This document shows positions 1-37,585 of a DNA stretch of 37,585 bases, piece after piece (positions within the stretch are counted from its first letter, which is position 1; each line of letters begins with the position of its first letter). This stretch comes from a virus. Its lineage: Duplodnaviria > Heunggongvirae > Uroviricota > Caudoviricetes. Made by a program: the position numbers and the translations under genes. The stretch is taken from the IMG/VR virus record IMGVR_UViG_2675903368_000016. The stretch is one strand, 5' to 3'. Under the pieces are notes generated by a model. That model had not been told where the DNA came from. It worked only from the letters and a program-made list of their open reading frames with translations, and made no database searches.

Positions 1-258
1 ATGCAAACCGTTATTTTTGGTCGTCCGGGTTGCCCTTACTGTGTGCGTGCAAAAGATCTGGCTGAGAAATTGAGCAATGAACGCGATGATTTCCAGTATC
101 AGTATGTAGATATTCGTGCGGAAGGGATCACTAAAGAAGATCTACAACAAAAGGCAGGTAAACCCGTAGAAACCGTGCCGCAGATTTTTGTCGATCAGCA
201 ACATATCGGCGGCTATACCGATTTTGCTGCATGGGCGAAAGAGAATCTGGACGCCTGA
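1..258 (+). CDS. grxA: Glutaredoxin 1
   Basis: 85-aa ORF MQTVIFGRPGCPYCVRAKDL... with the CPYC active-site motif; matches my recollection of E. coli GrxA almost residue for residue. Confidence 0.9.
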   Translation: MQTVIFGRPGCPYCVRAKDLAEKLSNERDDFQYQYVDIRAEGITKEDLQQKAGKPVETVPQIFVDQQHIGGYTDFAAWAKENLDA

Positions 259-267
259 TCGTCTGAC

Positions 268-301
268 AAGCCCTCGCGTTGAGGGCTTTATTGATTTTTT
301 C
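268..301. terminator. Putative bidirectional rho-independent terminator between convergent grxA and ybjM
   Basis: Stem AAGCCCTC / GAGGGCTT with loop GCGTT, followed by TATTGATTTTTT; lies right after the grxA stop and overlaps the ybjM stop. Confidence 0.5.
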
Positions 302-665
302 TGTGCTGTGGTTTAAACAAACTACTGATAAATAAGAAACACAATGCCCCCAGCGCACACCAGAACACCGCACTTAATAACCATGCCAGCTCTTGCCAGA
401 ATGAGCGCGTCGGTGAAAAAAACAGCCGCATAATGAGCATCGAACAGGGTGCCGCCAGCATTGCGCCAAACAGAGGTTTCAGGACTTCTCTACGATGTGA
501 AAAGAAGCTGGCAACTGCACCAGGAAGAATGAAAAATAGCAAACCGATTTCAGGATGCCCGGCAGCCCGAAAAGCGCCTTTCATGTGCGTCGCCAGAAAA
601 AGACACACCACAATGAAGAGGACAAAACAGCAGATTGCCCCCGCCCAACGTTGTTTATGTTTCAC
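288..665 (-). CDS. ybjM: Small inner-membrane protein YbjM
   Basis: 125-aa hydrophobic ORF MKHKQRWAGAICCFVLFIVV...; size and position next to grxA fit E. coli ybjM. Confidence 0.7.
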   Translation of the reverse strand: MKHKQRWAGAICCFVLFIVVCLFLATHMKGAFRAAGHPEIGLLFFILPGAVASFFSHRREVLKPLFGAMLAAPCSMLIMRLFFSPTRSFWQELAWLLSAVFWCALGALCFLFISSLFKPQHRKNQ

Positions 666-934
666 TCGTTCCTCCTGACACTGCGTCTATCGAACACATT
701 TTTCGCCAGTGTGGCGTTCAGTAAGATAAAGCCGCTTCGCATTCCATGCTAATATAGGCCAACGCAATTCATATAGCCGTTGATACCTAATGTGATTACA
801 CTAGTAAAATATATTGTTACTTTACTATCGTTTAGGTGCGCTGAATGAATCTGCGCCCTGAATTCTGGTAAAAAACATTATCGTAAATTACCATTTCTTT
901 CAACAGCTTACTAGTAAACAAGAAGTTAGCCTCC

Positions 935-2620
935 GTGAATATAAACGTCGCCGAATTGTTAAATGGGAATTACATTCTGTTATTATTTGTGGTCCTCGCG
1001 CTTGGGCTATGTCTCGGGAAATTACGACTTGGTTCGATCCAACTGGGTAATTCCATTGGCGTTTTAGTCGTATCGCTGTTATTAGGCCAACAACATTTCA
1101 GCATTAACACCGACGCGCTTAATCTTGGCTTTATGCTGTTTATTTTCTGCGTCGGGGTCGAAGCCGGACCGAACTTTTTTTCCATTTTTTTTCGCGATGG
1201 GAAAAATTACCTAATGTTAGCACTGGTGATGGTTGGCAGTGCGCTGGTGATCGCCTTAGGGTTAGGTAAGCTGTTTGGCTGGGATATTGGCCTGACGGCC
1301 GGTATGTTAGCTGGCTCTATGACGTCGACACCGGTTCTGGTCGGTGCTGGCGATACACTGCGTCATTCCGGCATGGAAAGCAGGCAGCTCTCACTGGCAC
1401 TGGATAATCTGAGCCTCGGGTATGCCTTAACCTATTTAATCGGTCTGGTGAGTTTGATTGTTGGTGCGCGTTACTTGCCGAAATTGCAGCATCAGGACTT
1501 ACAGACCAGCGCCCAGCAAATCGCCCGCGAACGTGGCCTGGACACTGATGCCAACCGTAAGGTTTATTTACCGGTGATCCGCGCCTACCGCGTCGGCCCG
1601 GAGCTGGTGGCCTGGACCGACGGCAAAAATCTGCGTGAACTGGGTATTTATCGACAAACTGGCTGCTACATTGAACGTATTCGACGTAACGGGATTCTGG
1701 CGAATCCAGACGGTGATGCTGTGCTACAAATGGGCGATGAAATAGCGTTGGTAGGCTATCCCGACGCCCACGCACGACTCGATCCCAGCTTCCGTAACGG
1801 CAAAGAAGTTTTCGATCGTGACCTTCTCGACATGCGTATCGTCACTGAAGAAGTGGTCGTTAAAAACCATAACGCCGTGGGCAAACGTCTCGCACAACTG
1901 AAGTTGACCGATCACGGTTGCTTCCTTAACCGCGTCATTCGTAGCCAGATTGAGATGCCGATAGATGACAACGTCGTGCTTAACAAAGGTGACGTTTTAC
2001 AAGTCAGCGGCGATGCCCGTCGCGTAAAAACCATCGCCGATCGCATCGGCTTTATCTCGATTCACAGCCAGGTCACTGACTTGCTGGCATTCTGCGCCTT
2101 CTTTGTTATTGGGCTGATGATCGGGATGATCACCTTCCAGTTCAGCACATTCAGTTTCGGCATGGGGAACGCTGCCGGGTTGTTATTCGCCGGAATTATG
2201 CTGGGATTTATGCGCGCTAACCACCCGACCTTCGGTTACATTCCGCAGGGTGCATTAAGCATGGTGAAAGAGTTCGGCTTAATGGTGTTTATGGCAGGCG
2301 TTGGTCTGAGCGCCGGTAGCGGTATTAATAACGGCCTGGGCGCGATTGGCGGTCAGATGTTGATTGCCGGATTGATTGTCAGTCTTGTGCCAGTGGTTAT
2401 CTGTTTCTTGTTCGGTGCTTATGTATTGCGAATGAACCGCGCACTGTTGTTCGGCGCAATGATGGGCGCACGCACCTGCGCGCCGGCAATGGAGATCATC
2501 AGTGATACAGCTCGCAGTAACATCCCGGCGCTGGGCTATGCGGGCACCTATGCAATCGCCAACGTCCTGCTGACGCTGGCAGGGACAATCATCGTCATGG
2601 TATGGCCAGGATTAGGATAA
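935..2620 (+). CDS. ybjL: Putative AAE-family transporter YbjL
   Basis: 561-aa ORF with hydrophobic N- and C-terminal halves and central soluble RCK_C/TrkA_C-like repeats; synteny grxA-ybjM-ybjL as in E. coli. Confidence 0.8.
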
Positions 2621-2732
2621 AACTGAAGTTGCCCTGAAAATGAAATTTTTTTGCACAACCGCAGAACTTTTCCGCAGGGCATCAGTCTTAATTAGTGCCA
2701 CTGCTTTTCTTTGATGTCCCCATTTTGTGGAG

Positions 2733-2776
2733 CCCATCAACCCCGCCATTTCGGTTCAAGGTTGATGGGTTTTTTG
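2733..2776 (+). terminator. Rho-independent terminator (likely ybjL terminator, or prophage-end element)
   Basis: Stem CCCATCAACC / GGTTGATGGG with a 17-nt loop, followed by TTTTTTG. Confidence 0.5.
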
Positions 2777-2855
2777 TTGCCTGAAATTTATGCCTTTTAA
2801 AATCATGATGTTAGAAGCACTGTTTTTTAACGATGGCGACAAATTGGCGGCAGCG

Positions 2856-3074
2856 TCAAAGAGAGAGCGCCACCTGTCCTGATTTCATTGGATGCGGCTG
2901 AACCGGATTTGACTCTTTTGGCGTTGCAATCGAACGAACAAAAGTTTCATGGGTAACAAAAGTATGGCTGCAGTTAATGTTCTGGCACTGGTTGTAACGC
3001 TCTTTGGTCAATGAAGATACCTGAAAACTGCTGCGAGTATGGGCGGCACTTCCACACAGTGGGCAAATCATCAT
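2856..3074 (-). CDS. ogr: Ogr/B-type zinc-finger late-gene activator
   Basis: MMICPLCGSAAHTRSS...ERYNQCQNINCSHTF has the Ogr C-x2-C...C-x4-C pattern. Start moved to the internal Met (about 72 aa); the ORF track's longer start adds 11 residues absent from Ogr proteins. Confidence 0.8.
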   Translation of the reverse strand: MMICPLCGSAAHTRSSFQVSSLTKERYNQCQNINCSHTFVTHETFVRSIATPKESNPVQPHPMKSGQVALSL

Positions 3075-3164
3075 TTTTCGAGTTCTCCCCATTTTTGCTA
3101 AATTCACAATAATGATACCGCATTATTCCATTTTGAAAACTTAAAAGTTCTCCATTGCGAAGAA

Positions 3165-4265
3165 TCATTCCATTTCGAAATCATCAATCTTCACTTCAAG
3201 CTCCAGACTGGTCGTAAAACCGTTATCCGGGCTGACGGTATGTGTCAGAGTCGTAATGGTCCATTCCGCATCATCTATCGGCTGTTTAAAACCACTGACC
3301 TTCACAGGCATTTCCGTGTAGAGATCTGCCCGCCCTTCCGCCAGTTGTAGCGAGAATGACGCAACGCCGCGTTGCAGGCGTTCCCACTGCATTTTTGCCG
3401 CTCGTTCGGCGTTGCTCCGGTTGGCATAAGTGCGATTAAGTACCAGCACGTTTTCATCCGTCCCCACCAGGTAATCGCCCTGCTTCGCTTCCGGCTCTTT
3501 CTTCTGCTTCTTAGTCCTGTGCTTACGCTTCACCGTAGTGCTTTCTTTCTTCGCGGGTTCGCGGGTATGCAACCAGCTGGCAATTACCCCCGTGTAGGCT
3601 CCGCGATCTGCCAGGGTAAAGCGGTGACTGTCGCCGTCCTTGCGTGTGATAGTGATCACCGGCAGTGGTTTACCAGTGGCGCTTTTGCCCTGTCCCTGCC
3701 GGATGAATAACAGATTGCCATTTTTCACCGACGCGATGGCACCGTACTGGCGCGCCAGCCGCATCAGAAAACTGCCGTCACTCTCATTAGTCTGGTCTAT
3801 ATGCTCCACGGGCTTATCCGACAGGTCTTTACCCAGTGCCATCTTCAGCTTGTGACGCGCGGCTATTTCCTTCACCACTTCCCCGACAGTGGTCTTGTGC
3901 CACGATTTTTCACGGCGGGTATTCAGCGTTTCCCTAAAATCAGCACTTCGCGCCCGGATAGTCAGGCGATCCGGTGCGCCAGTGTGTTCAATCTCGTCCA
4001 CCGTGAATGCCCCTTTCGGGAAAAGCGGCTGCCCCTTCCAGCCCAGCGCCAGCGTAATGACCGCACCACGGCGCGGCAGCACGATTTTTCCGTCGGCGTC
4101 GTCCAGCTCCAGATCAAGCTGGTCCGCTTCAAAGCCCCGGTTATCCGTCAGCGTAAGCCCCATCAGGCGGTTGTCCAGCACAGTGGTGATATCCTTGCCT
4201 TCAATACTGATGCTGAATGCGGGAGTTTTGTTGCCTTTGTTAAGCAATTCAGAGCTGAAATTCAC
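3165..4265 (-). CDS. D: Tail protein gpD
   Basis: 366-aa ORF at the position of P2 D (between U and ogr); size and composition fit gpD. Confidence 0.8.
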   Translation of the reverse strand: MNFSSELLNKGNKTPAFSISIEGKDITTVLDNRLMGLTLTDNRGFEADQLDLELDDADGKIVLPRRGAVITLALGWKGQPLFPKGAFTVDEIEHTGAPDRLTIRARSADFRETLNTRREKSWHKTTVGEVVKEIAARHKLKMALGKDLSDKPVEHIDQTNESDGSFLMRLARQYGAIASVKNGNLLFIRQGQGKSATGKPLPVITITRKDGDSHRFTLADRGAYTGVIASWLHTREPAKKESTTVKRKHRTKKQKKEPEAKQGDYLVGTDENVLVLNRTYANRSNAERAAKMQWERLQRGVASFSLQLAEGRADLYTEMPVKVSGFKQPIDDAEWTITTLTHTVSPDNGFTTSLELEVKIDDFEME

Positions 4266-4747
4266 GACAGCAGCCCTCCCACCGTTTTACTGATATCGCT
4301 TAAGGCAGACGTTGCCGTATCCTGCAAATTATTCAGCTGCGCACTGAGATCACCGAACATATCGGACAGGGATTCATCCACCCGTTTGAGCGACAGGGTA
4401 AACTCAATCCGGCGCGGCATACCATCGCGGAAAAACTCCGTTTTAGTCTGATTCAGTCCCTCAATCACATACATGCCGTAAATCGTGCCGCTGCCTTCAA
4501 TCAGGGGCCATGCTTTTCCCTGTTCTGCCATCTGCTCCAGAGCCAGCAACGACAGCCTGCCGCCCGTTATCTCCGGCATAAGAACACCAGAAAGCGTCAG
4601 CATGTCGTTGTCCGGTCCCAGAAACTGCGTGGACGGACGACGGTTTACCCGGCTGTTTGCCGCATGTCGCCAGCTGCGTTGATACTGCAGTTCCTGATAC
4701 GGAACGGTGCGCAGCATAAACACGTACAATCCCAGCACCATCATCAT
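4262..4747 (-). CDS. U: Tail protein gpU
   Basis: 161-aa ORF, overlaps the D start by 4 nt; P2 order T-U-D. Confidence 0.8.
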   Translation of the reverse strand: MMMVLGLYVFMLRTVPYQELQYQRSWRHAANSRVNRRPSTQFLGPDNDMLTLSGVLMPEITGGRLSLLALEQMAEQGKAWPLIEGSGTIYGMYVIEGLNQTKTEFFRDGMPRRIEFTLSLKRVDESLSDMFGDLSAQLNNLQDTATSALSDISKTVGGLLS

Positions 4748-7700
4748 GCGTCGTATCCCCCCTGATCGCTGTAGTTACTCCTGGCTTTTGCCTTCAGCCT
4801 GCGTTCACGTTCATCAAGCTGGCGGGCCACCTCCCGCGCAATATCCTGCGCACTTTGTCCTGGCTGCGTCTGGATGATGATCTGCGTCGGTGCCTCAATC
4901 CTGTAAACGGGCGGCACAGTGGCTGCGCGACTCACAATTGCTTCTCCACCTTTCGCGGGAAGTGCCAAAGGGTGCAACGGTGGAAGCTCTGCTGGCGCGG
5001 CAGCAACGCCCATCATTCCGGCAACAACGGCAGCCAGTGCAGCTGTATTTCTCCGGCTGGTCACATTTGCCGGGCCGTTAACAATTTCCGGCCCGTTTTC
5101 ACCGACGATGCCAAACTGCCCGCGCGGGATATAGCCGCCGCTGTCATACATCCCCGCAAAGCCATATCCCCATGACGGAAAACCACCCGATGGCATCATC
5201 ACTTTACCGTCTGCATTCACCGTCGCAGGTTGCTGACGCGTCACGCTTTCCGGCAGTTTCGCCTTTGCAGCCTCTTTACTGACAATGCCGAGTTTCTCCA
5301 GCAACCAGGAAACGCCGGATTTCAGGGAGTCCAGCGGATGCATGACCATATTCAGCCCTTCCGCCAGTGCCTCCCCGAATCGTCGCCCCATTGCCGCTGC
5401 GCTCTGCAGTTCGGCAGAGGTCGACTTAACGGGCGTCAGCAGATCAGTAAACCAGCCCCACAGCGCCTGCACTTTGTCGCCAATCCACTGAAACACAGGC
5501 TTAAGTGGTTCGAATGCAGCACTGATAGGACCTGCCGCCGCTTTGAATCCTTCCACCACACCAGCGAGAAATGCGGTGATGGGTTGCCAGTATTTCCAGA
5601 CAACCAGCGCTACGCCCGCCAGTGCAGTAACCACAAGACCTATCGGACTGAGCAGAGCACCTAACAGACCAGATATGGCATACAGGGCAACGCGCAGCAT
5701 CGCCAGCGGACCGGATGCCAGTACTCGCAGCACCGCGCCTGCGGCAGCCAGTCCACCGCGTAGTGCTGCCAGTGGATTCATAAACATCATAGCAACAGCA
5801 CGTAAACCGGATAATCCAGACCGCAACAGTGCAACCGGCACACCTGCTACAGTTTTCAGGACATTCCCCGTCAGTGATGCGGTGCGGCGCAAAGACGACA
5901 ACGGCGCAGTAAGTAAACCCGCTGCGTTGCCCGATGAAGCAAGCCCGCGTCGCAGCAGTGCCAGTGGAGCGCCAGCTAACCAGGACAACGCGCTGCTGGT
6001 TCGTGTTACTGCTGCCGTAACGGAAGGTAACGTTTTGATACCCAGCACAGAGAATCCCAGACGGATGACTGCCAGCGGCCCCAGTACTGCAGCCAGCGCC
6101 ACCGCTAAGGTGCCGAGGCCTACGGTAACCGCAGCCACAACAGCCGCTACTTTCATCAGTGTGCCTGTCAGTTCCGGGTTAGCTTCCACCCAGCGGCGCA
6201 ACGCCCCCGTGATGCTTTTTACCGTGTACAGAATATCCATCAGCGGCTGGCGCAGCGTTTCGCCCAGGCTGCTGAAGGTGTTCTGCGCTCCGGTTTTGAC
6301 CAGCAACCACTGAGCGGAAAGTGAGTCTTTGTTGATGTCGGATTCTTTCTGCATGGAACCGAGCGCATCATTGCCCGCTGTCAGTTTTAGCTGGCGCTGC
6401 AGTTCCGGAAGGTTGTTTGCCAGTTTCGCTGCATCATCACCAAACTCTTTACCAAACAACATGGTCATGGCAGACAGACGCTTGTCCTGCGGCAGTGCGT
6501 TCACCTTCTCCAGCACACGCTGGATAGTTCCCATCGCATCCTTCGTCATCTGCTTTTCAATCACTTCAGGATTGAGTTTCAGCAGATTCATCCCTTCAAA
6601 GAAACTCTTGCTTTGCATGGTGGCAATGGACAATTCACGCACCATCGCGTTTGCTGCACTGGCTGCAACCTCCGGCGCAGCGCCCAGTGTCAGAAAGGTG
6701 GACCCCAGTGCCGCCGCTTTACGATAATCCAGACGGTCAGCCACACCGCCCAGACGTTGCATAACATCAATGATCTCCGCCCCTTTCGACATGGCGTTAT
6801 CATCCAGATAGTTCAGCGCATCGCCGAGCTGTTCAATATTGCGGGTAGGTATTTTGTAGAGCTGTGCGATTTTCCCCAGACTTTCTGACAGTTCATCCGC
6901 TGGCAGCTCAAAGGCTGTTGCCGCCTTTGCTGCCGTACTGGCGAAGGCCAGCAGGTCACGTTTCTGGTCTTCCCAGCTGTCGTCAGGGTTTGCGACGTTC
7001 ATGCGCGCACCACCTTCAACCAGTGCAGCGAAGTCCACCGCACCGTTTTCCATCGGCAACTGTTCGCTGGCAGCCTTGATGGCATCCTGCATTTCATAAA
7101 AACGTGCAGTGCGGTTACCATTATCGTCACGCAGACCATTGACCTGCTTTGCCACACCTTTCATGGCATCTTCCATGCTGGTATAGCTTTTTACTGCCGC
7201 CATCACTGGCGCACCCATTGCCAGCCCTGCAGCCGTGGTAGTGGCTCCGGCTCCTGCGATGCGATCGCGCACTTCAAGCCGTCTTGAGTATTGTTCTCTG
7301 GCAGCGTTCATCCGTGCCTGTTGTTCACCCAGACGTTTAAGTGCTTTTTGCTGGCCCTCCAGTGCCTGCCTTGTTTCTTCAGCATTTTTCTTAAGTTCTC
7401 GCTGGGCACTACTGAGTTGTCTGGTATCAATCCCTGATTCTTTAAGTGCCTGACGTTGTCTCTGGACCGCCCCCAACAAGCCGTTATAGGTCTGCTGAAG
7501 TTCCTGTACTCGTGTTTTGGCCTGACTGAATAACTTTGCCTGCGCGGCGGTTGGCCTGTTAGTGGCAGCAAATTGTGTGGCGAGTTTTGCCGCCTCTTCG
7601 CGGGCTGCGTTCAGGTTGTTGGCTGTTATGGCTAGTTGCGAGCGCGTCTTGCGAAATTCATCAATTCTGCCAGCCTGCTTATTCAGTTCTTTGAGGCTGT

Positions 7701-7821
7701 TTCGGGTATTCTGAATTGCGCCAGCCAGCTCTTTCGAACTGGCCTGTGCAGCACGGAATGGGCGGGTGAGTTTGTCAACCGCATTAAGAATGACCTGCAG
7801 GCGCAGGTTATTATCACTCAT
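4744..7821 (-). CDS. T: Tail tape-measure protein gpT
   Basis: 1025-aa ORF with a long coiled-coil N-terminal part, hydrophobic Ala/Gly/Leu-rich middle and C-terminal domain; downstream of E/E'. Confidence 0.85.
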   Translation of the reverse strand: MSDNNLRLQVILNAVDKLTRPFRAAQASSKELAGAIQNTRNSLKELNKQAGRIDEFRKTRSQLAITANNLNAAREEAAKLATQFAATNRPTAAQAKLFSQAKTRVQELQQTYNGLLGAVQRQRQALKESGIDTRQLSSAQRELKKNAEETRQALEGQQKALKRLGEQQARMNAAREQYSRRLEVRDRIAGAGATTTAAGLAMGAPVMAAVKSYTSMEDAMKGVAKQVNGLRDDNGNRTARFYEMQDAIKAASEQLPMENGAVDFAALVEGGARMNVANPDDSWEDQKRDLLAFASTAAKAATAFELPADELSESLGKIAQLYKIPTRNIEQLGDALNYLDDNAMSKGAEIIDVMQRLGGVADRLDYRKAAALGSTFLTLGAAPEVAASAANAMVRELSIATMQSKSFFEGMNLLKLNPEVIEKQMTKDAMGTIQRVLEKVNALPQDKRLSAMTMLFGKEFGDDAAKLANNLPELQRQLKLTAGNDALGSMQKESDINKDSLSAQWLLVKTGAQNTFSSLGETLRQPLMDILYTVKSITGALRRWVEANPELTGTLMKVAAVVAAVTVGLGTLAVALAAVLGPLAVIRLGFSVLGIKTLPSVTAAVTRTSSALSWLAGAPLALLRRGLASSGNAAGLLTAPLSSLRRTASLTGNVLKTVAGVPVALLRSGLSGLRAVAMMFMNPLAALRGGLAAAGAVLRVLASGPLAMLRVALYAISGLLGALLSPIGLVVTALAGVALVVWKYWQPITAFLAGVVEGFKAAAGPISAAFEPLKPVFQWIGDKVQALWGWFTDLLTPVKSTSAELQSAAAMGRRFGEALAEGLNMVMHPLDSLKSGVSWLLEKLGIVSKEAAKAKLPESVTRQQPATVNADGKVMMPSGGFPSWGYGFAGMYDSGGYIPRGQFGIVGENGPEIVNGPANVTSRRNTAALAAVVAGMMGVAAAPAELPPLHPLALPAKGGEAIVSRAATVPPVYRIEAPTQIIIQTQPGQSAQDIAREVARQLDERERRLKAKARSNYSDQGGYDA

Positions 7822-7947
7822 CGTTGGCCCCGCTTCTCTGAATCGCTTTATACCGCCATTCCAGCACTTCGGTCAGCGGCATAACGTCAGTAACGGATGG
7901 CGGCCAGTGAAAGATGGTGGCGATATCAGCCACCAGATCGTCAACCG

Positions 7948-8250
7948 TCAGGCTGTCGGTAAACCGGCAAGCACCGACTTCTTCAACAAAAAAGTGACAA
8001 CCTCAACCGACATGGCAGTGAGATCTGCCGGGTCCATCTCTGCAATTTCCTGTGCAGTCAGTGCCGGACTGGAGATGCGGGGGATCACGGTCATCATCGC
8101 GTTCACATCCATATCCATAATGGCCTGCAGGCGTGTACCGCGCAGCGCACCGGACTGCGGTTTACGCAGCACAATTTCGGTAATTTCTGTTTTACCGCGC
8201 TTGATAGGGGTATCCAGTTGAATGGTCTTTTCAGTCTGCTTATCGCTCAT
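7948..8250 (-). CDS. E: Tail assembly chaperone gpE (E+E' by programmed -1 frameshift)
   Basis: 100-aa ORF between FII and T; a T-TTT-TTG slippery heptamer lies in frame near its 3' end, as in P2 E/E'. Confidence 0.75.
   Translation of the reverse strand: MSDKQTEKTIQLDTPIKRGKTEITEIVLRKPQSGALRGTRLQAIMDMDVNAMMTVIPRISSPALTAQEIAEMDPADLTAMSVEVVTFLLKKSVLAGLPTA
7987..7993 (-). other. Candidate -1 programmed frameshift slippery site (T TTT TTG) for E+E'
   Basis: Minus-strand sequence ACT TTT TTG TTG AAG AAG in the E frame, about 13 codons before the E stop. Confidence 0.6.
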
Positions 8251-8304
8251 TTTGTTGTCCTGTAAATTGGGTTCTGGCGCGGAATCCCGCGCCGTTCAGA
8301 TACA

Positions 8305-8820
8305 TCAGAGGCCGAGGGCGTTGCGGTGCGCTTCCATCAGGTCCACACCGTCCACAATTTCCACCATGTTGATAAGGTCCACTTCATAGAGCACCTCACC
8401 ATTGATGGTCAGCTTCGCGTAGCTGTTGGTACTGGTCACTTTGGTGGTGTTGCTTTCGCCCGTCTTCCACTCACCGGAATCCACTTCTTTGTGACGTCCA
8501 CGCACCACAAGCTCCACGGCCTGCACTTCCCCGGTATCGTCACGCTGGATAGAGCCGGTAAAGCGCAACTGGATGCCATCCACCGTGGCTTTGCCCATCT
8601 GCTTAAACAGCAGCAGTTCAGTACCACCAATGGAAAATTCTGTGTCCAGCGCACTGTCATCAAGCCCCAGATCCACATCCACTGCCCCCGGCATTCCGCC
8701 GCCGCGATACTTCTCATATTTGCGGGTGAATTTCGGCAGCGTCAGCGACTCAACGATCCCCTGCCAGTTGTTCCCGTCGTTAAACAGGTTCAGGTGTTTT
8801 AATTTGCGTGGTAAAGCCAT
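8305..8820 (-). CDS. FII: Tail tube protein gpFII
   Basis: 171-aa ORF directly downstream of the sheath gene; P2 order FI-FII-E. Confidence 0.85.
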   Translation of the reverse strand: MALPRKLKHLNLFNDGNNWQGIVESLTLPKFTRKYEKYRGGGMPGAVDVDLGLDDSALDTEFSIGGTELLLFKQMGKATVDGIQLRFTGSIQRDDTGEVQAVELVVRGRHKEVDSGEWKTGESNTTKVTSTNSYAKLTINGEVLYEVDLINMVEIVDGVDLMEAHRNALGL

Positions 8821-8829
8821 GTTGTCCCC

Positions 8830-10002
8830 TTACGCGCTGACCTGGCTGGCGAAATTCACCAGGTACTGATCGGTGATGCGCTGACGCAACATCAGATTTT
8901 CAAGTGGCGGCACTGGCGTGTAGTCGTAGTCGATGGTGAGTTTTCCGGCTTTCAGAGTGTCTTTGTCGTTCACCGACTCGTCCAGCCAGCAATCACCACC
9001 AATGAGATACCCCTGACTGACCAGGCTGCGCATTTTGGCGCGGATGCCCTCGATAATGTCGCGCGCCAGCGACGGGTTCAGCGGTTTGTCCACTGCCCAC
9101 ATGTGCGCTTCTGCCATTGTGTCCGTCAGCACCTGCGCCGTGCGGGTGTAGTTTTCGAAAGCAAAGAGCGGGTCATCACTCAGGCAGCGGGAACCCCAGA
9201 AGCGGAAACCGTCTTTACGCACAAGCGTGGTGACGTCGTTCTGGTTCAGCAGACCTGCATCGGTTGCCGGGTCCTGCAGATCCCAGAACACATCTGCAGA
9301 AATTCCGGTGACACCGTTCACGCCCACGTTGGACAGGCTTTTGTGCCACCCAGTCTGCTCATCAATTTTGGCACGCAGACCAAGCGCACGGGCGGTGGCA
9401 TATGCCGTTGCTTCGGCATTCAGCACCGTGTCCCAGCCAGTAAAGTCGGGCCAGATCAGCATTCCTTCGCGCTGGCTGAAGTTTTCACGGTAAGTGATCG
9501 CCTCCTGTACCGTCTTGCAGCCATACGCTGACAGGTAGGCAAACCCACGCAGGCTTTGCGCCACACTCAGCAACTCAGTCGCAACGGCTTTGTTATCGTG
9601 ACCTGGCACGCCGAGAATGCGCGGTTTAACGCCGAGCTGTGTCTGGGCAGATAACAGGGCTTTCATGCCTGTTTTTTTACCTTCAGCAGTCACTGCGCCG
9701 ATGATATTGGTCGTGGTTTCTTCTTCCGTTTCACCCTGCGGCACACGCACAACAACGGTCACGGGTTTTGCCTGGTCAGCGATGGCATCCAGCGAACGGG
9801 CCAGCGTGCCGGACTCACCCGCTTTACCGCTGGCAGTCAGCACATCAGTGATCAGCACGGGTTTATTAAGAGGAAACATTTTTGCATCGGCATCATCGCC
9901 CGTGCAGACCATGCCCACGATGGCGGTGCTCACCGTGGTAATGGATCGGGTACCTTCGTTGACTTCAACAACGCGCACCCCGTGGTGGTAATCCTGAGCC
10001 AT
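8830..10002 (-). CDS. FI: Contractile tail sheath protein gpFI
   Basis: 390-aa ORF; size and position fit the P2 sheath protein. Confidence 0.85.
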
Positions 10003-10078
10003 AGTGGCGAACCTCCTGATTGGATTAGGCTTCGCCCTATGTTGAAGTGATTGTGCCTGACAAACAGCTAAGCGCAGT

Positions 10079-10096
10079 TGTACCGTTATTCACACA
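10079..10096. promoter_or_regulatory. Candidate Ogr-dependent late promoter element (TGT-N12-ACA) for the FI operon
   Basis: TGTaccgttattcacACA lies about 80 bp upstream of the FI start; same dyad type recurs upstream of V and O. Confidence 0.5.
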
Positions 10097-10144
10097 AAAT
10101 GACGGTATTTGTCTGCTTGCAGGGATAATCAAAATAATGCTGAT

Positions 10145-10717
10145 TCAGGGGGATTCATTACTCTTATTTGCCGGAAATTTTCTATAAATTGTGGAAACAC
10201 CCACATCAAAAATCAGTGCAATACGCTGTCTTGATTCTCCGGCCTCGAGTAAGCGTCCAATCTGTGCCCACTGTTCGGTGGTCAACTTAGGACGGCGTCC
10301 ACCTACTCTGCCTTTATCACGAGCTGCAGCCAGCCCCGCCCTGGTACGTTCAACTATCAGTTCGCGTTCCATTTCAGCCAGGGCCCCCATGACATGAAAA
10401 AAGAAACGGCCCATTGGGGTGCTGGTATCAATACTGTCAGTCAGGCTTCGGAAATTCACGCCACGCTGACGCAACTCTTCTATCAGCGTAACAAGATGCC
10501 GCATACTGCGCCCCAACCTGTCCAGCTTCCAGACAACCAGAGTGTCTCCTGCCGATAGTGTCCTGAGCAGTTTTTTAAGCCCCGGTCTGTCGGACTTAGT
10601 GCCACTGATTTTGTCCTCAAAAATCCGCTCACATCCCGCGCAGTTCAGTGCATTACGTTGCAAATCTGTGTTCTGGTCATTTGTTGACACGCGTACATAG
10701 CCAATAAGCATGATCAT
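10145..10717 (-). CDS. Serine DNA invertase, Hin/Gin/Pin/Cin family (copy 1)
   Basis: 190-aa ORF M(IM)LIGYVRVSTNDQNTDLQRNAL... with N-terminal catalytic Ser motif and C-terminal HTH; true start may be Met3. Confidence 0.9.
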   Translation of the reverse strand: MIMLIGYVRVSTNDQNTDLQRNALNCAGCERIFEDKISGTKSDRPGLKKLLRTLSAGDTLVVWKLDRLGRSMRHLVTLIEELRQRGVNFRSLTDSIDTSTPMGRFFFHVMGALAEMERELIVERTRAGLAAARDKGRVGGRRPKLTTEQWAQIGRLLEAGESRQRIALIFDVGVSTIYRKFPANKSNESP

Positions 10718-10738
10718 CTCCTTGAATAAAAATCGGGG

Positions 10739-11263
10739 ATGATGCCAGTTAGTCGTAATCGCTGCATTTTCTTATACGTTGGTTTGGGAGAAGGTTCGGC
10801 ATTACCCGTTGGTGTGCCTGTTCCATGGCCTTCAGCCACACCGCCAACAGGCTGGCTGAAATGCAACGGTGCGCCTTTTTCTGCAGAAGAATACCCGGAA
10901 CTGGCAAAGGCTTATCCAACAAATAAATTGCCTGATTTACGCGGTGAATTCATTCGCGGCTGGGATGATGGGCGCGGGGTGGATGCTGGTCGAGATTTGT
11001 TATCATCTCAAGGGGATGCAATAAGAAATATAACTGGAGGATTTAATATCAGACCTGGATCGAGCAGTGCTTTGATTACTTTCGCTGCTGGTGCTCTTAA
11101 AGTAGCATCAAGAGTTCAAAGTGCTTATGTCACAAACACTTCAGCCACTGACAAAATTGCTGAAGGTATAGACTTCGATGCCAGTGCTGCTCCTGGAGTT
11201 GTAACTGCATCTGAAAACCGTCCAAGAAATATCGCGTTTAACTACATTGTAAGGGCAGCATGA
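10739..11263 (+). CDS. Tail-fibre variable C-terminal module A (silent alternative receptor-binding domain)
   Basis: 174-aa ORF; after an 18-aa leader (MMPVSRNRCIFLYVGLGE) read from the invertase upstream region it continues ...PVPWPSATPPTGWLKCNGAPFSAEEYPELAKAYP, a tail-collar-type motif. Confidence 0.7.
   Translation: MMPVSRNRCIFLYVGLGEGSALPVGVPVPWPSATPPTGWLKCNGAPFSAEEYPELAKAYPTNKLPDLRGEFIRGWDDGRGVDAGRDLLSSQGDAIRNITGGFNIRPGSSSALITFAAGALKVASRVQSAYVTNTSATDKIAEGIDFDASAAPGVVTASENRPRNIAFNYIVRAA
10767..10792 (+). other. 26-bp invertase crossover site Z (hix/gix-like)
   Basis: TTTTCTTATACG-TT-GGTTTGGGAGAA, an imperfect dyad around a central TT; exact reverse complement of site Y. Confidence 0.7.
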
Positions 11264-11865
11264 TGAATAAAGTTGTATTAAATAGTGAGCTTATTGCTAC
11301 AAAGGCGGGGAGTGTTACCGTTTATAATTATGATGGCGAAACACGGGAATATATTGCCACATCAACTGAACATCTTGCTGTCGGTGTCGGTATCCCGGTA
11401 TGTTCTTGTTTAGATGCTCCGAGCTCAAACAAAGCTGGTTATGCAATCTGCCGTTCGGCAGATTTAAACTCATGGGAATATGTGCCAGACCATCGCGGTG
11501 AAACGGTCTATAGCACCGAAACAGGAGAATCAAAAGAAATCACCGCTCTGGGTGATTACCCTGAAAATACAACCACTATCGCCCCGTTAACGCCATATGA
11601 TAAATGGAATGGTGAAAAATGGGTGGCGGATACTGAGGCACAGCATAGCGCCGCAGTAGAAGCGGCAGAAGCACAGCGCCAGTCACTGATTGATGCTGCA
11701 ATGGCTTCCATTGGTCTGATTCAGCTGAAATTACAGGCCGGACGGAATCTGACGCAGGCAGAAACCGCCAGACTTAACGCTGCGCTGGATTACATTGACG
11801 CGGTGACGGCAACAGATACCAGCACGGCGCCGGATGTCATCTGGCCTGAACTGCCGGAGGCGTAG
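11260..11865 (+). CDS. Tail-fibre assembly chaperone, module A
   Basis: 201-aa ORF immediately after module A; conserved chaperone-type C-terminal end (...APDVIWPELPEA). Confidence 0.7.
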   Translation: MMNKVVLNSELIATKAGSVTVYNYDGETREYIATSTEHLAVGVGIPVCSCLDAPSSNKAGYAICRSADLNSWEYVPDHRGETVYSTETGESKEITALGDYPENTTTIAPLTPYDKWNGEKWVADTEAQHSAAVEAAEAQRQSLIDAAMASIGLIQLKLQAGRNLTQAETARLNAALDYIDAVTATDTSTAPDVIWPELPEA

Positions 11866-12277
11866 GCCATTCAATATCTGGCGCACTGGAAGTATCGACC
11901 AGTTCCAGTGCGTCCAGATAATCCAGCCACAAATTATATTGCGCCAGTTCCTCACCTTTCAGGCGACCAATCGCCGCTTTACCAGGCCATTGCTTACTGT
12001 GTGTGTATTCGTTGACCTGATTAATCAATTGCTGCTTTTCCAGTTCGGCTGCGGCAATTTGTTCCTCATGAGTTGGCGGTGGAATATCAATCCATGCAGG
12101 CATTCCGTCGATGACACCTCTGTATTTTCCTTCTGGTGCTTCCTTCATAAATTCGGCGGCAACAGTGTCGTCAATTTCGATTCCATCACCGGGCCATTCG
12201 CCGGATTCCTGATAAGCGATTTTAAGCTCCACAGGGAAAAACGCATTTTTATCGGCACTGAAAATATATTTCTGCAT
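11837..12277 (-). CDS. Tail-fibre assembly chaperone, module B (full length)
   Basis: 146-aa ORF MQKYIFSADKNAFFPVELKIAY... convergent with chaperone A; C-terminus ...APDIEWPTPPAVQAR. Confidence 0.7.
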   Translation of the reverse strand: MQKYIFSADKNAFFPVELKIAYQESGEWPGDGIEIDDTVAAEFMKEAPEGKYRGVIDGMPAWIDIPPPTHEEQIAAAELEKQQLINQVNEYTHSKQWPGKAAIGRLKGEELAQYNLWLDYLDALELVDTSSAPDIEWPTPPAVQAR

Positions 12278-12279
12278 TT

Positions 12280-12678
12280 CTACCGTCCTATCGAAATATA
12301 ACTGAATCTGTATTGCTGTGAGATATCACTGGTTGCCACACGCCACGCTGAATTACTGATATGTTCAAAATTTACAGACAAAACCTGCGGGGCAGGATTC
12401 GACGGGGCTGACTGAACGGCATCAGACATAACACTGACTGAAACCATCGGCTGATTAGGGAATGGTATAGGGAAGTGTCCACTGATAAAGCGGGTCGTGT
12501 TTCCTGAAAAAGTGCCAAACTGAACAATATATCCACCTGGTAGCCTGAACCATCCCGAACCAGAAGCGAATGCTCCCATATCCGGTATCTGATTATCTCC
12601 TGTGCCCACATCCCTTTTCGCCGCTTCTCCCAAACCAACGTATAAGAAAATGCAGCGATTACGACTAACTGGCATCAT
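12280..12678 (-). CDS. Tail-fibre variable C-terminal module B, stand-alone duplicate copy
   Basis: 132-aa ORF with the same 18-aa leader, then a sequence identical to the C-terminal 114 aa of H. Confidence 0.6.
   Translation of the reverse strand: MMPVSRNRCIFLYVGLGEAAKRDVGTGDNQIPDMGAFASGSGWFRLPGGYIVQFGTFSGNTTRFISGHFPIPFPNQPMVSVSVMSDAVQSAPSNPAPQVLSVNFEHISNSAWRVATSDISQQYRFSYISIGR
12625..12650 (-). other. 26-bp invertase crossover site Y (hybrid site)
   Basis: Plus strand TTCTCCCAAACC-AA-CGTATAAGAAAA; left half identical to site X, right half identical to reverse-complement Z, with identity switching at the central AA. Confidence 0.7.
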
Positions 12679-12699
12679 CCCCGATTTTTATTCAAGGAG

Positions 12700-13443
12700 A
12701 TGATCATGCTTATTGGCTATGTACGCGTGTCAACAAATGACCAGAACACAGATTTGCAACGTAATGCACTGAACTGCGCGGGATGTGAGCGGATTTTTGA
12801 GGACAAAATCAGTGGCACTAAGTCCGACAGACCGGGGCTTAAAAAACTGCTCAGGACACTATCGGCAGGAGACACTCTGGTTGTCTGGAAGCTGGACAGG
12901 TTGGGGCGCAGTATGCGGCATCTTGTTACGCTGATAGAAGAGTTGCGTCAGCGTGGCGTGAATTTCCGAAGCCTGACTGACAGTATTGATACCAGCACCC
13001 CAATGGGCCGTTTCTTTTTTCATGTCATGGGGGCCCTGGCTGAAATGGAACGCGAACTGATAGTTGAACGTACCAGGGCGGGGCTGGCTGCAGCTCGTGA
13101 TAAAGGCAGAGTAGGTGGACGCCGTCCTAAGTTGACCACCGAACAGTGGGCACAGATTGGACGCTTACTCGAGGCCGGAGAATCAAGACAGCGTATTGCA
13201 CTGATTTTTGATGTGGGTGTTTCCACAATTTATAGAAAATTTCCGGCAAATAAGAGTAATGAAGTATTTTCCTTCTGGTGCTTCCTTCATAAATTCGGCG
13301 GCAACAGTGTCGTCAATTTCGATTCCATCACCGGGCCATTCGCCGGATTCCTGATAAGCGATTTTAAGCTCCACAGGGAAAAACGCATTTTTATCGGCAC
13401 TGAAAATATATTTCTGCATTTCTACCGTCCTATCGAAATATAA
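12700..13443 (+). CDS. Serine DNA invertase copy 2, C-terminally fused to 59 aa read antisense through a truncated chaperone gene
   Basis: First 188 aa identical to copy 1 (nucleotide identity 12625-13263 = reverse complement of 10154-10792); diverges after ...FPANKSNE. Confidence 0.8.
   Translation: MIMLIGYVRVSTNDQNTDLQRNALNCAGCERIFEDKISGTKSDRPGLKKLLRTLSAGDTLVVWKLDRLGRSMRHLVTLIEELRQRGVNFRSLTDSIDTSTPMGRFFFHVMGALAEMERELIVERTRAGLAAARDKGRVGGRRPKLTTEQWAQIGRLLEAGESRQRIALIFDVGVSTIYRKFPANKSNEVFSFWCFLHKFGGNSVVNFDSITGPFAGFLISDFKLHREKRIFIGTENIFLHFYRPIEI
13264..13419 (-). pseudogene. Truncated tail-fibre assembly chaperone B (first 52 codons only)
   Basis: Sequence identical to the 5' end of the 11837-12277 gene, then abruptly joined to the 3' end of invertase copy 2. 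Confidence 0.7.
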
Positions 13444-14828
13444 CTGAATCTGTATTGCTGTGAGATATCACTGGTTGCCACACGCCACGCTGAATTACTG
13501 ATATGTTCAAAATTTACAGACAAAACCTGCGGGGCAGGATTCGACGGGGCTGACTGAACGGCATCAGACATAACACTGACTGAAACCATCGGCTGATTAG
13601 GGAATGGTATAGGGAAGTGTCCACTGATAAAGCGGGTCGTGTTTCCTGAAAAAGTGCCAAACTGAACAATATATCCACCTGGTAGCCTGAACCATCCCGA
13701 ACCAGAAGCGAATGCTCCCATATCCGGTATCTGATTATCTCCTGTGCCCACATCCCTTTTCGCCGCTTCTCCCAAACCAAGGTATGAGAGAAGACCAGCG
13801 ACATCCTTTCCACTCAAATTAGTCAGCGTATTGTCCAGCGGTTGTTTACCTGCCAGCGCATTAAGCATTGTCGTGGCAAAGTTCGGATCATTCCCCAGTG
13901 CCGCCGCCAGTTCGTTCAGTGTATCCAGTGCAGCAGGTGCAGACCCCACCATTGCTGCAATTGCCGATTTCACAAAAGCCGTGGTGGCAATCTGTGTATT
14001 GTTAACCGACTGTGCGGCAGTGGGGGCTGTTGGCGTTCCGGTGAGTGCCGGACTTGACAGCGGCGCTTTCAGTGCCAGCGCATTGTTAATGGTGGTACTG
14101 AATTTCGGATCATTGTTAATGGCTGCGGCTAATTCTTTCAGCGTGTCCAGCGTGGCTGGCGCACCATTAATCAGGGCCGTCAGTGCCGCCTGAACAAACG
14201 CGGTGGTCGCAACCTGCGTGGTGTTATTCCCTGCCGCTGGCGTTGGCGCTTTTGGTGTCCCGGTAAACGTCGGACTTTCTTTCTGTGCATACTGTGAATG
14301 CGGGTCCGGTGCGGCAAGATGTTTTGCCATCTGATCATCCACGTACACCTTCAGCTCCAGTACCTTGTCATCCACATACTTGCGGGTTGCCAGCACTACG
14401 GCAGGGTCGATTTTCAGGGTGATATTGTCCGTGCTGCTGGTAATCAGCACCATGCGCACGGTCTGGGTACGCCCGCTGCCTTCAGCCAGTTGCGGTTTAT
14501 AGCTTTCCGGGCAGTTCCCCACGGCAATCAATGCCCCTGACTCATCAAACAGGCCCACTTCACGTATCCACCAACCGCCCTCGTTTTCAGGGATCACCTG
14601 TTCAGCAATAATCTGGCTGCTGTTCTGCGGGTCGATATAGAGCATATTCAGCGCAGCCCGGCGTTTCTCATTTACCAGTGCCGTCTGCTTTGCGTCCGGC
14701 GTCGGCAATGCTCCGCCGCCATCGCCCACCGCCATATGGGTAATTTTTAGCGGCACACCGAGCGCGGCGGCGCTGGCAAGTTTCGCCGCGCCAATATCCG
14801 TCAGCAGGGTATAAAATTTTGTGCTCAT
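13422..14828 (-). CDS. H: Tail fibre protein gpH, currently carrying variable module B
   Basis: 468-aa ORF; constant N-terminal part with repeated ...TTAFV...APA.LDTL.ELAAA... motifs, then LGLGE junction and module B C-terminus. Confidence 0.85.
   Translation of the reverse strand: MSTKFYTLLTDIGAAKLASAAALGVPLKITHMAVGDGGGALPTPDAKQTALVNEKRRAALNMLYIDPQNSSQIIAEQVIPENEGGWWIREVGLFDESGALIAVGNCPESYKPQLAEGSGRTQTVRMVLITSSTDNITLKIDPAVVLATRKYVDDKVLELKVYVDDQMAKHLAAPDPHSQYAQKESPTFTGTPKAPTPAAGNNTTQVATTAFVQAALTALINGAPATLDTLKELAAAINNDPKFSTTINNALALKAPLSSPALTGTPTAPTAAQSVNNTQIATTAFVKSAIAAMVGSAPAALDTLNELAAALGNDPNFATTMLNALAGKQPLDNTLTNLSGKDVAGLLSYLGLGEAAKRDVGTGDNQIPDMGAFASGSGWFRLPGGYIVQFGTFSGNTTRFISGHFPIPFPNQPMVSVSVMSDAVQSAPSNPAPQVLSVNFEHISNSAWRVATSDISQQYRFSYISIGR
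13767..13792 (-). other. 26-bp invertase crossover site X inside H (constant/variable junction)
   Basis: Minus strand TTCTCTCATACC-TT-GGTTTGGGAGAA; half-sites match at 10 of 12 positions; encodes the LGLGE junction. Confidence 0.7.
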
Positions 14829-15430
14829 GGATTCACTCTCATTGTGTCAATAACATGGACCGCCCCGCCTTCATGCGCGGTGCCACCGGAAATAATCGTT
14901 TCGTTGATATACGGATAGATCGTGATTTCTTCGCCAAGATAGCTGGCGGCTCCCACCCAATGCGGGCCGCTGGTCTGCAGATTGATGGACATGCCGATCA
15001 TGTGGCGGCTACATGGTTTGGCATCGCTTATCAGTCGCTCAAGTTCCAGATAGGTATCTTCAGTGATGCCCTGGTCCTGCACGCCGATATCCAGGCGAAA
15101 CGTGCCCGGTGCCTCTCCGGTTTGCCACCACTCAATAATGCGGATCAGAAAGCCGAACGGCTCCACCACCCGCCGCACGGCACTGGTGGTCCCTTTATGC
15201 TGATGAATATAAAAAGCATCCTTCACCACCTGGCGCTTGACGCTTTCTGTCCAGCCCTCGTCCCAGCGATCCACAGAGAACGCCCAGGCGAGATAAGGCA
15301 GGAAACTGACCGGACAGGTTGCCGGATTCCACAAGTCACGAAGCGGCACCTGCAGATCAGAAATCCCGCTGCAGGTTTGCGCCAGTCGGCGCTCCAGTGG
15401 TGTTGAACCCGGTGGCAGCAGACTATTCAT
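14825..15430 (-). CDS. I: Baseplate protein gpI
   Basis: 201-aa ORF between J and H; P2 order V-W-J-I-H. Confidence 0.8.
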   Translation of the reverse strand: MNSLLPPGSTPLERRLAQTCSGISDLQVPLRDLWNPATCPVSFLPYLAWAFSVDRWDEGWTESVKRQVVKDAFYIHQHKGTTSAVRRVVEPFGFLIRIIEWWQTGEAPGTFRLDIGVQDQGITEDTYLELERLISDAKPCSRHMIGMSINLQTSGPHWVGAASYLGEEITIYPYINETIISGGTAHEGGAVHVIDTMRVNP

Positions 15431-16370
15431 CCGTTCCTCCGTTGGTTACGCTCCACTGCGTACATGATGCCGCCTGTGTTTTGTTCAGGACCACATCCGC
15501 CAGAGGAGAAGCCAGCTCCACACGCTGCACACCCTCAACATGCAGGGCGGCAAAGATGGCGCTACGGCGAATATCCCGACCAAGACGCGTCTGACTGGCG
15601 ATGTACTTCTGCAGGCTGGCTTTTGCCGCTGCCATTACCGGCTCTGCTTCCGGTCCCGGATAGAGAAAAATGGTGGCTTCCACGCGATACGGGATGATTT
15701 CTGCGCTGCGAACCGTAAGACGGTCAGCCACCGGGCGGACGTTCTCACTGTTCAGAGCTTTTTCCACCACGTCCAGCAGGTCTTTTTCTGCAGTTCCATC
15801 GCCTTCGCGGCTAAGGACTGTCAGCACCACCTCTGCAGGTGCCGGGCTGGTTGCACTGGCATCCGCCACCCGACCGTCGGCGCTTCGGGCATGAAATTCA
15901 TAAGCTGCAGTTGGCCCCGCAACTGAAAGCCCTTCAAAGGCTGCAGGCACACGCAGGCGTAACGCTTCATCGCTTTCCATCACAGCTGCAACGGGCGGCA
16001 CAGCGTCATTATCAGCAGGCGTCACCGTCAGGCGTTTCACGTTGTAGTTGGCAGCGAGCTGGTCAAGATCGCTGCCCATCGCGTAAGCCACCATCACAGC
16101 CTGCGCGGCTTCGTTAATGCGCTGGCGCAGAAGCAACTCACGGTAAGCGTTCTCCTGCAGCAATTTGGTGACGGGTTCAGATTCCAGTTTCAGCGTGCGG
16201 ATCACTGCTTCCTGCTCATCTTTCGGATGAAGCGCAACAAATTCGGCCTTGCGTTCGGCAAGCAGCGTCTCAAAGTCCGGCACATCCACAATCTGCGGCG
16301 CAGGCAACTGCGAAAGGTCAATCACTGCCATTCTCTGCTCCTGTTGATACGGAAAGGGAAACAGGCACAC
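15423..16370 (-). CDS. J: Baseplate protein gpJ
   Basis: 315-aa ORF; position and size fit P2 J. Confidence 0.8.
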   Translation of the reverse strand: MCLFPFPYQQEQRMAVIDLSQLPAPQIVDVPDFETLLAERKAEFVALHPKDEQEAVIRTLKLESEPVTKLLQENAYRELLLRQRINEAAQAVMVAYAMGSDLDQLAANYNVKRLTVTPADNDAVPPVAAVMESDEALRLRVPAAFEGLSVAGPTAAYEFHARSADGRVADASATSPAPAEVVLTVLSREGDGTAEKDLLDVVEKALNSENVRPVADRLTVRSAEIIPYRVEATIFLYPGPEAEPVMAAAKASLQKYIASQTRLGRDIRRSAIFAALHVEGVQRVELASPLADVVLNKTQAASCTQWSVTNGGTDE

Positions 16371-16677
16371 CGTTATTACGCCGCCCGCTCAGCGCCACCA
16401 CCATTGAACCGTCAAAATTGCTGTTGATGGTGATGGAATCCAGCGTCATCCGTGGCTCCCAGCGACTCAGCGCCACATACACTGCCGACATGACCTGCAG
16501 GCGTAATGCCGGATTTTGTGGCTGGTCTATCAGTGCCGACAGCAGGGAACCATATTCACGGCGAGCAATGCGGCTACCCTGCGGCGTCAGCAGAATGTCC
16601 CGCACCGACTGGCGCAGATGGTCAATATCAGTAATGGCTTTACCGCTGGTATTGTTCATCCCGCTATAAAGCGTCAT
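16318..16677 (-). CDS. W: Baseplate wedge protein gpW
   Basis: 119-aa ORF between V and J; gp25/W-like size. Confidence 0.8.
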   Translation of the reverse strand: MTLYSGMNNTSGKAITDIDHLRQSVRDILLTPQGSRIARREYGSLLSALIDQPQNPALRLQVMSAVYVALSRWEPRMTLDSITINSNFDGSMVVALSGRRNNGVPVSLSVSTGAENGSD

Positions 16678-17252
16678 ACCGGGCCTCCGGTTGTATCGCC
16701 GCCTTTCAGGACGCCAGTATGCTGATGCGCATCAACCACGATCCCGTTAGAACTCATCGCTCCGCCGCCCTGGGTAACGCCACCATTGATCACCACTTCG
16801 CTGTTAATGCGCGTGCGGTCAGCCTCCAGTACAAACTCACTGGTTTTCATGGTGATGTTGTCAGCGGCCTCAATGACCATTGATTTGATGCCCCTGACAT
16901 ACCAGCGCCCGGTGGCGGGTTCATATTCAAACCAGCCACCGTCAGGATGTTCTGTCACGCAGGCGTCCGCCGACGTCGACGGTGGTGCGAACTGATTCGA
17001 ATAGACAGCGGGCAGCGCAAAGGCAGTCTCCAGATTGCCGCCCAGACTCAGCAGCACCACCTGCTCACCTTCTGATGGTTTCCACCATGTGCGGGCATTA
17101 CCCGCGCGCAGCGTCAGCCAGTTAATCCAGTTAGTTTCAAGGTCGCCCGTTTTCACCCGGCAAAGCCAGTTTGTCCTGTCCACTTCGGTGACTACCCCAG
17201 TGCGGATCAGGTTGGTGATAAGGCGCATGATTTCGGTTAATTGTGCGTTCAT
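16674..17252 (-). CDS. V: Baseplate spike/assembly protein gpV
   Basis: 192-aa ORF at the head of the V-W-J-I-H cluster. Confidence 0.8.
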   Translation of the reverse strand: MNAQLTEIMRLITNLIRTGVVTEVDRTNWLCRVKTGDLETNWINWLTLRAGNARTWWKPSEGEQVVLLSLGGNLETAFALPAVYSNQFAPPSTSADACVTEHPDGGWFEYEPATGRWYVRGIKSMVIEAADNITMKTSEFVLEADRTRINSEVVINGGVTQGGGAMSSNGIVVDAHQHTGVLKGGDTTGGPV

Positions 17253-17298
17253 AGGGAAAGGTTGCCATCAGGGGAAGAAAGGCGGCAGTGCTGCAACT

Positions 17299-17316
17299 TG
17301 TATCAGTGCTGATACA
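17299..17316. promoter_or_regulatory. Candidate Ogr-dependent late promoter element (TGT-N12-ACA) for the V operon
   Basis: TGTatcagtgctgatACA, a near-perfect palindrome about 50 bp upstream of the V start, between S and V. Confidence 0.5.
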
Positions 17317-17320
17317 AAAA

Positions 17321-17767
17321 TCACCCCGCCAGCCATTGCAGAATCATGTCGCGGGTCATTGCCTCAACATCATCATTTACACCCAGAAGGCGACGCTCTG
17401 CGTAACGGACCTCCGGTCCTTTGCGGCTGACGCGATCACGTAAGCCGTAGTGATGAACACGGGCAATGCGCTGTACCTTGCCTTCAAACTGCACGCTGGC
17501 AGAGTCGGCGCTGGCGGCAGTTTTCAGGTATTTTGTGGTGCGCAGCTTTGTAAACATCTGACGTTTGATGCGCCCCTTTTTGCTGCGTGCTGTTACCCTG
17601 CGCGGCTCATAACTGCTGCCATCAGGATTGCGCTGCATCCTGATGTTCTGCTGCTGTGTCCGGCGCAGTTCCTGCGCCAGCTGGCGCATCATGCGGCTTC
17701 TTGCGGCTGGCTCCAGATTCGCCAATAATGCACTCAGCCAGTTGTCCACCTTCTGCAGTTCAGCCAC
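17321..17767 (-). CDS. S: Tail completion protein gpS
   Basis: 148-aa ORF; P2 order R-S-V. Confidence 0.75.
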   Translation of the reverse strand: MAELQKVDNWLSALLANLEPAARSRMMRQLAQELRRTQQQNIRMQRNPDGSSYEPRRVTARSKKGRIKRQMFTKLRTTKYLKTAASADSASVQFEGKVQRIARVHHYGLRDRVSRKGPEVRYAERRLLGVNDDVEAMTRDMILQWLAG

Positions 17768-18212
17768 GTTTCACCGTCCACATTTCTTCAGGTTCATCAG
17801 GTTCCGCTACCGCTTCAACGTTCGACACACTGCCGTCAGTGCTGACTAGCACACGCTCCGTCAGTTGCAGGTTAAGGCTGATATCACAGACATCGTTGCG
17901 CAGAATATCCACCTCAAAGGTGAATAGCTTTTCCCGTAACGCCGGGTTATTGATGGCATCGGGCTGGTTATCCCGCAGCCACAGCAAAACCGGGGCCATC
18001 AGCAGATTCTGGTCGCCGCTGAAATCCTCAATCACCACGTTCAGGGTGTAGCGGTACTCCCATGACATGGAGCTGGCCCCCGTGGCAACCAGCGAACCGT
18101 TATCCACAAACAGATGCAGTTTGTCCGGGTTATTGCGGACATAAGGCACCGCTTTATTGAGGGCGTGGCGCAGGGATTGTGGTTTGTTCACTGTTTCGCT
18201 CCTGACACGCAA
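17760..18212 (-). CDS. R: Tail completion protein gpR
   Basis: 150-aa ORF downstream of the lysis genes; P2 order lysB-R-S. Confidence 0.75.
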   Translation of the reverse strand: MRVRSETVNKPQSLRHALNKAVPYVRNNPDKLHLFVDNGSLVATGASSMSWEYRYTLNVVIEDFSGDQNLLMAPVLLWLRDNQPDAINNPALREKLFTFEVDILRNDVCDISLNLQLTERVLVSTDGSVSNVEAVAEPDEPEEMWTVKRG

Positions 18213-18444
18213 TAATCATGTCCACTTTGTCTGCACAGACCGCCCAGGCGGCCTCCGTTTCATCCAGCAATGCGTTCAGATCACCGTTAGTGCGCGGCGC
18301 TGTCTGATCCAGCCGACACGGCGTCACTCGCGGACAACCACTGACGGTAAGCTGCACCTCCGGTGAGTGCCGGACGTTCCCGCAGCCGGATAATGTCAGC
18401 AGGCAAAGGAGTATCAGCCCAGCGGCGTAAATCCTCGTTCTCAC
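18154..18444 (-). CDS. lysC: LysC, o-spanin (Rz1-like lipoprotein) embedded in lysB and extending into R
   Basis: Alternative frame inside lysB with signal peptide and lipobox (LLCLLTLSGC); Pro-rich C-terminus. Confidence 0.65.
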   Translation of the reverse strand: MRTRIYAAGLILLCLLTLSGCGNVRHSPEVQLTVSGCPRVTPCRLDQTAPRTNGDLNALLDETEAAWAVCADKVDMIIACQERNSEQTTIPAPRPQ

Positions 18445-18715
18445 GTTTCAGTTCCTCGATCCGGCGTTGTCGTTGTCTCAGCTGTGCGCTGGTCTGTTCT
18501 GCTTCGGCATAGAGCCGCGCCTGCTCCCGGTTATTGGTTTCAGTCAGAATGGACAGGCTGATAAGCTGGCTGTTGCTCTTTGCCAGTGCCTGGCTTTTGC
18601 TCTGCAGCTCGTTTGCCTGCGTGCTGATGGTCTGGCTGGCATCAGCCAGCCGCCACGTCTGCCAGCCCAGCGCCGCCAGTAATAACGCCAGCACAACCAG
18701 CAGCAACCGGTTCAT
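18287..18715 (-). CDS. lysB: LysB, i-spanin (Rz-like)
   Basis: 142-aa ORF with N-terminal transmembrane anchor (LLLVVLALLLAALGW) and coiled-coil periplasmic part. Confidence 0.75.
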   Translation of the reverse strand: MNRLLLVVLALLLAALGWQTWRLADASQTISTQANELQSKSQALAKSNSQLISLSILTETNNREQARLYAEAEQTSAQLRQRQRRIEELKRENEDLRRWADTPLPADIIRLRERPALTGGAAYRQWLSASDAVSAGSDSAAH

Positions 18716-19089
18716 GCTGCTACCTGTTGCGCCATCTGATTACGGGTGATCCAGAAGGCAATAACGGTCAGCAGATAAAAGACCAGGGTAATAGCCCACC
18801 CCGTCCATGCGAGACTTACAACAATCAGCAATCGCATCACCCAACAGATAAATACATTTTCTTTTCGGGTAATTGTCTTCAGCAAAGATGTCCTTAACTC
18901 CTGCCAGAGCGGGCCATTCTGAATTAACGCAGCCAGTGCTACCGGAATTACCGCCCATGTCAGCAAACAGGCTACCCAAACGCCGGACGCTGCCAGTACC
19001 GGAAAGATCCCCTGCGGATACACCATTGCTGCGATTAACAGCGCCATCCATAACATCAGAAACAGTCCGCTGATTAATTTCTTTTTCAT
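18712..19089 (-). CDS. lysA: LysA, lysis-timing membrane protein
   Basis: Multi-TM small protein after the endolysin; start moved to internal MKKKLISGLF..., which overlaps the K stop. Confidence 0.65.
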   Translation of the reverse strand: MKKKLISGLFLMLWMALLIAAMVYPQGIFPVLAASGVWVACLLTWAVIPVALAALIQNGPLWQELRTSLLKTITRKENVFICWVMRLLIVVSLAWTGWAITLVFYLLTVIAFWITRNQMAQQVAA

Positions 19090-19090
19090 T

Positions 19091-19603
19091 TCAGTTTGCT
19101 CCCTGTAAACACCAGGCCATCTCCCGCGCACGGCGGTTATCCAGCCCCTGATTAAACACACCTTTTACATAAACCCAGCGCGGCAACTGTCGGCACGCAT
19201 CCGCCCAGCGCCGCTGATTGAGCAATTTCACCAGCGTGGAACTACAGGCATTGCCCGTCCCCACGTTGAAGGCAAACGACACCGTAGCGTCATACACCTT
19301 CTGTGGTGGCTGTTGCTTCACACACCTTTCCAGTGCCCGCTCCACACGCAGCACGTTGGAGATCAGCCCTTCTGCTGCCTGTCGTTCCGTGATTGTTTTG
19401 CCGGGAATGACGCCCGACGTATTACCAATGCCGTCGGTCCAGACACCCGCGCTGCACTGATACGGCTGCAGACGACAACCTTCGTAATCGGCAATCAGTT
19501 TCAGCCCTTCCACGGAGGTGTGAAGCTGCTGAAAACCCGGCAGCGTGGCAGCAATAGCCAGCACGGCCCCGACAAGGCAGCGTTTAACGATTGATGGATT
19601 CAT
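19091..19603 (-). CDS. K: Endolysin gpK (lysozyme) with signal-anchor-like N-terminus
   Basis: 170-aa ORF MNPSIVKRCLVGAVLAIAATLPGF... between holin and lysA. Confidence 0.75.
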   Translation of the reverse strand: MNPSIVKRCLVGAVLAIAATLPGFQQLHTSVEGLKLIADYEGCRLQPYQCSAGVWTDGIGNTSGVIPGKTITERQAAEGLISNVLRVERALERCVKQQPPQKVYDATVSFAFNVGTGNACSSTLVKLLNQRRWADACRQLPRWVYVKGVFNQGLDNRRAREMAWCLQGAN

Positions 19604-19799
19604 AGTCCTCCCGCGAGATCTGCCCGTCGCGCAGAAGCTGGTAGGCTTTGTGTTTGTAGTACCAGTTGATAGCCAGCATCAGCACACCAATCATCAGGCC
19701 GCCCAGCGTTGAGGCATCCTTGATGGACAAATCGCCCAGCCAGGCCAGCACAACGGCGATGCAGTACGTGATAAAGGCGCTGATTCGCTCAAGCGTCAT
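19584..19799 (-). CDS. Y: Holin gpY
   Basis: 71-aa ORF with two hydrophobic helices and a charged C-terminus, immediately upstream of the endolysin. Confidence 0.7.
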   Translation of the reverse strand: MTLERISAFITYCIAVVLAWLGDLSIKDASTLGGLMIGVLMLAINWYYKHKAYQLLRDGQISREDYESINR

Positions 19800-19802
19800 A
19801 AT

Positions 19803-20006
19803 TCAGTCCCATAGCTGGACGGTCTGCACGGTGGTGGTGGCCGGAATGTCCGGCAGCTCCACCTGCAGCCCGTGAGGTAAAAAGGGGCCATATTCGGCAA
19901 GCCCCGGATTTGCCTTCAGTACCTGCTCCGTGACACCCTGCGTGCGCCCGTAATGACGCCAGCAAAGCGCGTCCACCGTGTCATACTGATGCGCACGCAC
20001 TTTCAT
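19803..20006 (-). CDS. X: Tail protein gpX
   Basis: 67-aa ORF between L and the holin; P2 X is also 67 aa. Confidence 0.75.
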   Translation of the reverse strand: MKVRAHQYDTVDALCWRHYGRTQGVTEQVLKANPGLAEYGPFLPHGLQVELPDIPATTTVQTVQLWD

Positions 20007-20533
20007 CAGATAAGCTCCACTGTACAGTGCGGCGCATCCTGCACCCGGCTGATGGCCCAGCGGGCGTCACGCCACAAATCACCGCTGGATTCCGCCAGTT
20101 CCTCGCCTCGCTTCACACCGGATGCCGTGGCGTCATAGTCCTGGTATCGTTCGTTGAGCATGGCGCGTGCCCAGCAGTAAACCGCGTTGAAATAGTGCTG
20201 AATGCGCTCACTTTTCCCGTCCAGCTGTTCTGCCGGAACCTCTGCCAGCGAGGCATACCCCAGCATCTGCTGGCGTCTGCGAAACTCATACAGCTCTGCG
20301 TTGACCTCCGAAATTGCCGACAGCGCAACCTGCTTTAAACGCGGCTGCGTCACCGTGCCGTCAGTGCGCATCACGCTGCGAAACTCCGACAGGTCCACAT
20401 CAGGCCAGAACGGTGTATTTCTGATGATTTCCGCCTGTTCCGGTGCCTGTTCTGGCGCAACAAACTTCATGCTGCTTTCTCCTGAAATAGAGGGCGGTGG
20501 ACGGAGTTTTGATGTGGCTGTGCCTTTCGCCAC
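20006..20533 (-). CDS. L: Head completion protein gpL
   Basis: 175-aa ORF downstream of M; true start may be the internal MKFVAPEQ. Confidence 0.75.
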   Translation of the reverse strand: MAKGTATSKLRPPPSISGESSMKFVAPEQAPEQAEIIRNTPFWPDVDLSEFRSVMRTDGTVTQPRLKQVALSAISEVNAELYEFRRRQQMLGYASLAEVPAEQLDGKSERIQHYFNAVYCWARAMLNERYQDYDATASGVKRGEELAESSGDLWRDARWAISRVQDAPHCTVELI

Positions 20534-20565
20534 CCCGTGCCGCCCGTGCGCGGGGGCACGTTCTG

Positions 20566-21216
20566 TCAGCGGCTGTCATTGCGCAGTCTGCGCTCCAGCT
20601 GCTGTTTGTCTTTTTTCACGCCACAGCGGGGATCGAGCTGCAACGCATGGTTGAGATGGTTAAGGGCGGAAGCCGGATTGCTTTCACTCAGGACAGCGCC
20701 AATCGCTTTATGCAGACGCGCCCGTGACTGGTCCGGCATATCCAGACCGTCTGTCAGCTCCAGCGTCTGCAGCAACAGATCGGCATCAAAGCCGGTGGCG
20801 GCAAGCATTGCGCTCTGCGCCGCGTCTGCCATTTCCTCTGCCAGCACGGTCTGCACATTGCGGTTACCCAGTGGCATCACCCAGCCATGACGCAGGGCAT
20901 GACATCCGATCTCCAGCGCCCCGGCATAATCTCCGGCATCAATGCGCCACAGCATCACGTACATCAGCACGTCATCCTGTTGAGTGCCTCCGGCAGCCAG
21001 GACGCCCTCTGCCCAGGCGGCGTACTTCGGCAGCAGCTCCACCTTGATTTCCGCTTTTTTGACCGTGGACTGAACACCCTTGAGACGGCGGCGGTCTTCC
21101 GCCAGTTGCAGCAGCATCAGGTCATAGCCCGACGCGTGGAGAACACTGCCGCCCTCGCGGGCGGCCTGTTCAGCCTGAACGCGCAGGCGATGCTGCCGTG
21201 CGGGACTCAGGCTCAT
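20566..21216 (-). CDS. M: Terminase small (endonuclease) subunit gpM
   Basis: 216-aa ORF downstream of N; P2 order O-N-M-L. Confidence 0.75.
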   Translation of the reverse strand: MSLSPARQHRLRVQAEQAAREGGSVLHASGYDLMLLQLAEDRRRLKGVQSTVKKAEIKVELLPKYAAWAEGVLAAGGTQQDDVLMYVMLWRIDAGDYAGALEIGCHALRHGWVMPLGNRNVQTVLAEEMADAAQSAMLAATGFDADLLLQTLELTDGLDMPDQSRARLHKAIGAVLSESNPASALNHLNHALQLDPRCGVKKDKQQLERRLRNDSR

Positions 21217-21219
21217 GGA

Positions 21220-22277
21220 TTACGCTCCGGTTTCTGCTGCGGCGGCGCTGAAGTCGCCAATCTGGATGTTTTCCACAAGTGCGGCACAGCGGTAGTCCTC
21301 AACCACATAGGCTTCGTTAACGGATTCAAAGTTTTCAATCCGGTCACGTTTCGGGTTGTCGATAACTGAACGGCGGCGGGTGTCTTCCTGCCAGTAGATG
21401 GACAGGTTATCCAGACGGGTGATCAGCAGTGCATTCGGCGGGAAGAACGGTGCACGCACGGCCTGCAGGCCACCCATGCGTTTCTGACTGATGATCATAT
21501 CGGCAGCCAGTTTTTCACTGTTTTCCTGCTCTTTGTTAACCAGCGGGAAATACTTGTCAGACAGCAGTTCACGCCCGCAAATCACCACCAGATCGTCATC
21601 GTCCTGGTAGACCACGTCGATAAGCTCATTGACGGCATCCATCACCACGGCGTCCAGGTTGGCATATTCGCCACCTTTACCGACTTTCACCGCGCCCGGT
21701 GTGGTTTCACCGCCCATGGTGGTGCTGCCCATGACGTGATCCGGTGCTCCTCACGGATTTTCTGCAGCCAGCCTTTGTTCACATCCTGCAGCAGCGGGTT
21801 TTCGCTGCGGTTGGAGGTTTTCGCACGCTTCACGCCGTTAAAGCCGATCATGATGCGGTCCAGTGCCTGACGTTTCACGATGGCGTCACGGATACGCACC
21901 TGGAAATCCTGAAACTTCGCCCACAGGTCCAGCTTCGCGTAGGTCAGTACCGTGTCAAAGTTGGTCTGCTCGCATTTGTATTCCACATCGACCATCAGCG
22001 TAGGATCGACAGGTTCACGCTCTTTCGCGGTGGTGTCAGTGGTTCCGGCAATGGTGCTACCAACACCCAACCCCAGCAGCTGACCGGACTGCTCAGTCAC
22101 TGGCGTGACGTTAATCAGCGTCAGGAAAGCGGCGGACTGCTGGATCTGGTCTTCCAGCGTCTGCTGTACAGACGGCTCCACGGTGAACTTGCTGGACAGT
22201 TCTTCAACTGCCACACCGTTCAGACGCGCCAGCTGCTGCAGGTAAGCGTTAAAAGCAAAGCGGGTATTCTTCTTCAT
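21220..22277 (-). pseudogene. N: Major capsid protein gpN, interrupted by a 1-bp frameshift
   Basis: Two overlapping ORFs (21687-22277 and 21220-21732) together span gpN; the frame breaks at ...LQKIREEH|, and adding one C restores ...EEHPDHVMGSTTMGGETTPGAVKVGKGG.... Confidence 0.8.
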
Positions 22278-22293
22278 CAGGTTTTGTGCTCCA

Positions 22294-23127
22294 TCAGCAA
22301 TTGGTCAGAGTGTCAGCGGGGGCGTTACCGCCTGTTGCACGCTGGCGGTAGTCCTGGCGGCTGTCTTCATGACTCAGCTTATTCACCAGTTCGTTAAAGG
22401 CGGTCTGCTGTGCCTGCAGGGCAGTCTCCAGCTCAGACAGACGTTCTTCCTGCTCAGACAGGGATTTTTCGGTGCGTGCGCTCAGGTTTTGCTGCTCAGT
22501 GGCGACCAACTCCACGGCCTTATGCACATCAGAGAACCGGGCATCGTCGGACTGCTCTTTTTTGGTGAACAGTGCCGTGACGCGGGCAAACAGGGACGGC
22601 TTGTCCTCCTGGATTTCTTCCAGTTCGATCACCGTTTCCTCTGCGGCGGTAAAGAGATTGGCGGGATTCTGCTTGCGGTTTGCCAGCGGGTTATGGGCTG
22701 CACTGGCGCTGAATGTCAGCATTTCAGTGCCCAGACTGGCAGGGTCATCAGTGGCAGCCAGGCCGACCAAGTAGGCTTTGCCCGTATCAGCAAACTTCGG
22801 ACTGACTTCCATAGATGTGAATAATTTCTGGCCTTTTTTCACCAGTTCCACCAGGGATTCCGTTGGCTCAACGTCGGCATACAGCGCCATCTTGCCTGCC
22901 AACGGACCTTCCGTGATTTCTTCAGCAAACAGCGCCGTCACCTTGCCGTAGCGGTTAAAGGTGCTGTCCGGCAGATAAGACTTGATGTGCTCAAGGTTAA
23001 TCAGCGCGGTATACACCGCCGGGTTGTAGCTGGCTGCCATCTGTTCCAGCCATTCACGCTGGATTTCGCGTCCGTCGGTGGTGGCACCTTCCACCCCGAT
23101 GCGAAAACGCTTTGCTTTCACTGTCAT
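22294..23127 (-). CDS. O: Capsid scaffolding protein gpO
   Basis: 277-aa ORF divergent from P; coiled-coil-rich C-terminal part. Confidence 0.8.
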   Translation of the reverse strand: MTVKAKRFRIGVEGATTDGREIQREWLEQMAASYNPAVYTALINLEHIKSYLPDSTFNRYGKVTALFAEEITEGPLAGKMALYADVEPTESLVELVKKGQKLFTSMEVSPKFADTGKAYLVGLAATDDPASLGTEMLTFSASAAHNPLANRKQNPANLFTAAEETVIELEEIQEDKPSLFARVTALFTKKEQSDDARFSDVHKAVELVATEQQNLSARTEKSLSEQEERLSELETALQAQQTAFNELVNKLSHEDSRQDYRQRATGGNAPADTLTNC

Positions 23128-23205
23128 GAGCCGTGCTCCGTTAGAAAAAACTTACTGGAGCCTTATGGTTGCGGTGATGGGGGCAGTGAAACAATGCGCG
23201 GTATT

Positions 23206-23223
23206 TGTACCGACAACCACACA
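23206..23223. promoter_or_regulatory. Candidate Ogr-dependent late promoter element (TGT-N12-ACA) in the divergent O/P intergenic region
   Basis: TGTaccgacaaccacACA, same dyad type as upstream of FI and V. Confidence 0.5.
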
Positions 23224-23269
23224 AACCGCAGGCGGGGAAAGCCTTCATTCAAGGCTGTAGGTTTGTGCC

Positions 23270-25036
23270 ATGAACACCACACTGACACCCGCAGATCTCG
23301 ATCCCCGTCGGCAGGCCATGCTGCTGTACTTTCAGGGATACCGCGTCGCCCGCATTGCTGAAATGCTGGGCGAGAAAGTTGCAACTGTTCACAGCTGGAA
23401 AAAACGCGACAAGTGGGGTGACTATGGGCCGCTGGATCAGATGCAGCTCACCACCGCCGCACGCTACTGCCAGCTCATTATGAAGGAGCACAAAGAAGGG
23501 AAAGATTTCAAAGAGATTGACCTGCTGGCGCGCCAGTCGGAGCGCCACGCGCGGATCGGCAAGTTTAACAATGGCGGCAACGAAGCCGATTTAAACCCTA
23601 ACGTCGCCAACCGCAACAAAGGCCCACGCCGTCAGCCGGAAAAGAATGTTTTCACCGATGAACAGATTGAGAAGCTGGAAGAAATCTTCCATTCCTCCAT
23701 GTTCAACTACCAGCGCCACTGGTGGGAAGCCGGAAAAACCAACCGCATCCGCAACCTGCTGAAGTCACGCCAGATCGGCGCAACCTTCTATTTTGCCCGT
23801 GAAGCCCTGATTGACGCCCTGCTGACCGGACGTAACCAGATTTTCCTTTCCGCCAGCAAGGCACAGGCCCACGTCTTTAAGCAGTACATCTTCGACTTCG
23901 CCAAAGAAGTGGAGGTGGAGCTGAAAGGTGATCCGATGGTGCTTCCTAACGGTGCCACGCTTTACTTCCTCGGCACCAATGCCCGCACTGCCCAGAGTTA
24001 TCACGGCAACCTGTATCTGGATGAATATTTCTGGATACCGAAATTTCAGGAGCTGCGTAAAGTGGCTTCCGGTATGGCTATTCACAAAAAATGGCGACAA
24101 ACCTATTTTTCCACGCCATCAAGCCTGACCCACAGTGCTTATCCGTTCTGGTCCGGTGCGCTGTTCAACCGTGGACGCAACAAAGCCGACAAGGTGGACA
24201 TCGACCTGTCCCACAGCAATCTGGCCCCCGGCCTGCTGTGCGCAGACGGGCAATACCGCCAGATAGTCACCGTGGAAGATGCGGTGCGCGGCGGCTGCAA
24301 CCTGTTCGACCTTGACCAGTTGCGCATGGAGTACAGCCCGGACGAATACCAGAACCTGCTGATGTGCGAGTTTGTGGACGATCTCGCGTCCGTGTTTCCG
24401 CTCAGCGAGCTGCAGGCGTGCATGGTGGACAGTTGGGAAGTCTGGACCGACTTTCATGCACTGGCCCTTCGCCCGTTTGGGTGGCGCGAAGTGTGGATCG
24501 GTTATGACCCGGCAAAAGGTACGCAGAACGGCGACAGCGCCGGATGCGTGGTGGTGGCACCGCCAGCCGTGCCGGGCGGTAAGTTCCGTATTCTTGAGCG
24601 CCACCAGTGGCGCGGGATGGACTTCCGCGCCCAGGCGGACGCCATCAAAAAACTGACCGAACAGTACAACGTGACATATATCGGCATCGACTCGACGGGT
24701 GTCGGTCACGGGGTTTACGAGAACGTGAAAGCGTTTTTTCCTGCCGTCCGGGAGTTTGTCTACAACCCCAACGTTAAAAATGCCCTGGTACTCAAGGCAT
24801 ACGACATTATCAGCCACCGCCGTCTGGAGTTTGACGCCGGGCACACCGACATTGCGCAGTCATTCATGGCAATCCGTCGCGCCACCACCGCCAGTGGCAA
24901 CCGCCCGACCTATGAAGCCAGCCGCAGCGAAGAAGCCAGCCACGCCGATCTGGCCTGGGCAACGATGCACGCACTGTTTAATGAACCGCTGCAGGGCGAG
25001 TCCGCCAATACAAGCAATATTGTGGAGATTTTTTGA
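23270..25036 (+). CDS. P: Terminase large (ATPase) subunit gpP
   Basis: 588-aa ORF divergent from O. Confidence 0.85.
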   Translation: MNTTLTPADLDPRRQAMLLYFQGYRVARIAEMLGEKVATVHSWKKRDKWGDYGPLDQMQLTTAARYCQLIMKEHKEGKDFKEIDLLARQSERHARIGKFNNGGNEADLNPNVANRNKGPRRQPEKNVFTDEQIEKLEEIFHSSMFNYQRHWWEAGKTNRIRNLLKSRQIGATFYFAREALIDALLTGRNQIFLSASKAQAHVFKQYIFDFAKEVEVELKGDPMVLPNGATLYFLGTNARTAQSYHGNLYLDEYFWIPKFQELRKVASGMAIHKKWRQTYFSTPSSLTHSAYPFWSGALFNRGRNKADKVDIDLSHSNLAPGLLCADGQYRQIVTVEDAVRGGCNLFDLDQLRMEYSPDEYQNLLMCEFVDDLASVFPLSELQACMVDSWEVWTDFHALALRPFGWREVWIGYDPAKGTQNGDSAGCVVVAPPAVPGGKFRILERHQWRGMDFRAQADAIKKLTEQYNVTYIGIDSTGVGHGVYENVKAFFPAVREFVYNPNVKNALVLKAYDIISHRRLEFDAGHTDIAQSFMAIRRATTASGNRPTYEASRSEEASHADLAWATMHALFNEPLQGESANTSNIVEIF

Positions 25037-26082
25037 TGGGAAAGAGTAAGAAAAACCGCGCTGCGGCGATGAATCACATCCAGCATAAAAGCCAGACTTC
25101 AGCCGAAGCATTCAGCTTCGGCGATCCCGTTCCTGTTCTGGACCGCCGAGAATTACTGGACTATGTGGAATGCGTACAGATGGACCGTTGGTATGAGCCG
25201 CCCGTCAGCTTTGACGGACTGGCGCGCACCTTCCGCGCCGCCGTGCATCACAGTTCCCCGATTGCAGTAAAGTGCAACATTCTGACCAGTACCTATATCC
25301 CTCATCCGCTGCTCAGCCAGCAGGCTTTTTCGCGTTTTGTGCAGGACTATCTGGTATTTGGTAACGCCTACCTGGAGAAACGCACGAACCGCTTCGGTGA
25401 AGTTATCGCCCTTGAACCGACCCTGGCAAAATACACCCGACGCGGATTAGACCTGGATACCTACTGGTTTGTGCAATACGGCATGACTACGCAGCCGTAT
25501 CAGTTCACGAAAGGCAGCATTTTTCATCTGATGGAACCGGACATCAACCAGGAGATCTACGGCCTGCCCGGTTATCTTTCTGCCATTCCGTCAGCCCTGC
25601 TCAACGAGTCCGCCACGCTGTTCCGCCGCAAGTATTACATTAACGGCAGTCATGCAGGCTTCATCATGTACATGACCGATGCAGCGCAGAACCAGGAGGA
25701 TGTGAACAACCTCCGCAATGCGATGAAAAGCGCCAAAGGTCCTGGTAACTTCCGTAACCTGTTTATGTACTCGCCTAACGGTAAAAAGGACGGGCTTCAG
25801 ATTATCCCGTTGTCAGAAGTGGTGGCGAAGGATGAGTTCCTGAATATCAAGAACGTGAGCCGGGACGACATGATGGCGGCGCATCGTGTGCCGCCACAAA
25901 TGATGGGGATAATGCCTAATAATGTCGGGGGGTTTGGGGATGTAGAAAAGGCAAGCCGTGTCTTTGTCCGCAACGAGTTGATACCTCTGCAGAAACGCCT
26001 ACAGGAACTTAACAACTGGCTGGGCGATGAAGTTATACGTTTCGAGCCGTACACTTTAGATATTCAGAATGAAAAGAAATAA
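25033..26082 (+). CDS. Q: Portal protein gpQ
   Basis: 349-aa ORF overlapping the P stop by 4 nt; P2 order P then Q toward cos. Confidence 0.85.
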   Translation: MMGKSKKNRAAAMNHIQHKSQTSAEAFSFGDPVPVLDRRELLDYVECVQMDRWYEPPVSFDGLARTFRAAVHHSSPIAVKCNILTSTYIPHPLLSQQAFSRFVQDYLVFGNAYLEKRTNRFGEVIALEPTLAKYTRRGLDLDTYWFVQYGMTTQPYQFTKGSIFHLMEPDINQEIYGLPGYLSAIPSALLNESATLFRRKYYINGSHAGFIMYMTDAAQNQEDVNNLRNAMKSAKGPGNFRNLFMYSPNGKKDGLQIIPLSEVVAKDEFLNIKNVSRDDMMAAHRVPPQMMGIMPNNVGGFGDVEKASRVFVRNELIPLQKRLQELNNWLGDEVIRFEPYTLDIQNEKK

Positions 26083-26110
26083 AAGTTAGCGAATAAAAAT
26101 CATTAGCATA

Positions 26111-26131
26111 GGCCGCAAACTGAGCGGCCTT
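26111..26131. terminator. Bidirectional hairpin terminator between Q and the convergent accessory operon
   Basis: Stem AGGCCGC / GCGGCCT with loop AAACTGA; T-rich tracts on both sides. Confidence 0.45.
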
Positions 26132-26136
26132 ATTCA

Positions 26137-26406
26137 TTACCAATTTCTTTTTTCGGAGTTTAGCCAATCACCGCATGGATAATATCTTGACGCCCATTCA
26201 CCTTGTAAACGAGCTACAAACAGAATATCGTTACTATCGACCCTGGCTTGGAGTCCGTCACGCAGTTGAGTTGCGGTCAGCGTTGTATCTACTAACCAAA
26301 ATGATTCAAGATATTTACAGTATGTAAATTGCTTTAGATAGTCAAAAACTTCATCGTAGTTTCTTCCCGGAGCCTTCAAGTCATAGGTTATACAATAAAT
26401 AGCCAT
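26137..26406 (-). CDS. Hypothetical 89-aa protein, accessory cassette gene 4
   Basis: ORF MAIYCITYDLKAPGRNYDEVFDYLKQF...; AT-rich; 4-nt gap to the upstream gene; no confident family assignment. Confidence 0.55.
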   Translation of the reverse strand: MAIYCITYDLKAPGRNYDEVFDYLKQFTYCKYLESFWLVDTTLTATQLRDGLQARVDSNDILFVARLQGEWASRYYPCGDWLNSEKRNW

Positions 26407-26409
26407 TCT

Positions 26410-26655
26410 CTAAGCTCCGCATTTTTTATCATTTGGGGAACATCTTAACCTGCGACATTTGCGGCAATACGATTGAGGGATCAGCCGCTCTCCTTCCATA
26501 GTTCTAAAACCAAACACTTCTTCAATTTTGTTCAAATCACCACTTGCAATAACCCCACAGCAGGGGCAGACAGCCTCAATTTGAAATGCCATGTCTATCT
26601 CCATTCCACATGTTGAATGTAGGGTAATACTTCCTTTCAAGCAAAAATGAGACAA
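26410..26655 (-). CDS. Small zinc-ribbon protein, accessory cassette gene 3
   Basis: C-P-C-C-G ... C-R-K-C-R-R...C...C cysteine pattern; probable true start at internal MAFQIEAV (about 60 aa). Confidence 0.5.
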   Translation of the reverse strand: MSHFCLKGSITLHSTCGMEIDMAFQIEAVCPCCGVIASGDLNKIEEVFGFRTMEGERLIPQSYCRKCRRLRCSPNDKKCGA

Positions 26656-26827
26656 GGATCTTGAAACCTAATTTAAACTTGCTTGCGCGCGCTCGTATCC
26701 CCGCCACGCCTGCCCGCTTTATGTAGTAGTTTTCATGCAGGTGCATGATCTACGCGAAAGCCCGCCAGTTCTGGCGGGCCCTAGCAAAAACGATCCTCAA
26801 ACGATCATGCGATCTCATGCAGCATAG

Positions 26828-27559
26828 TCATGCACGATCATTTGACTCAGCATCTGCTGCACGCTTGCTGCGCGAAGATGCACTTTTACTATCAATCTTT
26901 CGACAGTTCTTTCTATCCCTGGCTTCATTTTCTTTAAATTTGTTATATGTCTCAGTATCAAAAAACGAAATTGTTTCAACCTCATCTTTTGGTATGAGCA
27001 CACGGAAATCTTCGATATTAAGCCGAGACATTCCACTTATCACACCACTATCAAGATAATGTTGGTGATAGTTAGTCGTGATACTAATCGTTAGATCATC
27101 TTTATCCCGATATCCGCTTAACATCGGGAGAAGTTCAAGGTGCTCTGAAAGCCCGTTTTCTAACGCCGGACAAGTAACAAGACCAACATAGATTTTGCGA
27201 GACGACAGAGTTGCTATGATCGGAAACTGTCTTGCGGACGCTTCCATGAGTAATGATTCGAAAGCGTTATTACCCACAGCTTTAGCTAAGGCATCCCAGC
27301 GACGATCTCCACGTGATGTGCGTAACTTATTTCCAAAACCTGAAATCGCAGCGAGGACAATTGAAATCATAACCCATGCTATCTGTTTGATTTCATTTAT
27401 TCTTTGAAGTTTGTCTTTCGATGAAGACAACATGCCATTAAAACTGTCAGGTGTTAGATTCAAGGCATTAGCCAGCCAACGAAACCCTCCGCTGACGTTC
27501 AAAATAAAGGTGAAAAAACCGCCAAGGAGAAAAAAAAACGATACCCCAGGCAGCCACAA
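26828..27559 (-). CDS. Membrane protein of unknown function, accessory cassette gene 2 (distal frame)
   Basis: 243-aa ORF with hydrophobic segments (FFFLLGGFFTFIL; IAWVMISIVLAAISGF) and a charged C-terminal domain; no ATG at the reported start. Confidence 0.55.
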   Translation of the reverse strand: MWLPGVSFFFLLGGFFTFILNVSGGFRWLANALNLTPDSFNGMLSSSKDKLQRINEIKQIAWVMISIVLAAISGFGNKLRTSRGDRRWDALAKAVGNNAFESLLMEASARQFPIIATLSSRKIYVGLVTCPALENGLSEHLELLPMLSGYRDKDDLTISITTNYHQHYLDSGVISGMSRLNIEDFRVLIPKDEVETISFFDTETYNKFKENEARDRKNCRKIDSKSASSRSKRAADAESNDRA

Positions 27560-27671
27560 AAAAATAAGCGTCCCAGCCGTTGGAACGCTTATATCGGTAT
27601 CTTGTTGAAAGTGATAGGTTTACATAAATAAAACCACTAACCAAAATCACTGCTAAAAGTAATGTTGCCAT
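27468..27671 (-). CDS. N-terminal transmembrane segment ORF, probably the 5' part of the same membrane-protein gene in another frame
   Basis: 67-aa ORF MATLLLAVILVSGFIYVNL...; its ATG overlaps the stop of the upstream 71-aa gene (TAATG); joins the 243-aa frame at a T7/T9 homopolymer region. Confidence 0.45.
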   Translation of the reverse strand: MATLLLAVILVSGFIYVNLSLSTRYRYKRSNGWDAYFFVAAWGIVFFSPWRFFHLYFERQRRVSLAG

Positions 27672-27886
27672 TATCTGGTTCTATTAGTTTTCTCTTTTAC
27701 AGTGCTCGTTTTGATGCCTTCAAGCTTATCCATCTGTGCCTTGATGGCATCCATTGCTCTTTTGTTAGACAAGTCTACGGACACAAAACCATCTTTACTA
27801 AGATTGAGTTTGTCCTGGTTCTCTTTAAGAACCCTTGCCAGACGTTCAACTGGGTTACCCAGGCTAAATGCGGCGATGCTTGACAT
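27671..27886 (-). CDS. Hypothetical 71-aa protein, accessory cassette gene 1
   Basis: ORF MSSIAAFSLGNPVERLARVLKENQDKLNL...; first gene of the leftward AT-rich operon. Confidence 0.5.
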   Translation of the reverse strand: MSSIAAFSLGNPVERLARVLKENQDKLNLSKDGFVSVDLSNKRAMDAIKAQMDKLEGIKTSTVKEKTNRTR

Positions 27887-28156
27887 AACTCCCCCTTTTC
27901 ACATGGCGCGGAAGTCTACACTCCGACGCCTACAACCTCAACAGATTATCTTTAAAATTTAGACAACAATATCATCTGTTGATTGCGTTACTTAAACTTA
28001 AGTTCAATGCGCTCGATCATGCAAGCTGTTTCTTAAGAACTGTTAATTTCCTGGCATATATAGTGGTTAAGGTAACAAATTGACACTAACGCCTCGCATA
28101 GCTCGTTGTTCAACCTTGCTGACGCCAGAAGCAAGTTCAGACGCCAGCAACGTTTC

Positions 28157-28390
28157 TTAATGCAGCCAGCTGTCGTCTTCCCACACCTTCTGCATAATTT
28201 TCATCACTTGTTTTCTTTCTTCGTCCAGTTGCAATCCGGTCAGTTCCACACCGTTAGAGCTACCTTTGCGGATACGAATTACCGTTTTGGGATACAGAGG
28301 ACGCAGATTGCGGTAAAGCTCGGATTCAAGGGCGTCCAGGGTAGACTGGCTAATCTTCTGCTCTTTATCGATCATTATTTCAATGCGCAT
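28157..28390 (-). CDS. DinI-family protein (186 Tum-like SOS-inducible anti-repressor module)
   Basis: 77-aa ORF MRIEIMIDKEQKISQSTLDALESELYRNL...KIMQKVWEDDSWLH resembles E. coli DinI along its length; downstream of a LexA box. Confidence 0.75.
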   Translation of the reverse strand: MRIEIMIDKEQKISQSTLDALESELYRNLRPLYPKTVIRIRKGSSNGVELTGLQLDEERKQVMKIMQKVWEDDSWLH

Positions 28391-28401
28391 AAAAAGTCAC
28401 C

Positions 28402-28590
28402 TCAACTGATGACATCCATTGAGCGGTTGTATTCGTGGGTTCTGATTTTTGCCATGAGTTCATCTGTTAGTTCAGAAACCCACTGCAAAGCCAGCCCCTT
28501 CTCTTCATCACTACACTCACTAGCCGCTACAAGCTTAAGAAAAAAATCAATGCGCTGGAGCTTCAAAGACTCCAAAAAATAGTCCTGCAT
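28402..28590 (-). CDS. Small protein co-transcribed with the DinI-like gene (possible Tum N-terminal module)
   Basis: 62-aa ORF starting 42 nt downstream of the LexA box and ending 11 nt before the DinI-like gene. Confidence 0.5.
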   Translation of the reverse strand: MQDYFLESLKLQRIDFFLKLVAASECSDEEKGLALQWVSELTDELMAKIRTHEYNRSMDVIS

Positions 28591-28631
28591 CTTTCCTCCT
28601 ATGACACCAAAGCAATACTGTAAATATAACC

Positions 28632-28650
28632 ACTGTTTATATTTACAGTA
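28632..28650. promoter_or_regulatory. LexA operator (SOS box)
   Basis: aCTGTttatatttACAGta matches CTGT-N8-ACAG with an AT-rich spacer; a second CTGT half-site sits at 28617-28620. Confidence 0.75.
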
Positions 28651-28741
28651 TATAATAATCTTACTGATGTAAAACGTTTTTTACGTTCATCAGCCTGATA
28701 TGCCTGGTATTATTAAGAGCACGAATTGTTAACCCGCGTAA

Positions 28742-31156
28742 TTAATACAGGTTTCGCCACTTATCATCTTCCTGCAAACGCTGGTTCCGATAGAAGATAC
28801 GCAGGCCTGCTCCTGACGGAATACTGCCGCCGCGAAGGAGTAAATCGACCTCTTTCTCGCTACCATCAAATCCTCTGGACTTCAGCTCATAGACGAGCTG
28901 CTGTCGCTGATGGTCTGTAATTCGCTGTTTGTAGTCTTTACGCCGTTTCGGTTTAACCAGGCGTAACCTTGCTGCCAGTTCCCGGCGCTCTTTTTTGCTC
29001 ATACTGTGCAGGTAATCGTGCAACTGCTTGTCATCCATGCGGGTAATGTCCGTTCTGGTGCCCCCATCAGCTGATTTATCTTTCTCCTGTTGGTTCAAAT
29101 TTTCAGCAAGGGGACAGTTATTGCCACGAGTCCAAGGGGCGCAAGCGCCCTGGTCGGCTGCCGCCTCCTGAACGTCAACGGCTTTACGAACCATTTTCCA
29201 CTTCACTGCATGAGTGCAGATCTTGCCCTCTGCAATGGGTGACCAGATGCCATAAATACGAATGCCGTGATCGCCATAGGCGGTCGGCTCTTCGTTGATT
29301 TCATAAGCGGTTCTGATGAGGTGATATTTACGGGGAACCAGTACGCCGCCCTGCTTCATGATGTAGGTGGCAAAACAACCAGCATCAGCAGCAGCCAGAA
29401 TGGCATCAAGACGCGGGTTATCCAGTACCGGCGCACCTGCTTTTTTGTCACCCTGTTGCCTTGCCGCCTGACCAGCCAGCAAGCGAAGTTCACGGTAAGC
29501 CTGACGCCCCGGAATACCAAAGAAGCGGAATTGCTGAACACGATGCAGAGACGCCCAGGCATTCACGTATTCAGCGTTATCACGCAGAGATTTACCCGTT
29601 TCCTTGCTGATCTCGCCAGCCAGACCACGACCGTCAATGTTCTTACTGATATATTTCGCGATGTAGCTTGTCGGCGTTCCTTTGCGCGGGTTAATCAACT
29701 CAGACTTAAAGCGCGGCCCAGTGTTATTGCCCAGCTCCTCGCGGTCTTCACGGATGGCAAACTTACGCAGTAATGCAGTGATGGCACGGCGGTCTTTTTT
29801 GCGCATGAAACACAACAGGTGCCAGTGAACTGTGCCATCATGATGCGGCTCAGCCACCCGCACGCCATACCAGCGCAACCCGGCTTTGTGCATCGCCTTA
29901 CGAAATGCAGCAAACATGCCGACCAGATAATCGCTGCTTTGTCTTACCGTCGCGTTTGTCCAGGTCGGGTTTGGTCTGCCGTTATTTAGCGTGGAATGGA
30001 AACGCGACGGACAGGTGATAGTGTAGAAAACGGCGCAGTCACCGCGCATTTCCGCGATAAGCTCCAGACCTTTAACACAGGCCATCATCTCATTGCGGCG
30101 ATGCGCAGGGTTGCTGCTGCTGGCGTTTACCACATCCTCCATGTCCAGCGTGTCGCCGTCTTCGTTCACCAGTTCATGAGAACGGAAAAACTCCAGCGAC
30201 TTACGGCGCTGCTCACGTTTATGCATCACGGCTTCATAGCTGACATAAGGAGATGCTTTTTTGCTGACCAGGCAAACAGCGCGCAACTGCTCTTCCCGCC
30301 ATTCGCAACGCATCTTCCATAATTTCCGATACCACCAGTCGGCGCACAACATACGCGCCAGCGAACCCGGAATGAGTTCATAGGGCACGGGTTTACGGCG
30401 GTTTCTTTTCCGACGGAGTTGCTCAAACGCAGGTGGGATGACATCCAGACGCAGGGTTTCCGCTGCCACCTTTTCCCATGTCTTGCGGATTTCTTCTGGC
30501 TTAACGTCATCGGTGGCATACAAATCACCACAAGCTGCATCAAGGCACATACTCATATGCGCAGCTACCAGGGTGGACAGGCGTTTCACCTGATCCTGAC
30601 TCATTTCAGGCAGGATCAGCAGGCCGTCCAGCCCTTCATGGCTTGCCATAAAGCGAAAAGATGCAGATAGCTGACTGTCGCGTACATGCTCCAGTCGTTC
30701 CAGACATGGCTTAATCGTCTCACGTAAATAGCGGGAATAAGCCTTTGGCCTGCCCAGGCTGCTGAAGTATTCAATACGTTGCATCAGCGGCTTGCTGATA
30801 TGGGAAGGCTGGGCGTTGACGTCCGCCAGAATGACCATGTCTGAATTAAAACGCTGCTGCTCATGCGCCAGCTTTGCCCGGCTAATGAGCTTATCCTGCT
30901 CCATTTCGCGCTGGACAGGATCACGTGATTCATTAAAGAAATAACGCTCCCAGACCTGATCACTCAGTGCCTCGCGGCGCAACTGTTCCTGCTCGTTATC
31001 GGCAGCGTACAGAGTGATCAGGTTTGAAAGCGTAGAAACCGGCGCAACTTCCGCCGGGTCCAGATAAGGGTTAATGGCCTTTTTCGGGCTGTTCCATGAG
31101 AATGCTGCGGCAGCCTCGTTAAAGCCGCAGCAGTTGTTCATATCGGCATGACTCAT
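28742..31156 (-). CDS. A: Replication initiation protein gpA (rolling-circle nickase)
   Basis: 804-aa ORF at the end of the early operon; size and position fit P2/186 A. Confidence 0.8.
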
Positions 31157-32010
31157 GCACGTACTTCGTACACGGCAGAACTATCCACGCCACGCGAATA
31201 ATCAAATCCCATCCAGCAGCGCGGCCCGGAAACAGCAATGATTTCTGTTGCTGATTTACCCTCGCCAGCTGCCACACCGATGCTGCGTTTTACCTTGATA
31301 TAGTGGTGAGTAAAATTGCGATACAGCGAACGGATCAGGGATGTGTCACTGTTAGAAACAATGACCGGATGTCCTTCTGATGACCGATGTTCAAGAACGG
31401 ATGCCAGGTGATACTGGTCATCTTCAGTGAAACCATCAGTGTGATAGCCGGAAAACACACCGTCATATGGCGGATCGCAATACACCACATCTCCCGCCTT
31501 CAACATCGCCAGCGTTTCATCAAAGCTGGCGCAGATAAACGTTGCTCGCTGGGCTTTTTCTGCAAATGTGCGAAGTTCTTTTTCAGGGAAATACGGATTT
31601 TTATAATTACCGTAGGGAATGTTGAAATGCCCGCTCTTGTTATAGCGACATAAACCACGGTAACCGTGACGATTGAGATACAGGAAATATACCGCTTTCA
31701 TGAAATCAGTAATTTCAGTTGAGCAGTTAAACTCCTGCCTTATGTTGTAATAAGCCACCTCCCTGTTTGCGATCTCAAATAAAACTCTGGCGCGAGATAT
31801 AAACGATTCACAATCAGCGGCAACCTTTTTATAGAGGTTGATTAAATCAGGATTAATATCCGCAACCAGATAGCTGGGATAATCCGTTTCCATCATCACA
31901 GCACAGGAACCCGCGAAAGGTTCAACCAGTCGCGGGCCAGCAGGAAGGTATTTTTTCAGTTCTGGCATAATGGCGGTTTTATTTCCCGCCCATTTCAGGA
32001 TGGTGCTCAT
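31153..32010 (-). CDS. DNA adenine methyltransferase (Dam family)
   Basis: [11 protein letters not shown] (AdoMet-binding region) and DPPY catalytic motif; start at the internal Met overlaps the upstream stop. Confidence 0.8.
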
Positions 32011-32234
32011 ACAGCACCTCCGTTGTAATGTTTGCCTTTCAGTTCTGCGATTTCCTGACAGGTAATGCAAAGCTGCACTCCCGGAATGGCGCGGCGTCGT
32101 GCTGGCGGAATTGGCGCTTCACATTCAATGCAAAGTACGCGTGACACGCCCGGTGATTTGGCACGGGCTGCACGGATATGGCGCTGGCGTTCTTCTTCAA
32201 CGCGCTGCTGTACGAGATCCATTGCATCAGCCAT
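32007..32234 (-). CDS. TraR/DksA-family C4 zinc-finger protein
   Basis: 75-aa ORF with C-x2-C ... C-x2-C (CIECEA...CITCQ). Confidence 0.7.
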   Translation of the reverse strand: MADAMDLVQQRVEEERQRHIRAARAKSPGVSRVLCIECEAPIPPARRRAIPGVQLCITCQEIAELKGKHYNGGAV

Positions 32235-32473
32235 TAGTGGATCTCCTGCGCTTCGTTCTGGATTGCTTCAGCAGTCACGCGCAGCAGTTCTGCCGCTTCC
32301 ACGTGGTTTAGCTGGCGGGATGAGATATGACACGCCAGGCTATCAAGGCGAGCAGCCATTGCTTCAGCCCTTGCCCGGCGTTCTTCCAGACGAGCCTCTG
32401 TCAGTAAAATATTAAGCCCTGCGTCATCCGGTCCGGTTTTAGTCGTGAGGGTTTCAATATTACGCATAATCAA
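32234..32473 (-). CDS. Hypothetical early protein (79 aa)
   Basis: ORF in the early operon with the following gene starting immediately at its stop; no family assigned. Confidence 0.5.
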   Translation of the reverse strand: MIMRNIETLTTKTGPDDAGLNILLTEARLEERRARAEAMAARLDSLACHISSRQLNHVEAAELLRVTAEAIQNEAQEIH

Positions 32474-32534
32474 TTCTCCTGAATTTAGATAAAGGGATGC
32501 CCAGCGGGTTTACGCCATTAATTTCATTAGTTGG

Positions 32535-32876
32535 TTAATTCGGCATGGTTAGCCGTCTGGGAAATAAGCTCACCACTGCACGAAAATGATTCATTGCTTT
32601 AATCAGCTCCCGCTTTTCGTCAGTGGTCAGCTCATTAATGCTGATGCTATGACGTTCAGCTGGAATTTTTGCCATAAAGAATATGGCAGCCAGTGCCCGT
32701 TTATTTTGTTCATTATTGATATCCCGTGGATCACGCATATCTTTAATAAACCGCTCAAGCTCTGACTCAATATTCAGGCCAAAAACTTTCGCCCTTAACT
32801 CCGCAATGTGATTAAGTCCATTCAGGCGTTCACCGGGGCTTAATGGAACAGTTGCTGCAGCGCCATTAATTGCCAT
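32535..32876 (-). CDS. Hypothetical early protein (113 aa)
   Basis: ORF in the early operon between cII-proximal genes and the TraR-like gene. Confidence 0.5.
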   Translation of the reverse strand: MAINGAAATVPLSPGERLNGLNHIAELRAKVFGLNIESELERFIKDMRDPRDINNEQNKRALAAIFFMAKIPAERHSISINELTTDEKRELIKAMNHFRAVVSLFPRRLTMPN

Positions 32877-32898
32877 ACTTCATATCCCCCAAACGCAG

Positions 32899-33123
32899 CT
32901 ATCGTTCTTTGTTCTTACGGTAACGCTCAAGAGGAGATACATTTTTTCGTATCGTCTCTTTAACCTGCTCTCCCCGTAAAAACGTCCCATCCTTTAACGT
33001 GAAAAAGTAACTGCCATCGCCCGACAATGACGGATAGCAACAGAGCAAATCATCTTCAGGTACTGAATAACTCTCCCCTCTGTAACGAAACTGATAAACC
33101 ACTTCACTTTCTGCCGCATACAT
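32899..33123 (-). CDS. Hypothetical early protein (74 aa)
   Basis: ORF MYAAESEVVYQFRYRG...; overlaps the upstream ORF by about 130 nt in another frame. Confidence 0.45.
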   Translation of the reverse strand: MYAAESEVVYQFRYRGESYSVPEDDLLCCYPSLSGDGSYFFTLKDGTFLRGEQVKETIRKNVSPLERYRKNKER

Positions 33124-33323
33124 TTGGACTTTCTCCGTTTCCTCGTGGTCAATTCAGACAGCAATTCATCTTGTGAATGACATGGATGCCAGCGTTTTCC
33201 ATCCTCACCCGTGATCCAGCCGTGACCGTAGTGCATTGCCGGGCTTTGTTTTACCAGCAGCGATGCAAATGATGGTTCTTTCGTCAGCATAAACACCTCA
33301 CAGCAAACCGAATGAAGCACCAA
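32994..33323 (-). CDS. Hypothetical early protein (about 98-109 aa; position of 186 fil)
   Basis: ORF containing MLTKEPSFASLLVKQSPAMHYGHGWITGEDGKRWHPC...; start uncertain. Confidence 0.45.
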   Translation of the reverse strand: MVLHSVCCEVFMLTKEPSFASLLVKQSPAMHYGHGWITGEDGKRWHPCHSQDELLSELTTRKRRKSKCMRQKVKWFISFVTEGRVIQYLKMICSVAIRHCRAMAVTFSR

Positions 33324-33807
33324 GGCCAGTCATGGTATCAACTGCACTCGCCATCGCAGGATTAGCCTGTAAACGGGCTTGCAATGAAACAGCAGCCAGC
33401 GCCATCAGTCGTGTTACAGAGTTAATGCTGCTGATAGCATCACGACGACCGGCACTAGTTTTTACATCACCAGATACCGCACCTGCTGCAACACGCCCGA
33501 TCTCTGCAGTTGCGCTCATGACGTAATGCGGCAGTTTCTCTTTTGCTACCTCATTAATCGGTACACATGGCAGACAATGAATCTGTGCCAGAAAACCATC
33601 TACCAACGTTGAATCTTCAGTCAGATCGGTAAGCAGCCAGATTTCTGGTGCGGTTAATAAATGAGGTTGAGCTGGGTTCAGCTTGTTCCGCAGAATCTGC
33701 ACATTCATGCCCGCACGTTCTGCCAGTTGCACCAGATTGTGGCGCAGTGCGAATGCACGACAGGCTTCATCAAAATGTGGATGTTTGGAAACTTGGTAAT
33801 CAAACAT
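33298..33807 (-). CDS. cII: CII-like establishment regulator (186-type)
   Basis: 169 aa from internal [19 protein letters not shown]...; second gene of the lytic operon after apl. Confidence 0.7.
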
Positions 33808-33839
33808 GGTCGACACCTCTGATGTATCCCAAAATGGAA

Positions 33840-34061
33840 CTAGTTGAATACAACATTGCAATCAGTAAGTGCATCAACGGTAAGAGCAGCAAGGTTGATC
33901 ATTACCTTTTCTCTTTTCTTGTCTTTACGAAGACGATGCCGAGGAATGCGACCATCCGCCAACATATCGTTGATTGTGTCGATTGAAAGACCAGTAAGTT
34001 CGCTATAACGCTCGATTGTGACGTGTGGCGTATTCAGAGTTATTGAAATGTTAGGGGTCAT
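33840..34061 (-). CDS. apl: Apl/Cox-type excisionase and lytic-switch regulator
   Basis: 73 aa from [33 protein letters not shown]..., an HTH excisionase-like ORF divergent from cI. Confidence 0.7.
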
Positions 34062-34111
34062 GATGCAACATCTCCTATTGGCTTGTGGTGAGCCTGTAGT
34101 AATCGTGACAA

Positions 34112-34127
34112 GTACCCAATTGGGTAC
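34112..34127. promoter_or_regulatory. Perfect 16-bp palindrome in the apl/cI switch region (candidate repressor operator)
   Basis: GTACCCAATTGGGTAC between the divergent apl and cI starts; AGTACCCA recurs at the cI start. Confidence 0.45.
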
Positions 34128-34156
34128 AAAACTGATACTAGGATCGCAAAAGAGAT

Positions 34157-34753
34157 ATGTCAACATCAAAGTACCCAAGTGAGATCAAAATAAATCCCAA
34201 TAAAGGTGGTAAGGCTGCGATTGAGCGATTAGTCGAAGCCTATGGCTTTACGACACGACAGGCTTTAGCTGATCACTTGGAAGTATCAAAAAGCACACTA
34301 GCGAACAGGTATTTGCGGGATACATTTCCTGCTGACTGGATAATCCAATGTGCTCTTGAAACAGGAACCTCCCTCAAATGGTTAACTACCGGACAAGGCC
34401 TTAAGCAAAGCTCGCTGACAGCAGCTACAGAAGAGCTTGTTAAGTTTCGCCTTGCCGCAGGCAAAATGATTGAAGACGGTTCATATGTCTTCGATTCATC
34501 ATTTCTTCCTGCAAACCTTTCATCACCAATTGTTGTTCAGGATGGACTCGTCACATACATTTGTGATCAAAAATTTTCTGAAGTACTTGATGGAAACTGG
34601 TTAATCAATATCGACGGAACCTATTCCATTCGAAAAATCACAAGGCTTCCTAAAGGAATGATTAAAATTACAACGGCAGAGAATAGCTTTGAATGTGCAT
34701 TTTCTGATATTGAAGTGGTTGCTTGTATAAGAAGTACAATAGTCTCGAATTAA
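34157..34753 (+). CDS. cI: CI-type immunity repressor
   Basis: 198-aa ORF with N-terminal HTH (TTRQALADHLEVSKSTLANR), divergent from apl and upstream of int. Confidence 0.7.
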   Translation: MSTSKYPSEIKINPNKGGKAAIERLVEAYGFTTRQALADHLEVSKSTLANRYLRDTFPADWIIQCALETGTSLKWLTTGQGLKQSSLTAATEELVKFRLAAGKMIEDGSYVFDSSFLPANLSSPIVVQDGLVTYICDQKFSEVLDGNWLINIDGTYSIRKITRLPKGMIKITTAENSFECAFSDIEVVACIRSTIVSN

Positions 34754-34773
34754 TATAGTAAAAGGATTTTAAA

Positions 34774-36450
34774 ATGAATTCATTTGCCATCGTTATACTC
34801 TTATTAGCATTTCTCGCCCCTGTTCTAGCTGTAATATTATTTAAACAAAGTAAAAAACACAAAGCGGCTATAGATAACCTGACAGCTAACAACATAGCCC
34901 TTTCTAACCAACTGATTGAAAATCAAGAAAAACTAGCACAGACCGTACGAGAATTATCAGAGCTTGAAGGGCGAGCAGCACCATTGTGGCAATACGAAGA
35001 ATTGCACAGCGCAGTAATGGATGCAGAGAATAAGATAAAAAATGCGGACTCAATAGCCAAGCAAAAAATAGATGAAGCCCAAATTAAGGCGGCTAAAACA
35101 GTAAACGAAGCAAATTATCAAGCTCAGATGACAATAAGCAACGCTAATAGCGAAGCTATAGCAATCACCAAAGACGCTCGCGATGCACGCCTGAAAGCCA
35201 AAGAACGTCTTGATAATGCTAATAATAAAGCAAATGAGCTAATCTCAAATGCTAATGACAATGCAGTAAAAATTATTTCTGATGCAGAAGAAAGAGCAAA
35301 GGAGATTGCTGGTTCAGCATATGAAGCTAAAGAGTTTGCAGAAAAATATGAAGCAGTTGCAAAATCAATGAAAAATAAAATTGAAGGTTATGGTGATGAA
35401 TGGATCATCCCTAACCGTAGTGTACTTGATGAGCTGGCAGAAAATTATGAATTTACAGATGCAGGCAAGGAATTACAAAAAGCCAGAGAGTTAACCAAAT
35501 CATTAATAAAAACTAATAAAGCTGCTTCGTGTGATTATGTTGAGCAAAACAGGCGTAATACTGCCATAAACTTTGTTTTGGATGCCTTCAATGGAAGAGT
35601 TGACAGTATTTTATCAAAAGTCAAACACAACAATTTTGGAAAACTTTCCCAAGAAATAAAAGATGCATTTCAACTAGTAAATTACAATGGCTCTGCCTTT
35701 AGGTCCGCAAAAATAAGTGACATCTATCTTCAGGCAAGACTCAACGAGCTAAAATGGGGTGTAGCAGTTAATGAAATTATGCTCGAAGAAAAAGAAGAGC
35801 AAAGAAGGATTAAAGAACAGCTTCGTGAAGAGGAAAGAGCTCGTAGAGAATATGAAAAAGCGATAAAAGAAGCTGAAAAAGAAGAAAAAGCTATTCAGCA
35901 AGCTATAAATAAAGCAACGAAAGAACTTATGCTTGCAAATGAAGAACAACGCTTAGCTTTAGAGCAAAAAATAGCTGAACTACAGTTAAAATATGAAGAA
36001 GCTGAAGCTAAAAATCAACGAGCTATTTCTATGGCTCAACAAACCAGATCAGGCCACGTCTATATCATTAGTAATATTGGTTCATTTGGCGAAGATGTAT
36101 ATAAAATTGGAATGACACGCCGCCTTGAACCACTTGATCGTGTTCGTGAACTCGGAGATGCTAGTGTTCCTTTTTCGTTCGATGTTCATGCGATGATTTA
36201 TAGTGATGATGCACCATCATTAGAAAACCATCTGCATAAAGTTTTCAACGAAAAGCAGGTCAATAAAATTAACTCACGAAAAGAGTTTTTTAACGTAAAT
36301 TTAAAAGAAATCAAATCAGTTATTGAAGACATGAACATCAACGCCCACTGGACAATGTTTGCAGAGGCGAAAGAATATAGAGAGTCTCTAGCTATTGAGC
36401 AGGAGCGCAAAGCAGCCACTTCCGCCAACGATGAACTACATGTTGCTTAG
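34774..36450 (+). CDS. Membrane-anchored coiled-coil protein with C-terminal GIY-YIG-like (T5orf172-type) domain; lysogeny-operon moron
   Basis: 558 aa: N-terminal TM helix, long coiled coil rich in A/E/K/N, C-terminal GHVYIISN...YKIGMTRRLEPLDRVRELG...; AT-rich; 20 nt after the cI stop. Confidence 0.7.
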   Translation: MNSFAIVILLLAFLAPVLAVILFKQSKKHKAAIDNLTANNIALSNQLIENQEKLAQTVRELSELEGRAAPLWQYEELHSAVMDAENKIKNADSIAKQKIDEAQIKAAKTVNEANYQAQMTISNANSEAIAITKDARDARLKAKERLDNANNKANELISNANDNAVKIISDAEERAKEIAGSAYEAKEFAEKYEAVAKSMKNKIEGYGDEWIIPNRSVLDELAENYEFTDAGKELQKARELTKSLIKTNKAASCDYVEQNRRNTAINFVLDAFNGRVDSILSKVKHNNFGKLSQEIKDAFQLVNYNGSAFRSAKISDIYLQARLNELKWGVAVNEIMLEEKEEQRRIKEQLREEERARREYEKAIKEAEKEEKAIQQAINKATKELMLANEEQRLALEQKIAELQLKYEEAEAKNQRAISMAQQTRSGHVYIISNIGSFGEDVYKIGMTRRLEPLDRVRELGDASVPFSFDVHAMIYSDDAPSLENHLHKVFNEKQVNKINSRKEFFNVNLKEIKSVIEDMNINAHWTMFAEAKEYRESLAIEQERKAATSANDELHVA

Positions 36451-36508
36451 CAATGTATGTTTCATAGTAATCACACATTGATTACTGGTTACATATACAG
36501 TTAAATTT

Positions 36509-36532
36509 AGCCCTCTGATATGAGGGCTTTTT
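36509..36532 (+). terminator. Rho-independent terminator abutting the int start codon
   Basis: Stem AGCCCTC / GAGGGCT with loop TGATAT, then TTTTT running into the int ATG. Confidence 0.55.
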
Positions 36533-37585
36533 ATGGCAGTACGAAAACTAACCACAGGGAAATGGCTTTGCGAATGTTACCCCGCCGGACGAAGTGGGCG
36601 TCGTGTGCGTAAACAATTCGCCACCAAAGGCGAAGCACTGGCTTTTGAGCGCCACACGATGGAAGAAACCGAAGCAAAGCCCTGGCTGGGTGAATCAGTG
36701 GATCGTCGAACACTGAAAGACGTGGTTGAGCTATGGTTCAAACTACATGGTAAATCTCTGACAGCTGGGCAGCATGTCTATGACAAATTGCTGTTGATGG
36801 TTGACGCTCTGGGCAATCCTCTTGCAACCGATCTCACCTCTAAAATGTTTGCCCACTATCGAGATAAACGCCTGACAGGCGAGATCTACTTCAGCGAGAA
36901 ATGGAAGAAAGGAGCAAGCCCGGTCACCATTAACCTGGAGCAAAGCTATCTAAGTAGTGTTTTTAGCGAACTATCCCGTCTGGGCGAATGGTCGTATCCG
37001 AACCCACTGGAGAACATGCGAAAATTCACCATCGCAGAAAAAGAGATGGCATGGCTTACCCATGAGCAGATTGTTGAATTGCTGGCTGATTGCAAACGTC
37101 AGGACCCAATTCTGGCACTGGTAGTTAAGATATGCTTAAGCACAGGCGCACGCTGGCGTGAAGCCGTAAATCTTACCCGCTCACAGGTGACCAAATACCG
37201 AATTACCTTTGTCAGAACGAAGGGGAAGAAAAACAGAAGCATCCCTATCAGTAAAGAGCTTTACGAAGAGATCATGGCGCTTGATGGGTTCAATTTCTTC
37301 ACAGACTGCTATTTTCAATTTTTATCCGTGATGGAAAAAACGTCTATCGTGCTCCCTCGCGGTCAACTCACACACGTTCTGCGCCATACGTTTGCGGCGC
37401 ACTTCATGATGTCGGGTGGAAACATTCTGGCCTTACAAAAAATTCTCGGACACCACGATATAAAAATGACTATGCGTTACGCACATCTGGCACCGGATCA
37501 TCTAGAAACGGCGCTCCGTTTCAATCCTCTGGCAACGCTGCCAAGTGGCGACAAAGTGGCGGCAGCGGTTGGCATTACCCCGTAA
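36533..37585 (+). CDS. int: Tyrosine integrase (P2/186 family)
   Basis: 350-aa ORF with ...LSTGARWREA...LRHTFAAHFMMSGGNILALQKILGHHDIKMTMRYAHL... (conserved R...H-x-x-R...Y residues); stop is the last codon of the window. Confidence 0.9.
   Translation: MAVRKLTTGKWLCECYPAGRSGRRVRKQFATKGEALAFERHTMEETEAKPWLGESVDRRTLKDVVELWFKLHGKSLTAGQHVYDKLLLMVDALGNPLATDLTSKMFAHYRDKRLTGEIYFSEKWKKGASPVTINLEQSYLSSVFSELSRLGEWSYPNPLENMRKFTIAEKEMAWLTHEQIVELLADCKRQDPILALVVKICLSTGARWREAVNLTRSQVTKYRITFVRTKGKKNRSIPISKELYEEIMALDGFNFFTDCYFQFLSVMEKTSIVLPRGQLTHVLRHTFAAHFMMSGGNILALQKILGHHDIKMTMRYAHLAPDHLETALRFNPLATLPSGDKVAAAVGITP

Follow-up and report, generated by a model that had tools for sequence, protein, structure and literature searches.

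DNA-flipping switches that alternate two tail-fibre tips are ordinary and already well known, among them the G segment of Mu (Gin), the C segment of P1 (Cin) and the P segment of e14 (Pin). The Min system of p15B has six sites and one invertase, with a different C-terminal cassette for each extra site. A P2-like prophage of EPEC E2348/69 carries a three-site 'shufflon-like' module with four variants (Goldberg et al. 2014, PMC4272514). Inversion by such enzymes requires a Fis-dependent recombinational enhancer, which lies towards the 5' end of the invertase gene (PMC3798978).

The window analysed in this study is the whole stretch of 37,585 nucleotides of the IMG/VR record IMGVR_UViG_2675903368_000016. 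Its tail-fibre module is a canonical Gin/Pin-type host-range switch in a P2-like E. coli prophage adjoining ybjL. The canonical form of the module would comprise one serine invertase and two inverted 26-bp crossover sites, Z by the invertase and X in the tail-fibre gene H. Inversion would exchange the two head-to-head cassettes, HvA-tfaA and HvB-tfaB, on the constant part of H. The window also contains an extra piece of 1142 bp, which we regard, with a probability of about 0.68, as a false duplication produced by assembly from a culture of mixed orientation (Table 1).

Table 1. Features of the tail-fibre inversion module and of the extra piece in the window.
Feature	Position	Strand	Description
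Invertase copy 1	10145–10717	-	190-aa ORF; in relatives annotated with the second ATG as start (188 aa)
Site Z, invertase-proximal	10767–10792	-	reverse complement TTCTCCCAAACC-AA-CGTATAAGAAAA
Cassette A (HvA)	10793–11263	+	silent alternative C-terminus; Pfam Collar domain
tfaA, tail-fibre assembly chaperone A	11260–11865	+	201 aa; Pfam Caudo_TAP 3e-32
tfaB, tail-fibre assembly chaperone B	11837–12277	-	146 aa; Caudo_TAP 1.2e-33; only full-length copy
Extra 1142-bp piece	12122–13263	.	tfaB codons 52-1, cassette B, site Y, most of invertase copy 2
Cassette B (HvB), copy unfused to H	12280–12624	-	100% identical to 13422–13766; Gp53-like_C domain
Site Y	12625–12650	+	TTCTCCCAAACCAACGTATAAGAAAA; same as the reverse complement of Z
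Invertase copy 2	12700–13443	+	residues 1-188 identical to copy 1; 247-aa fusion ORF
Truncated tfaB directly downstream of H	13183–13419	-	52 native codons and 26 unrelated residues
Novel joint	13263–13264	.	invertase 3' end abutting tfaB codon 52; blunt
Tail-fibre gene H	13422–14828	-	468 aa, constant part and cassette B; Pfam Phage_tail_fib 3e-65, Gp53-like_C
Site X, inside H	13767–13792	+	TTCTCCCAAACCAAGGTATGAGAGAA = TTCTCCCAAACC-AA-GGTATGAGAGAA

The Gin/Cin-type assignment made in an initial annotation of this DNA was upheld by the domains of the invertase, by its match to Gin and by the gix-like 12+2+12 sites. The protein has a Pfam Resolvase domain (7e-53, N-terminal and catalytic) and an HTH_7 domain (1.5e-15, C-terminal). 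Residues 3-186 align with Gin of PDB entry 3uj3 (E = 3e-93), at about 75% protein identity by our own count on that alignment. These matches place the invertase among the small serine recombinases of the Gin/Cin/Pin/Hin group. The gene has 71% nucleotide identity to Mu gin, also across the 5' region where an enhancer would lie. The catalytic-serine motif YVRVSTxxQ is present, with GYVRVSTNDQ aligned to Gin residues 4-13. The crystallised Gin (3uj3) has alanine in place of the catalytic serine.

The coordinates, identities and gene content of the initial annotation were right, and every repeat was found where it had been placed. Two long repeats, both 100% identical, were detected in the window, with no further ones: an inverted repeat of 640 nt (10154-10793 / 12624-13263) and a direct repeat of 517 nt with a period of 1142 (12122-12638 / 13264-13780). 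The direct repeat bears out the claim that the cassette-B end of H is present twice. The inverted repeat had been given as 639 nt, and one more flanking base matches by chance. The two invertase genes, reported as identical inverted copies, are indeed 100% identical over the inverted repeat, but the second is incomplete, lacking the last two codons and the stop. Its ORF continues for 59 aa through antisense tfaB, and the extra piece stops 9 nt short of the invertase gene end. No N characters are present anywhere in the window, the joint included.

The exact H protein was found beside a canonical module in GCA_001284645.2. Both alternative fibre C-termini are in frame in the simulated isomers: H-B has 468 aa, and a simulated Z x X inversion fuses cassette A in frame to give a 510-aa H-A. 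tfaB is annotated as tail fiber assembly protein in LR-33 and GCA_001284645.2, and the Caudo_TAP match of the truncated tfaB falls below the threshold.

Each crossover site has 26 bp, comprising two imperfectly symmetrical 12-bp half-sites and a 2-bp core (12+2+12). The common form of X, Y and Z is TTCTCCCAAACC-AA-(G/C)GTAT(G/A)AGA(G/A)AA. The three sites were confirmed, Y and Z being exact inverted copies; Z and X are in inverted orientation and bracket the segment. A search for the 14-nt inner half and core (TTCTCCCAAACCAA) gave exactly three occurrences in the window even with two mismatches tolerated. The mean in shuffled sequences was 0.26, and 0 of 100 shuffles reached three.

The identity between X and Y breaks after the core AA, and this had been read as the mark of strand exchange by the invertase, with Y as a recombinant site. 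The break itself is present, but it is less diagnostic than claimed, because X and Z share the entire 14-nt inner half and core. Exchange anywhere in those 14 nt of X and Z, or any ordinary flip, gives the same X/Y picture. Y does bear the signature of invertase exchange, but as a normal invertase-proximal site abutting cassette B and not as an unusual hybrid. The window holds both junctions, cassette B / site / H and cassette B / site / invertase, and both orientations occur among 5426 E. coli genomes. The cassette B / site X / H context was found in 250 of them, and the 201-bp cassette B / site Y / invertase context in 497 of the 5426 complete genomes at a coverage of at least 80%. Any flipped isomer has this second junction, and the view of Y as an abnormal hybrid was rejected.

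With its cassette B, site and invertase, the extra piece is the junction that the flipped isomer has on its invertase side; it is nearly centred on the core of Y, with arms of about 0.52 kb and 0.63 kb. Deletion of 12122-13263 in silico gives the canonical module, and a single Z x X inversion in silico turns the structure into two perfect tandem units of 1142 bp (10154-12437). It can equally be described as a tandem duplication that then underwent a single Z x X inversion, or as a canonical module with a pasted junction of the alternative isomer. The initial account had overlooked this unifying description.

The module minus 12122-13263 is colinear with that of many E. coli prophages. A comparison with related prophages had been suggested in the initial annotation, and these relatives, LR-33 and GCA_001284645.2 among them, carry the single-invertase module. 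Exactly two sites are present in the canonical relatives: the first adjoins the invertase gene and the second lies within the fibre gene. The GCA_001284645.2 prophage, with one invertase and two sites, is identical to the window minus the piece over the shared 15.4 kb except for one SNP (17323), which falls outside the module. The LR-33 prophage (NZ_AP027523.1) has 95–96% identity and is colinear once 12122-13263 is removed. Genes, sites and insertion next to ybjL are the same in the window and in both prophages, and the window differs from them only by the 1142-bp extra piece and the blunt joint.

The joint 13263/13264 is the sole sequence in the structure that is foreign to both normal isomers. 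The earlier statement that it has neither site nor microhomology was correct: zero microhomology was found, and its partners share no dinucleotide. Its placement at chaperone codon 52 is corrected here, since the kept fragment consists of codons 1-52 and the joint follows codon 52. The joint was absent from the 5426 E. coli genomes, 50,697 phage records, IMG/VR, GTDB representative genomes and JGI metagenomes. The products of the ORFs crossing it (247, 245 and 78 aa) and of the 132-aa cassette-B ORF at Y were not found in an index of 15 billion proteins.

A survey of 80 IMG/VR loci with close homologues of the window invertase showed that the module regularly breaks assemblies. A contig end lies at most 5 kb away on the segment side in 24 of the 80 loci, and in several it is about 60 nt or less from a site. 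Duplications of 100% identity in the module were found at only 2 of the 80 loci, on independent scaffolds, and their blunt joints are scaffold joins marked by single Ns. One of them (L023, UViG_2698536335_000014) has a 912-nt inverted and a 799-nt direct repeat with a period of 1697 in the topology of the window. Its sole N (5837) is exactly at the joint, and its piece is also nearly centred on the crossover core (about 0.80 + 0.90 kb). The other (L051, UViG_2747843111_000001) has Ns at 2523 and 5198, each directly before a 100% duplicate (949 or 641 nt). Both loci resemble the window in the module, in the inverted-plus-direct duplications at 100% and in an extra piece across the flipped-isomer junction, and the outer inversion in silico turns them too into a perfect tandem repeat. 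They differ in the single N at the joints, whereas the joint of the window has none.

An assembly chimera, which the initial annotation had itself named as the scenario that would refute its account, is now favoured over a real strain-private duplication, because the joint is found nowhere else in the collections searched, the near-identical relative one SNP away has the canonical single-invertase module and the analogous duplications stand at N joins. The sequenced culture would have held both segment orientations, and the assembly would carry the unflipped canonical module together with a junction (cassette B / site / invertase) that belongs to the flipped isomer. This junction piece would reach about 0.5 kb to either side and meet the module end to end at 13263/13264, with no overlap. 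The near-centred pieces of the window and L023 fit a junction lengthened on both sides by roughly one insert length. A path taken purely from a de Bruijn graph would consist of whole graph edges and not of partial arms of 0.5–0.6 kb, so the artefact needs an extension, scaffolding or overlap-layout step. Against the assembly reading, the joint of the window lacks the N of the other two loci, and this reading must suppose that the ends were abutted without one, for example by gap closing, contig concatenation or long-read false duplication. We infer that the joint of the window was made in assembly, as an artefact of the class observed at those loci. A real tandem duplication followed by one ordinary inversion gives the identical sequence, and the letters alone cannot separate the two.

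The real variant would have arisen by a 1142-bp tandem duplication in the flipped isomer through homology-free illegitimate joining, followed by Z x X inversion. Its unit would span the invertase without its final 9 nt, site Z, cassette B and codons 1-52 of tfaB. One rare event and one routine inversion suffice for it, and the perfect tandem repeat obtained in silico, the absence of N from the window and the natural occurrence of three-site, four-variant P2-like modules (EPEC E2348/69, PMC4272514) are in its favour. The 100% copy identity and the single SNP from the canonical relative fit a very recent event, and all four isomers and their H products could be simulated (468, 468, 510 and 468 aa). 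We nevertheless consider this origin doubtful. The joint has no support in any other sequence, assembly trouble at this module is far commoner than a fixed kb-scale tandem duplication at any given locus, and the false duplications at 2 of the 80 IMG/VR loci are both N-joined. Exact repeats of 517 and 640 bp would normally break a short-read assembly, and a unit nearly centred on the site is unexpected for a random duplication. Other real routes, namely invertase recombination at quasi-sites, entry of a 1142-bp one-site circle into X, or recombination with the module of a second resident prophage (as in E. coli bR_120_Kylling, which has two tail modules facing across one invertible segment), are very improbable. 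In their favour, L001 (NZ_CP182374.1) has an invertase / segment / invertase order flanked by two diverging sheath-tube-tape-measure sets, and L008 and L077 each have two diverged invertases facing each other. However, the facing invertases of L077 are only 79% complementary, and those of L008 must be well diverged because a repeat search found none, whereas the copies in the window are 100% identical, with no second-prophage DNA beside copy 2. The joint partners share no dinucleotide, which makes a serine-recombinase core exchange impossible there, and the circle route needs two rare events.

If the structure is an artefact of assembly, no single DNA molecule contains a third site, a second invertase or the 'duplication'. 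If it is real, the module would have three sites, two invertases and four isomers that can interconvert, of which three show cassette B and one shows cassette A; the four simulated isomers give only two distinct H C-termini. A truncated tfaB would then follow H in two cassette-B isomers, one of which turns the intact tfaB away from H. The Z x Y inversion had been called silent, but in the simulation it leaves the one intact tfaB pointing away from H. The X/Y circle had been said to carry a complete invertase gene, but its invertase ORF lacks the last two codons. The literature describes deletion between direct repeats as disfavoured by the Gin/Hin-type enzyme family, and the piece of a real variant would be lost mainly through RecA recombination between the 517-bp direct repeats.

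The module shares with the G segment of Mu the 12+2+12 form of the 26-bp sites (for Mu, gixL and gixR as given in its record) and their siting, the first within the tail-fibre gene and the second next to that of the invertase. The head-to-head cassettes, each with a Caudo_TAP chaperone, are also the same, and the order S-U-U'-S'-gin in the Mu record matches. The core dinucleotide is AA in the window and TC/GA in gix. The host element is a P2-like prophage near ybjL, in which it differs from Mu, P1 and e14. Compared with these three switches, the window adds one site and one invertase copy, which are probably spurious; three sites are counted in the window, the third within the piece that is probably an assembly insert. 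The EPEC E2348/69 module would resemble the window, were the window real, in its three sites and four interconvertible isomers. It has one invertase, and its extra sites bring different C-terminal cassettes (three alternative C-termini). A distinct cassette accompanies each additional site in multi-site modules, whereas here the cassettes beside Y and in H are 100% identical. The third site in the window brings this identical cassette B together with a second invertase gene and, unlike the extra sites of the EPEC and Min modules, adds no new specificity.

The window is a P2-like E. coli prophage that adjoins ybjL and reaches the integrase stop codon. The invertase of its tail-fibre module is a small serine recombinase with the Pfam domains Resolvase and HTH_7 and the serine motif YVRVSTNDQ, and it matched the Mu Gin structure 3uj3 with E = 3e-93. 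The crossover sites have the 12+2+12 layout found in gixL and gixR of the Mu record. The tail-fibre gene H encodes 468 aa, with Phage_tail_fib at the N-terminus and Gp53-like at the C-terminus. Cassette A, the alternative C-terminus, is silent and carries a Collar domain, and the two Caudo_TAP chaperone genes (tfaA and tfaB) lie head to head. This architecture is of the classical Gin/Cin/Pin type, as the initial annotation had proposed, and the underlying switch is already known; its single-invertase version (~3.78 kb) occurs in many E. coli genomes. Scans of the module gave promoter-like sites at chance level only and unconvincing terminator hits. The shaft of H (~13836–14186, minus strand, residues ~215–331) contains two tandem copies of a ~50-aa motif read from the translation (ATTAFV...LDTL.ELAAA..NDP.F.TT..NALA.K.P), presumably a fibre shaft repeat.

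The repeats, sites and coordinates reported for this module were confirmed. The inverted repeat (10154–10793 and 12624–13263) is 640 nt long, the direct repeat (12122–12638 and 13264–13780) is 517 nt long with a period of 1142, and both are 100% identical. No further long repeats and no N characters were found in the window. The 14-nt inner half-site plus core common to the sites X, Y and Z occurred three times in the window with up to two mismatches permitted, while the shuffled controls had a mean of 0.26 and 0/100 reached three. The joint 13263/13264, at which the invertase 3′-end meets codon 52 of tfaB, is blunt and has zero microhomology, as previously claimed. It is the sole sequence foreign to both normal isomers. 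The two unit ends, 13263/13264 and 10153/10154, exactly match codon boundaries, one behind invertase codon 188 and the other behind tfaB codon 52, which is a coincidence of about 1 in 9.

Crossover sites of the tail-fibre module in the window
Feature	Position	Length	Sequence
Site X (inside H)	13767-13792	26 bp	TTCTCCCAAACCAAGGTATGAGAGAA
Site Y	12625-12650	26 bp	TTCTCCCAAACCAACGTATAAGAAAA
Site Z (beside invertase copy 1)	10767-10792	26 bp	exact reverse complement of Y

The whole anomaly is reducible to a single extra piece, 12122–13263. Once it was removed in silico, the remaining module was canonical and colinear with that of strain LR-33. In the public draft genome GCA_001284645.2, an identical 468-aa H is encoded in a plain single-invertase module; over 15.4 kb, the extra piece and one SNP (17323) are the only differences from the window. 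In-silico inversion from the Z core to the X core produced a perfect 2 × 1142-bp tandem repeat at 10154–12437. Because deletion restores the canonical module and Z × X inversion yields a perfect tandem repeat, two descriptions fit equally well: the window may represent a tandem duplication in the flipped isomer followed by one inversion, or a canonical module with an inserted copy of the flipped isomer's junction. The SNP, at 17323 within 17321–17323, makes or abolishes the stop of S, the tail completion gene, which encodes 148 aa in the window and 154 aa in GCA_001284645.2; the 148-aa form is the common allele, present in 1123 blocks of the collection.

Outside the module, a gene at 34774–36450 (plus strand), between the CI repressor (34157–34753) and the integrase (36533–37585), encodes a 558-aa protein with DUF4041 and T5orf172/MUG113 domains that matched the PADLOC PD-Lambda-1 anti-phage models (E = 2e-120). 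It looks like a predicted defence cargo at the immunity end of the prophage. Several E. coli genomes carry the trio of CI repressor, 558-aa gene and integrase at 100% identity. In the stretch from the portal gene to the large replication gene (26100–28700), the ORFs are short or unassignable, and those of 243, 158 and 104 aa had zero matches in Pfam and PADLOC. This region may be a variable cargo hotspot.

Site Y had been described as a recombinant site. The switch in X/Y identity after the core AA does fit exchange by the invertase; its exact position cannot be read so finely, since the shared 14 nt set the finest resolution. Sites X and Z have the same inner half-site and core, and therefore each normal flip sets cassette B beside the invertase-side half-site. 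The exact 201-bp context joining cassette B to the invertase side was found in 497/5426 complete E. coli genomes at ≥80% coverage, and the cassette B/H context in 250/5426. By this sequence context, Y is an ordinary site, and on an abnormal event the identity switch carries no information.

The joint was searched for in several collections. BLAST with a 200-bp query returned half-matches only, both in the 5426 complete E. coli genomes and in 50,697 phage records. Scans with joint 32-mers gave zero hits in IMG/VR, GTDB representative genomes and JGI metagenomes. By exact look-up, the joint-crossing ORF products of 247, 245 and 78 aa were absent from an index of 15 billion proteins, and the 132-aa ORF product likewise had no exact match there.

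We compared 80 IMG/VR loci (L005–L084) encoding close homologues of the window invertase. One invertase with two sites was present in 57/80, and two invertase copies in three (L008, L023 and L077); in L008 and L077 the two invertases face each other but are diverged, unlike those of the window. Duplications of 100% identity within the module occurred in 2/80 loci, L023 and L051, which are both scaffolds whose blunt joints are single Ns. The topology of L023 is the same as that of the window (inverted repeat 912 nt, direct repeat 799 nt, period 1697), its sole N (5837) lies exactly at the joint, and the outer inversion converts it to a tandem repeat (1696/1697). In L051, a 100% duplicate (949 or 641 nt) directly follows each of the Ns at 2523 and 5198. 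In both records of this public viral database the duplications are false, and annotation would be liable to read them as additional invertases or sites. A contig end lay <5 kb away on the segment side of the invertase in 24/80 loci, and ~60 nt or less from a crossover site in several (L039, L051, L061, L070). The module routinely breaks assemblies, presumably because of mixed-orientation cultures.

Some loci have other unusual arrangements. A third site-like sequence without a 100% duplication was seen in L061 (38, 1971, 4119), L071 (3164, 4498, 4870) and L082 (111, 1444, 2156); L071 and L082 have two direct sites beside the invertase, 372 and 712 nt apart, respectively. These may be real EPEC-like three-site modules. 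L061 opens with 52 nt that exactly repeat the site region in inverted orientation; its third match may be a contig-end artefact, because it lies within this copy at the contig start. In the related prophages L089 (14840–17169) and L091 (14885–18207), the inversion segment contains IS-type transposase genes (DDE_Tnp_1) and an acyltransferase gene (Acyl_transf_3) between its two chaperone genes. In E. coli bR_120_Kylling (L001; NZ_CP182374.1, 2233576–2242790), two facing invertase genes bracket one invertible segment, flanked by two diverging sheath/tube/tape-measure sets with different protein accessions. It resembles the outcome of a chromosomal inversion in which two P2-like prophages recombined via their crossover sites; the facing, diverged invertases of L008 and L077 are similar.

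We consider the extra piece to be an assembly artefact, with a probability of about 0.68, in which the flipped isomer's junction would have been falsely duplicated into the canonical module during assembly of a mixed-orientation culture. L023 and L051 demonstrate that such cultures yield false duplications at this module. The arms of the extra piece around the crossover core measure ~0.52 and 0.63 kb in the window and 0.80 and 0.90 kb in L023, roughly centred in both, which is the appearance expected of a junction lengthened on either side by about one insert length. The estimate sets the artefact rate of 2/80 loci against how seldom a kilobase-scale duplication is fixed at any given locus. 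This rarity makes a real duplication unlikely, although it gains some weight from the N-free window: under the artefact reading, an abutment without N must be assumed, which could stem from closure of a gap, end-to-end joining of contigs or, with long reads, a false duplication of two "haplotypes". The initial interpretation is partly supported: the Gin/Cin-type switch and its parts stand, while the third site, the second invertase and the duplication are probably not real features of the DNA.

Any other route is very improbable. Invertase action at quasi-sites was rejected as the origin of 13263/13264, as the partners have no common dinucleotide and neither is half-site-like. Recombination with a second prophage (compare L001, L008 and L077) was excluded by the 100% identity of the copies and by the lack of foreign flank after copy 2. 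A fold-back or missed-adapter palindrome does not fit the 1830 nt between the inverted arms or a joint that is no symmetry point, and a pure de Bruijn graph mis-traversal would require a shared k-1-mer that is missing at the joint.

A more specific version of the real duplication, itself unlikely and only slightly less probable than the duplication as such, is a tandem duplication across the invertase-proximal site, followed by an invertase flip, forming a nascent multi-site inversion system. It may have begun when double-strand cleavage of that site was abortive, with fill-in templated by the sister copy and then end joining. The two-state switch would become a four-isomer, three-site, two-invertase module weighted 3:1 towards cassette B. 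Simulated inversions reached four isomers, with H-B (468 aa) in three and H-A (510 aa) in one. In the observed isomer, tfaB cut after codon 52 directly follows H; the sole intact tfaB is on the same strand and farther downstream, past the antisense copy of the invertase. Invertase copy 2 is without its last two codons and reads on to form a 247-aa ORF. Inversion between Z and Y, which the initial annotation took to be silent, would not be so, because the simulation turns the intact tfaB away. The proposed excision of a 1142-bp circle between X and Y is disfavoured, as this enzyme family favours inverted over direct sites (literature including the Hin mechanism papers); loss through RecA recombination of the 517-bp repeats would be likelier.

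If the extra piece is an artefact, the switch of the sequenced culture was flipping, and tail-fibre modules in mixed-orientation cultures give false duplications that pass for additional recombinase genes and crossover sites, shortened chaperones and fused ORFs. Annotation and searches for "novel" switches would be misled by such records. If it is real, the window would be a modest but instructive natural intermediate, showing that a binary switch can become a multi-isomer one through a single tandem duplication over a crossover site. It would be a snapshot of the birth of multi-site systems such as Min of p15B and the EPEC three-site module, taken while the duplicated cassette has neither diverged nor been replaced.

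Min of p15B has six crossover sites. In EPEC E2348/69, a P2-like prophage carries three inverted repeats, with four variants that coexist and a choice of three C-termini (PMC4272514). Work on Min is cited in PMC11850598. Both systems have one invertase only and a different cassette for each extra site. The window misses this defining feature because its third site brings an identical cassette. The systems most like it are the switches of Mu, P1 and e14, together with the single-invertase modules common among P2-like E. coli prophages.

Follow-up and report, generated by a model that had tools for sequence, protein, structure and literature searches.

How two alternative tail-fibre C-terminal modules can both be present in one prophage as stand-alone open reading frames (ORFs) with the same 18-residue start is the question raised by the locus analysed here, which lies in a 37,585-nt stretch of viral DNA (IMG/VR record IMGVR_UViG_2675903368_000016; hereafter the window). 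The locus represents an invertible tail-fibre switch of the Gin/Pin type, and the host prophage is P2-like, with a P2-like tail cluster that is apparently complete. Within the segment lie two alternative C-terminal modules, each with its own chaperone; the constant N-terminus of the tail-fibre protein H is encoded outside, and the invertase gene adjoins the segment. Pfam assignments agree with this layout: H comprises Phage_tail_fib and Gp53-like_C domains, module A has a Collar domain, and two Caudo_TAP genes are found in opposite orientation, namely tfaA (11260..11865, + strand; 3e-32) and full-length tfaB (11837..12277, − strand; 1e-33), the tail-fibre assembly chaperones of modules A and B, respectively. 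Gene H (13422..14828, − strand) joins the constant N-terminal part to module B (copy 1) and is the form expressed in the present orientation; its length (468 aa) and position match the tail-fibre gene of a normal prophage in E. coli GCA_001284645.2 (L084). The left copy of the invertase gene (10145..10711, − strand) encodes a Gin/Pin-type serine recombinase of 188 aa from the ATG at 10711, with a second in-frame ATG at 10717. Its product matches Resolvase (PF00239, 7e-53) and HTH_7 (PF02796, 1.5e-15), begins with MLIGYVRVS, which includes the catalytic serine, and is 86% identical to PinE of e14 and 75% identical to Gin of Mu. Gin, Hin, and Cin depend on a Fis-dependent recombinational enhancer located within the 5' part of the invertase gene, and a comparable element would be expected in the window.

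The two ORFs in question are ORF-A (10739..11263, + strand, 174 aa), in which an 18-aa leader precedes module A (Collar domain, PF07484), and ORF-B (12280..12678, − strand, 132 aa), in which it precedes a second copy of module B (Gp53-like_C, PF21882). Both start with ATG-ATG and both read MMPVSRNRCIFLYVGLGE, confirming the original prediction that the modules occur as stand-alone ORFs with an identical leader. The crossover dinucleotide divides the leader: fourteen of the 18 residues (MMPVSRNRCIFLYV) are encoded on its invertase side, while the other four, GLGE, come from the half-site common to all modules. Both ORF starts fall within a perfect 640-nt inverted repeat (10154-10793 / 12624-13263) that spans the invertase gene with its upstream region as well as a 26-bp crossover site, and it is because of this repeat, rather than by chance, that the starts are identical. 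The repeats likewise bear out the proposal that the leader derives from identical invertase-upstream regions at the two ends of the segment. ORF-B lies on the strand of the late tail operon, with H upstream, and its stop codon is 2 nt from the start of tfaB; ORF-A is opposed to the late operon.

Hundreds of enterobacterial genomes have annotated ORFs of this leader type, and about 3,000 E. coli genomes harbour the locus. The 173-aa form of ORF-A, read from the second ATG, has an exact counterpart in NCBI, named 'phage tail protein' and present on 11 contigs, and exact look-ups of ORF-A from its first ATG and of ORF-B in a collection of 15 billion proteins returned no match. Proteins of 132 aa that are 90-97% identical to ORF-B are annotated across many E. 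coli, Klebsiella, and Salmonella genomes, and these leader-plus-module B proteins fall in clusters with hundreds of members; in P0119, an e14-type leader is joined to a 90%-identical module B. Module B is seen fused to the constant part of H (468 aa, L084) as well as to the leader (the 132-aa proteins), and module A is seen fused to the leader. This indirect evidence, drawn from different genomes and not from one population, suggests that both orientations occur in nature.

Three crossover sites of 26 bp were identified. The first, gix3 (10767..10792; TTTTCTTATACG TT GGTTTGGGAGAA; central dinucleotide 10779-10780), joins the invertase side to module A, pairs with gix1 as an inverted repeat, and has a core identical to the e14 repeat TTGGTTTGGGAGAAGG. 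The second, gix2 (12625..12650; TTCTCCCAAACC AA CGTATAAGAAAA; central dinucleotide 12637-12638), connects the invertase side with module B (copy 2), and gix1 (13767..13792; TTCTCCCAAACC AA GGTATGAGAGAA; central dinucleotide 13779-13780) lies inside H. A perfect 517-nt direct repeat ends exactly at 12638, in the central AA of gix2, and this break in identity between the copies at the central dinucleotide is the footprint of a past exchange there.

The presence of a third site goes back to an extra 1,142 bp (12639..13780, equivalently 12122-13263), which holds module B and the invertase together with the outer half-site and the 5' portion of tfaB. Once these 1,142 bp are removed, the window matches L084 over 10,522 nt, gap-free and at 99.99%, and the duplicated copies are 100% identical to one another. 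At the duplication junction (13263..13264), the invertase gene is fused by its 3' end to a position within tfaB without microhomology, the inverted repeat ending at 13263 and the direct repeat starting at 13264. The right invertase gene (12706..13443, + strand) is native up to 13263, with Resolvase and HTH_7 intact; beyond that point, 59 foreign codons take the place of its final two codons and stop, yielding a 247-aa ORF from 12700. On the other side of the junction, a truncated tfaB' (13183..13419, − strand) starts with 52 native codons (13264-13419) and continues with 26 codons that are out of context, and a Pfam search with it gave no match. When 10779-13780 is inverted in silico, the result is exactly 2.0 perfect tandem units, and the inverted form contains an intact H(A) of 510 aa plus tfaA. 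We propose that the 1,142-bp piece was duplicated in tandem while the segment lay in the other orientation, and that one ordinary inversion, between the site in H and the distal invertase-side site, would then have left the segment flanked on both sides by an invertase copy. The simultaneous presence of the leader on both modules would be a consequence of this duplication. An alternative origin, in which a circle of 1,142 bp was inserted into a crossover site, was also considered and rejected: it is less economical than a tandem duplication followed by a single inversion, and Gin/Pin-type invertases disfavour intermolecular and direct-repeat reactions (see also PMC11850598).

While the duplication would account for two leaders instead of one, the existence of a leader ORF at all appears to have a different source, as the leader is likely the reverse complement of the invertase's promoter as predicted from sequence conservation. 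For the left copy, the predicted promoter (10739..10767, − strand) occupies bases whose + strand forms leader codons 1-10, and would consist of a −10 hexamer CATCAT (10739-10744), which is ATGATG of the leader on the + strand, an extended −10 TGG (10745-10747; CCA of the leader), a 17-nt spacer that includes TGG (10745-10761), and a −35-like ATGCAG (10762-10767), all on the − strand. Leader codons ~3-8 (five or six, variable among relatives) would then represent the rest of the 17-nt spacer, codons 8-10 would overlap the −35-like hexamer, codons 10-14 (from 10767) would form the outer half of the 26-bp crossover site, and GLGE would correspond to the inner half-site. Any module brought next to the invertase would in this manner become an ATG-initiated ORF, the one known as stfE in e14 and as Mup52 in Mu, and in the ordinary state the leader start would be found on the silent module only. 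In gin and cin, the promoter and the neighbouring crossover site overlap. Reading the conserved TGGCA as a sigma-54 element was rejected, there being no TTGC at the proper spacing.

A comparative set of 24 distinct homologous upstream regions (the window, e14, Mu, and 21 more) could be aligned without gaps. CAT is invariant, TGG near-invariant, and the spacer hypervariable, with fixed spacing and zero indels; in the two regions lacking the TG motif, the −35 (TTGCAT) is better. The leader ATG is unchanged in all 24, an invariance that we attribute to the −10 element on the opposite strand. In-frame stops occur ahead of the crossover point in 9/24 regions, and leaders are open in 15/24 versus 11.9 expected from shuffles, although the regions are phylogenetically related and these counts are therefore not independent. 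Open leaders are found in the e14, Mu, and window lineages. Within the spacer codons, information content at positions 1, 2, and 3 is 0.38, 0.77, and 0.58, respectively, such that the third position is not relaxed, and near-identical module B proteins differ in their leader residues. As read from this alignment, the comparative data give no sign of selection for an open leader.

Translation and transcription signals were evaluated for the same region. The GGGGA Shine-Dalgarno-like motif noted in the original prediction is indeed there, but GGGG(A) abuts the first ATG with a gap of 0-2 nt (anti-SD duplex −4.5 to −5.7 kcal/mol), and the argument drawn from it is weak because of this spacing. For comparison, the invertase has AAGGAG 5 nt before 10711 (−8.5 kcal/mol), and the FI Shine-Dalgarno sequence has a gap of 7 nt (−11.0 kcal/mol). 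A hairpin in the invertase leader that might mask its Shine-Dalgarno sequence (ATCATCCCC...GGAGATGAT; −9.9 kcal/mol) has a z-score of only −1.8 and was not relied on. A sigma-70 consensus scan of 10100-13900 returned 5 sites versus 5.4 expected, which is chance level, with no promoter-like site near or aimed directly into the leader of ORF-A or ORF-B; the single + strand match upstream of ORF-A (10109-10138, 9/12) lies beyond the 3' end of the invertase gene. The scan misses the proposed extended −10 promoter because its −35 is poor. Given the stops in 9/24 regions, the absent codon-position signature, and the GGGG abutting the ATG, the leader looks like a by-product rather than a selected coding sequence, and the leader ORFs would be translated little or not at all. 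Promoter-derived leader ORFs, combined with a 1,142-bp tandem duplication followed by inversion, provide the best explanation overall and, in our judgement, a probable one.

Comparison with known systems places most of these features in a familiar setting. In the P-segment/PinE system of e14 (E. coli K-12), stfE (b1157) starts at the homologous ATG (MPFACYFFIFINVGLGE), 27-29 nt from the invertase gene, and ORF-A is 59% identical to StfE (E 1e-65). Between K-12 StfE2 and ORF-B only the leader aligns; the B domain shows no significant similarity, although the Gp53-like_C family is common to both. e14 is a lambdoid remnant, unlike the P2-like prophage of the window, and with its single invertase it carries StfE or StfE2 but never both, whereas the window, its invertase region being duplicated, has both. 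In the Mu G segment/Gin system (S, U, U', S'), the TGGCAT motif is retained and the site-to-gene spacing equals that of the window. There, the silent S' part has been annotated as the CDS Mup52, which extends past the G-segment boundary and has the homologous in-frame ATG-CCA (MPCVPKSTIIQNLGLQE) just upstream of its annotated GTG start. Mu differs in its far longer modules, its single gin and two gix sites, and its central dinucleotide (GA/TC versus AA/TT in the window). Single-invertase relatives have the same ATGATG, annotated as CDS. The assertion that silent modules of classical systems lack a start codon is consequently wrong, given the homologous ATG in e14 stfE, Mup52, and the single-invertase relatives; it does apply to other invertase subgroups, whose outer half-site has an in-frame stop. 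StfE-like ORFs were already known from e14 (stfE) and Mu, and the finding is in this respect mostly ordinary.

The number of crossover sites invites comparison with multiple-inversion systems, of which Min of p15B is one. The window has three sites but two distinct modules, the third module being a 100% identical copy of B, and hence fewer than the three or more C-termini of a shufflon. A three-site tail-fibre shufflon has been described in a P2-like prophage of EPEC E2348/69 (Goldberg et al. 2014; PMC4272514), where three crossover sites make multiple inversions possible, as in the window. That prophage has three different C-termini and one invertase, whereas the window has a duplicate module B and a second invertase, and its third site adds no new specificity because it stems from the exact module B duplicate.

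Searches of 5,426 complete E. coli genomes, a phage collection, IMG/VR, and JGI metagenomes did not turn up the junction, and neither the fused invertase nor the truncated tfaB' has an exact match in the 15-billion-protein collection. Because the junction is missing from the public collections searched, the duplication either arose recently by rearrangement or reflects an error in the assembly. Under the latter reading, the layout with two invertases and three sites would be an assembly or chimeric-read artefact from a population with the segment in both orientations; no single molecule would then carry both leader ORFs, and the real one would be an ordinary silent-module ORF only. The missing junction, the failure to find the fused invertase and exact ORF-B among known proteins, the 100% identity of the copies, and the match of the de-duplicated window to a normal prophage are all consistent with such an error. 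Invertible segments also disturb assemblies, as many draft contigs stop 60-130 nt upstream of the invertase, and a palindromic draft contig of the same prophage (L086) has invertase-FI-FII on both sides. However, a repeat-induced misjoin would fall within a repeat, whereas junction 13263/13264 lacks any shared sequence, and a single legitimate inversion turns the structure into a tandem duplication of exactly 2.0 units, a type of genuine mutation that is common. Furthermore, in Trabulsiella odontotermitis two invertase paralogues (94% aa identity) flank a tail-fibre segment, a pair that cannot be an identical-repeat artefact because the paralogues have diverged. We consider an artefact the less probable explanation, though not a remote one.

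A different objection is that the leader ORFs are genes in their own right, with the prophage making free StfE/StfE2-type receptor-binding C-terminal domains from the invertase-proximal ATG, for example as receptor-blocking or superinfection-exclusion proteins, and with the duplication permitting both together. There is a published precedent in StfE2 of e14: Kirigo et al. 2025 (PMC12529663) report that plasmid-made StfE2 (stfE leader plus gp53-like module) blocks T2 adsorption and that T2 resistance is seen in a strain whose P segment is inverted, which implies some native expression of such an ORF. ORF-A is homologous to StfE and shares its start, ORF-B has the architecture of StfE2 (leader plus Gp53-like_C), P0119 joins an e14-type leader to a similar module B, and ORF-B, being downstream of H on the same strand, could receive read-through transcription and be translationally coupled to tfaB. 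The invariant ATG could be counted here as well, but it is accounted for by the opposite-strand −10 element, and the leader stops, the near-chance fraction of open leaders, the lack of a codon-position signature, and the 0-2 nt spacing of GGGG all speak against dedicated genes, as do the orientation of ORF-A and the failure to find a promoter-like site for it. In addition, the published activity was obtained with protein overproduced from a plasmid, StfE itself had no effect, and the K-12 annotation lists stfE as a pseudogene. Expression of the leader ORFs may nonetheless occur, given the StfE2 precedent; that the prophage makes such free domains as real genes we judge unlikely, and that the duplication is real and both ORFs are expressed in this way very unlikely indeed. 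Were both expressed, ORF-B would be made by late-operon read-through, coupled to the sole intact tfaB, soluble tips of both specificities would act as receptor blockers beside a functional virion fibre, and a phase-variable decoy would have become a constitutive pair.

The preferred reading, in which the leader is derived from the invertase promoter, has consequences for annotation: 'phage tail protein' ORFs beside Gin/Pin invertases would owe their start codon to the −10 element of the invertase and need not be genes. The anti-phage claim for StfE2 concerns the same type of ORF, and a promoter-derived leader that is broken in approximately one third of relatives may aid the design of tests of that claim. 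If the duplication is real, the window would offer a snapshot of extra crossover sites and invertase copies arising, and a plausible first step towards multi-module shufflons. Tryptic peptides of the two ORFs are CIFLYVGLGEAAK in ORF-B and CIFLYVGLGEGSALPVGVPVPWPSATPPTGWLK in ORF-A.

A cluster of P2-like tail genes lies on the minus strand of the window and comprises the tape measure gene (4744-7821), E (7948-8250), the tube protein gene FII (8305-8820), the sheath protein gene FI (8830-10002), the tail-fibre gene H (13422-14828), I (14825-15430), and J (15423-16370). The interval between FI and H is occupied by an invertible cassette of tail-fibre modules that includes a serine invertase (Resolvase and HTH_7 domains; N-terminal motif MLIGYVRVS) that is 86% identical to PinE of e14 and 75% identical to Gin of Mu. 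Of its three crossover sites, gix3 (10767-10792) joins the invertase side to module A, gix2 (12625-12650) joins the invertase side to module B, and gix1 (13767-13792) lies within H. No tRNA or tmRNA genes were found in the window using ARAGORN; a full-length RybB sRNA gene at 2700-2778 on the plus strand (Rfam RF00110, 105 bits) is a marker of host chromosome near one prophage end.

The original prediction that both alternative tail-fibre C-terminal modules exist as stand-alone ORFs with an identical 18-aa leader was borne out: ORF-A (10739-11263, plus strand; 174 aa, Collar domain) and ORF-B (12280-12678, minus strand; 132 aa, Gp53-like_C domain) both begin MMPVSRNRCIFLYVGLGE, and the ORFs and their common leader are real sequence features. 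Because both starts lie inside a perfect 640-nt inverted repeat (10154-10793 and 12624-13263), which holds almost the entire invertase gene, its upstream region, and the 26-bp crossover site, the shared leader is not due to chance. Codon 14 of the leader contains the crossover dinucleotide, and residues 1-14 therefore derive from the invertase side; the residues GLGE are encoded by the half-site present in all modules (H counterpart, LSYLGLGE). A perfect 517-nt direct repeat (12122-12638 and 13264-13780) terminates precisely at the crossover site's central AA.

The premise that silent modules of classical systems lack a start codon holds for MQIGYVRV-type invertase subgroups, in which an in-frame stop inside the outer half-site leaves the silent module without any start, but fails for the closest classical systems. 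In Mu, the silent S' coding sequence Mup52 is annotated in RefSeq beyond the G-segment boundary, with a homologous in-frame ATG-CCA (MPCVPKSTIIQNLGLQE), and in e14 of E. coli K-12 the tail-fibre ORF stfE (b1157, currently marked as a pseudogene) begins at the leader's homologous ATG (MPFACYFFIFINVGLGE), its product sharing 59% identity with ORF-A. The 173-aa form of ORF-A has an exact NCBI match named "phage tail protein", present on 11 contigs, mostly of normal architecture, and ORF-B homologues (132 aa, leader included) form clusters of hundreds of members. Leader ORFs are a known side product of how the Gin/Pin switch is laid out, and they are widely annotated.

Conservation across 24 distinct homologous regions upstream of the invertase (from Mu, e14, phage Cartapus, E. 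coli LR-33, and loci of many enterobacterial genera), which align without gaps from the crossover site through a conserved TGGCAT, suggests that this region is laid out on the invertase strand as an extended -10 promoter. A putative -35 element (ATGCAG/ATGACC) overlapping the end of the crossover site is followed by a putative 17-nt spacer and then TGn plus CATNNT, with AAGGAG and the invertase ATG approximately 20 nt beyond CATNNT; the two sequences without the TG motif carry a better -35, TTGCAT. In gin and cin, the promoter overlaps the crossover site next to it. In the leader, ATGATG and CCA are the reverse complements of CATCAT and TGG, respectively, and the variable codons correspond to the spacer. 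An imperfect inverted repeat, ATCATCCCC ... GGAGATGAT, at 12674-12704 on the plus strand (mirrored at 10713-10743 on the minus strand) could pair the invertase Shine-Dalgarno with the -10 region; its fold is -9.9 kcal/mol with a z-score of only -1.8, relatives have similar arms, and its 5' arm possibly precedes the transcription start.

Comparison of these sequences argues against a selected coding leader. The leader ATG is invariant (24/24), in-frame stops occur between it and the crossover point in 9 of the 24 sequences, and the 15 open leaders compare with 11.9 expected from per-sequence shuffles. Information content of the spacer codons is 0.38, 0.77, and 0.58 at positions 1, 2, and 3, respectively, with no third-position relaxation in the 24-sequence alignment, and in annotated leader-module B proteins the leader varies at several positions and the 114-residue module is nearly invariant. 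The predicted Shine-Dalgarno-like GGGGA is present (-4.5 to -5.7 kcal/mol), but lies directly against the leader ATG with a gap of only 0-2 nt, in contrast to the invertase, FI, I, and W, whose sites are well spaced. No promoter-like site was found near, or aimed directly into, either leader ORF, the whole scan being at chance level; the sole plus-strand match upstream of ORF-A (10109-10138) is past the invertase 3' end. Expression of the leader ORFs is possible, notably of ORF-B, which runs in the same direction as the late operon and whose stop lies 2 nt from the start of the assembly chaperone gene tfaB.

The speculation that free receptor-binding domains could be made has a published counterpart in StfE2. 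According to Kirigo et al. 2025 (PMC12529663), who mapped neither a promoter nor the translation start, StfE2 arises when the e14 P segment inverts and consists of the stfE leader joined to a gp53-like module; StfE2 made from a plasmid is reported to block T2 adsorption, and a strain with the inverted P segment to be resistant. A P2-like tail-fibre shufflon with three sites has previously been reported from EPEC (PMC4272514). Module B (90-99% identical) is also found in e14-like elements (P0071, P0119), joined to either a StfP-type N-terminus (215 aa) or the e14-type leader MMPFACYFFIFINVGLGE (132 aa), and this recurrence shows that fibre modules are exchanged between P2-like and lambdoid elements.

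The leader occurs on both modules together because of a 1,142-bp duplication. Upon removal of 12639-13780 (1,142 bp), the window gives a 10,522-nt match, with one mismatch and no gaps, to L084, a normal single-invertase prophage in E. coli GCA_001284645.2. When the window is inverted in silico from the central dinucleotide of gix3 to that of gix1, the result is exactly 2.0 perfect 1,142-bp tandem units, each made up of the invertase, one crossover site, module B, and the tfaB 5' portion; this form also has an intact H(A), the H constant part joined to module A (510 aa), followed by tfaA. Given these two results, tandem duplication followed by a single ordinary inversion is the simplest history. 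On this history, the right invertase copy lost its stop and final two codons, with reading continuing to 247 aa, the H-adjacent tfaB was left with 52 native codons, and the sole intact tfaB sits behind ORF-B. Two chimeric ORFs span the junction, one (12700-13443, plus strand) encoding the invertase with a 59-aa C-terminal extension from tfaB/module B antisense, the other (13183-13419, minus strand) a 78-aa tfaB fragment. In the present orientation, H(B) has no intact chaperone gene directly downstream.

The duplication is unique and its reality unproven: no copy of its junction turned up in 5,426 complete E. coli genomes, 50,697 phage records, IMG/VR, or JGI metagenomes, and its fused proteins are missing from a 15-billion-protein collection. 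The two-invertase arrangement could instead be an assembly artefact, given that invertible segments disturb assemblies; many draft contigs stop 60-130 nt upstream of a Gin/Pin-type invertase gene, which shows frequent short-read assembly breaks at such segments, and a draft contig of the same prophage (L086) is a long palindrome with invertase-FI-FII on either side of the segment. Against an artefact, the inverted repeat stops at 13263 and the direct repeat begins at 13264, which makes the novel junction blunt, without sequence common to either parent, and the structure resolves to an exact tandem repeat. On balance, the duplication is probably real.

Contig ends at or next to the crossover site were seen at loci L004, L011, L013, L015, L031, L033, L034, L037, and others. 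L086 (1-10522; E. coli GCA_001265155.1, contig JHQX01000026.1), which belongs to this prophage lineage, carries invertase, FI, FII, E, and T to either side of the invertible segment, with an inverted repeat of at least 3.6 kb reaching the locus end, and both of its modules have the identical leader MMPVSRNRCIFLYVGLGE; its palindrome looks like misassembly through the invertible segment. In Trabulsiella odontotermitis (NZ_JNGH01000101.1, ~153.5-165.2 kb; L007 and L026), two divergent invertase paralogues (94% amino acid identity) lie 4.65 kb apart, each with a crossover site 64 nt upstream, and flank a tail-fibre and chaperone region beside host ahp-like genes, an example of a two-invertase arrangement that is natural and diverged.

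Follow-up and report, generated by a model that had tools for sequence, protein, structure and literature searches.

At the tail-fibre switch of a P2-like E. coli prophage, a second invertase gene marks one end of a duplicated block that was probably produced by sequence assembly

The tail-fibre switch and its crossover sites

The stretch of DNA analysed here, which we call the window, is 37,585 bases long in total and consists of a chromosomal P2-like E. coli prophage with flanking host DNA. The prophage reaches as far as 37585, where the integrase stop codon lies. The features that bear on the tail-fibre inversion switch are listed in the order of the window.

1-2791: host DNA, including ybjM (288-665) and ybjL (935-2620)
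8830-10002, minus strand: sheath gene
10145-10717, minus strand: invertase copy 1, complete, 190 aa from the first ATG (Resolvase, E 1e-52 (7e-53); HTH_7, E 1e-15)
10739-11263, plus strand: SvB, the silent fibre C-terminal module (Collar domain)
10767-10792: crossover site R, 26 bp, TTTTCTTATACG TT GGTTTGGGAGAA
11260-11865, plus strand: chaperone UB, the partner of SvB (Caudo_TAP)
11837-12277, minus strand: chaperone UA, full length, 146 aa (Caudo_TAP)
12280-12678, minus strand: orphan copy of SvA, the C-terminal module of H, 132 aa (Gp53-like_C)
12625-12650: crossover site M, an exact inverted copy of R, in direct orientation with respect to L
12700-13443, plus strand: invertase copy 2, a fusion ORF of 247 aa (Resolvase PF00239, E 1.7e-52; HTH_7)
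13183-13419, minus strand: 78-aa ORF made of truncated chaperone UA (~52 aa) and antisense invertase (Caudo_TAP at only E 0.01, profile positions 2-44 of 131)
13422-14828, minus strand: tail-fibre gene H, 468 aa, now fused to SvA (Phage_tail_fib, Gp53-like_C)
13767-13792: crossover site L, within H, encoding the conserved ...GLGE... motif

The switch around these genes is of the Mu G/P1 C (Mu-Gin/P1-Cin) type, which is already well known, and is otherwise standard. As expected of a host-range switch, a constant fibre N-terminus is combined with two C-terminal modules that lie with their cognate chaperones in mirror-image order. The form of H present in the window, H-SvA (468 aa), belongs with UA, and an inversion between R and L would fuse SvB to H to give H-SvB (510 aa; state S3 below), which belongs with UB. 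In related prophages SvA is followed by the second site and then by the constant part of H. The orphan SvA ORF has a fortuitous start codon that lies outside site M. The exact H protein occurs in four contigs; the one of these whose layout was compared (L004) has the normal single-invertase arrangement.

When the whole window was scanned, R, M and L were the only positions to score 24/24 against the crossover half-sites. They have the properties of invertase sites, being 26 bp long with imperfect dyad symmetry and a TT/AA core, and R has the opposite orientation to M and L. The sites compare well with the 26-bp sites tabulated in PMC4134206 (Table 3), which share the form of site R.

The two invertase genes and the duplicated block

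Copy 1 and copy 2 are identical over invertase residues 1-188. Both keep 76 nt of native upstream sequence, the HTH_7 domain (PF02796, residues 140-183 in each) and the catalytic domain, where the two read MLIGYVRVSTNDQ with the nucleophilic serine in the YxRVST motif. In the near-identical locus L004 the gene caller chose the MLIGY start, which gives a protein of 188 aa. The invertase aligns to the structures of phage Mu Gin (3UJ3/4M6F) from Gin residue 1 over 184 residues (E 1e-92); Mu Gin runs nine residues beyond the aligned end, so that some short variation in tail length is natural. Across assemblies, the identical invertase occurs beside the segment in one orientation (L005/L006) or the other (L004/L007).

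The preliminary description had placed the copy 2 ORF at 12700-13443 with antisense chaperone sequence fused to its C-terminus, and the ORFs and the repeat identity bear this out. Positions 12700-13263 encode invertase residues 1-188, and positions 13264-13443 add 59 codons and a stop antisense to UA. Comparison with copy 1, which ends in ...KSNESP*, likewise upholds the claim that copy 2 lacks the native last two residues (SP) and the stop: it reads ...KSNE/VFSFWCF... and stays open for 59 codons until it meets a TAA (13441-13443). The junction thus falls after residue 188, five residues beyond the HTH_7 domain. The tail is identical to part of a 155-aa antisense ORF (11834-12301) across the full-length chaperone, and it stays open for 59 codons because the antisense strand of the chaperone holds a long accidental ORF. 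It contains 11 Phe in 59 residues and has a GRAVY of +0.33, compared with -0.37 for the invertase. The domain search found no family match for the tail, and there was no match to a solved structure past residue 186. AlphaFold2 prediction on the fusion, with no alignment given, returned a mean pLDDT of 37 and a pTM of 0.29, values too low to support any statement on the tail. The 59-codon extension is a chance read-through of the duplication junction.

Copy 2 is convergent with H, the two ORFs overlapping by 22 nt, and is antisense in the stretch that an H transcript would cross. To this extent the earlier picture of the locus stands, but the module B and chaperone B that it placed farther downstream are not different ones. 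Positions 12280-12678 repeat the module of H itself exactly, and positions 11837-12277 hold the full-length form of the chaperone whose truncated form lies at 13183-13419. The 78-aa ORF, which sits between copy 2 and H on the minus strand, is the mirror product of the copy 2 fusion.

Rather than forming a gene arrangement of its own, copy 2 lies at one end of a 1,142-nt block that is present twice. The repeats and their junction are as follows.

10154-10793 and 12624-13263: inverted repeat, 640 nt, 100% identical, holding the crossover site, the adjoining intergenic region and all of the invertase gene except its last 9 nt
12122-12638 and 13264-13780: direct repeat, 517 nt, 100% identical, holding SvA, flanked by the 5' part of UA and by the inner half of the crossover site
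13263/13264: the only novel junction, …AGTAATGAA/GTATTTTCC…, with zero microhomology and no N

Exact repeat extension found the arms identical at 640/640 nt on the invertase side and at 517/517 nt on the fibre/chaperone side, and their likeness is therefore not due to chance. The two arms share 15 nt in the crossover core, so that 640 + 517 - 15 = 1,142, the period of the direct repeat. Within the block lie the invertase gene (all but 9 nt), the intergenic region and crossover site that adjoin it, SvA, and ~156 nt from the start of UA. If a Fis-dependent enhancer is present in the 5' part of the invertase gene, it is duplicated too. Deletion of 12639-13780 gives the canonical order sheath-invertase-site-SvB-UB-UA'-SvA'-site-H.

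The junction was absent from 5,426 complete E. coli genomes, 50,697 phage records and 72,556 plasmids, and also from IMG/VR, the GTDB species representatives and the JGI metagenomes. An exact look-up in the protein collection returned no record of the 247-aa and 245-aa invertase fusions or of the 78-aa chaperone fusion. The junction is private to the window, and its absence elsewhere cannot by itself separate an artefact from a real event.

Origin of the duplication

The canonical order is found in many complete E. coli genomes at 95-98% identity and in hundreds of E. coli prophages (for example L002 and L003). The closest complete E. coli genome is 98.0% identical, and none of the complete genomes is from the same strain. 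The public draft GCA_001284645.2 (L004) has the canonical form and differs from the block-deleted window by one mismatch in 13,407 nt. Two further loci, L005 and L006, are normal flipped-isomer prophages with an identical invertase, and in them the 132-aa SvA ORF adjoins the invertase as it does at 12280-13263 of the window. Read on the opposite strand, 12122-13263 is identical to an uninterrupted piece of the flipped isomer (L005), and the sequence from 13264 onward is that of the unflipped isomer (L004). Draft assemblies often break at this locus: among the eight contigs with an identical invertase, six end within the segment or at a crossover site.

The most likely reading, with a probability of roughly 70%, is that the duplication is an assembly artefact. 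The sequenced culture would have held both orientations of the invertible segment. One contig would have run from the invertase flank through the segment and, by way of reads from the flipped isomer, back into the invertase flank in reverse, and would have stopped at an arbitrary point, 13263. A second contig would have begun at another arbitrary point within the segment, 13264, and run into H. The two would then have been abutted without a gap, with the invertase frame reading across the join. The locus has the marks expected of such an artefact: identical arms, a homology-free junction at arbitrary positions, and sides that are each consistent with one isomer. The preliminary description had itself named an assembly artefact as the outcome that would undo its proposal; this outcome is now the favoured one, although it is unproven.

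The location and form of the junction also point to assembly. An artefact would be expected precisely at a crossover site, and by our estimate a real 1.1-kb duplication placed at random in the 37.6-kb window would span one of the two sites in about 6% of cases. Zero microhomology is unusual for spontaneous bacterial tandem duplications and fits a join better. A precedent exists in EC958, where ~50% of reads in the alternative orientation gave rise to spurious contigs and where artefactual duplication from chained contigs of alternative orientation was warned of (PMC4134206).

Related loci provide a closer precedent. We fetched 80 IMG/VR loci, all encoding this invertase, and found more than one invertase match in six. 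An N was present in only four of the 80 (L040, L033, L084 and L067), and a single N marked each non-biological junction examined in these four. L040, L033 and L084 contain 100%-identical duplications of the same kind as the window, and the duplication in L067 excludes the invertase. One of the 80, L040, has the exact topology of the window, sheath-invertase-site-segment-site-invertase'-121 nt of sheath'-N-partial segment-site-H, with an inverted repeat of 912 nt, a direct repeat of 799 nt and a period of 1,697 nt. The other three carry related chains of isomer pieces, and in L033 the N links the sheath straight to H, an adjacency that is impossible in any isomer. These loci look like scaffold joins of contigs from two inversion isomers, so that in related loci this topology is demonstrably a product of assembly. 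They share with the window the 100%-identical duplications over a crossover site and the homology-free junction at arbitrary positions. They differ in marking each join by a single N, whereas the window has no N anywhere and hence no gap marker. An N-free join requires a pipeline that silently concatenates contigs or closes gaps, and no example of one was found among the 80 loci. We infer that the N-free join of the window arose in the same way as the N-marked ones.

Any such join is formally identical to a tandem duplication followed by inversion, and therefore the anatomy of the locus alone cannot discriminate between the two. The reading that must chiefly be weighed against an artefact, and which we consider unlikely though well short of negligible, is that a real and very recent tandem duplication of 1,142 nt took place in the flipped isomer by illegitimate recombination, from 9 nt inside the 3' end of the invertase to ~156 nt into UA, followed by inversion between the outermost sites. 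In simulation, a canonical locus taken through R x L inversion, tandem duplication of 10154-11295 and outer-site inversion reproduced all 37,585 bases exactly. A tandem-inversion-duplication model was also considered and set aside in favour of tandem duplication with site-specific inversion, as it needs two novel junctions and one exists. We enumerated computationally the deletion product and the four inversion states that a real three-site locus would have.

S1 (the window): H carries SvA and is followed by truncated UA; full-length UA lies 1.1 kb farther downstream, on the far side of the antisense invertase
S2: H again carries SvA and is followed by truncated UA, but full-length UA is encoded on the opposite strand
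S3: H-SvB with UB
S4: H-SvA with intact UA

The N-free junction and the two invertases, each with its catalytic domain, HTH_7 and native upstream sequence, agree with a real event, and a natural three-site, four-variant P2-like switch in EPEC E2348/69 (PMC4272514) makes multi-site behaviour mechanistically plausible. The event would nevertheless have to be a private one, with repeats still 100% identical and a junction found in none of the collections searched. It would have arisen with zero microhomology and, against odds of about 6%, across a crossover site, and scaffolding demonstrably yields the same topology in related loci. No selective benefit is apparent, and in two of the four states H-SvA is parted from intact UA. 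A real duplication of this kind should be unstable, because the wild type is regained when the direct repeats, or sites M and L, recombine with each other. Were it real, a late H transcript in S1 would indeed run antisense across copy 2, and such an RNA would also be complementary to copy 1, that is, to both of the identical invertase genes. It is doubtful, on balance, that the prophage was caught just after a duplication and one inversion, as a three-site, two-invertase, four-state switch.

Two further readings are both far less probable than a duplication by illegitimate recombination. A real duplication might have been made by the invertase itself, acting either at quasi crossover sites or on two sites of which a passing replication fork had copied only one; an inversion of the latter kind could yield an invertase-segment-invertase' path. 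Quasi-site recombination has been documented for Cin (Iida and Hiestand-Nauer 1986, 1987, as cited in PMC4134206), and the fork route is our own suggestion, which parallels the Futcher model of the yeast 2-micron plasmid. However, the half-site scores at the parental breakpoints, 9 and 11 out of 24, lie within the background (mean 7.4, 95th percentile 11), and the quasi-site hypothesis was rejected for this reason. The central dinucleotide is not shared at the breakpoints, and a junction made by a recombinase should fall at a site rather than 625 and 517 nt away. We regard this origin as very improbable.

More improbable still is an evolved functional arrangement in which convergent late transcription silences copy 2 and the 59-residue tail modifies its activity. 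Only the geometry of the locus speaks for it. TGT-N12-ACA dyads at 17299 and 10079 lie where the P2 late promoters PV and PF would be expected, consistent with H in a minus-strand late operon, presumably that of PV, and altogether three such dyads fall where PF, PV and PO/PP are expected, which weakly supports this placement of H; the dyads are nevertheless not enriched in the window (13 found versus 9.5 expected). In the promoter scan, promoter-like matches were no commoner than in shuffled sequence (6 versus 6.2). The terminator scan, which is weak evidence, gave weak stems of 5-7 bp, several of them inside coding sequence and double-counted through the duplication, and predicted no convincing terminator between H and copy 2. 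The copies are undiverged over 640/640 nt, so that no evolutionary time has passed, and the tail, which is hydrophobic and rich in Phe, comes from the antisense strand of the chaperone gene and matches no family or structure. The arrangement occurs in none of thousands of related prophages and is missing from the near-identical L004; this lack of conservation effectively refutes it. The proposal that a second invertase had been shaped by convergent late transcription and carried a meaningful extension accordingly finds no support, the duplication being private, 100% identical and absent from L004.

Comparison with known invertible tail-fibre switches

With an assembly artefact as the preferred reading, the second invertase gene is probably not a biological feature. 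Whichever reading holds, invertible tail-fibre regions repeatedly give rise to false duplications in publicly deposited prophages, as in four of the 80 related IMG/VR loci. Such duplications can produce spurious fusion genes, extra invertases and truncated chaperones that annotation pipelines and sequence scans take at face value. A simple rule flags them: where a duplicated block spans a crossover site, its arms are 100% identical and the two sides of the junction each match one isomer, chained contigs should be suspected. A real duplication would be a modestly interesting, unstable intermediate, a snapshot of one path from two-site to multi-site switches such as p15B Min and the three-repeat switch of EPEC.

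The EPEC E2348/69 switch resembles the window in having three sites and four states, which were measured in EPEC (PMC4272514) and enumerated here. EPEC and p15B Min differ, however, in carrying extra distinct fibre modules and diverged repeats, whereas the window has exact copies and gains no new fibre variant. Although the window holds three sites, M duplicates R exactly, as its module duplicates SvA, and the enumeration gives only two H variants across the four inversion states. Two of these four states merely disrupt the pairing of fibre and chaperone.

P2-like E. coli prophages offer a further close comparison. Fels-2 Fin of Salmonella is another P2-like invertible tail-fibre region. The E. 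coli representatives, for example EC958 Phi2, share with the window the order sheath-invertase-site-Sv'-U'-U-Sv-site-H, and none of them has the duplicated block or the 13263/13264 junction. The crossover sites of EC958 Phi2 have the same form as those of the window (PMC4134206).

The wider family is represented by Mu G/Gin, P1 C/Cin and e14 P/Pin, in which, as in the window, a serine invertase acts on inverted 26-bp sites with a 2-bp core. One site lies in the fibre gene at ...GLGE... and the other adjoins the invertase gene, and the two fibre C-termini, each with its own Caudo_TAP chaperone, are arranged as mirror images. The host phage differs, being P2-like in the window and Mu or P1 in the classical systems. 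The window further differs from Mu, P1 and e14 in its third site and its second, altered invertase, both of which are gone once the 1,142-nt block is removed.

Invertase start and read-through

The start of the invertase gene differs between public annotations, with a product of 190 aa beginning MIMLIGY (copy 1 in the window, 10145-10717) versus one of 188 aa beginning MLIGY (L004:8976-9542, in GCA_001284645.2). Since the alignment of Mu Gin to the invertase starts at MLIGY, the real protein probably has 188 aa. The read-through of invertase copy 2 involves an open frame opposite UA, the full-length tail-fibre chaperone gene:

11834-12301, plus strand, 155-aa ORF antisense to UA and spanning the entire gene

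This ORF is an accidental open frame, and because of it the read-through reaches a stop only after 59 codons.

A further locus, L001 (CP019275.1), carries an invertase annotated as frameshifted, in two separate features. The record was deposited as a circular plasmid of 37,446 bp, 'plasmid p13P477T-2', and is a complete P2-like phage genome.

Duplications and paired invertases in related loci

False-looking, 100%-identical duplications around the crossover site, the 26-bp invertase site, were present in 4 of 80 related public provirus records (IMG/VR loci L040, L033, L084, and L067). Every non-biological junction examined in these four records was marked by a single N, and their duplications point to a data-quality problem that recurs where tail-fibre loci are invertible.

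Two other IMG/VR loci place an invertible fibre segment between two invertase genes:

L035:3450-6573, invertible fibre segment
L099:3583-6558, invertible fibre segment

The flanking invertase genes are inverted relative to each other and diverged, with 79-82% nucleotide identity over ~540 nt. Neither segment contains an N, and in neither does the constant part of the tail-fibre gene H adjoin it. In contrast to the window, this arrangement looks real. It may be what is left of a prophage, or it may have arisen when the crossover sites of two different prophages underwent site-specific recombination. Part of the sheath gene is also absent from L035.

Cargo regions, insertion site, and late-promoter-like dyads

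Two regions of the prophage hold the following genes:

34774-36450, plus strand, 558-aa protein with DUF4041 (SNIPE) and T5orf172/MUG113 domains
26828-27559, minus strand, ORF
28106-28582, plus strand, ORF
26745-27059, plus strand, ORF

The 558-aa protein is probably an anti-phage defence gene product. Its gene is flanked by those for the CI-type repressor (34157-34753) and the integrase, in a variable cargo site that holds an AAA ATPase, DUF262, or a retron effector in related prophages. The three ORFs listed from 26745-28582 had no Pfam match; this stretch, between the portal/terminase genes and replication gene A, is likewise a place where P2-like phages carry variable cargo.

The prophage is inserted between host ybjL, within the host DNA at 1-2791, and a TetR-family gene; uninfected genomes (L017-L020) have this gene after ybjL. 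At the other end (36533-37585), the last base of the window is exactly the end of the integrase stop codon, suggesting that the window was excised by a provirus-prediction tool.

Overall enrichment of TGT-N12-ACA was not found across the window. Three such dyads are located as follows:

10079-10096, upstream of the sheath gene
17299-17316, upstream of the baseplate V gene
23206-23223, between the capsid-scaffold and terminase genes

The three positions match the expected places of the P2 late promoters PF, PV, and PO/PP.

What the first reader, a model, noticed from the sequence alone, without database searches (positions are those of the whole stretch)
21220..22277. Major capsid gene N split by a single-base deletion
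The capsid ORF breaks at ...LQKIREEH; inserting one C (CACCGG to CACCCGG near 21745-21750) restores a continuous capsid-length reading frame. Every other structural gene is intact. Either the prophage cannot make capsids (recent inactivation, possibly a satellite-helper-like state) or this is a sequencing error.
Basis: seen in the sequence. Interest (0 to 1): 0.5.

Follow-up and report, generated by a model that had tools for sequence, protein, structure and literature searches.

The report
Frameshifted capsid gene, P2-like prophage
The major capsid gene of a P2-like prophage in an E. coli chromosome is cut in two by a genuine, inherited one-base deletion, so the prophage most likely cannot build heads; this is ordinary prophage decay.

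Summary
Gene N (minus strand, 22277..21220) of a P2/186-like prophage inserted next to ybjL is split into a 196-aa and a 170-aa ORF. Intact relatives have exactly one more base. The missing base is the T of codon 177 (GAT, Asp), between 21748 and 21747. It is not a C in CACCGG, and the site is not a homopolymer.

It is very unlikely to be a random sequencing error. The same two fragments occur on 12 public contigs, from NCBI draft assemblies and Logan re-assemblies. These fall into three haplotypes that differ by SNPs but all share the deletion. None of 884 matching records of complete E. coli genomes carries it.

The break bisects the single HK97-fold domain, and no frameshifting signal is present. 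All other late genes are full length, so inactivation is recent. Two further changes exist:
- An accessory gene carries a second private frameshift, T8 to T9 at 27530..27538.
- The tail-fibre/invertase segment carries an unexplained duplication.

Nothing supports a satellite-like state. The head module other than N, the tail (see the fibre caveat) and the lysis modules are intact, and the element carries a PD-Lambda-1 defence gene, so a use as tailocin or defence island is conceivable but untested. Verdict: real, ordinary, low interest.

The parts
21220..22277 (-). Gene N (P2-family major capsid protein), now a pseudogene. It is 1058 nt, against 1059 nt (352 codons plus stop) in intact relatives.
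21687..22277 (-). N-terminal ORF of 196 aa: 176 native residues (by homology with P2 gpN: N-arm, E-loop, spine helix and helix alpha4 of the P-domain), then 20 out-of-frame residues and TGA.
   Evidence: fold landmarks from PMC7552001
21220..21732 (-). C-terminal ORF of 170 aa. It starts at the internal Met183, which corresponds to P2 gpN Met184, the first residues of the 'sir loop' at the entry to the A-domain. It has no well-placed ribosome-binding site: GAGGAG lies 14 nt upstream.
21747..21748 (-). Site of the 1-nt deletion: the T of codon 177 (GAT) is lost between these two bases. There is no homopolymer or repeat context.
21716..21716 (-). Private substitution ACG to ATG (Thr to Met), 31 nt downstream of the deletion. 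It is absent from all 884 matching records of complete E. coli genomes.
22294..23127 (-). Gene O (GPO capsid scaffold/protease), intact at 277 aa, immediately upstream of N.
20566..21216 (-). Gene M (terminase small/endonuclease subunit), intact at 216 aa, immediately downstream of N.

Best explanation
A genuine, clonally inherited single-nucleotide deletion (the T of codon 177, GAT) has inactivated the major capsid gene N of a P2/186-like (Peduoviridae) prophage integrated beside ybjL in an E. coli chromosome. Translation from the N start gives 176 native residues plus 20 aberrant ones, then stops. The A-domain and the C-terminal P-domain strands of the HK97 fold are lost. Procapsids therefore cannot be assembled, and the prophage cannot produce infectious particles by itself, nor supply heads to a P4-type satellite. 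All other late genes are still full length, so the event is recent: an early step of prophage decay. Shown here: the lesion, its exact position, its presence in several isolates, its absence from relatives, and the integrity of the other genes. Inferred: loss of capsid production, from the established role of gpN.
For: - One base is missing compared with intact relatives. The two halves lie in adjacent frames at about 98.9% identity each.
- The restored protein matches PF05125 end to end at 505.7 bits and P2 gpN of PDB 7jw1 over residues 1-350 at E 4e-136.
- The Pfam domain is cut at profile positions 171|179 of 327.
- The exact 196-aa and 170-aa fragments are in NCBI under at least 4 accessions each and lie on 12 contigs. 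These include GCA_001284645.2, GCA_001283225.2 and a Logan assembly of ERR178203.
- Those contigs align to the window without gaps and differ only by 0-2 SNPs, giving three haplotypes that all carry the deletion.
- The best of 884 matching records (879 complete E. coli genomes) still shows both private differences, so none listed carries the deletion.
- The context is not a homopolymer.
- gpN is the sole shell protein of P2 procapsids (PMC7552001).
Against: - No read-level data and no sequence from a second platform were available. All the assemblies seen may come from one sequencing project and one platform.
- No experiment shows absence of particles.
- A C-terminal ORF starting at a native Met exists, so production of both halves cannot be strictly excluded.
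Confidence: 0.85

Rival explanations
1. Sequencing or assembly error: the real genome has an intact N gene.
For: - Single-base indels are the classic artefact.
- The same window also has a homopolymer-length difference, T9 against T8, in an accessory gene.
- It has a suspicious duplication at the invertible tail-fibre segment.
- All carriers may stem from one project.
Against: - The deletion is not in a homopolymer.
- It recurs in three SNP-distinct haplotypes, and in assemblies made by different pipelines, both NCBI drafts and Logan.
- The rest of the 33-kb prophage shows no other frame breaks in 40-odd genes. That is not the pattern of an error-prone assembly.
Confidence: 0.05
2. The gene is still functional, by one of two routes. 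A -1 ribosomal frameshift could restore full-length gpN. Alternatively the two halves could be made separately and assemble into a split HK97 fold.
For: - The two ORFs overlap by 46 nt.
- The C-terminal ORF starts at a native Met, at a boundary between P-domain helix alpha4 and the sir loop/A-domain.
- The deletion creates a GAGGAG motif upstream.
Against: - The only zone where a shift could rescue is 64 nt long. It holds no X_XXY_YYZ heptamer and no run of 4 or more identical bases.
- GAGGAG lies 14 nt from the ATG, too far for a normal ribosome-binding site.
- All relatives encode one uninterrupted ORF, so the layout is not conserved.
- The P-domain of the HK97 fold is built from segments of both halves. 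No split capsid protein of this family is known to me (own knowledge).
Confidence: 0.03
3. The capsid-dead prophage is retained for host benefit. It could act as a source of headless contractile tails (tailocin-like killing particles) released by its intact lysis cassette. It could also, or instead, act as a carrier of the PD-Lambda-1 defence gene and of immunity. This reading adds to the best explanation and does not exclude it.
For: - Tail, baseplate, sheath, tube, tape-measure, lysis and regulatory genes (ogr, CI, cox-like) are all full length.
- A 558-aa PD-Lambda-1 protein sits between CI and int.
- The lesion has persisted through at least the divergence of three haplotypes.
Against: - The haplotypes differ by only 0-2 SNPs in up to 19 kb (11.6-19 kb compared), so persistence is short and shows no selection.
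- Head genes O, P, Q, M and L are all still intact, unlike evolved tailocins.
- One sister isolate has a stop-loss in tail gene S.
- In the window the tail-fibre assembly gene is separated from H by a rearrangement.
Confidence: 0.1

Closest known systems
Bacteriophage P2 gene N (gpN, major capsid protein; PDB 7jw1) and classical P2 N-defective mutants
   Same: - The repaired protein aligns with P2 gpN over residues 1-350 (E 4e-136).
- The gene order O-N-M is the same.
- The protein has the same HK97 fold with N-arm, E-loop, P- and A-domains.
- A truncation before the A-domain should behave like a null N allele.
   Different: - This is a natural frameshift allele fixed in a lysogen lineage, not a laboratory amber mutant.
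- The phage belongs to the Wadgaonvirus-like/186-like branch, with a CI-type repressor plus CII-like and DinI-like genes. It is not P2 itself.
Defective (cryptic) prophages of enterobacteria arising by point inactivation
   Same: - An otherwise complete prophage carries an inactivating indel in an essential morphogenetic gene.
- A second indel lies in an accessory gene.
- The element is vertically inherited within a clone.
   Different: This is a very early stage. There are no deletions and no IS insertions, and about 40 other genes are intact.
R-type tailocins (P2-tail-derived bacteriocins)
   Same: The tail and lysis modules are of P2 type and intact, while the head cannot be made.
   Different: Tailocin loci have lost the whole head, packaging, replication and integration modules. 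Here only N is broken and everything else of the phage remains.
P4-type satellites / helper-dependent elements
   Same: Like a satellite, the element would need capsid protein supplied by another P2-like phage in order to be packaged.
   Different: - The window contains none of the satellite-type functions known to me (capsid size redirection, helper derepression, own primase). The genes identified are the standard P2/186 set plus cargo, though no targeted search for satellite genes was run (own knowledge for the expected genes).
- Its size is that of a full phage, about 33 kb.
- This prophage could not even serve as a helper for P4, which needs gpN (PMC7552001).

Membership tests
P2-family major capsid protein (Pfam PF05125, HK97 fold) | Significant match to the family profile over its whole length | tested here: met
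   The repaired protein scores 505.7 bits over profile positions 1-327. The fragments cover 1-171 and 179-327.
P2-family major capsid protein (Pfam PF05125, HK97 fold) | Homology to an experimentally solved gpN | tested here: met
   PDB 7jw1 chain A matches at E 4e-136 over query residues 1-350.
P2-family major capsid protein (Pfam PF05125, HK97 fold) | One uninterrupted ORF of about 352 codons | tested here: not met
   The gene is split at codon 177 by a 1-nt deletion. It is a pseudogene of the family, not a functional member.
P2-family major capsid protein (Pfam PF05125, HK97 fold) | Position between scaffold gene O and terminase gene M in the late operon | tested here: met
   O lies at 22294..23127, N at 21220..22277 and M at 20566..21216, all on the minus strand.
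Defective prophage (point-inactivated essential gene) | An essential morphogenetic gene is disrupted relative to intact close relatives | tested here: met
   Among 884 matching records of complete E. coli genomes the best identity is 97.6% (80 of 82 alignment columns: the gap plus the SNP), so none has fewer than these two differences. The window lacks one base.
Defective prophage (point-inactivated essential gene) | The lesion is in the organism, not in the assembly | tested here: met
   There are 12 contigs, three SNP-distinct haplotypes and two kinds of assembly. No second sequencing platform was checked.
Defective prophage (point-inactivated essential gene) | No infectious particles on induction | not testable with these tools
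   This needs induction, plaque assay and electron microscopy.
Programmed ribosomal frameshift (as in the P2 E/E' tail chaperone) | Slippery heptamer or homopolymer in the overlap zone | tested here: not met
   The 64-nt permissible zone contains none.
Programmed ribosomal frameshift (as in the P2 E/E' tail chaperone) | The two-frame layout is conserved among relatives | tested here: not met
   Relatives have a single ORF.
Phage satellite (P4-like) | Lacks own virion genes and carries helper-exploitation genes | tested here: not met
   The full set of P2-type head, tail, lysis and replication genes is present. The window contains no satellite-type genes.
R-type tailocin locus | Tail and lysis genes without head, packaging, replication or integration modules | tested here: not met
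   O, P, Q, M, L, A and int are all present and full length.

The most novel reading that the evidence does not exclude
The head-less prophage is not mere debris but an incipient domesticated element. On SOS induction it would lyse a fraction of cells and release P2-type contractile tails that kill competitors. Its PD-Lambda-1 gene and repressor would meanwhile protect the clone. In addition the 196-aa N-terminal capsid fragment might poison capsid assembly of superinfecting P2-like phages and P4-type satellites.
Probability: 0.08. Interest if true: 0.45.

Novelty: already known. Interest (0 to 1): 0.1.

Why it matters
The practical value is small. The prophage should be scored as defective rather than intact in prophage censuses. 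Prediction tools would call it intact, because all modules are present. It also cannot act as a helper for P4-like satellites. It is a clean, datable example of the first step of prophage decay, a point lesion in an essential head gene with everything else still intact. That could be useful for anyone studying how tailocins or cryptic prophages begin. Nothing here challenges current knowledge.

Tried and rejected
- An exact-pattern scan for the deleted allele in genome contigs (one genome per species) and in metagenome contigs found nothing.
- The same scan in viral contigs found one contig. It proved to be the same assembly as NCBI CYEB01000058, with equal length and the same SNP, so it is not independent evidence.
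- I tried to tie the carriers to a published collection. A full-text search for the accessions gave no paper. My recollection that ERR178xxx runs belong to the ETEC-362 collection could not be confirmed for ERR178203. The supplement of PMC8085198 lists other ERR178 runs but not this one. The pathotype is therefore left open.
- I looked for frameshift-rescue signals and found none.
- I looked for the odd invertase-duplication junction elsewhere and found no match in viral contigs or genome contigs. Whether it is real stays unresolved.
- I did not run structure prediction. A solved homologue and its published domain map already place the break.

Full report
**What the window is.** The window is a stretch of E. 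coli chromosome. ybjM and ybjL lie at the left end. A P2-type prophage runs from ogr (2859..3074) to the integrase gene, which ends exactly at the right end (36533..37585). About 700 complete E. coli genomes hold a collinear relative covering at least 80% of the first 25 kb. Many of the best matches also have ybjL under the match. The closest named phage is Escherichia phage 500465-1 (Peduoviridae, Wadgaonvirus). A group of Klebsiella P2-like phages is about equally close. The early region is 186-like, with a CI-type repressor, a CII-like gene and a DinI-like gene.

**The observation.** Gene N lies on the minus strand, with its ATG at 22277 and its stop at 21222..21220. It reads as two overlapping ORFs in different frames: 22277..21687 (196 aa) and 21732..21220 (170 aa).

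In annotated relatives the gene is one ORF of 1059 nt, encoding 352 aa. The 1201-nt query around N always matched 1202 nt in relatives. An alignment with three intact relatives shows one missing base. Relatives read CGT GAG GAT GCA CCG GAT CAC GTC ATG; the window reads CGTGAGGA-GCACCGGATCACGTCATG.

The lost base is the T of codon 177 (Asp), between 21748 and 21747. Re-inserting it gives a 352-aa protein. That protein matches Pfam PF05125 end to end at 505.7 bits. It also matches P2 gpN of PDB 7jw1 over residues 1-350 at E 4e-136.

It produces EEHP where the family has EDAP, so it is a frame fix and not the historical event.

**Real or artefact.** The site is not a homopolymer or repeat.

The exact 196-aa and 170-aa products are deposited in NCBI under at least four accessions each. 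They are found on 12 contigs, including GCA_001284645.2 (CYEP01000010, 204 kb), GCA_001283225.2 (CYEB01000058) and a Logan re-assembly of run ERR178203. These contigs align to the window without a single gap. They differ by 0, 1 or 2 SNPs at different positions: 25239, and 28831 plus 17323. That gives three haplotypes, all carrying the deletion. The IMG/VR contig found by pattern search is the same assembly as CYEB01000058 and adds nothing.

An 81-nt query across the lesion hit 884 records from 879 complete E. coli genomes. The best identity was 97.6%, or 80 of 82 alignment columns. The listed hits each span 82 nt in the record. So none has the deletion, and none has the neighbouring private ACG to ATG change at 21716.

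I conclude that the lesion is a true mutation inherited within a narrow clone. What I could not do is inspect reads or a second platform. I also could not confirm which strain collection the isolates belong to.

**Consequence.** Translation from the N start gives 176 native residues and 20 out-of-frame residues, then TGA at 21689..21687. The second ORF starts at Met183, which aligns with Met184 of P2 gpN.

In the P2/P4 procapsid structure, residues 183-224 form the 'sir loop'. It runs from the end of P-domain helix alpha4 into the A-domain (PMC7552001). The first fragment therefore keeps the N-arm, E-loop and spine helix. It lacks the whole A-domain and the C-terminal P-domain strands. The Pfam domain is cut at profile positions 171|179 of 327.

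gpN is the protein from which P2 procapsids are built, together with scaffold gpO and portal gpQ (PMC7552001). The inference is that the prophage makes no heads and hence no infectious particles. It also cannot help a P4-type satellite, which needs gpN.

**Could the gene be rescued?** A -1 shift would have to occur between two stop codons. One is the TGA in the target frame at 21753..21751. The other is the 0-frame stop at 21689..21687. Those 64 nt contain no X_XXY_YYZ heptamer and no run of four or more identical bases.

The deletion creates GAGGAG, but it lies 14 nt upstream of the internal ATG, which is poorly spaced for initiation. Relatives do not share the two-ORF layout. Recoding or a working split capsid is therefore improbable.

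**The rest of the prophage.** I ran tblastn with 45 annotated proteins of an intact relative, E. coli E10. Every late gene gave a single full-length hit: D, U, T, E, E', FII, FI, H, I, J, W, V, S, R, lysA, lysB, lysC, K, Y, X, L, M, O, P and Q. So did A, Dam, ogr, the cox-like gene and int. Only N was split. Two other things turned up.

- **A second frameshift.** A gene of family phrog_3630 is 280 aa in E. coli 210221272. In the window it is split into 27671..27468 (67 aa) and 27559..26828 (243 aa). The cause is a T9 run at 27530..27538 where about 50 close relatives have T8. The sister assemblies share this too, since their alignments to the window are gapless.
- **A rearranged fibre region.** The invertible tail-fibre region holds an exact inverted second copy of the invertase gene, with 12624..13263 matching 10154..10793. 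It is flanked by a 526-nt direct repeat, 13264..13789 matching 12122..12647. As a result the intact fibre gene H is followed by only a 52-codon stub of the assembly gene, and the full copy lies 1.1 kb further on. Sister assembly CYEP01000010 has the ordinary layout, and the Logan contig ends inside the repeat. The junction was not found elsewhere. Whether this is real or a scaffolding artefact is open.

**Interpretation.** The best explanation is a recent, genuine frameshift that turned an otherwise complete P2/186-like prophage into a defective one. This is ordinary prophage decay (confidence 0.85).

- **Sequencing error** is now unlikely (0.05).
- **Functional rescue** is unlikely (0.03).
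- **A satellite-like state** is not supported. The element has the full phage gene set and none of the satellite hallmarks. At most it could be packaged if a related phage supplied gpN.
- **Domestication** cannot be excluded. The tail genes (with the fibre caveat above), the lysis genes and the regulators are intact. A PD-Lambda-1 defence gene sits at 34774..36450 (PADLOC E 2e-120). The element could therefore be retained as a source of tail particles and phage defence. There is no positive evidence for this. The haplotypes differ by only 0-2 SNPs. One sister carries a stop-loss in tail gene S. All head genes other than N are still present, unlike evolved tailocin loci.

**Novelty and score.** The gene family, the phage family and the phenomenon are all textbook. 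The fragments are already in public databases, annotated as P2-family capsid protein. The finding is real but ordinary, with interest about 0.1.

Noticed in passing
window 26828..27671 (minus strand); run at 27530..27538: A second private frameshift. An accessory gene of family phrog_3630 (unknown function) is 280 aa in E. coli 210221272. Here it is split into 67-aa and 243-aa ORFs by a T9 run where about 50 close relatives have T8. The sister assemblies share it. The homopolymer context allows either real slippage or a systematic error.
   Followed up: yes
window 10145..13789: The invertible tail-fibre segment is rearranged. There are two identical Hin/Gin-type invertase genes in opposite orientation (10145..10717 on the minus strand; 12700..13443 on the plus strand, the latter fused to 60 extra codons). 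There is also a 526-nt direct repeat of the 3' end of fibre gene H plus the first 52 codons of the fibre-assembly gene. A sister isolate has the normal single-copy layout. The junction at 13263|13264 was not found in other collections. This is either a real duplication-inversion or an assembly artefact.
   Followed up: partly
window 34774..36450 (+): A 558-aa cargo protein lies between the CI repressor and the integrase. It matches the PD-Lambda-1 anti-phage defence family (PADLOC E 2e-120; Pfam DUF4041 plus T5orf172/MUG113). The relative E. coli E10 carries a different AAA ATPase at the same spot, so this is a variable defence hotspot.
   Followed up: partly
window 26100..28100: A low-GC (41-42%) cargo island lies between portal gene Q and the DinI-like gene. 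It has several small ORFs of unknown function (phrog_1090, phrog_19700, phrog_9843). The relative E10 has a DprA-like gene there instead.
   Followed up: partly
window 21716: A private ACG to ATG (Thr to Met) change lies 31 nt downstream of the capsid deletion. It is also absent from all 884 matching records of complete E. coli genomes. Two private changes this close together could be one mutational event.
   Followed up: no
L005 (CYEP01000010), corresponding to window 17323: One sister isolate has a SNP that turns the stop codon of tail-completion gene S into Gly, lengthening S from 148 to 154 aa. It also has a Gly776Ser change in replication gene A.
   Followed up: partly
window 21744..22397 (+): A 217-aa ORF runs antisense to gene N. 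It has no support as a gene and is typical of the opposite strand of GC-rich coding DNA.
   Followed up: no

Follow-up and report, generated by a model that had tools for sequence, protein, structure and literature searches.

In P2-like phages, the variable gpA-gpQ hotspot houses tin/old and many anti-phage systems (PMC9122126). Two described proteins of the Cas2/VapD fold are also relevant here. The catalytic Asp and Ser of VapD are D11 and S46 (PMC11980593), and the catalytic residues of BPSL1038 are D11...SST (PMC10491678). We compared these systems with an interval at positions 26137-27886 of a 37,585-nt stretch of phage DNA, which is referred to as the window in the following. We are highly confident that this interval has a mosaic structure, in which two accessory cassettes of two genes each, independent of one another, flank cos in a P2-like (Peduoviridae) E. 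coli prophage. Both cassettes are uncharacterized cargo within a known hotspot. If the anatomy and the inferred functions are taken together, the explanation as a whole has, in our judgement, a little better than an even chance of being correct.

Two gene pairs separated by a cos block

The features on which the analysis is based are as follows.

26110-26130, no strand assigned: bidirectional terminator-like hairpin, from a terminator scan and the sequence.
26137-26406, minus strand: gene for an 89-aa protein assigned to the Cas2/VapD superfamily, stand-alone, starting 3 nt after the zinc-ribbon stop codon.
26410-26592, minus strand: gene for a 60-aa zinc-ribbon protein, first of the left-end cassette (phrog_19700, E=6e-42).
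About 26683-26836, no strand assigned: conserved cos block of P2-like phages, G+C 0.558, with repeated TGCATGA motifs.
26692-26710, minus strand: predicted 19-nt cohesive-end sequence GGCGTGGCGGGGATACGAG, from its likeness to P2 cosL.
26760-26780, minus strand: hairpin GGCCCGCCAG-A-CTGGCGGGC, G+C-rich and conserved, with TTT after it, within the cos block, read from the sequence.
26828-27671, minus strand: gene for an inner-membrane protein of ~280 aa, disrupted by a +1 frameshift.
27530-27538, minus strand: T9 homopolymer, the frameshift site (T8 in the intact copy of E. coli 210221272).
27671-27886, minus strand: gene for a 71-aa soluble protein, first of the right-end cassette (ORF; phrog_9843, E=1.4e-36).

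The initial annotation had described the interval as a tightly packed, AT-rich four-gene operon between a tum-like module and the Q-proximal terminator. Several parts of this description hold. The ORF list contains four minus-strand ORFs at these positions, and the G+C content of both gene pairs is 0.405-0.411 versus 0.567 in the structural genes at 14000-25000 (about 41% versus about 57%). On one side, the interval is flanked by an SOS-type 62-aa/DinI-like module, and on the other by the terminator after Q (26110-26130), a hairpin common to portal gene Q and the Cas2-like gene, which are convergent. The tight packing, in contrast, is refuted by a gap of 235 nt between genes 2 and 3, which separates the stop of the membrane gene (26828) from the start of the zinc-ribbon gene (26592) and contains the conserved cos block and its hairpin.

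The cos block (~150 bp) shows 90-92% identity in Fels-2, RE2010, a Yersinia phage, plus many P2-like phages from Klebsiella and E. coli, and was confirmed by an alignment of five phages. The DNA on either side is unrelated among the phages sharing the block. We predict that the block contains the terminase recognition and cleavage region. Both hallmarks of a P2/186-type cos, a cosL-related 19-nt sequence and a conserved block adjoining Q, are found in the sequence: GGCGTGGCGGGGATACGAG agrees with the annotated P2 cosL GGCGAGGCGGGGAAAGCAC at 14 of 19 positions and is unchanged across the five phages aligned. By analogy, the exact cut sites would lie at 26692-26710. The hairpin at 26760-26780 is likewise kept in the five aligned phages. 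It was missed by the terminator scan because its T-run is short, and it possibly serves as a terminase element and/or weakly terminates rightward transcription. A sigma-70 scan, in which matches were no more numerous than in shuffled sequences, gave no convincing promoter for either cassette. No RNA family was detected in an Rfam scan of positions 25800-28900, and the predicted fold of the region between DinI and the 71-aa gene was not significantly more stable than those of shuffled sequences (z = -1.4).

The co-occurrence analysis in related prophages showed that the two halves are distributed independently, with cos dividing them. Fifty E. coli prophages match the right half at 99.9% identity. 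Its homology to the prophage of E. coli 210221272 stops 8 nt past cos. Relatives of the left half are found in other phages, such as Klebsiella ST512-KPC3phi13.6 (84%), and in only eight E. coli genomes, none of which carries the right half. Overall, 52 complete E. coli genomes contain the right pair and eight the left pair, while the two are joined in none of them. The zinc-ribbon/Cas2-like pair is located at a fixed distance from cos in 11 P2-like loci of IMG/VR, and at least five different cargoes, or none, are found across cos from it. P2 itself has only a terminator and no cargo between cos and Q.

It is therefore extremely unlikely that the tin/old position holds, as had been suggested, one leftward operon whose four genes make up a single cassette for defence, exclusion, or toxin-antitoxin function. 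The four ORFs do share the same strand, a similar AT-richness, and a location within the hotspot, and as the cos hairpin has only a weak tail of three Ts, transcripts could conceivably read through cos in the prophage. But such an operon would have the cos block and a homology breakpoint between its second and third genes, its halves would be joined in no complete E. coli genome (52 with one, eight with the other) while each goes with many other cargoes or with none, and they would lie at opposite genome ends in virion DNA. The placement at the tin/old position is correct for the 71-aa/membrane pair, which lies between A and cos, but not for the zinc-ribbon/Cas2-like pair between cos and Q. 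The more general assignment to a variable hotspot stands, since the whole interval lies within the gpA-gpQ hotspot of P2-like phages (PMC9122126).

The small-protein/membrane-protein pair

The two genes of the right cassette overlap in a TAATG sequence, in which the stop codon of the 71-aa gene overlaps the start codon of the membrane gene. A homologue of the small ORF is located directly upstream of a membrane-protein homologue in Klebsiella phage ST15-OXA48phi14.1 and Salmonella phage SEN5, as well as in Pseudoalteromonas phage C5a, Shewanella, and Pectobacterium. In the latter four (SEN5, C5a, Shewanella, Pectobacterium), this adjacency persists at only 25-48% identity, and the pair is preserved down to 25-35%. 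Judged from these comparisons, the small protein and the membrane protein are encoded by a conserved gene pair. The dN/dS ratio is 0.03 for the membrane gene and about 0.2 for the 71-aa gene. The family matched by the 71-aa protein, phrog_9843, is annotated as function unknown in PHROGs, and the pair WP_000094764 (71 aa) and WP_021556032 (280 aa) is found as "hypothetical + hypothetical", with varying partners, in Table S5A of PMC9122126.

The membrane protein is composed of three TM helices, a cytoplasmic Sm/Hfq/LSm-like β-barrel, and a C-terminal helix. The structural model shows the N-terminal helix and the strongly bent five-stranded small barrel typical of the Sm/LSm/Hfq fold. A BFVD fold search with this model returned weak Sm-like matches only. 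Neither an MS_channel sequence signature nor a structural match to MscS, the marks of an MscS-type channel, was found.

In the present copy, the membrane gene is frameshifted. An extra T in the T-run splits it into two ORFs (27468-27671 and 26828-27559), while the counterpart in E. coli 210221272 is intact and 843 nt long. The near-identical copies in 50 other E. coli genomes (at least 99% identity) are one base shorter than the query in the alignment and bear two protein annotations, indicating that their genes are intact. The IMG/VR contig L019 is identical to the window and shows the same split. By comparison with these copies, the membrane gene appears to be inactivated here by a 1-nt homopolymer insertion, which could also be a sequencing error. 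Phase variation or programmed frameshifting at this T-run was considered but found no support, since the other near-identical E. coli matches are all one base shorter, consistent with T8.

Based on the structural model, we tentatively propose that the right cassette combines an Sm-like sensor ring with a TM effector and a small regulator. The Sm-like domain would drive the assembly of the membrane protein into an inner-membrane ring, predicted to be a hexamer or heptamer, and would serve as a sensor of nucleic acids or ligands. The TM bundle would act as the effector, leading to abortive infection or entry exclusion, and the 71-aa protein would regulate the membrane protein. Alternatively, the cassette could be a superinfection-exclusion or membrane-physiology module, for example an MscS-like channel, which blocks DNA entry or alters the envelope instead of sensing and killing. 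An arrangement in which a cytoplasmic Sm-like barrel comes after three TM helices would suit such a module, and prophage-encoded inner-membrane proteins are classic Sie factors. In one Pectobacterium chromosome, DinI and the gene pair are all that is left of a phage. This suggests that the host benefits from them, and also fits this alternative. We regard an exclusion or membrane-physiology module as unlikely, and keep the sensor-effector arrangement as our working proposal.

The zinc-ribbon/Cas2-like pair

The zinc-ribbon protein contains a CPCC...CRKC arrangement and three more Cys. Its gene is preceded by a GGAG Shine-Dalgarno sequence 7 nt upstream, which is conserved among P2-like loci. 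The Shine-Dalgarno sequence of the Cas2-like gene sits inside the end of the zinc-ribbon gene, and both this sequence and a spacing of 3-5 nt between the two genes are preserved in all 11 P2-like loci. This organization indicates that the two genes are translationally coupled. The dN/dS ratios are 0.005-0.08 for the zinc-ribbon gene (compared with six P2-like loci) and 0.09-0.2 for the Cas2-like gene. Judged by such ratios, all four genes of the interval are under strong purifying selection.

The PGAP annotation omits the zinc-ribbon ORF in E. coli S56 and RM10466. Furthermore, zinc-ribbon genes occur without a Cas2-like gene in integrase islands, beside AIPR or a GAPS4-like cluster. A tie of the zinc-ribbon gene to cos was rejected, because the island copies L056, L058, and L060 lack any cos sequence.

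Structural modelling predicts a Cas2/VapD ferredoxin-like fold for the 89-aa protein. In PADLOC-DB v2.0.0, it gave weak matches to Cas2b/Cas2 (E=5e-4 and 3e-3). The protein itself has no match to PF09827 at E<=1, but 50 of 137 profile-related proteins match at E<=0.01 (best 1.7e-9), and these relatives link the family to the Cas2 superfamily. Searches of the PDB with the single sequence and with a profile did not reveal anything meaningful. D9, located in the motif TYDL, does not vary among 13 sequences and shows at least 90% conservation across 137. By fold position and the published work (PMC11980593, PMC10491678), rather than by residue-level superposition, D9 and S35 probably correspond to the catalytic Asp and Ser of VapD and BPSL1038.

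The Cas2-like family is large, with 4174 clusters at 50% identity that share the motifs TYDLxxPG, SxW, and VDxND. Cas2-like genes without a zinc-ribbon gene were found in 20 IMG/VR loci and in metagenome loci, and distant homologues are solitary morons by cI/cro switches or reside inside a Thoeris-containing island. From this distribution, the Cas2-like gene appears to be typically a solitary phage moron, common in temperate phages. Among the called or annotated genes of the window and about 40 related loci, neither cas1, other cas genes, nor CRISPR arrays were present as neighbours.

The occurrence of the zinc-ribbon and Cas2-like genes as solo genes elsewhere, the missing PGAP annotation of the zinc-ribbon ORF, and the frameshifted membrane gene could all be explained if the genes were passengers of the cos region, which is prone to recombination, and were decaying or without function, with a fortuitous adjacency of the zinc-ribbon and Cas2-like genes. 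We consider this very unlikely in view of the strong purifying selection on the four genes, the intact membrane gene in about 50 E. coli genomes, the preservation of the small-protein/membrane pair at low identity, and the Shine-Dalgarno sequence and 3-5 nt coupling kept in 11/11 P2-like loci.

For a functional left cassette, analogy suggests, again with reservation, a small nuclease governed by a zinc-ribbon partner. The Cas2-like protein would be the nuclease, and the zinc-ribbon protein would bind nucleic acids and govern its activity or target, as in VapX-VapD. Since each gene occurs alone, a strict toxin-antitoxin relation is weakened, and with it the idea of the zinc-ribbon protein as an antitoxin dedicated to its Cas2-like neighbour. 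Alternatively, the Cas2-like protein, alone or together with the zinc-ribbon protein, could be a counter-defence factor, acting as a Cas2 mimic that poisons the host Cas1-Cas2 adaptation complex or hinders CRISPR spacer acquisition in another way and thus protects the phage or prophage. This reading is improbable, and we retain the partner-governed nuclease.

Possible roles and comparison with known systems

From the hotspot context, a phage-conflict role is plausible for either cassette, and both may be morons expressed by the prophage for conflict with other mobile elements. A bolder and rather doubtful combination of ideas is that the Cas2-like gene could be a new single-gene phage-conflict factor (a minimal nuclease immunity or Abi system, or a Cas2 mimic blocking CRISPR adaptation) to which the zinc-ribbon gene was recruited in P2-like phages, while, independently, the small-protein/3TM-Sm pair could be a new membrane exclusion or Abi system. 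In that case, each side of cos would form a cargo slot of its own, and the slots would be exchanged through recombination at the cos block that the phages share.

These results correct the unit of analysis, since cloning the "four-gene cassette" would amount to testing two unrelated modules, one of which is broken here. They also flag two selected, uncharacterized gene sets, the stand-alone Cas2-fold family and the small-protein/TM-Sm pair. If either set is active, it would represent a new minimal system, and should the Cas2-like protein turn out to hinder adaptation, it would be a counter-defence of a new kind.

The view that the genes are accessory and uncharacterized is supported. Pfam and NCBIfam scans of all products detected no family except DinI for the neighbour, no PADLOC-DB v2 model was matched by the four products apart from the weak Cas2 match of the 89-aa protein, and in PHROGs, the products match "unknown function" families only. 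The initial annotation had found no likeness to tin or old, and indeed PADLOC, Pfam, and NCBIfam linked no product to Tin or to Old (OLD nuclease ATPase+TOPRIM). Its statement that no product belongs to a nameable family needs revision for the 89-aa protein, with its predicted Cas2 fold, and for the membrane protein, with its Sm-like domain, but is otherwise valid.

The membrane protein resembles lambda RexB, P22 SieA/SieB, and CBASS/Thoeris-like TM effectors in being a prophage inner-membrane protein in a defence hotspot. With the Sm/WYL-type sensors BrxR and DriD it shares a cytoplasmic small β-barrel of the Sm/WYL class, here as part of a membrane protein; elsewhere, barrels of this class bind nucleic acids or ligands. 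Unlike a member of any of these groups, however, it has no sequence similarity to them. To our knowledge, no described system fuses three TM helices to an Sm-like barrel and adds a dedicated partner of 55-72 aa.

The Cas2-like protein resembles VapD and BPSL1038 in its size of ~90 aa, its predicted Cas2/VapD fold, and its conserved Asp (at the end of β1) and Ser (PMC11980593; PMC10491678). As in VapD/VapX, a small coupled gene is located directly upstream, and like VapD, the family includes both paired and stand-alone genes. In contrast to VapD/VapX, this upstream partner is a Cys-rich zinc ribbon and not VapX, VapW, or VapY, it also occurs alone beside other defence genes, and the 89-aa protein of the window has no significant sequence match to PF09827. 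A VapXD-like coupling of a small upstream gene to a Cas2/VapD-fold gene is thus present, but an obligate partnership of the two families is not, as each gene occurs solo. The family differs from the Cas2 of CRISPR adaptation in that it is large and distinct in sequence, with motifs of its own.

The locus itself is the same as the P2 gpA-gpQ hotspot: it is placed between A (replication) and Q (portal), adjoins cos, and carries AT-rich, swappable cargo. In contrast to that hotspot, the present cargo is without homology to tin, old, or the systems validated in PMC9122126, and the four protein sequences are absent among the cloned or tested systems in the supplements of that study (Rousset et al. 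2022). While PMC9122126 takes A-Q as one hotspot, cos gives two independently exchanged sub-loci here. The P2 gpA-gpQ hotspot thus consists of two cargo slots parted by cos, where the recombination breakpoint also falls, and this has a bearing on the way P2-like phages shuffle their cargo.

Position of the interval and the cos region

The window comprises an Escherichia coli chromosome segment with a P2-like (Peduoviridae) prophage, and its initial 2.7 kb (ybjM-ybjL) match E. coli genomes with 100% identity. Since terminase P and portal Q lie on one side and replication gene A, a 62-aa ORF and a DinI-like gene on the other, the interval 26137-27886 is located between gpA and gpQ. This already known locus type is a cos-adjacent hotspot with variable and often antiviral cargo (Rousset et al., PMC9122126). 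For uncharacterised cargo at this site, the prior probability of antiviral activity is about one third.

Genes and sites in and around the interval
23270-25036, plus strand: terminase P
25033-26082, plus strand: portal Q
26137-26406, minus strand: 89-aa Cas2-like gene (left pair)
26410-26592, minus strand: zinc-ribbon gene (left pair)
26692-26710, minus strand: putative cohesive-end sequence GGCGTGGCGGGGATACGAG, match to the P2 left cohesive end
26760-26780: hairpin GGCCCGCCAG...CTGGCGGGC, near-invariant in a five-phage alignment
26828-27671, minus strand: membrane gene (right pair)
27671-27886, minus strand: 71-aa gene (right pair)
28157-28390, minus strand: DinI-like gene
28402-28590, minus strand: 62-aa ORF
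28742-31156, minus strand: replication gene A

The initial annotation had described a single, tightly packed and AT-rich four-gene operon. All four minus-strand ORFs are indeed present, and G+C is 0.40-0.43 in 500-nt windows, with 0.405 and 0.411 for the gene pairs compared to 0.567 for the structural genes. Tight packing was found within each pair (a TAATG overlap between the 71-aa and membrane genes, 3 nt between the zinc-ribbon and 89-aa genes), but not between the pairs, where the membrane gene stop (26828) and the zinc-ribbon start (26592) are separated by a 235-nt gap.

A block of ~150 bp in this gap (26683-26836) was recovered by megablast of the interval against phage genomes at 90-92% identity in Fels-2, RE2010, and a Yersinia phage, as well as in dozens of P2-like phages from Klebsiella and E. 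coli. The flanking DNA in these relatives is unrelated on both sides, and the block is mostly missing from their annotation. It contains GGCGTGGCGGGGATACGAG, which is identical to the annotated P2 left cohesive end GGCGAGGCGGGGAAAGCAC at 14 of 19 positions and is oriented with respect to Q as in P2. The block, including its repeated TGCATGA motifs, is near-invariant in the five-phage alignment and forms a G+C-rich island (0.558) in the AT-rich interval. Judged by its sequence, it is the phage cos region; we infer the exact nick positions from P2. Because the hairpin tail consists of only three T, transcriptional read-through across cos may occur in the prophage.

Further features were observed elsewhere in the prophage. 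A LexA-box-like site (TACTGTAAATATAAACAGT, CTG-N10-CAG; 28632-28650, minus strand), followed by a second near-box, lies upstream of the 62-aa ORF and the DinI-like gene and suggests, by analogy to phage 186, a tum-like module for induction under SOS control. A 558-aa protein (34774-36450, plus strand, G+C 0.34-0.38) with DUF4041 and T5orf172/MUG113 (GIY-YIG-like) domains is encoded in a strongly AT-rich island, a second cargo slot of the prophage, which is flanked by the CI repressor (34157-34753) and the integrase (36533-37585). A serine resolvase/invertase gene (12700-13443, plus strand; near 10739-11865) adjoins tail-collar and tail-fibre-assembly genes, with ORFs overlapping on both strands at 11834-12301; this region looks like an invertible tail-fibre segment for host-range switching. 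Directly upstream of gene A, and overlapping its start, is a D12-class N6-adenine DNA methyltransferase gene (31153-32070, minus strand), for which an anti-restriction or self-marking role is possible.

Distribution of the two gene pairs

The right part of the interval (cos, membrane gene, 71-aa gene, and DinI flank) shares 99.9% identity with prophages of ~50 E. coli genomes, and its alignment with one E. coli prophage ends 8 nt past the cohesive-end sequence. The left part (zinc-ribbon and 89-aa genes) gave an 84% match to Klebsiella phage ST512-KPC3phi13.6, and among 5426 complete E. coli genomes, it was present in only 8. The two parts are joined in no complete E. coli genome. Carriers of the right pair have other cargo between cos and Q, namely a 557-aa hypothetical protein, a SEFIR protein or SieB (the latter from Rousset Table S5A, PMC9122126). 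Where the left pair is present, the slot between DinI and cos contains a DUF6694 lipoprotein, a 141-aa protein or a GAPS4-like three-gene cluster, and it is empty in three IMG/VR loci. The distance from the left pair to cos is constant in all 11 IMG/VR P2-like loci with this pair (11/11). Linear virion DNA has one of the pairs at each end.

With cos between two separately distributed halves, a four-gene operon is not supported. The P2 cos-Q interval contains only the Q terminator, and the proposed tin/old position is therefore held by the 71-aa/membrane pair alone, but not by the zinc-ribbon/89-aa pair on the Q side of cos. The initial annotation was partly confirmed as an observation and partly supported in its interpretation: the interval comprises two modules, of which one is disrupted in the window copy, and represents uncharacterised yet ordinary-looking hotspot cargo.

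The 71-aa and membrane proteins

The membrane gene is split in the window into ORFs 27468-27671 and 26828-27559, matching positions 1-47 and 45-273 of phrog_3630, respectively. The sole difference over ~1 kb to E. coli strain 210221272, in which the gene is intact (843 nt), is a T9 run (27530-27538) instead of T8. The window copy is therefore a recent pseudogene or carries a homopolymer sequencing error. The gene is likewise split in an identical IMG/VR contig (L019). The remaining near-identical copies in E. coli (50 genomes, at least 99% identity) lack one base in the alignment and have two annotated proteins, indicating that their membrane genes are intact.

Hydropathy peaks of the intact protein (280 aa) fall at residues 1-23, 34-63, and 94-112, and its cytoplasmic loops are basic. 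An AlphaFold2 model (44 homologues, pLDDT 78) predicts three long and then two short helices; a small barrel of five or six strands (residues ~150-236) comes next, and a long helix forms the C-terminus. No family match was obtained in Pfam, NCBIfam or PADLOC, and 57 of 57 homologue clusters are annotated as hypothetical. The small upstream protein co-varies with the membrane protein, and at five other sites a homologous ORF of 55-72 aa lies immediately upstream of the membrane gene.

Other places with a small ORF upstream of the membrane gene
Klebsiella phage ST15-OXA48phi14.1
Salmonella phage SEN5 (36% and 48% identity)
Pseudoalteromonas phage C5a (25% identity, other genome position)
Border of a Shewanella prophage
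Pectobacterium chromosomal remnant with DinI and both genes only

In Pectobacterium (L052/L053, 3372-4819), an MscK-like gene and an MFS transporter flank these three genes, and no further phage genes occur up to 4 kb away; the trio resembles a domesticated leftover of a P2-like right end. Estimates of dN/dS are 0.03 (membrane gene) and ~0.2 (small gene). The pair is a genuine two-gene module under selection. The predicted Sm-like domain would form rings and bind nucleic acid or a ligand while tethered to the transmembrane bundle. This architecture suggests a membrane-acting abortive-infection or exclusion device, with the small partner as a putative regulator.

The zinc-ribbon and Cas2-like proteins

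The zinc-ribbon ORF (60 aa) truly starts at 26592, with GGAG upstream, and its dN/dS of 0.005-0.08 (pS up to 0.65) shows very strong purifying selection. It is a small gene missed by public annotation, being absent from RefSeq/PGAP in E. coli S56 (L047) and RM10466 (L048) at ~4810-5000. Solitary copies (77-80% identity) have a P4-family integrase on one side and an AIPR gene or a GAPS4-like cluster on the other, with neither cos nor the Cas2-like gene present, and a 52% homologue precedes an unrelated acidic 100-aa protein. The GAPS4-like cluster (333-aa PDDEXK_GAPS4, ~360 aa, and ~225 aa), divergent to the adjacent zinc-ribbon gene, occurs in two unrelated settings: across cos in Klebsiella P2-like phages (L002 3843-6593; L021, L022, L024) and, without cos, beside a P4-family integrase at smpB (L058 545-3298; L060). 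Between both settings, the cluster proteins share 75%, 56%, and 44% identity and the zinc-ribbon protein 80%. The zinc-ribbon gene may be a recombination anchor for this cluster or a functional partner.

The 89-aa protein matches neither Pfam Cas2 nor PDB Cas2 by sequence, but it does match PADLOC Cas2b (E=5e-4). A profile search of 1.84 billion representatives yielded 4174 clusters (E<=1e-3), nearly all of ~90 aa. Among the 137 closest relatives, 50 have a PF09827 match (E<=0.01), which places the family in the Cas2 superfamily as a divergent stand-alone branch. The earlier statement that no product matches a nameable family holds only in part. Neither cas1 nor any other cas gene is a neighbour in ~40 related loci. 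Distant homologues are solitary morons in opposite orientation, several beside cI/cro switches and one directly after cos in another P2-like phage. A 64%-identical gene was observed in a bacterial island on marine metagenome contigs (L006-L009, 1-4270); this island also encodes Thoeris-like SIR2/STALD and ThsB-TIR proteins and a Tae4 amidase effector.

The 71-aa and 280-aa proteins appear as hypothetical in the catalogue of hotspot arrangements by Rousset et al. (PMC9122126). None of the four proteins is among the systems cloned there, and PADLOC-DB v2 gave no defence-system match beyond Cas2b. Descriptors that could apply to them (Sm-like, Hfq, zinc, ferredoxin, transmembrane, VapD) were not found in the 2026 P2/P4 survey preprint. 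New are the division of the interval at cos, where the breakpoint lies, into one slot on either side, the predicted folds of the cassette proteins, and the recognition that stand-alone Cas2-fold proteins form a very large family which is common in temperate phages. The Cas2-like family or the membrane protein pair might represent a new minimal defence or counter-defence system.

D9 (TYDL) and S35 (SxW) of the Cas2-like protein are nearly invariant and appear to parallel the Asp/Ser reported as catalytic in VapD (D11/S46; PMC11980593) and BPSL1038 (D11...SST; PMC10491678). The coupling of the zinc-ribbon and Cas2-like genes (3-5 nt spacing, Shine-Dalgarno sequence within the upstream gene) is kept across P2-like phages, and their pairing is not obligatory in either family. 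Because VapD likewise occurs both stand-alone and paired (PMC11980593), a VapXD-like arrangement is the best analogy, although the pair differs from VapXD in its partner family and non-obligate pairing and on these grounds is not a member.

Follow-up and report, generated by a model that had tools for sequence, protein, structure and literature searches.

The locus considered here raises the question of whether two neighbouring hydrophobic reading frames on the minus strand are the halves of one gene and, if so, what separated them. The window, i.e., the whole 37,585-nt stretch of DNA that was analysed, is a segment of the E. coli chromosome (grxA-ybjM-ybjL) with a P2-family prophage. The first frame, a 67-aa ORF at 27671–27468, begins with an ATG that overlaps the TAA of an upstream 71-aa gene (27671–27886, minus strand; WP_000094764.1, phrog_9843) as TAATG. 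The second, a 243-aa ORF given by a mechanical ORF list at 27559–26828 of the same strand, lies in another frame, which is also the frame of the 71-aa gene. An earlier note, made from the sequence, had described the ATG at 27671 as coupled to the upstream gene via TAATG and the two parts as plausible pieces of a single protein in different frames, and all three points are borne out. That note left four causes side by side, namely phase variation, a programmed frameshift, true inactivation and a homopolymer sequencing error. We favor true inactivation by replication slippage: the T9 run at this locus is probably an inherited slippage mutation in an E. coli P2-like prophage gene, which is now a pseudogene in a lineage with a decaying prophage.

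That the two frames belong to one gene follows from its relatives, in which a single ORF encodes a protein of 280 aa (843 nt; WP_021556032.1/WP_000212611.1 type, phrog_3630). A tblastn search of the window with this intact protein placed query residues 1–47 in one frame and residues 46–280 in another, with 99.6–100% identity. The whole frameshifted gene therefore spans 26828–27671 on the minus strand (844 nt including the stop). The intact allele matches phrog_3630, a ~270-aa membrane protein with a C-terminal Sm-like domain, over residues 1–270 (E = 9e-99). Its close homologues form 57 clusters, all from Gammaproteobacteria and nearly all ~240–295 aa long, while a profile search returned 2,891 representatives at 50% identity, most of the 150 listed being 240–300 aa long with end-to-end matches. 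The homologue alignment is continuous over the frame junction.

The site of the frame switch was then located by comparison. The two frames are both open over ~27616–27468, and since this overlap holds three T-runs, T9 at 27530–27538, T7 at 27558–27564 and T6 at 27513–27518 (all minus strand), the window by itself does not single out one of them. Comparison with intact alleles places the switch at the T9 run, not at the T7 run. The earlier note was thus right that both runs exist and that the switch lies in their region, but it gave coordinates 2 nt off for each (T9 at 27528–27536, T7 at 27560–27566), and the T7 run is intact in the window, where it forms the U-tract of a conserved hairpin. 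The T6 run, which the earlier note did not mention, shows no length variation. The T9 run (A9 on the plus strand) is the longest homopolymer of the window, in which the only other run of at least 8 nt is a T8 at 1185–1192. Passing from the 5′ frame to the distal frame takes the skipping of one base (+1, equivalent to −2), so that T9 minus one T gives a single 843-nt ORF. In intact alleles the codons read ATC GTT TTT TTT CTC (I-V-F-F-L), and the T8 run lies inside V45-F46-F47-L48.

A census of alleles showed how exceptional this extra T is. A search of complete E. coli genomes with a 1,201-nt region gave 52 full-length matches; nearly all of the 40 matches listed span 1,200 nt and carry two annotated genes of 216 nt and 843 nt. 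In direct alignment there is one relevant difference, T9 in the window vs. T8 in the intact alleles. The tract is T8 in 49 of 50 complete E. coli genomes (one T7, no T9), in 13 of 14 IMG/VR contigs (one T9, no T7) and in all six metagenome contigs, which amounts to ~68–70 T8 alleles, one T7 allele and one T9 lineage among E. coli-type alleles overall. The T7 allele is that of strain MIN9, in which the gene is likewise split. T7, T8 and T9 are thus all found at one tract, i.e., a length-variable simple repeat inside coding sequence. An exact-pattern scan of genome contigs did not find the E. coli-type allele. As judged from aligned sequences, the T8 run belongs to the E. coli allele alone: elsewhere it is broken by GTC TTT TTC, which encodes the same peptide, or by codons for V-F-V, and it is interrupted in Klebsiella-phage, Pectobacterium, Enterobacter and Shewanella orthologues. 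The comparison with homologues, which the earlier note had proposed as a check, accordingly finds intact T8 alleles to be the rule and the relatives to be single ORFs.

The consequences of the insertion depend on the architecture of the intact protein. Hydropathy and an AlphaFold2 (AF2) model (pLDDT 78) give three transmembrane (TM) helices at residues ~2–23, 34–60 and 92–115, and positive charge is found in the loop after TM1 and in the segment after TM3, implying a predicted N-out/C-in topology. In the model, the C-terminal domain combines an N-terminal helix with a strongly bent five-stranded barrel and can be superposed on Sm proteins, these being the features by which Sm/LSm/Hfq folds are recognized, and is thus predicted to be a cytoplasmic Sm/LSm-like β-barrel. 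A search of a viral structure library returned generic Sm-like matches only. MscS-type mechanosensitive channels also combine three TM helices with an Sm-like β domain; this candidate was rejected, as neither a structural nor a sequence match to MscS was found. The AF2 model of the 71-aa partner (pLDDT 62) is of too low confidence for use.

On this basis, we propose the following course of events. The ancestral locus would have comprised a gene for a 71-aa soluble protein translationally coupled to a gene for a 280-aa inner-membrane protein, and one T would have been added to the T8 run of the latter, most likely through strand slippage during replication. The translatable 5′ ORF of the T9 allele (27468–27671, minus strand) encodes 47 native residues, comprising TM1 and half of TM2, followed by 20 out-of-frame residues and a TAA. 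Ribosomes would thus lose the native frame beyond F47, halfway through TM2, and terminate after another 20 codons, yielding a 67-aa stub and leaving 233 C-terminal codons untranslated. The distal in-frame part (26828–27529, minus strand; L48–A280), which has no linked start codon, encodes the rest of TM2, TM3 and the predicted cytoplasmic Sm-like domain. Because the frameshift cuts inside TM2, TM3 and the whole soluble domain would be lost, and the gene would be a pseudogene in the T9 lineage. As U9 runs are slippery for RNA polymerase, the T9 allele may be leaky rather than null, with a small amount of full-length protein arising by RNA-polymerase slippage or +1 ribosomal slippage on U9. Little leakage is to be expected, because the frame is restored only by −1 U or +2 U, whereas at A/T runs the E. 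coli RNA polymerase inserts bases for the most part (PMC5574713).

The condition of the rest of the prophage is consistent with this course of events. When 50 annotated genes of relatives were translated and searched against the window, 48 were uninterrupted, the two exceptions being the membrane-protein gene and the major capsid gene N. Gene N has lost 1 nt at ~21747, outside any homopolymer (GGTGC-TCCTC vs. GGTGCATCCTC); this deletion is absent from seven other prophages and is shared with an IMG/VR contig, L015 (IMGVR_UViG_2695420532_000006). This same contig has the T9 run, and it matches window positions 20551–32139 (11,589 nt) with no gaps and a single mismatch, such that both lesions are directly observed in a sister sequence. 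The best reading of the two lesions together is a clonal lineage with a prophage that is decaying as a whole. With the capsid gene broken as well, annotation should mark the prophage as probably defective and 26828–27671 as one frameshifted pseudogene, not as two hypothetical genes.

The same observations bear on a sequencing or assembly error, according to which the organism in fact has T8 and an intact gene. Homopolymers of 8–9 bases are classic miscall sites, and none of the complete RefSeq E. coli genomes examined has T9. The exact 67-aa product was also found in an assembly of SRA run ERR178183, on a 1,517-nt contig that is 100% identical to the window and carries T9; the window, L015 and ERR178183 nonetheless constitute one near-identical lineage, may not represent independent sequencing, and possibly go back to a single isolate or even to one set of reads. 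Against an error stands, first, the quality of the assembly. Over 10.9 kb, the window and its closest relative, L006 (99.85% identity), differ by no indel other than the extra T, and no other homopolymer indel was found in the coding sequence of the window by comparison with close relatives, including at the T8 run in ybjL, which encodes a 100% identical protein. Together with the 48 intact genes, this makes an error-prone assembly unlikely. Second, the capsid lesion lies outside any homopolymer and is common to L015. Third, T9 recurs in ERR178183, which was assembled separately. A miscalled tract is therefore an unlikely, though not negligible, account of the split.

A further alternative is a contingency locus, in which the T-runs would switch a membrane effector that is costly or toxic reversibly ON and OFF, by slipped-strand phase variation. 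The distribution of the breaks lends this idea some substance. Orthologues in viral contigs are broken in 3 of 79 cases, namely in the T9 lineage (L067), in L113, where the T7 run has become T8, and in L077, where a base is inserted in the T7 run. Adding MIN9 brings the number of independent frame-breaking events to four, and all of them fall within 30 nt, on the two T-runs, a clustering that a switch would produce as well. In the remainder of the gene, the genome and viral-contig alleles that were fetched show neither a frame-breaking nor a truncating change; the metagenome protein P0015, which is of low quality, departs from this pattern. A long-read undercall was considered for the T7 run of MIN9 and rejected, given that its prophage shows no excess of homopolymer indels and the assembly is not prone to such errors; the other frameshift of MIN9 is outside a homopolymer, and the T7 allele is thus probably real.

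However, off-frame alleles make up ~3%, whereas true contingency loci mix ON and OFF states, and the T8 run is confined to the E. coli allele and interrupted in orthologues. Runs of T7–T9 are, moreover, short for A/T-tract phase variation in a host proficient in mismatch repair. The T7 run is conserved for another reason, as the U-tract of a hairpin, and the OFF allele of the window sits in a prophage that is decaying anyway. In comparison with the phase-variable loci of Haemophilus, Neisseria and Campylobacter, which use poly-G/C or poly-A/T tracts, the locus is alike in having a homopolymer of variable length towards the 5′ end of a gene for a surface or membrane protein, but differs in that its tract is short, is not conserved among orthologues and is OFF in only ~3% of alleles. 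The pattern of breaks fits mutational hotspots under purifying selection, not a maintained switch, and phase variation is quite unlikely here. The frameshift resembles instead the homopolymer-slippage pseudogenes known from prophage and accessory genes, which share with it a +1 change in a mononucleotide run, a truncated product, a predominant intact allele and a second inactivating lesion in the same prophage. Nothing essential sets it apart from this class; the only unusual feature is the clustering of breaks at two T-runs, one of them in a conserved RNA element.

This element is the hairpin that precedes the T7 run. A terminator scan matched positions 27592–27564 with the T-run directly after, corresponding to a 12-bp stem of AUAAGCGUUCCA and UGGGACGCUUAU with a 5-nt loop (AACGG) and the tail UUUUUUG, which lies at codons 26–36 of the membrane-protein gene (27564–27592, minus strand). 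Its minimum free energy is −18.1 kcal/mol (z = −3.3). The hairpin is present in every orthologue of the Enterobacterales/Aeromonas clade, down to ~40% protein identity. Across 39 distinct sequences, 93–94% of cells are paired vs. 29–47% when the partner is slid, and two pairs show compensatory changes (U-A to C-G in seven sequences, U-G to G-C in one), some of which cost amino acids (D to G/S/H, S to A). The observed pairing or covariation was reached in none of 500 shuffles.

Codon usage points in the same direction. The normalised synonymous entropy of the six stem and U-run codons is 0.12 vs. 0.82 for 71 other conserved codons, a value as low being found in none of 100,000 random codon sets, and the four most constrained codons of the gene all lie within the hairpin element. 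The Vibrio-group orthologues keep the peptide motif and have no hairpin, showing that the peptide does not force the nucleotide sequence. Comparative sequence evidence thus argues that the pairing is conserved beyond the requirement of the protein. The tails of orthologues are U7 or UUAUUUUUAU, i.e., U-richness is kept and homopolymer length is not, which favors a terminator or attenuator over a slippage site. An Rfam search with the hairpin gave no family. The hairpin and its U-tract look like a putative intragenic terminator or attenuator, with the canonical anatomy of intrinsic (Rho-independent) terminators: a hairpin of 9–12 bp and −16 to −18 kcal/mol with U6–7 directly after it. Unlike these, it lies ~75–115 nt inside coding sequence, not in a leader or a 3′ UTR, and translating ribosomes should therefore mask it.

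A broader role may be imagined, in which the 5′ end of the gene is a built-in expression gate. The hairpin and U7 run, masked only while ribosomes keep close behind the polymerase, would hold a potentially toxic effector at a low level, tied to translation, relative to its 71-aa partner; the T-runs would add replicative and transcriptional slippage as a means of switching off or leaking; and T9, far from being dead DNA, would represent one setting of a regulated, switchable module for anti-phage defence or exclusion. We regard this gate as rather doubtful. The hairpin and the cassette do make it possible to test, at little cost, how phages hold down the expression of a membrane effector gene.

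The hairpin also enters into a programmed-recoding account, in which the gene works as split and the full-length protein arises through +1 frameshifting or transcriptional slippage on U9. Nine A/T is a length at which polymerase slippage is efficient (PMC1088944, PMC5009743), the T9 run has the conserved hairpin 26 nt upstream, and PMC5009743 cites Penno 2015 for hairpins that can stimulate slippage. The hairpin directly before a U-tract is, as that work is cited there, an arrangement shared with the hairpin-stimulated slippage site of Roseiflexus IS630. Yet the hairpin of the present gene abuts the T7 run, not the T9 run. The locus likewise resembles genes expressed by transcriptional slippage (Shigella mxiE with T9, Thermus dnaX with A9, IS elements) and "savior indel" compensation in that nine sense-strand Ts lie between overlapping frames that could in principle be fused (PMC1088944, PMC5009743). 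In those genes, in contrast, the split and the run are conserved and required, whereas here the split is rare and derived: the two-ORF arrangement is not conserved, with ~70 E. coli-type alleles and thousands of relatives having a single ORF, and neither is the slippery run. In addition, the needed change (−1 U or +2 U) is in the direction unfavoured in E. coli, whose polymerase mostly inserts (PMC5574713). Programmed recoding is thus very unlikely. The remaining option, which the earlier note had listed as a refutation, is that the 67-aa peptide and the 243-aa protein are products of separate genes, and it can be dismissed: both ORFs are in the mechanical list and PGAP gives two CDSs for the similarly broken MIN9 allele, but the TTG start of the distal ORF owes its place to the ORF rule, the first 10 residues of that ORF are read out of frame, homologue alignments pass through the junction and every intact relative has one ORF.

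With a slippage-derived pseudogene as the preferred reading, the frameshift itself is routine; it points, nevertheless, to a widespread and unnamed two-gene phage moron, a predicted three-TM Sm-like protein and a small partner, in the P2 defence hotspot. The locus has gpA/DinI on one side and the portal gene (Q) on the other, in a cos-proximal position. The same gpA–gpQ interval next to cos is the P2 defence hotspot (Rousset 2022, PMC9122126), and Table S5A of that study lists the pair as "hypothetical + hypothetical", beside varied cargo that includes SieB, PIN_12 and DUF262 (PMC9122126). A literature search with the accessions and PHROG identifiers found no paper mentioning them. Scans of Pfam, NCBIfam and PADLOC with the repaired protein, the partner and 10 distant relatives gave nothing significant, the best PADLOC match having E = 0.14. 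A sub-threshold DUF6338 match in one relative was the sole hint from these scans. Some NCBI records name the partner "multidrug ABC transporter ATPase", a name that the family scans did not support. Downstream, an inverted repeat, GGGCCCGCCAGAACTGGCGGGC followed by TTTCGCG (26753–26781, minus strand), lies 47 nt after the stop of the membrane-protein gene and is, from its sequence, a candidate operon terminator; a simple terminator scan did not flag it because its T-tail is short.

We note three likenesses between the cassette and the P2-hotspot systems (old, tin, PARIS) or membrane-effector abortive-infection systems. First, it occupies the same locus, gpA–gpQ next to cos. Second, it is a small cassette of a membrane protein and a small partner. 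Third, it moves between phage types and lies beside swappable defence cargo (SEFIR, AAA ATPase, DitB-like, SieB, PIN). It differs from these systems in having no PADLOC, Pfam or NCBIfam match and in not being among the validated systems of Rousset. From its position and behaviour, we tentatively suggest that the membrane protein is an effector of phage exclusion or of an abortive-infection type and its small partner a regulator, a reading whose chance of being right we place somewhat below even. A SEFIR gene beside the pair in some relatives raised the suspicion of a link to the validated AC1 "2TM+1TM+TIR" system; compared by eye, the cassette proteins show no evident similarity to the AC1 proteins and appear unrelated to them.

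The 71-aa and 280-aa pair behaves as a mobile moron cassette. In relatives, the pair stays by DinI and the cargo on the portal side is swapped, being an AAA ATPase, a DitB-like protein, a SEFIR protein or three hypothetical genes. Three further settings show the same order, a small ORF and then the membrane gene: a Pectobacterium chromosome, where a lone DinI gene is the neighbour; the flank of a Shewanella prophage; and, in a lambda-like Enterobacter prophage, a site between tail genes. The small ORFs at these sites are 42% (Pectobacterium), 33% (Enterobacter) and only 15% (Shewanella) identical to the partner.

In two further IMG/VR orthologues of the membrane-protein gene, the frame is broken at the T7 run, by a change from T7 to T8 in L113 and by one base inserted inside the run in L077; every frame-breaking allele known for this gene therefore falls within one of two T-runs, which lie 20 nt apart. 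The T7 run is the U-tract of a conserved hairpin plus U-tract element (27558-27592, minus strand), which lies within codons 26-38 of the gene and whose synonymous sites are almost frozen. Among 39 distinct orthologue sequences the hairpin shows compensatory changes; the Vibrio-group orthologues keep the peptide motif and lack the element. This element, which matched no family in Rfam, resembles a terminator or attenuator.

The 71-aa partner protein (27671-27886, minus strand) is named 'multidrug ABC transporter ATPase' in several NCBI records. Because none of the family scans of this protein backs that name, it looks like a propagated misannotation. A near-consensus LexA box, TACTGTAAATATAAACAGTG (28633-28648, with flanks 28629-28650, minus strand), is the sole CTGT-N8-ACAG match within the window and lies immediately upstream of a 62-aa ORF and a DinI-like gene, which suggests that this accessory operon is under SOS control.

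On the other side of the membrane-protein gene, the motif GGCGTGGCGGGGATACGAGC at 26691-26710 is cos-like, resembling the P2 cos core. The complement of that core is found in the P2 sequence of the supplement to the P2 defence hotspot study (Rousset 2022, PMC9122126). Homology to relatives ends directly beside the motif, at the breakpoint 26685/26686, so the 71-aa/280-aa pair lies on the gpA side of cos and the swappable cargo on its portal side. The variable cargo of this prophage consists of two small genes (26137-26655, minus strand), encoding an 81-aa protein with a zinc-ribbon-like CxxC...CxxC pattern (phrog_19700) and an 89-aa protein weakly similar to Cas2 (PADLOC Cas2b, E 5e-4; phrog_1090). 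Neither gene was assigned to a known system.

The major capsid gene, of P2 gpN type (21223-22277, minus strand), is split at ~21747, where one nucleotide has been lost outside any homopolymer (GGTGC-TCCTC vs. GGTGCATCCTC). This deletion is common only to the window and the sister contig L015, the gene being intact in 7 other prophages. The prophage in the window is probably defective.

A Cin/Hin-type recombinase gene occurs twice, in inverted orientation (10148-10711, minus strand; 12706-13263, plus strand), on either side of a segment of tail-fibre and tail-fibre-assembly genes, and fibre C-terminal pieces are duplicated at 12283-12651. This layout is either an unusual duplicated invertible-segment arrangement or two orientations assembled together.

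A second accessory or defence slot of the prophage, flanked by the CI repressor and integrase genes, contains a gene (34774-36447, plus strand) for a 558-aa protein. This protein is 100% identical to an NCBI protein named 'SNIPE associated domain-containing protein', and a near-identical counterpart in another strain carries the name DUF4041.

What the first reader, a model, noticed from the sequence alone, without database searches (positions are those of the whole stretch)
28157..28650. LexA-box-controlled DinI/Tum-like module implies SOS-inducible, 186-type prophage control
A near-consensus SOS box sits 42 nt upstream of a two-gene unit whose second product is DinI-like. In coliphage 186 the LexA-repressed tum gene encodes the anti-repressor that makes the prophage UV-inducible, whereas P2 is not SOS-inducible. 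Together with apl, cII and the CI arrangement this places the element on the 186 side of the family, carrying P2-like accessory positions.
Basis: partly seen in the sequence, partly recalled or inferred. Interest (0 to 1): 0.5.

Follow-up and report, generated by a model that had tools for sequence, protein, structure and literature searches.

The report
Split tum SOS operon of prophage
This is the DNA-damage switch of a common Fels-2/186-type prophage of E. coli: a LexA-repressed promoter drives a small antirepressor gene and a DinI-like gene, an arrangement already described for phages 186, PSP3, Fels-2 and SopEΦ.

Summary
On the minus strand, a LexA box (28631-28650) lies 42 nt upstream of a 62-aa ORF (28402-28590). 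An 11-nt gap separates that ORF from a 77-aa DinI-family gene (28157-28390).

The interpretation, 186-type control by LexA and an antirepressor, is supported. The module encodes proteins 98-100% identical to the split tum genes of Salmonella phage Fels-2. It sits just downstream of replication gene A, as tum does in 186. The element also carries 186-type CI, Apl and CII.

I add two refinements.
- The likely antirepressor is the first, 62-aa gene (tumA), not the DinI-like product. TumA is a remote, profile-level homologue of the N-terminal half of 186 Tum. The DinI-like gene (tumB) is undetectable in 13 of 33 related loci.
- The operator is not one box but a colicin-type pair of overlapping LexA boxes (28616-28650). 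It matches a bacteriocin promoter operator at 35 of 39 positions, and 22 of 33 distinct upstream sequences keep the pair.

One open point remains. TumA is nearly invariant, yet the partner CI proteins are mosaic (42% identity to Fels-2 CI). Whether TumA inactivates this particular CI is therefore inferred, not shown.

The module occurs in 1125 of 5426 complete E. coli genomes. It is already known and of low interest.

The parts
28668..28673 (-). -35 hexamer TTTACA of the tum promoter (p95 equivalent)
   Evidence: By eye and by alignment: TTTACA, 17 nt, TACTGT. The block tTTtAc is conserved in the relatives while the 17-nt spacer varies. The layout matches the annotated 186 p95 (TTCACA ... TACTGT). 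The consensus scanner did not call it because TACTGT matches TATAAT at only 3 of 6 positions.
28631..28650 (-). LexA box 1 (minus strand TACTGTAAATATAAACAGTG); its left half TACTGT, or TATACT at 28647-28652, serves as the -10
   Evidence: Only CTGT-N8-ACAG in the window. Has 3 mismatches to the 20-mer consensus, with 0 of 100 shuffles reaching that. CTGT-N8-ACAG is present in 27 of 33 distinct upstream sequences from relatives.
28616..28635 (-). LexA box 2 (minus strand CAGTGGTTATATTTACAGTA; core GTGG-N8-ACAG). Its core starts on the last G of box 1's CAG
   Evidence: The 39-nt double site matches 35 of 39 positions of the double SOS box upstream of the colicin-like bacteriocin gene of plasmid pCKO3. 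The double motif is kept in 22 of 33 distinct relatives and occurs once per locus, always just upstream of tumA. Colicin double boxes bind two LexA dimers (PMC2994835 and PMC4482635).
28595..28600 (-). Ribosome-binding site AGGAGG of tumA
   Evidence: Read from the sequence. AGGAGG is conserved in the alignment of relatives.
28402..28590 (-). tumA: 62-aa acidic helical-hairpin protein, the probable antirepressor of CI
   Evidence: phrog_698 E=3.6e-38. The N-terminal half of 186 Tum hits the same phrog_698 (E=5.9e-6) and the shared phrog_8554 and phrog_1993. hhalign is collinear over residues 1-65 / 1-63 with P=5e-4. It is 98% identical to Fels-2 STM2728. dN/dS is 0.07. AF2 gives pLDDT 91.6 with helices 2-23 and 28-61. 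In PSP3 the upstream gene carries the antirepressor activity (PMC3121763).
28157..28390 (-). tumB: 77-aa DinI-family protein, an accessory SOS/RecA modulator. Its RBS GAGGTG overlaps the tumA stop codon
   Evidence: PF06183 E=6.6e-23. 41% identical to the C-terminal half of 186 Tum. 100% identical to Fels-2 STM2726.1, annotated 'TumB-like'. Matches the E. coli DinI structure 1GHH at E=2.7e-6. dN/dS is 0.07. No homologue detected in 13 of 33 related loci.
34157..34753 (+). cI: 186-type immunity repressor, the presumed target of TumA
   Evidence: PF07022 + PF16452, with no Peptidase_S24 hit. 32% identical to 186 CI and 42% to Fels-2 CI.

Best explanation
This is the SOS operon of a Fels-2-like (186 lineage) P2-family prophage, with the tum gene split into tumA and tumB. 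In undamaged cells, LexA occupies a colicin-type pair of overlapping boxes. The pair starts at the -10 element and extends over the expected transcription start, so the promoter stays shut. DNA damage activates RecA and LexA cleaves itself. The promoter then fires and both genes are translated, probably coupled. TumA, a 62-aa acidic helical hairpin, binds the 186-type CI repressor and takes it off its operators. This releases the lytic promoter and induces the prophage reversibly, without repressor cleavage. TumB, the DinI-like protein, modulates RecA filaments and the SOS response and is dispensable for the switch. Shown here: the sequence features, their homologies and their conservation. 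Inferred from homologues: LexA binding, TumA-CI binding and induction.
For: - LexA box statistics: the site is unique in the window and no shuffle reached it.
- Phylogenetic footprint: across 33 distinct upstream sequences the -35 hexamer, TATACTGT, ACAGT, TACAGT and the RBS are conserved, while the spacers vary.
- The double motif occurs once per 20-kb locus, always directly upstream of tumA.
- The operator matches 35 of 39 positions of a bacteriocin double SOS box. That class was footprinted with two LexA dimers.
- The layout is the same as the annotated 186 p95/LexA/tum.
- TumA is linked at profile level to the N-terminal half of 186 Tum and to PSP3 TumA.
- TumB is DinI-like and matches the C-terminal half of 186 Tum.
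- Both proteins are near-identical to those of Fels-2.
- Both ORFs are under purifying selection, with dN/dS about 0.07.
- CI has the 186 CI domains and gave no Peptidase_S24 hit, so induction by self-cleavage is not expected.
- Literature: Fels-2 and PSP3 carry a split tum, and the PSP3 upstream gene is the antirepressor. lexA null is lethal in LT2 because of Fels-2. SopEΦ, whose TumA is 88.7% identical, is induced via SOS and Tum.
Against: - There is no experiment on this element.
- Pairwise BLAST finds no similarity between the 62-aa ORF and 186 Tum or PSP3 TumA. The homology rests on PHROG profiles and a weak hhalign score (probability 31%).
- The PSP3 assignment of antirepressor activity is a personal communication cited second-hand.
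- TumA is 71-100% conserved, yet partner CI proteins vary widely: N-terminal domain 42-94% and C-terminal domain 24-82% identical to the window's CI. TumA and CI show no covariation (Spearman about 0).
- One locus pairs this TumA type with a 186-like CI. A cognate TumA-CI fit in this prophage is therefore unproven.
- Box 2 lacks the canonical C of CTG and has 5 mismatches to the 20-mer consensus (counted by eye).
Confidence: 0.85

Rival explanations
1. The DinI-like second product (TumB) is the antirepressor, as the finding's 'DinI/Tum-like' wording implies. The 62-aa ORF would then be an accessory or leader peptide.
For: TumB is the part with clear pairwise similarity to 186 Tum (41% identity). 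The 186 record names all tum products 'RecA filament binding protein DinI'.
Against: In 186, the truncated products that contain only the DinI-like part are annotated as modulating SOS induction. Only the full-length product is annotated as inhibiting CI DNA binding. In PSP3 the upstream gene carries the antirepressor activity. No TumB homologue is detected in 13 of 33 loci that keep TumA and the LexA site. Non-polar dinI-homologue deletions in Gifsy prophages had no effect on induction. TumA is under strong purifying selection.
Confidence: 0.06
2. The module is truly LexA-controlled but does not induce this prophage. Mosaic exchange may have paired a Fels-2-type TumA with a CI it no longer recognises. 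The operon would then act only as a host SOS modulator (DinI-like), as a driver of downstream cargo, or in trans on other P2-like prophages.
For: CI is only 42% identical to Fels-2 CI while TumA is 98% identical. TumA and CI do not covary across 28 loci. A Fels-2-type TumA is paired with a 186-like CI in Pantoea stewartii. Trans-acting antirepressors across prophages are documented.
Against: The CI N-terminal HTH domain is well conserved among all partners; many columns are 90% or more identical, and it is 71% identical to Fels-2 CI. That gives a plausible common TumA target. TumA, its promoter and its operator are maintained under purifying selection with every CI type seen. This is hard to explain if most pairings were non-functional.
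Confidence: 0.12
3. The LexA-like sequence is a chance AT-rich palindrome with no regulatory role.
For: A bare CTGT-N8-ACAG is expected 0.6 times per window by chance.
Against: The full 20-mer match was never reached in 100 shuffles, and the double motif in only 4 of 100. It is conserved at the same position in dozens of diverged relatives. It is near-identical to colicin-type LexA operators (footprinting).
Confidence: 0.02

Closest known systems
Fels-2 (Salmonella LT2) STM2728 / STM2726.1 and PSP3 tumA / tumB: split tum SOS operon
   Same: Two ORFs (62 + 77 aa) with the same order, spacing and position downstream of gene A. Proteins are 98% and 100% identical to those of Fels-2, and DNA is 97.8% identical including the operator. 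PSP3 has the same tumA + tumB layout with a LexA box.
   Different: The DNA downstream of tumB differs from Fels-2; the match ends at window 28159. CI is only 42% identical to Fels-2 CI. PSP3 TumA belongs to another PHROG (1993) and PSP3 has a single LexA box about 20 nt from the start codon.
Coliphage 186 p95-tum (LexA-repressed antirepressor Tum, 146 aa)
   Same: LexA box overlapping the -10 of a promoter downstream of gene A. An antirepressor half plus a DinI-like half. 186-type CI, Apl and CII switch.
   Different: 186 Tum is one fused polypeptide with internal starts; here a stop codon and an 11-nt gap split it. The N-terminal halves are similar only at profile level. 186 has one LexA box; this element has two overlapping boxes. 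The downstream gene is unrelated to 186 orf97.
Colicin/bacteriocin promoters with two overlapping SOS boxes (for example cea8, cka, and the klebicin-like gene of pCKO3)
   Same: The 39-nt operator TATACTGTAAATATAAACAGTGGTTATATTTACAGTATT matches TATACTGTATATAAAACCAGTGGTTATATGTACAGTATT at 35 of 39 positions. In both cases the site lies at or just downstream of the -10.
   Different: It controls a prophage antirepressor, not a toxin/lysis operon. The -35 region and the flanks are unrelated. Co-regulators known for colicins (IscR, AsnC) were not examined here.
Gifsy-1/2/3 LexA-controlled dinI-antirepressor operons (GfoA, GftA, GfhA)
   Same: A LexA-repressed operon combines a DinI homologue with a small antirepressor that inactivates a non-cleavable repressor.
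   Different: The gene order is reversed, with dinI first. The phages are lambdoid, not P2-like. No sequence relation to TumA was tested or claimed.

Membership tests
186-type SOS operon (LexA-repressed tum) | LexA box overlapping the promoter immediately upstream of tum | tested here: met
   Box at 28631-28650 with 3 mismatches to consensus, unique in the window, 0 of 100 shuffles. TTTACA-17-TACTGT layout as in the annotated p95. Conserved in relatives.
186-type SOS operon (LexA-repressed tum) | Antirepressor moiety homologous to the N-terminal half of Tum | tested here: inconclusive
   Pairwise BLAST is negative. Profile level is positive: 186 Tum residues 1-70 hit phrog_698 (the TumA family) at E=5.9e-6, and both hit phrog_8554 and phrog_1993. 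hhalign gives P=5e-4 but probability only 31%. Synteny supports homology.
186-type SOS operon (LexA-repressed tum) | DinI-like C-terminal moiety | tested here: met
   PF06183 E=6.6e-23. 41% identity to Tum residues 71-145.
186-type SOS operon (LexA-repressed tum) | Location downstream of replication gene A, together with a 186-type CI/Apl/CII switch | tested here: met
   Gene A (PF05840) at 28742-31156 lies directly upstream. CI has PF07022 + PF16452, CII has PF06892, and Apl matches phrog_575.
186-type SOS operon (LexA-repressed tum) | LexA binding, DNA-damage induction, and Tum-CI binding that blocks operator binding | not testable with these tools
   Known only for homologues: 186, Fels-2 and SopEΦ.
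Split tumA/tumB (Fels-2 / PSP3 type) | tum coding region divided into two ORFs by a stop codon, antirepressor gene first and DinI homologue second | tested here: met
   62-aa and 77-aa ORFs separated by 11 nt. 98% and 100% identical to the Fels-2 pair. Described for Fels-2 and PSP3 in PMC3121763.
DinI family | Pfam PF06183 above the gathering score; similarity to E. coli DinI | tested here: met
   81.3 bits against a cut-off of 24.2. Matches 1GHH DinI at E=2.7e-6.
Chromosomal DinI orthologue (NCBIfam NF007893 equivalog) | Score above the equivalog cut-off (111 bits) | tested here: not met
   42.7 bits. It is a phage DinI-like paralogue, not the host dinI.
Colicin-type double overlapping SOS box | CTG-N10-CAG followed by a second box (GTG-N10-CAG) that shares the last G, placed at or just after the -10 | tested here: met
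   CTGTAAATATAAACAGTGGTTATATTTACAG at 28618-28648. Matches the pCKO3 bacteriocin operator at 35 of 39 positions.
Colicin-type double overlapping SOS box | Occupancy by two LexA dimers, giving tight repression and delayed induction | not testable with these tools
   Shown for colicin promoters only.
Lambda-type induction (repressor self-cleavage) | Repressor with a Peptidase_S24 (LexA-like) C-terminal domain | tested here: not met
   The CI C-terminus is PF16452 (Phage_CI_C). No S24 hit at E<=0.01.
P2-type (non-inducible) switch | Short C repressor plus Cox, with no cII and no tum | tested here: not met
   The window has a 198-aa 186-type CI, a CII and the tum module. The definition of the P2 layout is from general knowledge.

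The most novel reading that the evidence does not exclude
Two readings are not excluded. First, Fels-2-type prophages may have replaced the single p95 LexA box of 186/PSP3 with a colicin-type double operator, which would set a higher damage threshold or a delay for induction. Second, TumA may be a generalist antirepressor that recognises the conserved HTH domain shared by many heteroimmune CI repressors. One SOS-induced prophage could then cross-induce other P2-like prophages of different immunity.
Probability: 0.3. Interest if true: 0.4.

Novelty: already known. Interest (0 to 1): 0.15.

Why it matters
The module explains how a very common E. coli prophage type, present in about a fifth of complete genomes, would respond to DNA damage. 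The route is a LexA-controlled antirepressor rather than repressor cleavage, so induction is reversible and depends on lexA. This is textbook for 186 and documented for Fels-2, PSP3 and SopEΦ, so the finding mainly serves correct annotation. The 62-aa 'hypothetical protein' should be read as tumA, the probable antirepressor, and the 'DinI-like protein' as tumB. The double LexA operator and the pairing of one TumA type with many CI types are small, testable additions.

Tried and rejected
- Pairwise BLAST of the 62-aa ORF against 186 Tum and PSP3 TumA found nothing. Only profile searches linked them.
- Pfam, NCBIfam, PADLOC and PDB sequence searches gave nothing for the 62-aa ORF.
- The generic promoter scanner did not call the tum promoter, because TACTGT is a poor -10 by consensus. 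I relied instead on the 186 p95 annotation and on conservation.
- The two terminator-like hits are probably spurious. One (28396-28413) overlaps the tumA stop codon and the tumB RBS. The other (27564-27592) lies inside a coding sequence.
- I tested for TumA/CI covariation as evidence of a cognate pair and found none.
- I could not read Bunny et al. 2002 or Gillor et al. 2008; neither is held. Their content is cited second-hand.
- I did not compute a LexA heterology index, because the Lewis matrix was not available.
- The downstream 243-aa ORF is not related to 186 orf97.
- I did not run the large homologue searches or fold searches. The question was already answered by close relatives.

Full report
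**Observation.** Two ORFs lie head-to-tail on the minus strand: 28402..28590 (62 aa) and 28157..28390 (77 aa). An 11-nt gap separates them, and the second ORF's RBS (GAGGTG) overlaps the first ORF's stop codon. The 77-aa product is a DinI-family protein (PF06183, E=6.6e-23). It is 41% identical to residues 71-145 of coliphage 186 Tum and matches the E. coli DinI structure 1GHH. CTGT-N8-ACAG occurs once in the window, at 28633-28648. The 20-mer at 28631-28650 has three mismatches to the LexA consensus. It is the only such site in 37.6 kb, and 0 of 100 shuffles gave one. The 42-nt distance to the ATG at 28590 is exact.

Read on the coding (minus) strand, the region is:

TTTACA-(17 nt)-TACTGTAAATATAAACAGTGGTTATATTTACAGTA-(15 nt)-AGGAGG-(4 nt)-ATG

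- After box 1 (TACTGT...ACAGTG, 28650->28631) comes a second box with core GTGG-N8-ACAG (28635->28616). Its core begins on the last G of box 1.
- The combined motif CTG-N10-CAGKG-N10-CAG occurs once in the window (4 of 100 shuffles).
- A 40-nt query of this site hit 910 plasmid records. In pCKO3 the match lies about 40 nt upstream of a colicin-like bacteriocin gene, followed by immunity and lysis genes. It reads TATACTGTATATAAAACCAGTGGTTATATGTACAGTATT, which is 35 of 39 identical to the window.
[quoted passage not shown] This keeps basal expression undetectable and delays induction (PMC2994835; PMC4482635 with footprints).

**Relatives.**
- The 661-bp region is 97.8% identical to Salmonella phage Fels-2 and 90-97% identical to many Klebsiella, Escherichia and Salmonella P2-like phages.
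- The two proteins are 61/62 and 77/77 identical to Fels-2 STM2728 and STM2726.1. The latter is annotated as similar to PSP3 TumB.
- PSP3 is annotated with tumA ('similar to 5' end 186 tum; UV induction of prophage') and tumB, downstream of gene A and behind a LexA box.
- The 186 record annotates p95, a LexA site whose left half is the -10, and tum ('expression repressed by LexA; inhibits CI DNA binding'). The shorter in-frame DinI-like products are annotated as only 'modulating SOS induction'.
- The module is present in 1125 of 5426 complete E. coli genomes. There it is annotated 'DinI-like family protein | hypothetical protein | replication endonuclease'.

**Is the 62-aa ORF the other half of tum?**
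- Pairwise BLAST says no.
- Profiles say yes. The ORF belongs to phrog_698 (E=3.6e-38). The N-terminal 70 residues of 186 Tum hit phrog_698 at E=5.9e-6 over the same positions (6-44), phrog_8554 at 3.4e-12, and phrog_1993 (PSP3 TumA's family) at 1.5e-23. The window ORF hits phrog_8554 at 2.4e-8 and phrog_1993 at 2.2e-3.
- hhalign of a 16-sequence TumA alignment against 186 Tum gives a collinear N-terminal alignment (residues 1-65 / 1-63, P=5e-4, probability 31%).
- A three-way alignment shows a shared core: hydrophobic helix, Cys, an acidic turn, then LAL-x-(L/W)-(I/V)-(A/S)-(E/D)-L.
- Both ORFs are under strong purifying selection, with dN/dS about 0.07.
- AlphaFold2 predicts TumA as a confident helical hairpin (pLDDT 91.6, helices 2-23 and 28-61). 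The protein has 12 acidic and 7 basic residues.
- The literature states that Fels-2 and PSP3 have tum split by a stop codon. [quoted passage not shown] 2002 and a personal communication).

**Conservation test in 33 species-representative genomes.**
- The upstream regions show a clear footprint. The A-tract with TTTAC(A), TATACTGT, A(A/C)CAGT, TACAGT and AGGAGG are conserved, while the spacers between them vary freely.
- 27 of 33 distinct sequences keep CTGT-N8-ACAG and 22 of 33 keep the double motif. That motif occurs exactly once per 20-kb locus, always just upstream of tumA.
- Pantoea and Erwinia relatives have a single box about 20 nt from the start codon, as do 186 and PSP3.
- No TumB homologue is detected in 13 of the 33 loci, and it is truncated in a few more. 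These loci still keep TumA and the operator. This fits TumB being an accessory gene. Note that the loci were collected through TumA, so the reverse case could not be seen.

**The target.**
- The window's CI (34157-34753) has the two 186 CI domains, PF07022 and PF16452, and gave no Peptidase_S24 hit.
- It is 32% identical to 186 CI and only 42% identical to Fels-2 CI.
- CII is PF06892, and Apl is a Cox-like excisionase/repressor.
- cI and apl face each other as in 186.
- Across the related loci, the CI N-terminal HTH domain is fairly conserved: mean pairwise identity 67%, with many columns at least 90% identical. The C-terminal domain is mosaic, with mean identity 37%.
- TumA identity does not covary with either CI domain (Spearman about 0).
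- One locus, from Pantoea stewartii, pairs a Fels-2-type TumA (84% identical) with a 186-like CI.
- Either TumA recognises a conserved CI surface, or some pairings are non-functional. This is the main uncertainty for the claim that this particular prophage is SOS-inducible.

**Mechanism (inferred).** LexA dimers on the double operator block the promoter. DNA damage leads to LexA self-cleavage, and tumA-tumB are then transcribed. TumA sequesters CI reversibly, as shown for 186 Tum, and lytic development follows. TumB acts on RecA filaments, like DinI. Experimental support exists only for homologues:
- lexA null is lethal in LT2 because of Fels-2.
- SopEΦ, whose TumA is 88.7% identical, is induced by inflammation via SOS and Tum.

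**Verdict.** The system is already known and very common, so interest is low. The only mildly new points are the colicin-type double operator at a prophage antirepressor promoter and the pairing of one TumA type with many CI types. Both are testable.

Noticed in passing
window 34774-36450 (+), between cI and int: A 558-aa cargo gene matches the anti-phage defence system PD-Lambda-1 (PADLOC E=2.4e-120; DUF4041 + T5orf172/MUG113 domains). It sits at an accessory position between the repressor and integrase genes.
   Followed up: partly
window 27530-27538 (A9 on + strand, T9 on the coding strand): A homopolymer run is one T longer than in the otherwise identical prophage of E. coli CP8-3_Sichuan (T8). 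This splits a 280-aa membrane-protein gene (phrog_3630) into 67-aa and 243-aa frames. It could be a sequencing error, a pseudogene or a slippage-prone tract.
   Followed up: partly
window 27671-27886 (-) and 26828-27671 (-): A 71-aa ORF (phrog_9843) abuts the phrog_3630 gene downstream of tumB, after a 270-bp AT-rich gap. The pair recurs in several related loci. It has no PADLOC or Pfam hit and is unrelated to 186 orf97. The Fels-2 DNA match ends at window 28159, although Fels-2 also carries a 243-aa ORF at this position that was not compared. Whether the SOS promoter reads through into this cargo is unknown.
   Followed up: partly
loci L004-L036 (CI genes about 5-8 kb upstream of tumA): The 186-type CI repressors paired with this TumA family have a conserved N-terminal HTH domain, including a near-invariant S(K/Q)STMANR segment. 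Their C-terminal domains are strongly mosaic. L025 (Pantoea stewartii) combines a Fels-2-type TumA with a 186-like CI.
   Followed up: partly
plasmid collection; L038 1963-2001 (pCKO3): A 40-nt query of the double LexA operator matched 910 plasmid records, 779 of them over at least 80% of its length. The listed top hits include many small ColE1-type plasmids. In the one inspected, the site lies upstream of a colicin-like bacteriocin gene. Whether the 35/39 identity reflects shared ancestry or only LexA-imposed constraint is unresolved.
   Followed up: partly
window 31153-32070 (-): An ORF overlaps the start of replication gene A, at the position where Fels-2 has its 'retron EC67 DNA adenine methylase'-like gene. 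The corresponding gene in the identical E. coli prophage is annotated 'DNA adenine methylase'.
   Followed up: no
window 28396-28413 (-): A short hairpin plus T-run spans the tumA stop codon and the tumB RBS (GTCATCAGTTGAGGTGAC TTTTT). It may be a chance match, or it could lower tumB expression relative to tumA.
   Followed up: no

Follow-up and report, generated by a model that had tools for sequence, protein, structure and literature searches.

A gene between the repressor and the integrase

What is encoded by the gene that separates cI from int in a 186/P2-like prophage, and does it belong to that position? In phages 186 and P2 the immunity repressor gene and the integrase gene are adjacent, with an overlap of 1 nt in the former and a gap of 115 nt in the latter. 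In the viral genome studied here (the window, i.e. the whole stretch of 37,585 nucleotides that was analysed) a further gene intervenes. A preliminary interpretation made from the letters alone (hereafter the sequence-only reading) had stated the adjacency in P2 and 186 correctly and had described an AT-rich gene of 1.7 kb starting 20 nt past the cI stop codon. This description is accurate: the open reading frame occupies positions 34774..36450, the spacer is 34754..34773, and the GC content of the gene is 37.0%, compared with 40.4% in cI, 48.9% in int and 52.6% in the remainder of the prophage. The gene is foreign by composition. The locus comprises the following features.

34157..34753, + strand: cI immunity repressor, 198 aa, heading the lysogenic operon (Pfam Phage_CI_repr 8e-32, Phage_CI_C 3.5e-27)
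34754..34773, + strand: spacer of 20 nt between cI and the cargo gene, with the Shine-Dalgarno sequence AAAGGA (read from the sequence)
34774..36450, + strand: SNIPE (PD-λ-1) family gene, 558 aa, ATG start, single-gene anti-phage system (PADLOC, phrog, RefSeq)
34783..34842, + strand: N-terminal transmembrane (TM) helix, residues 4-23 (Kyte-Doolittle)
34843..35385, + strand: helical rod, residues 24-204, rich in Ala, Glu, Lys and Asn, heptad-periodic (AF2 model, heptad z=5.6)
35395..35703, + strand: globular DUF4041/SNIPE domain, residues ~208-310 (Pfam PF13250, AF2 model)
35719..36048, + strand: helical linker rich in Glu, Arg and Lys, residues 316-425 (AF2 model)
36052..36333, + strand: GIY-YIG nuclease module of the T5orf172/MUG113 type, residues 427-520 (catalytic Glu E484, codon 36223-36225)
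36448..36532, + strand: structured junction of cargo and int, with a hairpin at 36448-36503 followed by a hairpin at 36509-36528 and a T-run (RNA fold)
36533..37585, + strand: tyrosine integrase int, 350 aa, the final gene of the prophage arm (Pfam Int_N 3e-32, Phage_integrase 7e-22)

The lysogenic operon of 186 has the order pL-cI-int. A promoter scan found no + strand site within the spacer 34754..34773, and the same distance of 20 nt separates the two genes at the Klebsiella and Salmonella loci. From this spacing and the lack of a consensus promoter we infer that the gene and cI share one transcript. Its only neighbours in E. coli, Klebsiella and Salmonella are cI and int, and a 53%-identical homologue is located amid unrelated genes, so the gene appears to constitute a single-gene system without a conserved partner. 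PADLOC and Pfam scans of the other accessory open reading frames of the window (26828-27559 and 28106-28582) returned zero matches.

The gene belongs to a known defence family

The sequence-only reading had regarded the architecture of the product as not corresponding to any characterised system, and here it was mistaken. The 558-aa protein matches the PADLOC PD-Lambda-1 model PDLC03976 with E=2.4e-120 and 400.7 bits (residues 106-550 against positions 36-481 of the 491 in the profile), as well as PDLC03977 (E=7.9e-117) and phrog_1847 (6.6e-133), and the Pfam families DUF4041, T5orf172 and MUG113 each exceed their curated cut-offs. RefSeq labels the protein 'DUF4041' or 'SNIPE associated domain-containing protein', and Pfam PF13250 (DUF4041) now carries the name "SNIPE". 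The gene thus represents a known defence family and not a new system, and it is already recognised by PADLOC and by RefSeq/Pfam naming. PD-λ-1 was discovered functionally by Vassallo et al. in 2022 (PMC9519451), and Saxton et al. (Nature 2026, PMC13190303) demonstrated that SNIPE is a nuclease tethered to the membrane, where it cuts phage DNA as this is being injected.

As the reference we took a 500-aa E. coli protein that is most probably RCP76574.1 of ECOR26: it is from the same species and of the same length as the characterised SNIPE, agrees with it at nine of the nine residues given in the SNIPE paper, and matches the PD-Lambda-1 model with 659 bits. BLASTP aligns the 558-aa protein with this reference at 50% identity over residues 265-555 (E=4e-77). 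When PDB sequences were searched by profile, no relative with a solved structure emerged; the matches were compositional and linked the rod to designed helical bundles and to subunit b of ATP synthase. With considerable confidence, then, we interpret the product of 34774..36450 as a member of the SNIPE (PD-λ-1) family whose gene a 186/P2-like (Peduoviridae) prophage, integrated beside rcdA, carries between cI and int as cargo expressed in the lysogen.

Domain architecture

All parts of the SNIPE architecture are present in the protein, namely a TM anchor, a helical rod, the DUF4041/SNIPE domain, a helical linker and a GIY-YIG module with its catalytic glutamate. An AF2 model (pLDDT 80), built from an alignment of representative homologues, consists of a helix at residues 2-204, a globular domain at 208-310, and helices at 316-387 and 390-425 ahead of the nuclease. 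The single N-terminal TM helix proposed by the sequence-only reading is borne out: residues 4-23 alone stand out as strongly hydrophobic (mean Kyte-Doolittle score 3.16 across 19 residues), are helical in the model and are followed by KQSKKHK. The predicted topology, with this positively charged flank inside, would place a 3-residue N-terminal stub outside and KQSKKHK in the cytoplasm. The same N-out/C-in orientation was established for the reference SNIPE with PhoA-LacZα fusions (PMC13190303), and 59% of SNIPE homologues have a single TM segment, most of the protein being cytoplasmic.

The coiled coil of roughly 350 residues that had been envisaged behind the anchor is real only in part. The helical rod exists and its heptad periodicity is clear at residues 30-204 (z=5.6), but the coil is not continuous, as the globular domain interrupts it and the linker at 316-425 shows no such periodicity (z=1.2). 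The rod, presumably the 'adapter' region, is ~20% identical to that of the reference SNIPE, is unalignable with it, and is ~70 residues longer. The compact DUF4041 domain (~100 residues, pLDDT 86-90) is recognised by PF13250 over residues 267-322 (46.6 bits where the cut-off is 27; E=3.1e-12), and residues 231-330 of this region have ~21% identity to the reference; identity rises to 47% in the linker.

The C-terminal module is the best conserved part. Its assignment to the T5orf172 type of GIY-YIG domains, suggested from the motifs GHVYIISN and YKIGMTRRLEPLDRVRELG at residues 427-461, was confirmed by profile search (Pfam MUG113 3.7e-20, T5orf172 3.2e-17), and the module has the β-β-α-β-α core fold of the GIY-YIG superfamily. 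The nuclease domain is 70% identical to that of the reference SNIPE, and E484 aligns with the catalytic E414. The motif set comprises G427-H-V-Y430, Y443-K-I-G446, R449/R450, H472, E484 and N497/N500; all these residues other than Y443 are invariant or at least 90% conserved, Y443 is the majority residue at its position, and E484 is invariant across 46 diverse homologues. A Foldseek search of the full-length model against the PDB gave nothing at E<=0.001, with the long helices dominating and Slx1 appearing weakly, and the search was repeated with the isolated C-terminal module. The gene is predicted to encode a membrane-anchored GIY-YIG nuclease.

The phage records ON470620 and OM835953, as well as JGI records, give such proteins names like 'chromosome segregation ATPase' and 'V-type ATPase subunit H'. 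Together with weak matches to SMC, DivIVA and ATP synthase b/E and the first sighting of T5orf172 in phage T5, these names could be cited for a structural or segregation-type protein or for a selfish homing-type endonuclease with no role in defence. However, the weak matches fall far under the curated cut-offs (SMC_prok_A reaches 15.5 bits where 729 would be required) and lie within the Ala/Glu/Lys-rich rod, and we rejected the sub-threshold NCBIfam matches to DivIVA/Wag31, V-ATPase E and SMC coiled coils as compositional. Neither the Walker A motif [AG]x4GK[ST] nor any GK[ST] occurs in the 558-aa protein, the protein matches a defence family of validated function very strongly and over its full length, and the same slot in relatives holds Old or a KAP NTPase. 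A structural or homing role is thus extremely improbable.

A variable slot in front of int

The sequence-only reading had also closed the gene with a terminator abutting the int ATG. The hairpin AGCCCTC-TGATAT-GAGGGCT with its T-run does exist at 36509-36532 and does abut that start codon, and it contains the int Shine-Dalgarno sequence GAGGG; the junction 36448-36532 folds as RNA with -31 kcal/mol (z=-5.1), and 36509-36532 was called terminator-like. Nevertheless, the same hairpin precedes int in prophages whose cargo is Old, a KAP NTPase or a 63-aa open reading frame. Because it is conserved before int with differing or almost no cargo, we rejected its interpretation as the gene's own terminator; it is part of the conserved int block. 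The break points of homology with the relatives lie at about positions 36453-36475 of the window.

In sister prophages the slot between cI and int is occupied by a full-length Old homologue (PADLOC E=6e-234) or a PDC-S20 KAP NTPase, and in other relatives by the 63-aa open reading frame. In 186-like prophages that integrate beside rcdA, the junction of cI and int is a slot with variable defence cargo. A defence hotspot at this position in P2-related prophages has been reported before (PMC9122126; bioRxiv 10.64898/2026.02.27.708500); the present comparison documents the slot with SNIPE, Old, a PDC-S20 KAP NTPase or a 63-aa open reading frame, each linked to its own repressor allele.

Of the 5426 complete E. 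coli genomes, 164 (3%) encode exactly this 558-aa protein, which is also present on at least 1000 public contigs and is always accompanied by the same cI allele. Linkage is almost perfect, the full-length cI allele being found in 163 E. coli genomes. Orthologues span Enterobacteriaceae, and those in Klebsiella and Salmonella have the same 198-aa cI upstream, i.e. the module of cI, the gene and int is conserved. The int allele, adjoining rcdA, is present in 1135 of the 5426 E. coli genomes, and we accordingly rejected the gene as part of the lineage core. Among prophages with this integrase the gene is accessory, and the synteny comparison shows other cargo in its place in relatives.

Co-inheritance with one cI allele, together with the divergence of the specificity regions from the reference SNIPE, could be taken to mean that the nuclease serves within an immunity module to exclude other mobile DNA or heteroimmune P2/186-like relatives, and not to defend against siphoviruses. 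Against this, the tested myoviruses were all unaffected by the reference SNIPE (PMC13190303), plasmid transformation was not significantly changed according to the legend of Extended Data Fig. 1 of the same paper, and the linkage may simply reflect a proximity of 20 nt without recombination. We consider such a role very unlikely.

Proposed mode of action

The characterised SNIPE is localised to the membrane and loses function in the E414A mutant; its N-terminal region associates with ManYZ, and its DUF4041 binds both DNA and the tape measure protein (TMP) of the phage, with a crosslink to the latter, the association being with tape measure proteins of siphoviruses (PMC13190303). Prophage induction is unaffected by it (PMC13190303). 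By extension from this homologue, the protein in the window would be a constitutive product of the pL-type cI transcript in the lysogen, its nuclease being held off the chromosome and inactive there. Once a superinfecting phage injects its genome across the inner membrane, DUF4041 would engage this DNA as well as the injection machinery, in the form of the tape measure protein, and the cut in the incoming genome would be made by the GIY-YIG domain. The cell would survive, which would make this a direct defence rather than abortive infection. The resident myovirus prophage would be spared, since myoviruses are not among the targets of the reference SNIPE, nor is DNA that has already entered the cell.

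The sequence-only reading had left the choice between an anti-phage and an abortive-infection gene. Defence cargo in prophage lysogenic operons is often of the abortive-infection (Abi) type, and GIY-YIG/T5orf172 nucleases are found in several defence contexts, PADLOC also returning PDC-S57 matches for this gene. One may thus imagine a toxic effector, i.e. a tethered nuclease released or activated after infection that degrades both host and phage DNA and kills the cell; SNIPE devoid of its TM segment is indeed highly toxic and cuts the chromosome (PMC13190303). However, the characterised SNIPE provides direct defence, as infected cells grow on at high MOI, unlike those with the PD-λ-3 Abi control (PMC13190303), and the protein in the window retains both the TM anchor and the SNIPE architecture. 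An abortive mechanism is very unlikely on these grounds: the first half of the earlier proposal, a defence gene, probably holds, and the second gives way to the direct defence known from the characterised member.

Some caution is warranted in transferring activity and range. Members of the PD-Lambda-1 family defend S. thermophilus, and two homologues that are 98.5% identical there differ between full activity and none, so homology alone is insufficient for assuming activity. Neither the ManYZ association nor the siphovirus/TMP range is transferable either way, since the parts of the protein that confer them are either unalignable or have ~21% identity. With the rod and DUF4041 so strongly diverged, the target range of this subfamily probably differs from that of the reference. 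A broader proposal, which we put forward tentatively, is that the ~70 additional rod residues and the divergent DUF4041 give the 558-aa Peduoviridae-borne subfamily a different target range or docking partner, in which case co-inheritance with cI might mean a functional 'immunity plus entry-nuclease' module. If true, the subfamily could, for example, rely on a different entry factor of the inner membrane in place of ManYZ, or act against phage groups that SNIPE leaves untouched.

The value of the locus as a discovery is small, as annotators already recognise the gene and the mechanism of the family was published in 2026. The protein is, on the other hand, a very common natural SNIPE variant, and its differences from the studied protein lie precisely in the two regions that have been proposed as determinants of phage specificity; for this reason it lends itself directly to testing the 'adapter' hypothesis.

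Comparison with known systems

The closest known system is SNIPE / PD-λ-1 of E. coli ECOR26 (RCP76574.1), which has the same single-gene domain order, matches the same PADLOC model and is likewise prophage-borne. The protein in the window is longer by 58 residues, its N-terminal ~230 residues are unalignable, and its DUF4041 and nuclease are shifted 70 residues further from the N-terminus. The residues at which mutations retarget SNIPE differ as well (E223, W257, K305 and T319 correspond to S292, K327, Q375 and N389). The genomic settings also differ: the 500-aa form resides in a lambdoid prophage, where ren and the nin region flank it, whereas the gene studied here occupies the cI-int slot of a P2/186-like prophage.

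P2 Old and other cargos of P2-like phages (Tin, Fun/Z and the hotspots of Rousset et al. 2022, PMC9122126) are likewise anti-phage genes expressed in the lysogen from variable slots of Peduoviridae, but gpA-portal and Z/fun, and not cI-int, are the classical hotspots of P2, and Old, an ATPase-Toprim nuclease, is unrelated in protein and mechanism. Other GIY-YIG proteins, namely Slx1/HIGLE, I-TevI, the UvrC N-terminal domain, Eco29kI and PD-T4-3, share ~14-26% identity over 57-94 aligned residues and have no TM segment, DUF4041 or rod. [quoted passage not shown] Yet Zorya and Kiwa are multi-protein sensors and gp15 is a non-enzymatic block, whereas the gene in the window specifies a single tethered nuclease with no sequence or domain relationship to any of them.

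Identification of the inserted gene

The gene recognised between cI and int by the sequence-only reading, which took it for a candidate defence or exclusion factor, is real and its biology was correctly read. The ORF and both of its neighbours can be identified as follows.

34157..34753, +: cI, 198 aa, with both phage CI repressor domains
34774..36450, +: inserted gene, ATG-initiated ORF of 558 aa from the six-frame listing
36533..37585, +: int, 350-aa tyrosine integrase

The gene starts 20 nt after the cI stop codon, with AAAGGA inside the gap, and its G+C content is 37.0% (cI 40.4%, int 48.9%, remaining prophage 52.6%). The only strongly hydrophobic segment of the product, residues 4-23 (Kyte-Doolittle 3.16), is followed by KQSKKHK. 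The premise that cI and int adjoin each other in P2 and 186 holds in both genomes: the two genes overlap by 1 nt within the annotated pL/pE lysogenic operon of 186, and are separated by 115 nt on the Pc transcript of P2. The inserted gene occupies a lysogenic-operon position.

The decisive result for the identity of the protein is a PADLOC scan, in which two models of PD-Lambda-1, a single-gene anti-phage family now known as SNIPE, match it nearly full length (residues 106-550; E=2.4e-120 and 7.9e-117); phrog_1847 matches as well (E=6.6e-133). All three profile HMMs proposed with the sequence-only reading exceed the Pfam curated cut-offs, namely DUF4041 (PF13250; residues 267-322, E=3e-12), T5orf172 (427-520, E=3e-17) and MUG113 (443-520, E=4e-20). 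RefSeq names the identical E. coli gene "DUF4041 domain-containing protein", which newer records give as "SNIPE associated domain-containing protein", and the current precomputed Pfam label of PF13250 is "SNIPE". The earlier opinion that the architecture is not a characterised system must therefore be abandoned: the protein belongs to a recognised defence family with a characterised mechanism, and sits in a known type of prophage hotspot. Public records also name the protein "chromosome segregation ATPase" or "V-type ATPase subunit H"; a search for a Walker A motif found none, so these names are artefacts that stem from the composition of the helical rod.

Predicted structure

An AlphaFold2 model based on an alignment of 46 diverse homologs (mean pLDDT 80) has the following layout, which agrees with the published description of SNIPE.

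Residues 2-204: continuous helix
Residues 208-310: compact domain
Residues 316-387 and 390-425: two long helices
Residues 427-519: β-β-α-β-α module, followed by a terminal helix

The last module supports the GIY-YIG-like C-terminal domain suggested earlier. The proposed coiled coil of about 350 residues stands only in part: heptad periodicity is strong in residues 30-204 (z=5.6 versus shuffles), but the compact domain intervenes and the E/R/K-rich linker gives no signal against shuffles (z=1.2). Nine residues (Y430, K444, G446, R449, R450, H472, E484, N497 and N500) are invariant in 46/46 homologs. A profile search of PDB sequences retrieved no solved structure of any sequence relative.

A variable slot between cI and int

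The int allele of the window occurs in 1135 E. coli genomes, only 164 of which have the cI-gene-int arrangement, and the gene is hence not conserved core in all relatives. In int-allele genomes lacking it, similarity to the window begins at about 36453-36475, immediately past its stop codon. The alternative cargo of the slot is diverse.

HCM-26C-1: 589-aa Old homolog (PADLOC, E=6e-234)
L005, a related locus: 483-aa KAP NTPase (PDC-S20, E=4e-82)
ATCC 8739 and others: 63-aa ORF
Klebsiella phage 4LV2017: 349-aa protein of no assigned function

Each cargo type is accompanied by a different cI allele, and the full-length cI allele of the window is found in 163 genomes (164 for the gene itself). Given this cargo variation and linkage to cI alleles, the gene is accessory cargo co-inherited with the immunity type. 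In eight E. coli genomes the match is confined to the first 209 nt of cI (34157-34365; 88.6% identity), which suggests recombinant repressors with a common N-terminal HTH part and another C-terminal domain, presumably with different cargo too.

Of 5426 complete E. coli genomes, 164 carry the gene, each time on the chromosome and as a single copy; Escherichia phage vB_EcoM-813R9 at 99.9% identity and Klebsiella phage KP12 at 96% have it as well. At least 1000 contigs encode exactly this protein, whose 90% cluster counts 920 members. Orthologs with 83-85% identity are known from Klebsiella, Citrobacter, Salmonella, Enterobacter, Raoultella and others, with the same arrangement (198-aa cI, 20-nt gap, the gene) in Klebsiella and Salmonella, and the wider family comprises 3368 clusters (50% identity) at E≤1e-3 and 1409 at E≤1e-30. 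A P2-like prophage that is more distant (L015, 1533-9054) has a 53%-identical homolog within its larger cI-int island; this 5.8-kb island also holds a 521-aa unannotated protein, a 260-aa ORF and a Peptidase_M78 + HTH_3 pair.

In P2-related vibriophages the interval from cI to int has already been described as a defence hotspot (Rousset et al. 2022, PMC9122126), and minor integrase-primase and integrase-att hotspots are noted in a 2026 preprint covering thousands of P2-like prophages (bioRxiv 10.64898/2026.02.27.708500). In sister prophages the stretch from int to the right attachment site is a second variable slot, containing a Panacea-domain plus hypothetical protein, a DUF2971 protein or a pentapeptide-repeat protein (Klebsiella) (L007 6246-7474; L008 6299-7051; L010 6910-7770).

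The junction upstream of int

The 85 nt from the stop codon of the gene to the int ATG (36448-36532) are unusually structured, with two hairpins; the 98-nt junction folds at -31 kcal/mol, far better than shuffles (z=-5.1). The second hairpin (36509-36532), a 7-bp G+C-rich stem with a T-run, ends at the int ATG and sequesters the int Shine-Dalgarno (GAGGG) in its 3' arm. A terminator abutting the int ATG had been read as closing the inserted gene; the hairpin and T-run are indeed there, but they are not the gene's own. In an alignment of the 130 nt upstream of int from six loci, the hairpin, T-run and ATG are kept whichever cargo precedes them, and the stem shows one G·U-compatible change. This conservation rules out a cargo-borne terminator and assigns the hairpin to the int block. 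In the lysogen the hairpin plausibly attenuates int at the level of transcription or translation.

Other regions of the window

Several further features were recorded.

288-665: ybjM, host DNA
935-2620: ybjL-like Asp-Al_Ex/TrkA_C transporter gene, host DNA
10145-10717, -: serine invertase/resolvase gene (Resolvase + HTH_7, E~1e-52)
10739-12678: tail-collar and tail-fibre-assembly cassettes, between the two invertase/resolvase genes
12700-13443, +: second serine invertase/resolvase gene (Resolvase + HTH_7, E~1e-52)
26828-27559, -: 243-aa ORF
28106-28582, +: 158-aa ORF

The left end is host DNA, and rcdA lies immediately past int in relatives, so the prophage fills the ybjL-rcdA interval. The region 10145-13443 resembles a tail-fibre inversion segment for host-range switching, here with two invertases rather than one. 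The classical P2 defence hotspot (26082-28742) extends from the portal gene (25033-26082) to gpA (28742-31156); neither of its two ORFs had a match in Pfam and PADLOC scans, and either could be uncharacterised cargo.

Comparison with SNIPE

PD-λ-1 was discovered when E. coli fosmid libraries were functionally selected against λ, its source being ECOR26 (RCP76574.1, 1503 bp; PMC9519451), and was renamed SNIPE by Saxton et al. (bioRxiv 2025; Nature 2026;653:861, PMC13190303). According to the latter study, SNIPE is a single-pass, N-out/C-in protein constitutively at the membrane, which partners with ManYZ and the tape measure protein and cleaves λ DNA while it is injected, not later, leaving prophage induction unaffected; it defends directly and does not act by abortive infection. 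E414A and ΔDUF4041 each abolish defence, and ΔTM SNIPE is toxic because the chromosome gets cut. [quoted passage not shown] Among about 500 homologs the nuclease is best conserved, followed by DUF4041, and the N-terminal region, a proposed adapter, varies strongly in both length and sequence (PMC13190303).

PD-Lambda-1 homologs protect S. thermophilus from siphoviruses too; two of them, 98.5% identical, are one fully active and the other inactive.

By analogy with the characterised SNIPE, the lysogen would make the protein studied here constitutively; inserted into the inner membrane, it would cut phage DNA at the point of injection, the infected cell would survive, and the resident myovirus prophage would be unharmed.

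As a reference we used the 500-aa product of a 1503-bp DUF4041 gene from a lambdoid prophage of E. coli 118UI (locus L001, 7984-9486, between ren and the nin region). It scores 659 bits against the whole PD-Lambda-1 model, and each of the nine residues that the SNIPE paper names (E414, E223, N250, L253, W257, E264, K305, I308 and T319) is found in it at the position given there. BLASTP aligns it with residues 265-555 of our protein only (50% identity, E=4e-77), and identity differs among regions.

Residues 1-230, TM helix and N-terminal rod: ~20%, effectively unaligned
Residues 231-330, DUF4041 region: 21%
Residues 331-420, helical linker: 47%
Residues 421-525, nuclease: 70%

The invariant E484 pairs with the catalytic E414 of the reference, and the DUF4041 and nuclease domains lie exactly 70 residues farther from the N-terminus than in SNIPE. 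The N-terminal rod and DUF4041 are the diverged parts. With the reference residing in a lambdoid prophage, the two SNIPE subfamilies of E. coli are therefore carried by different temperate phage families.
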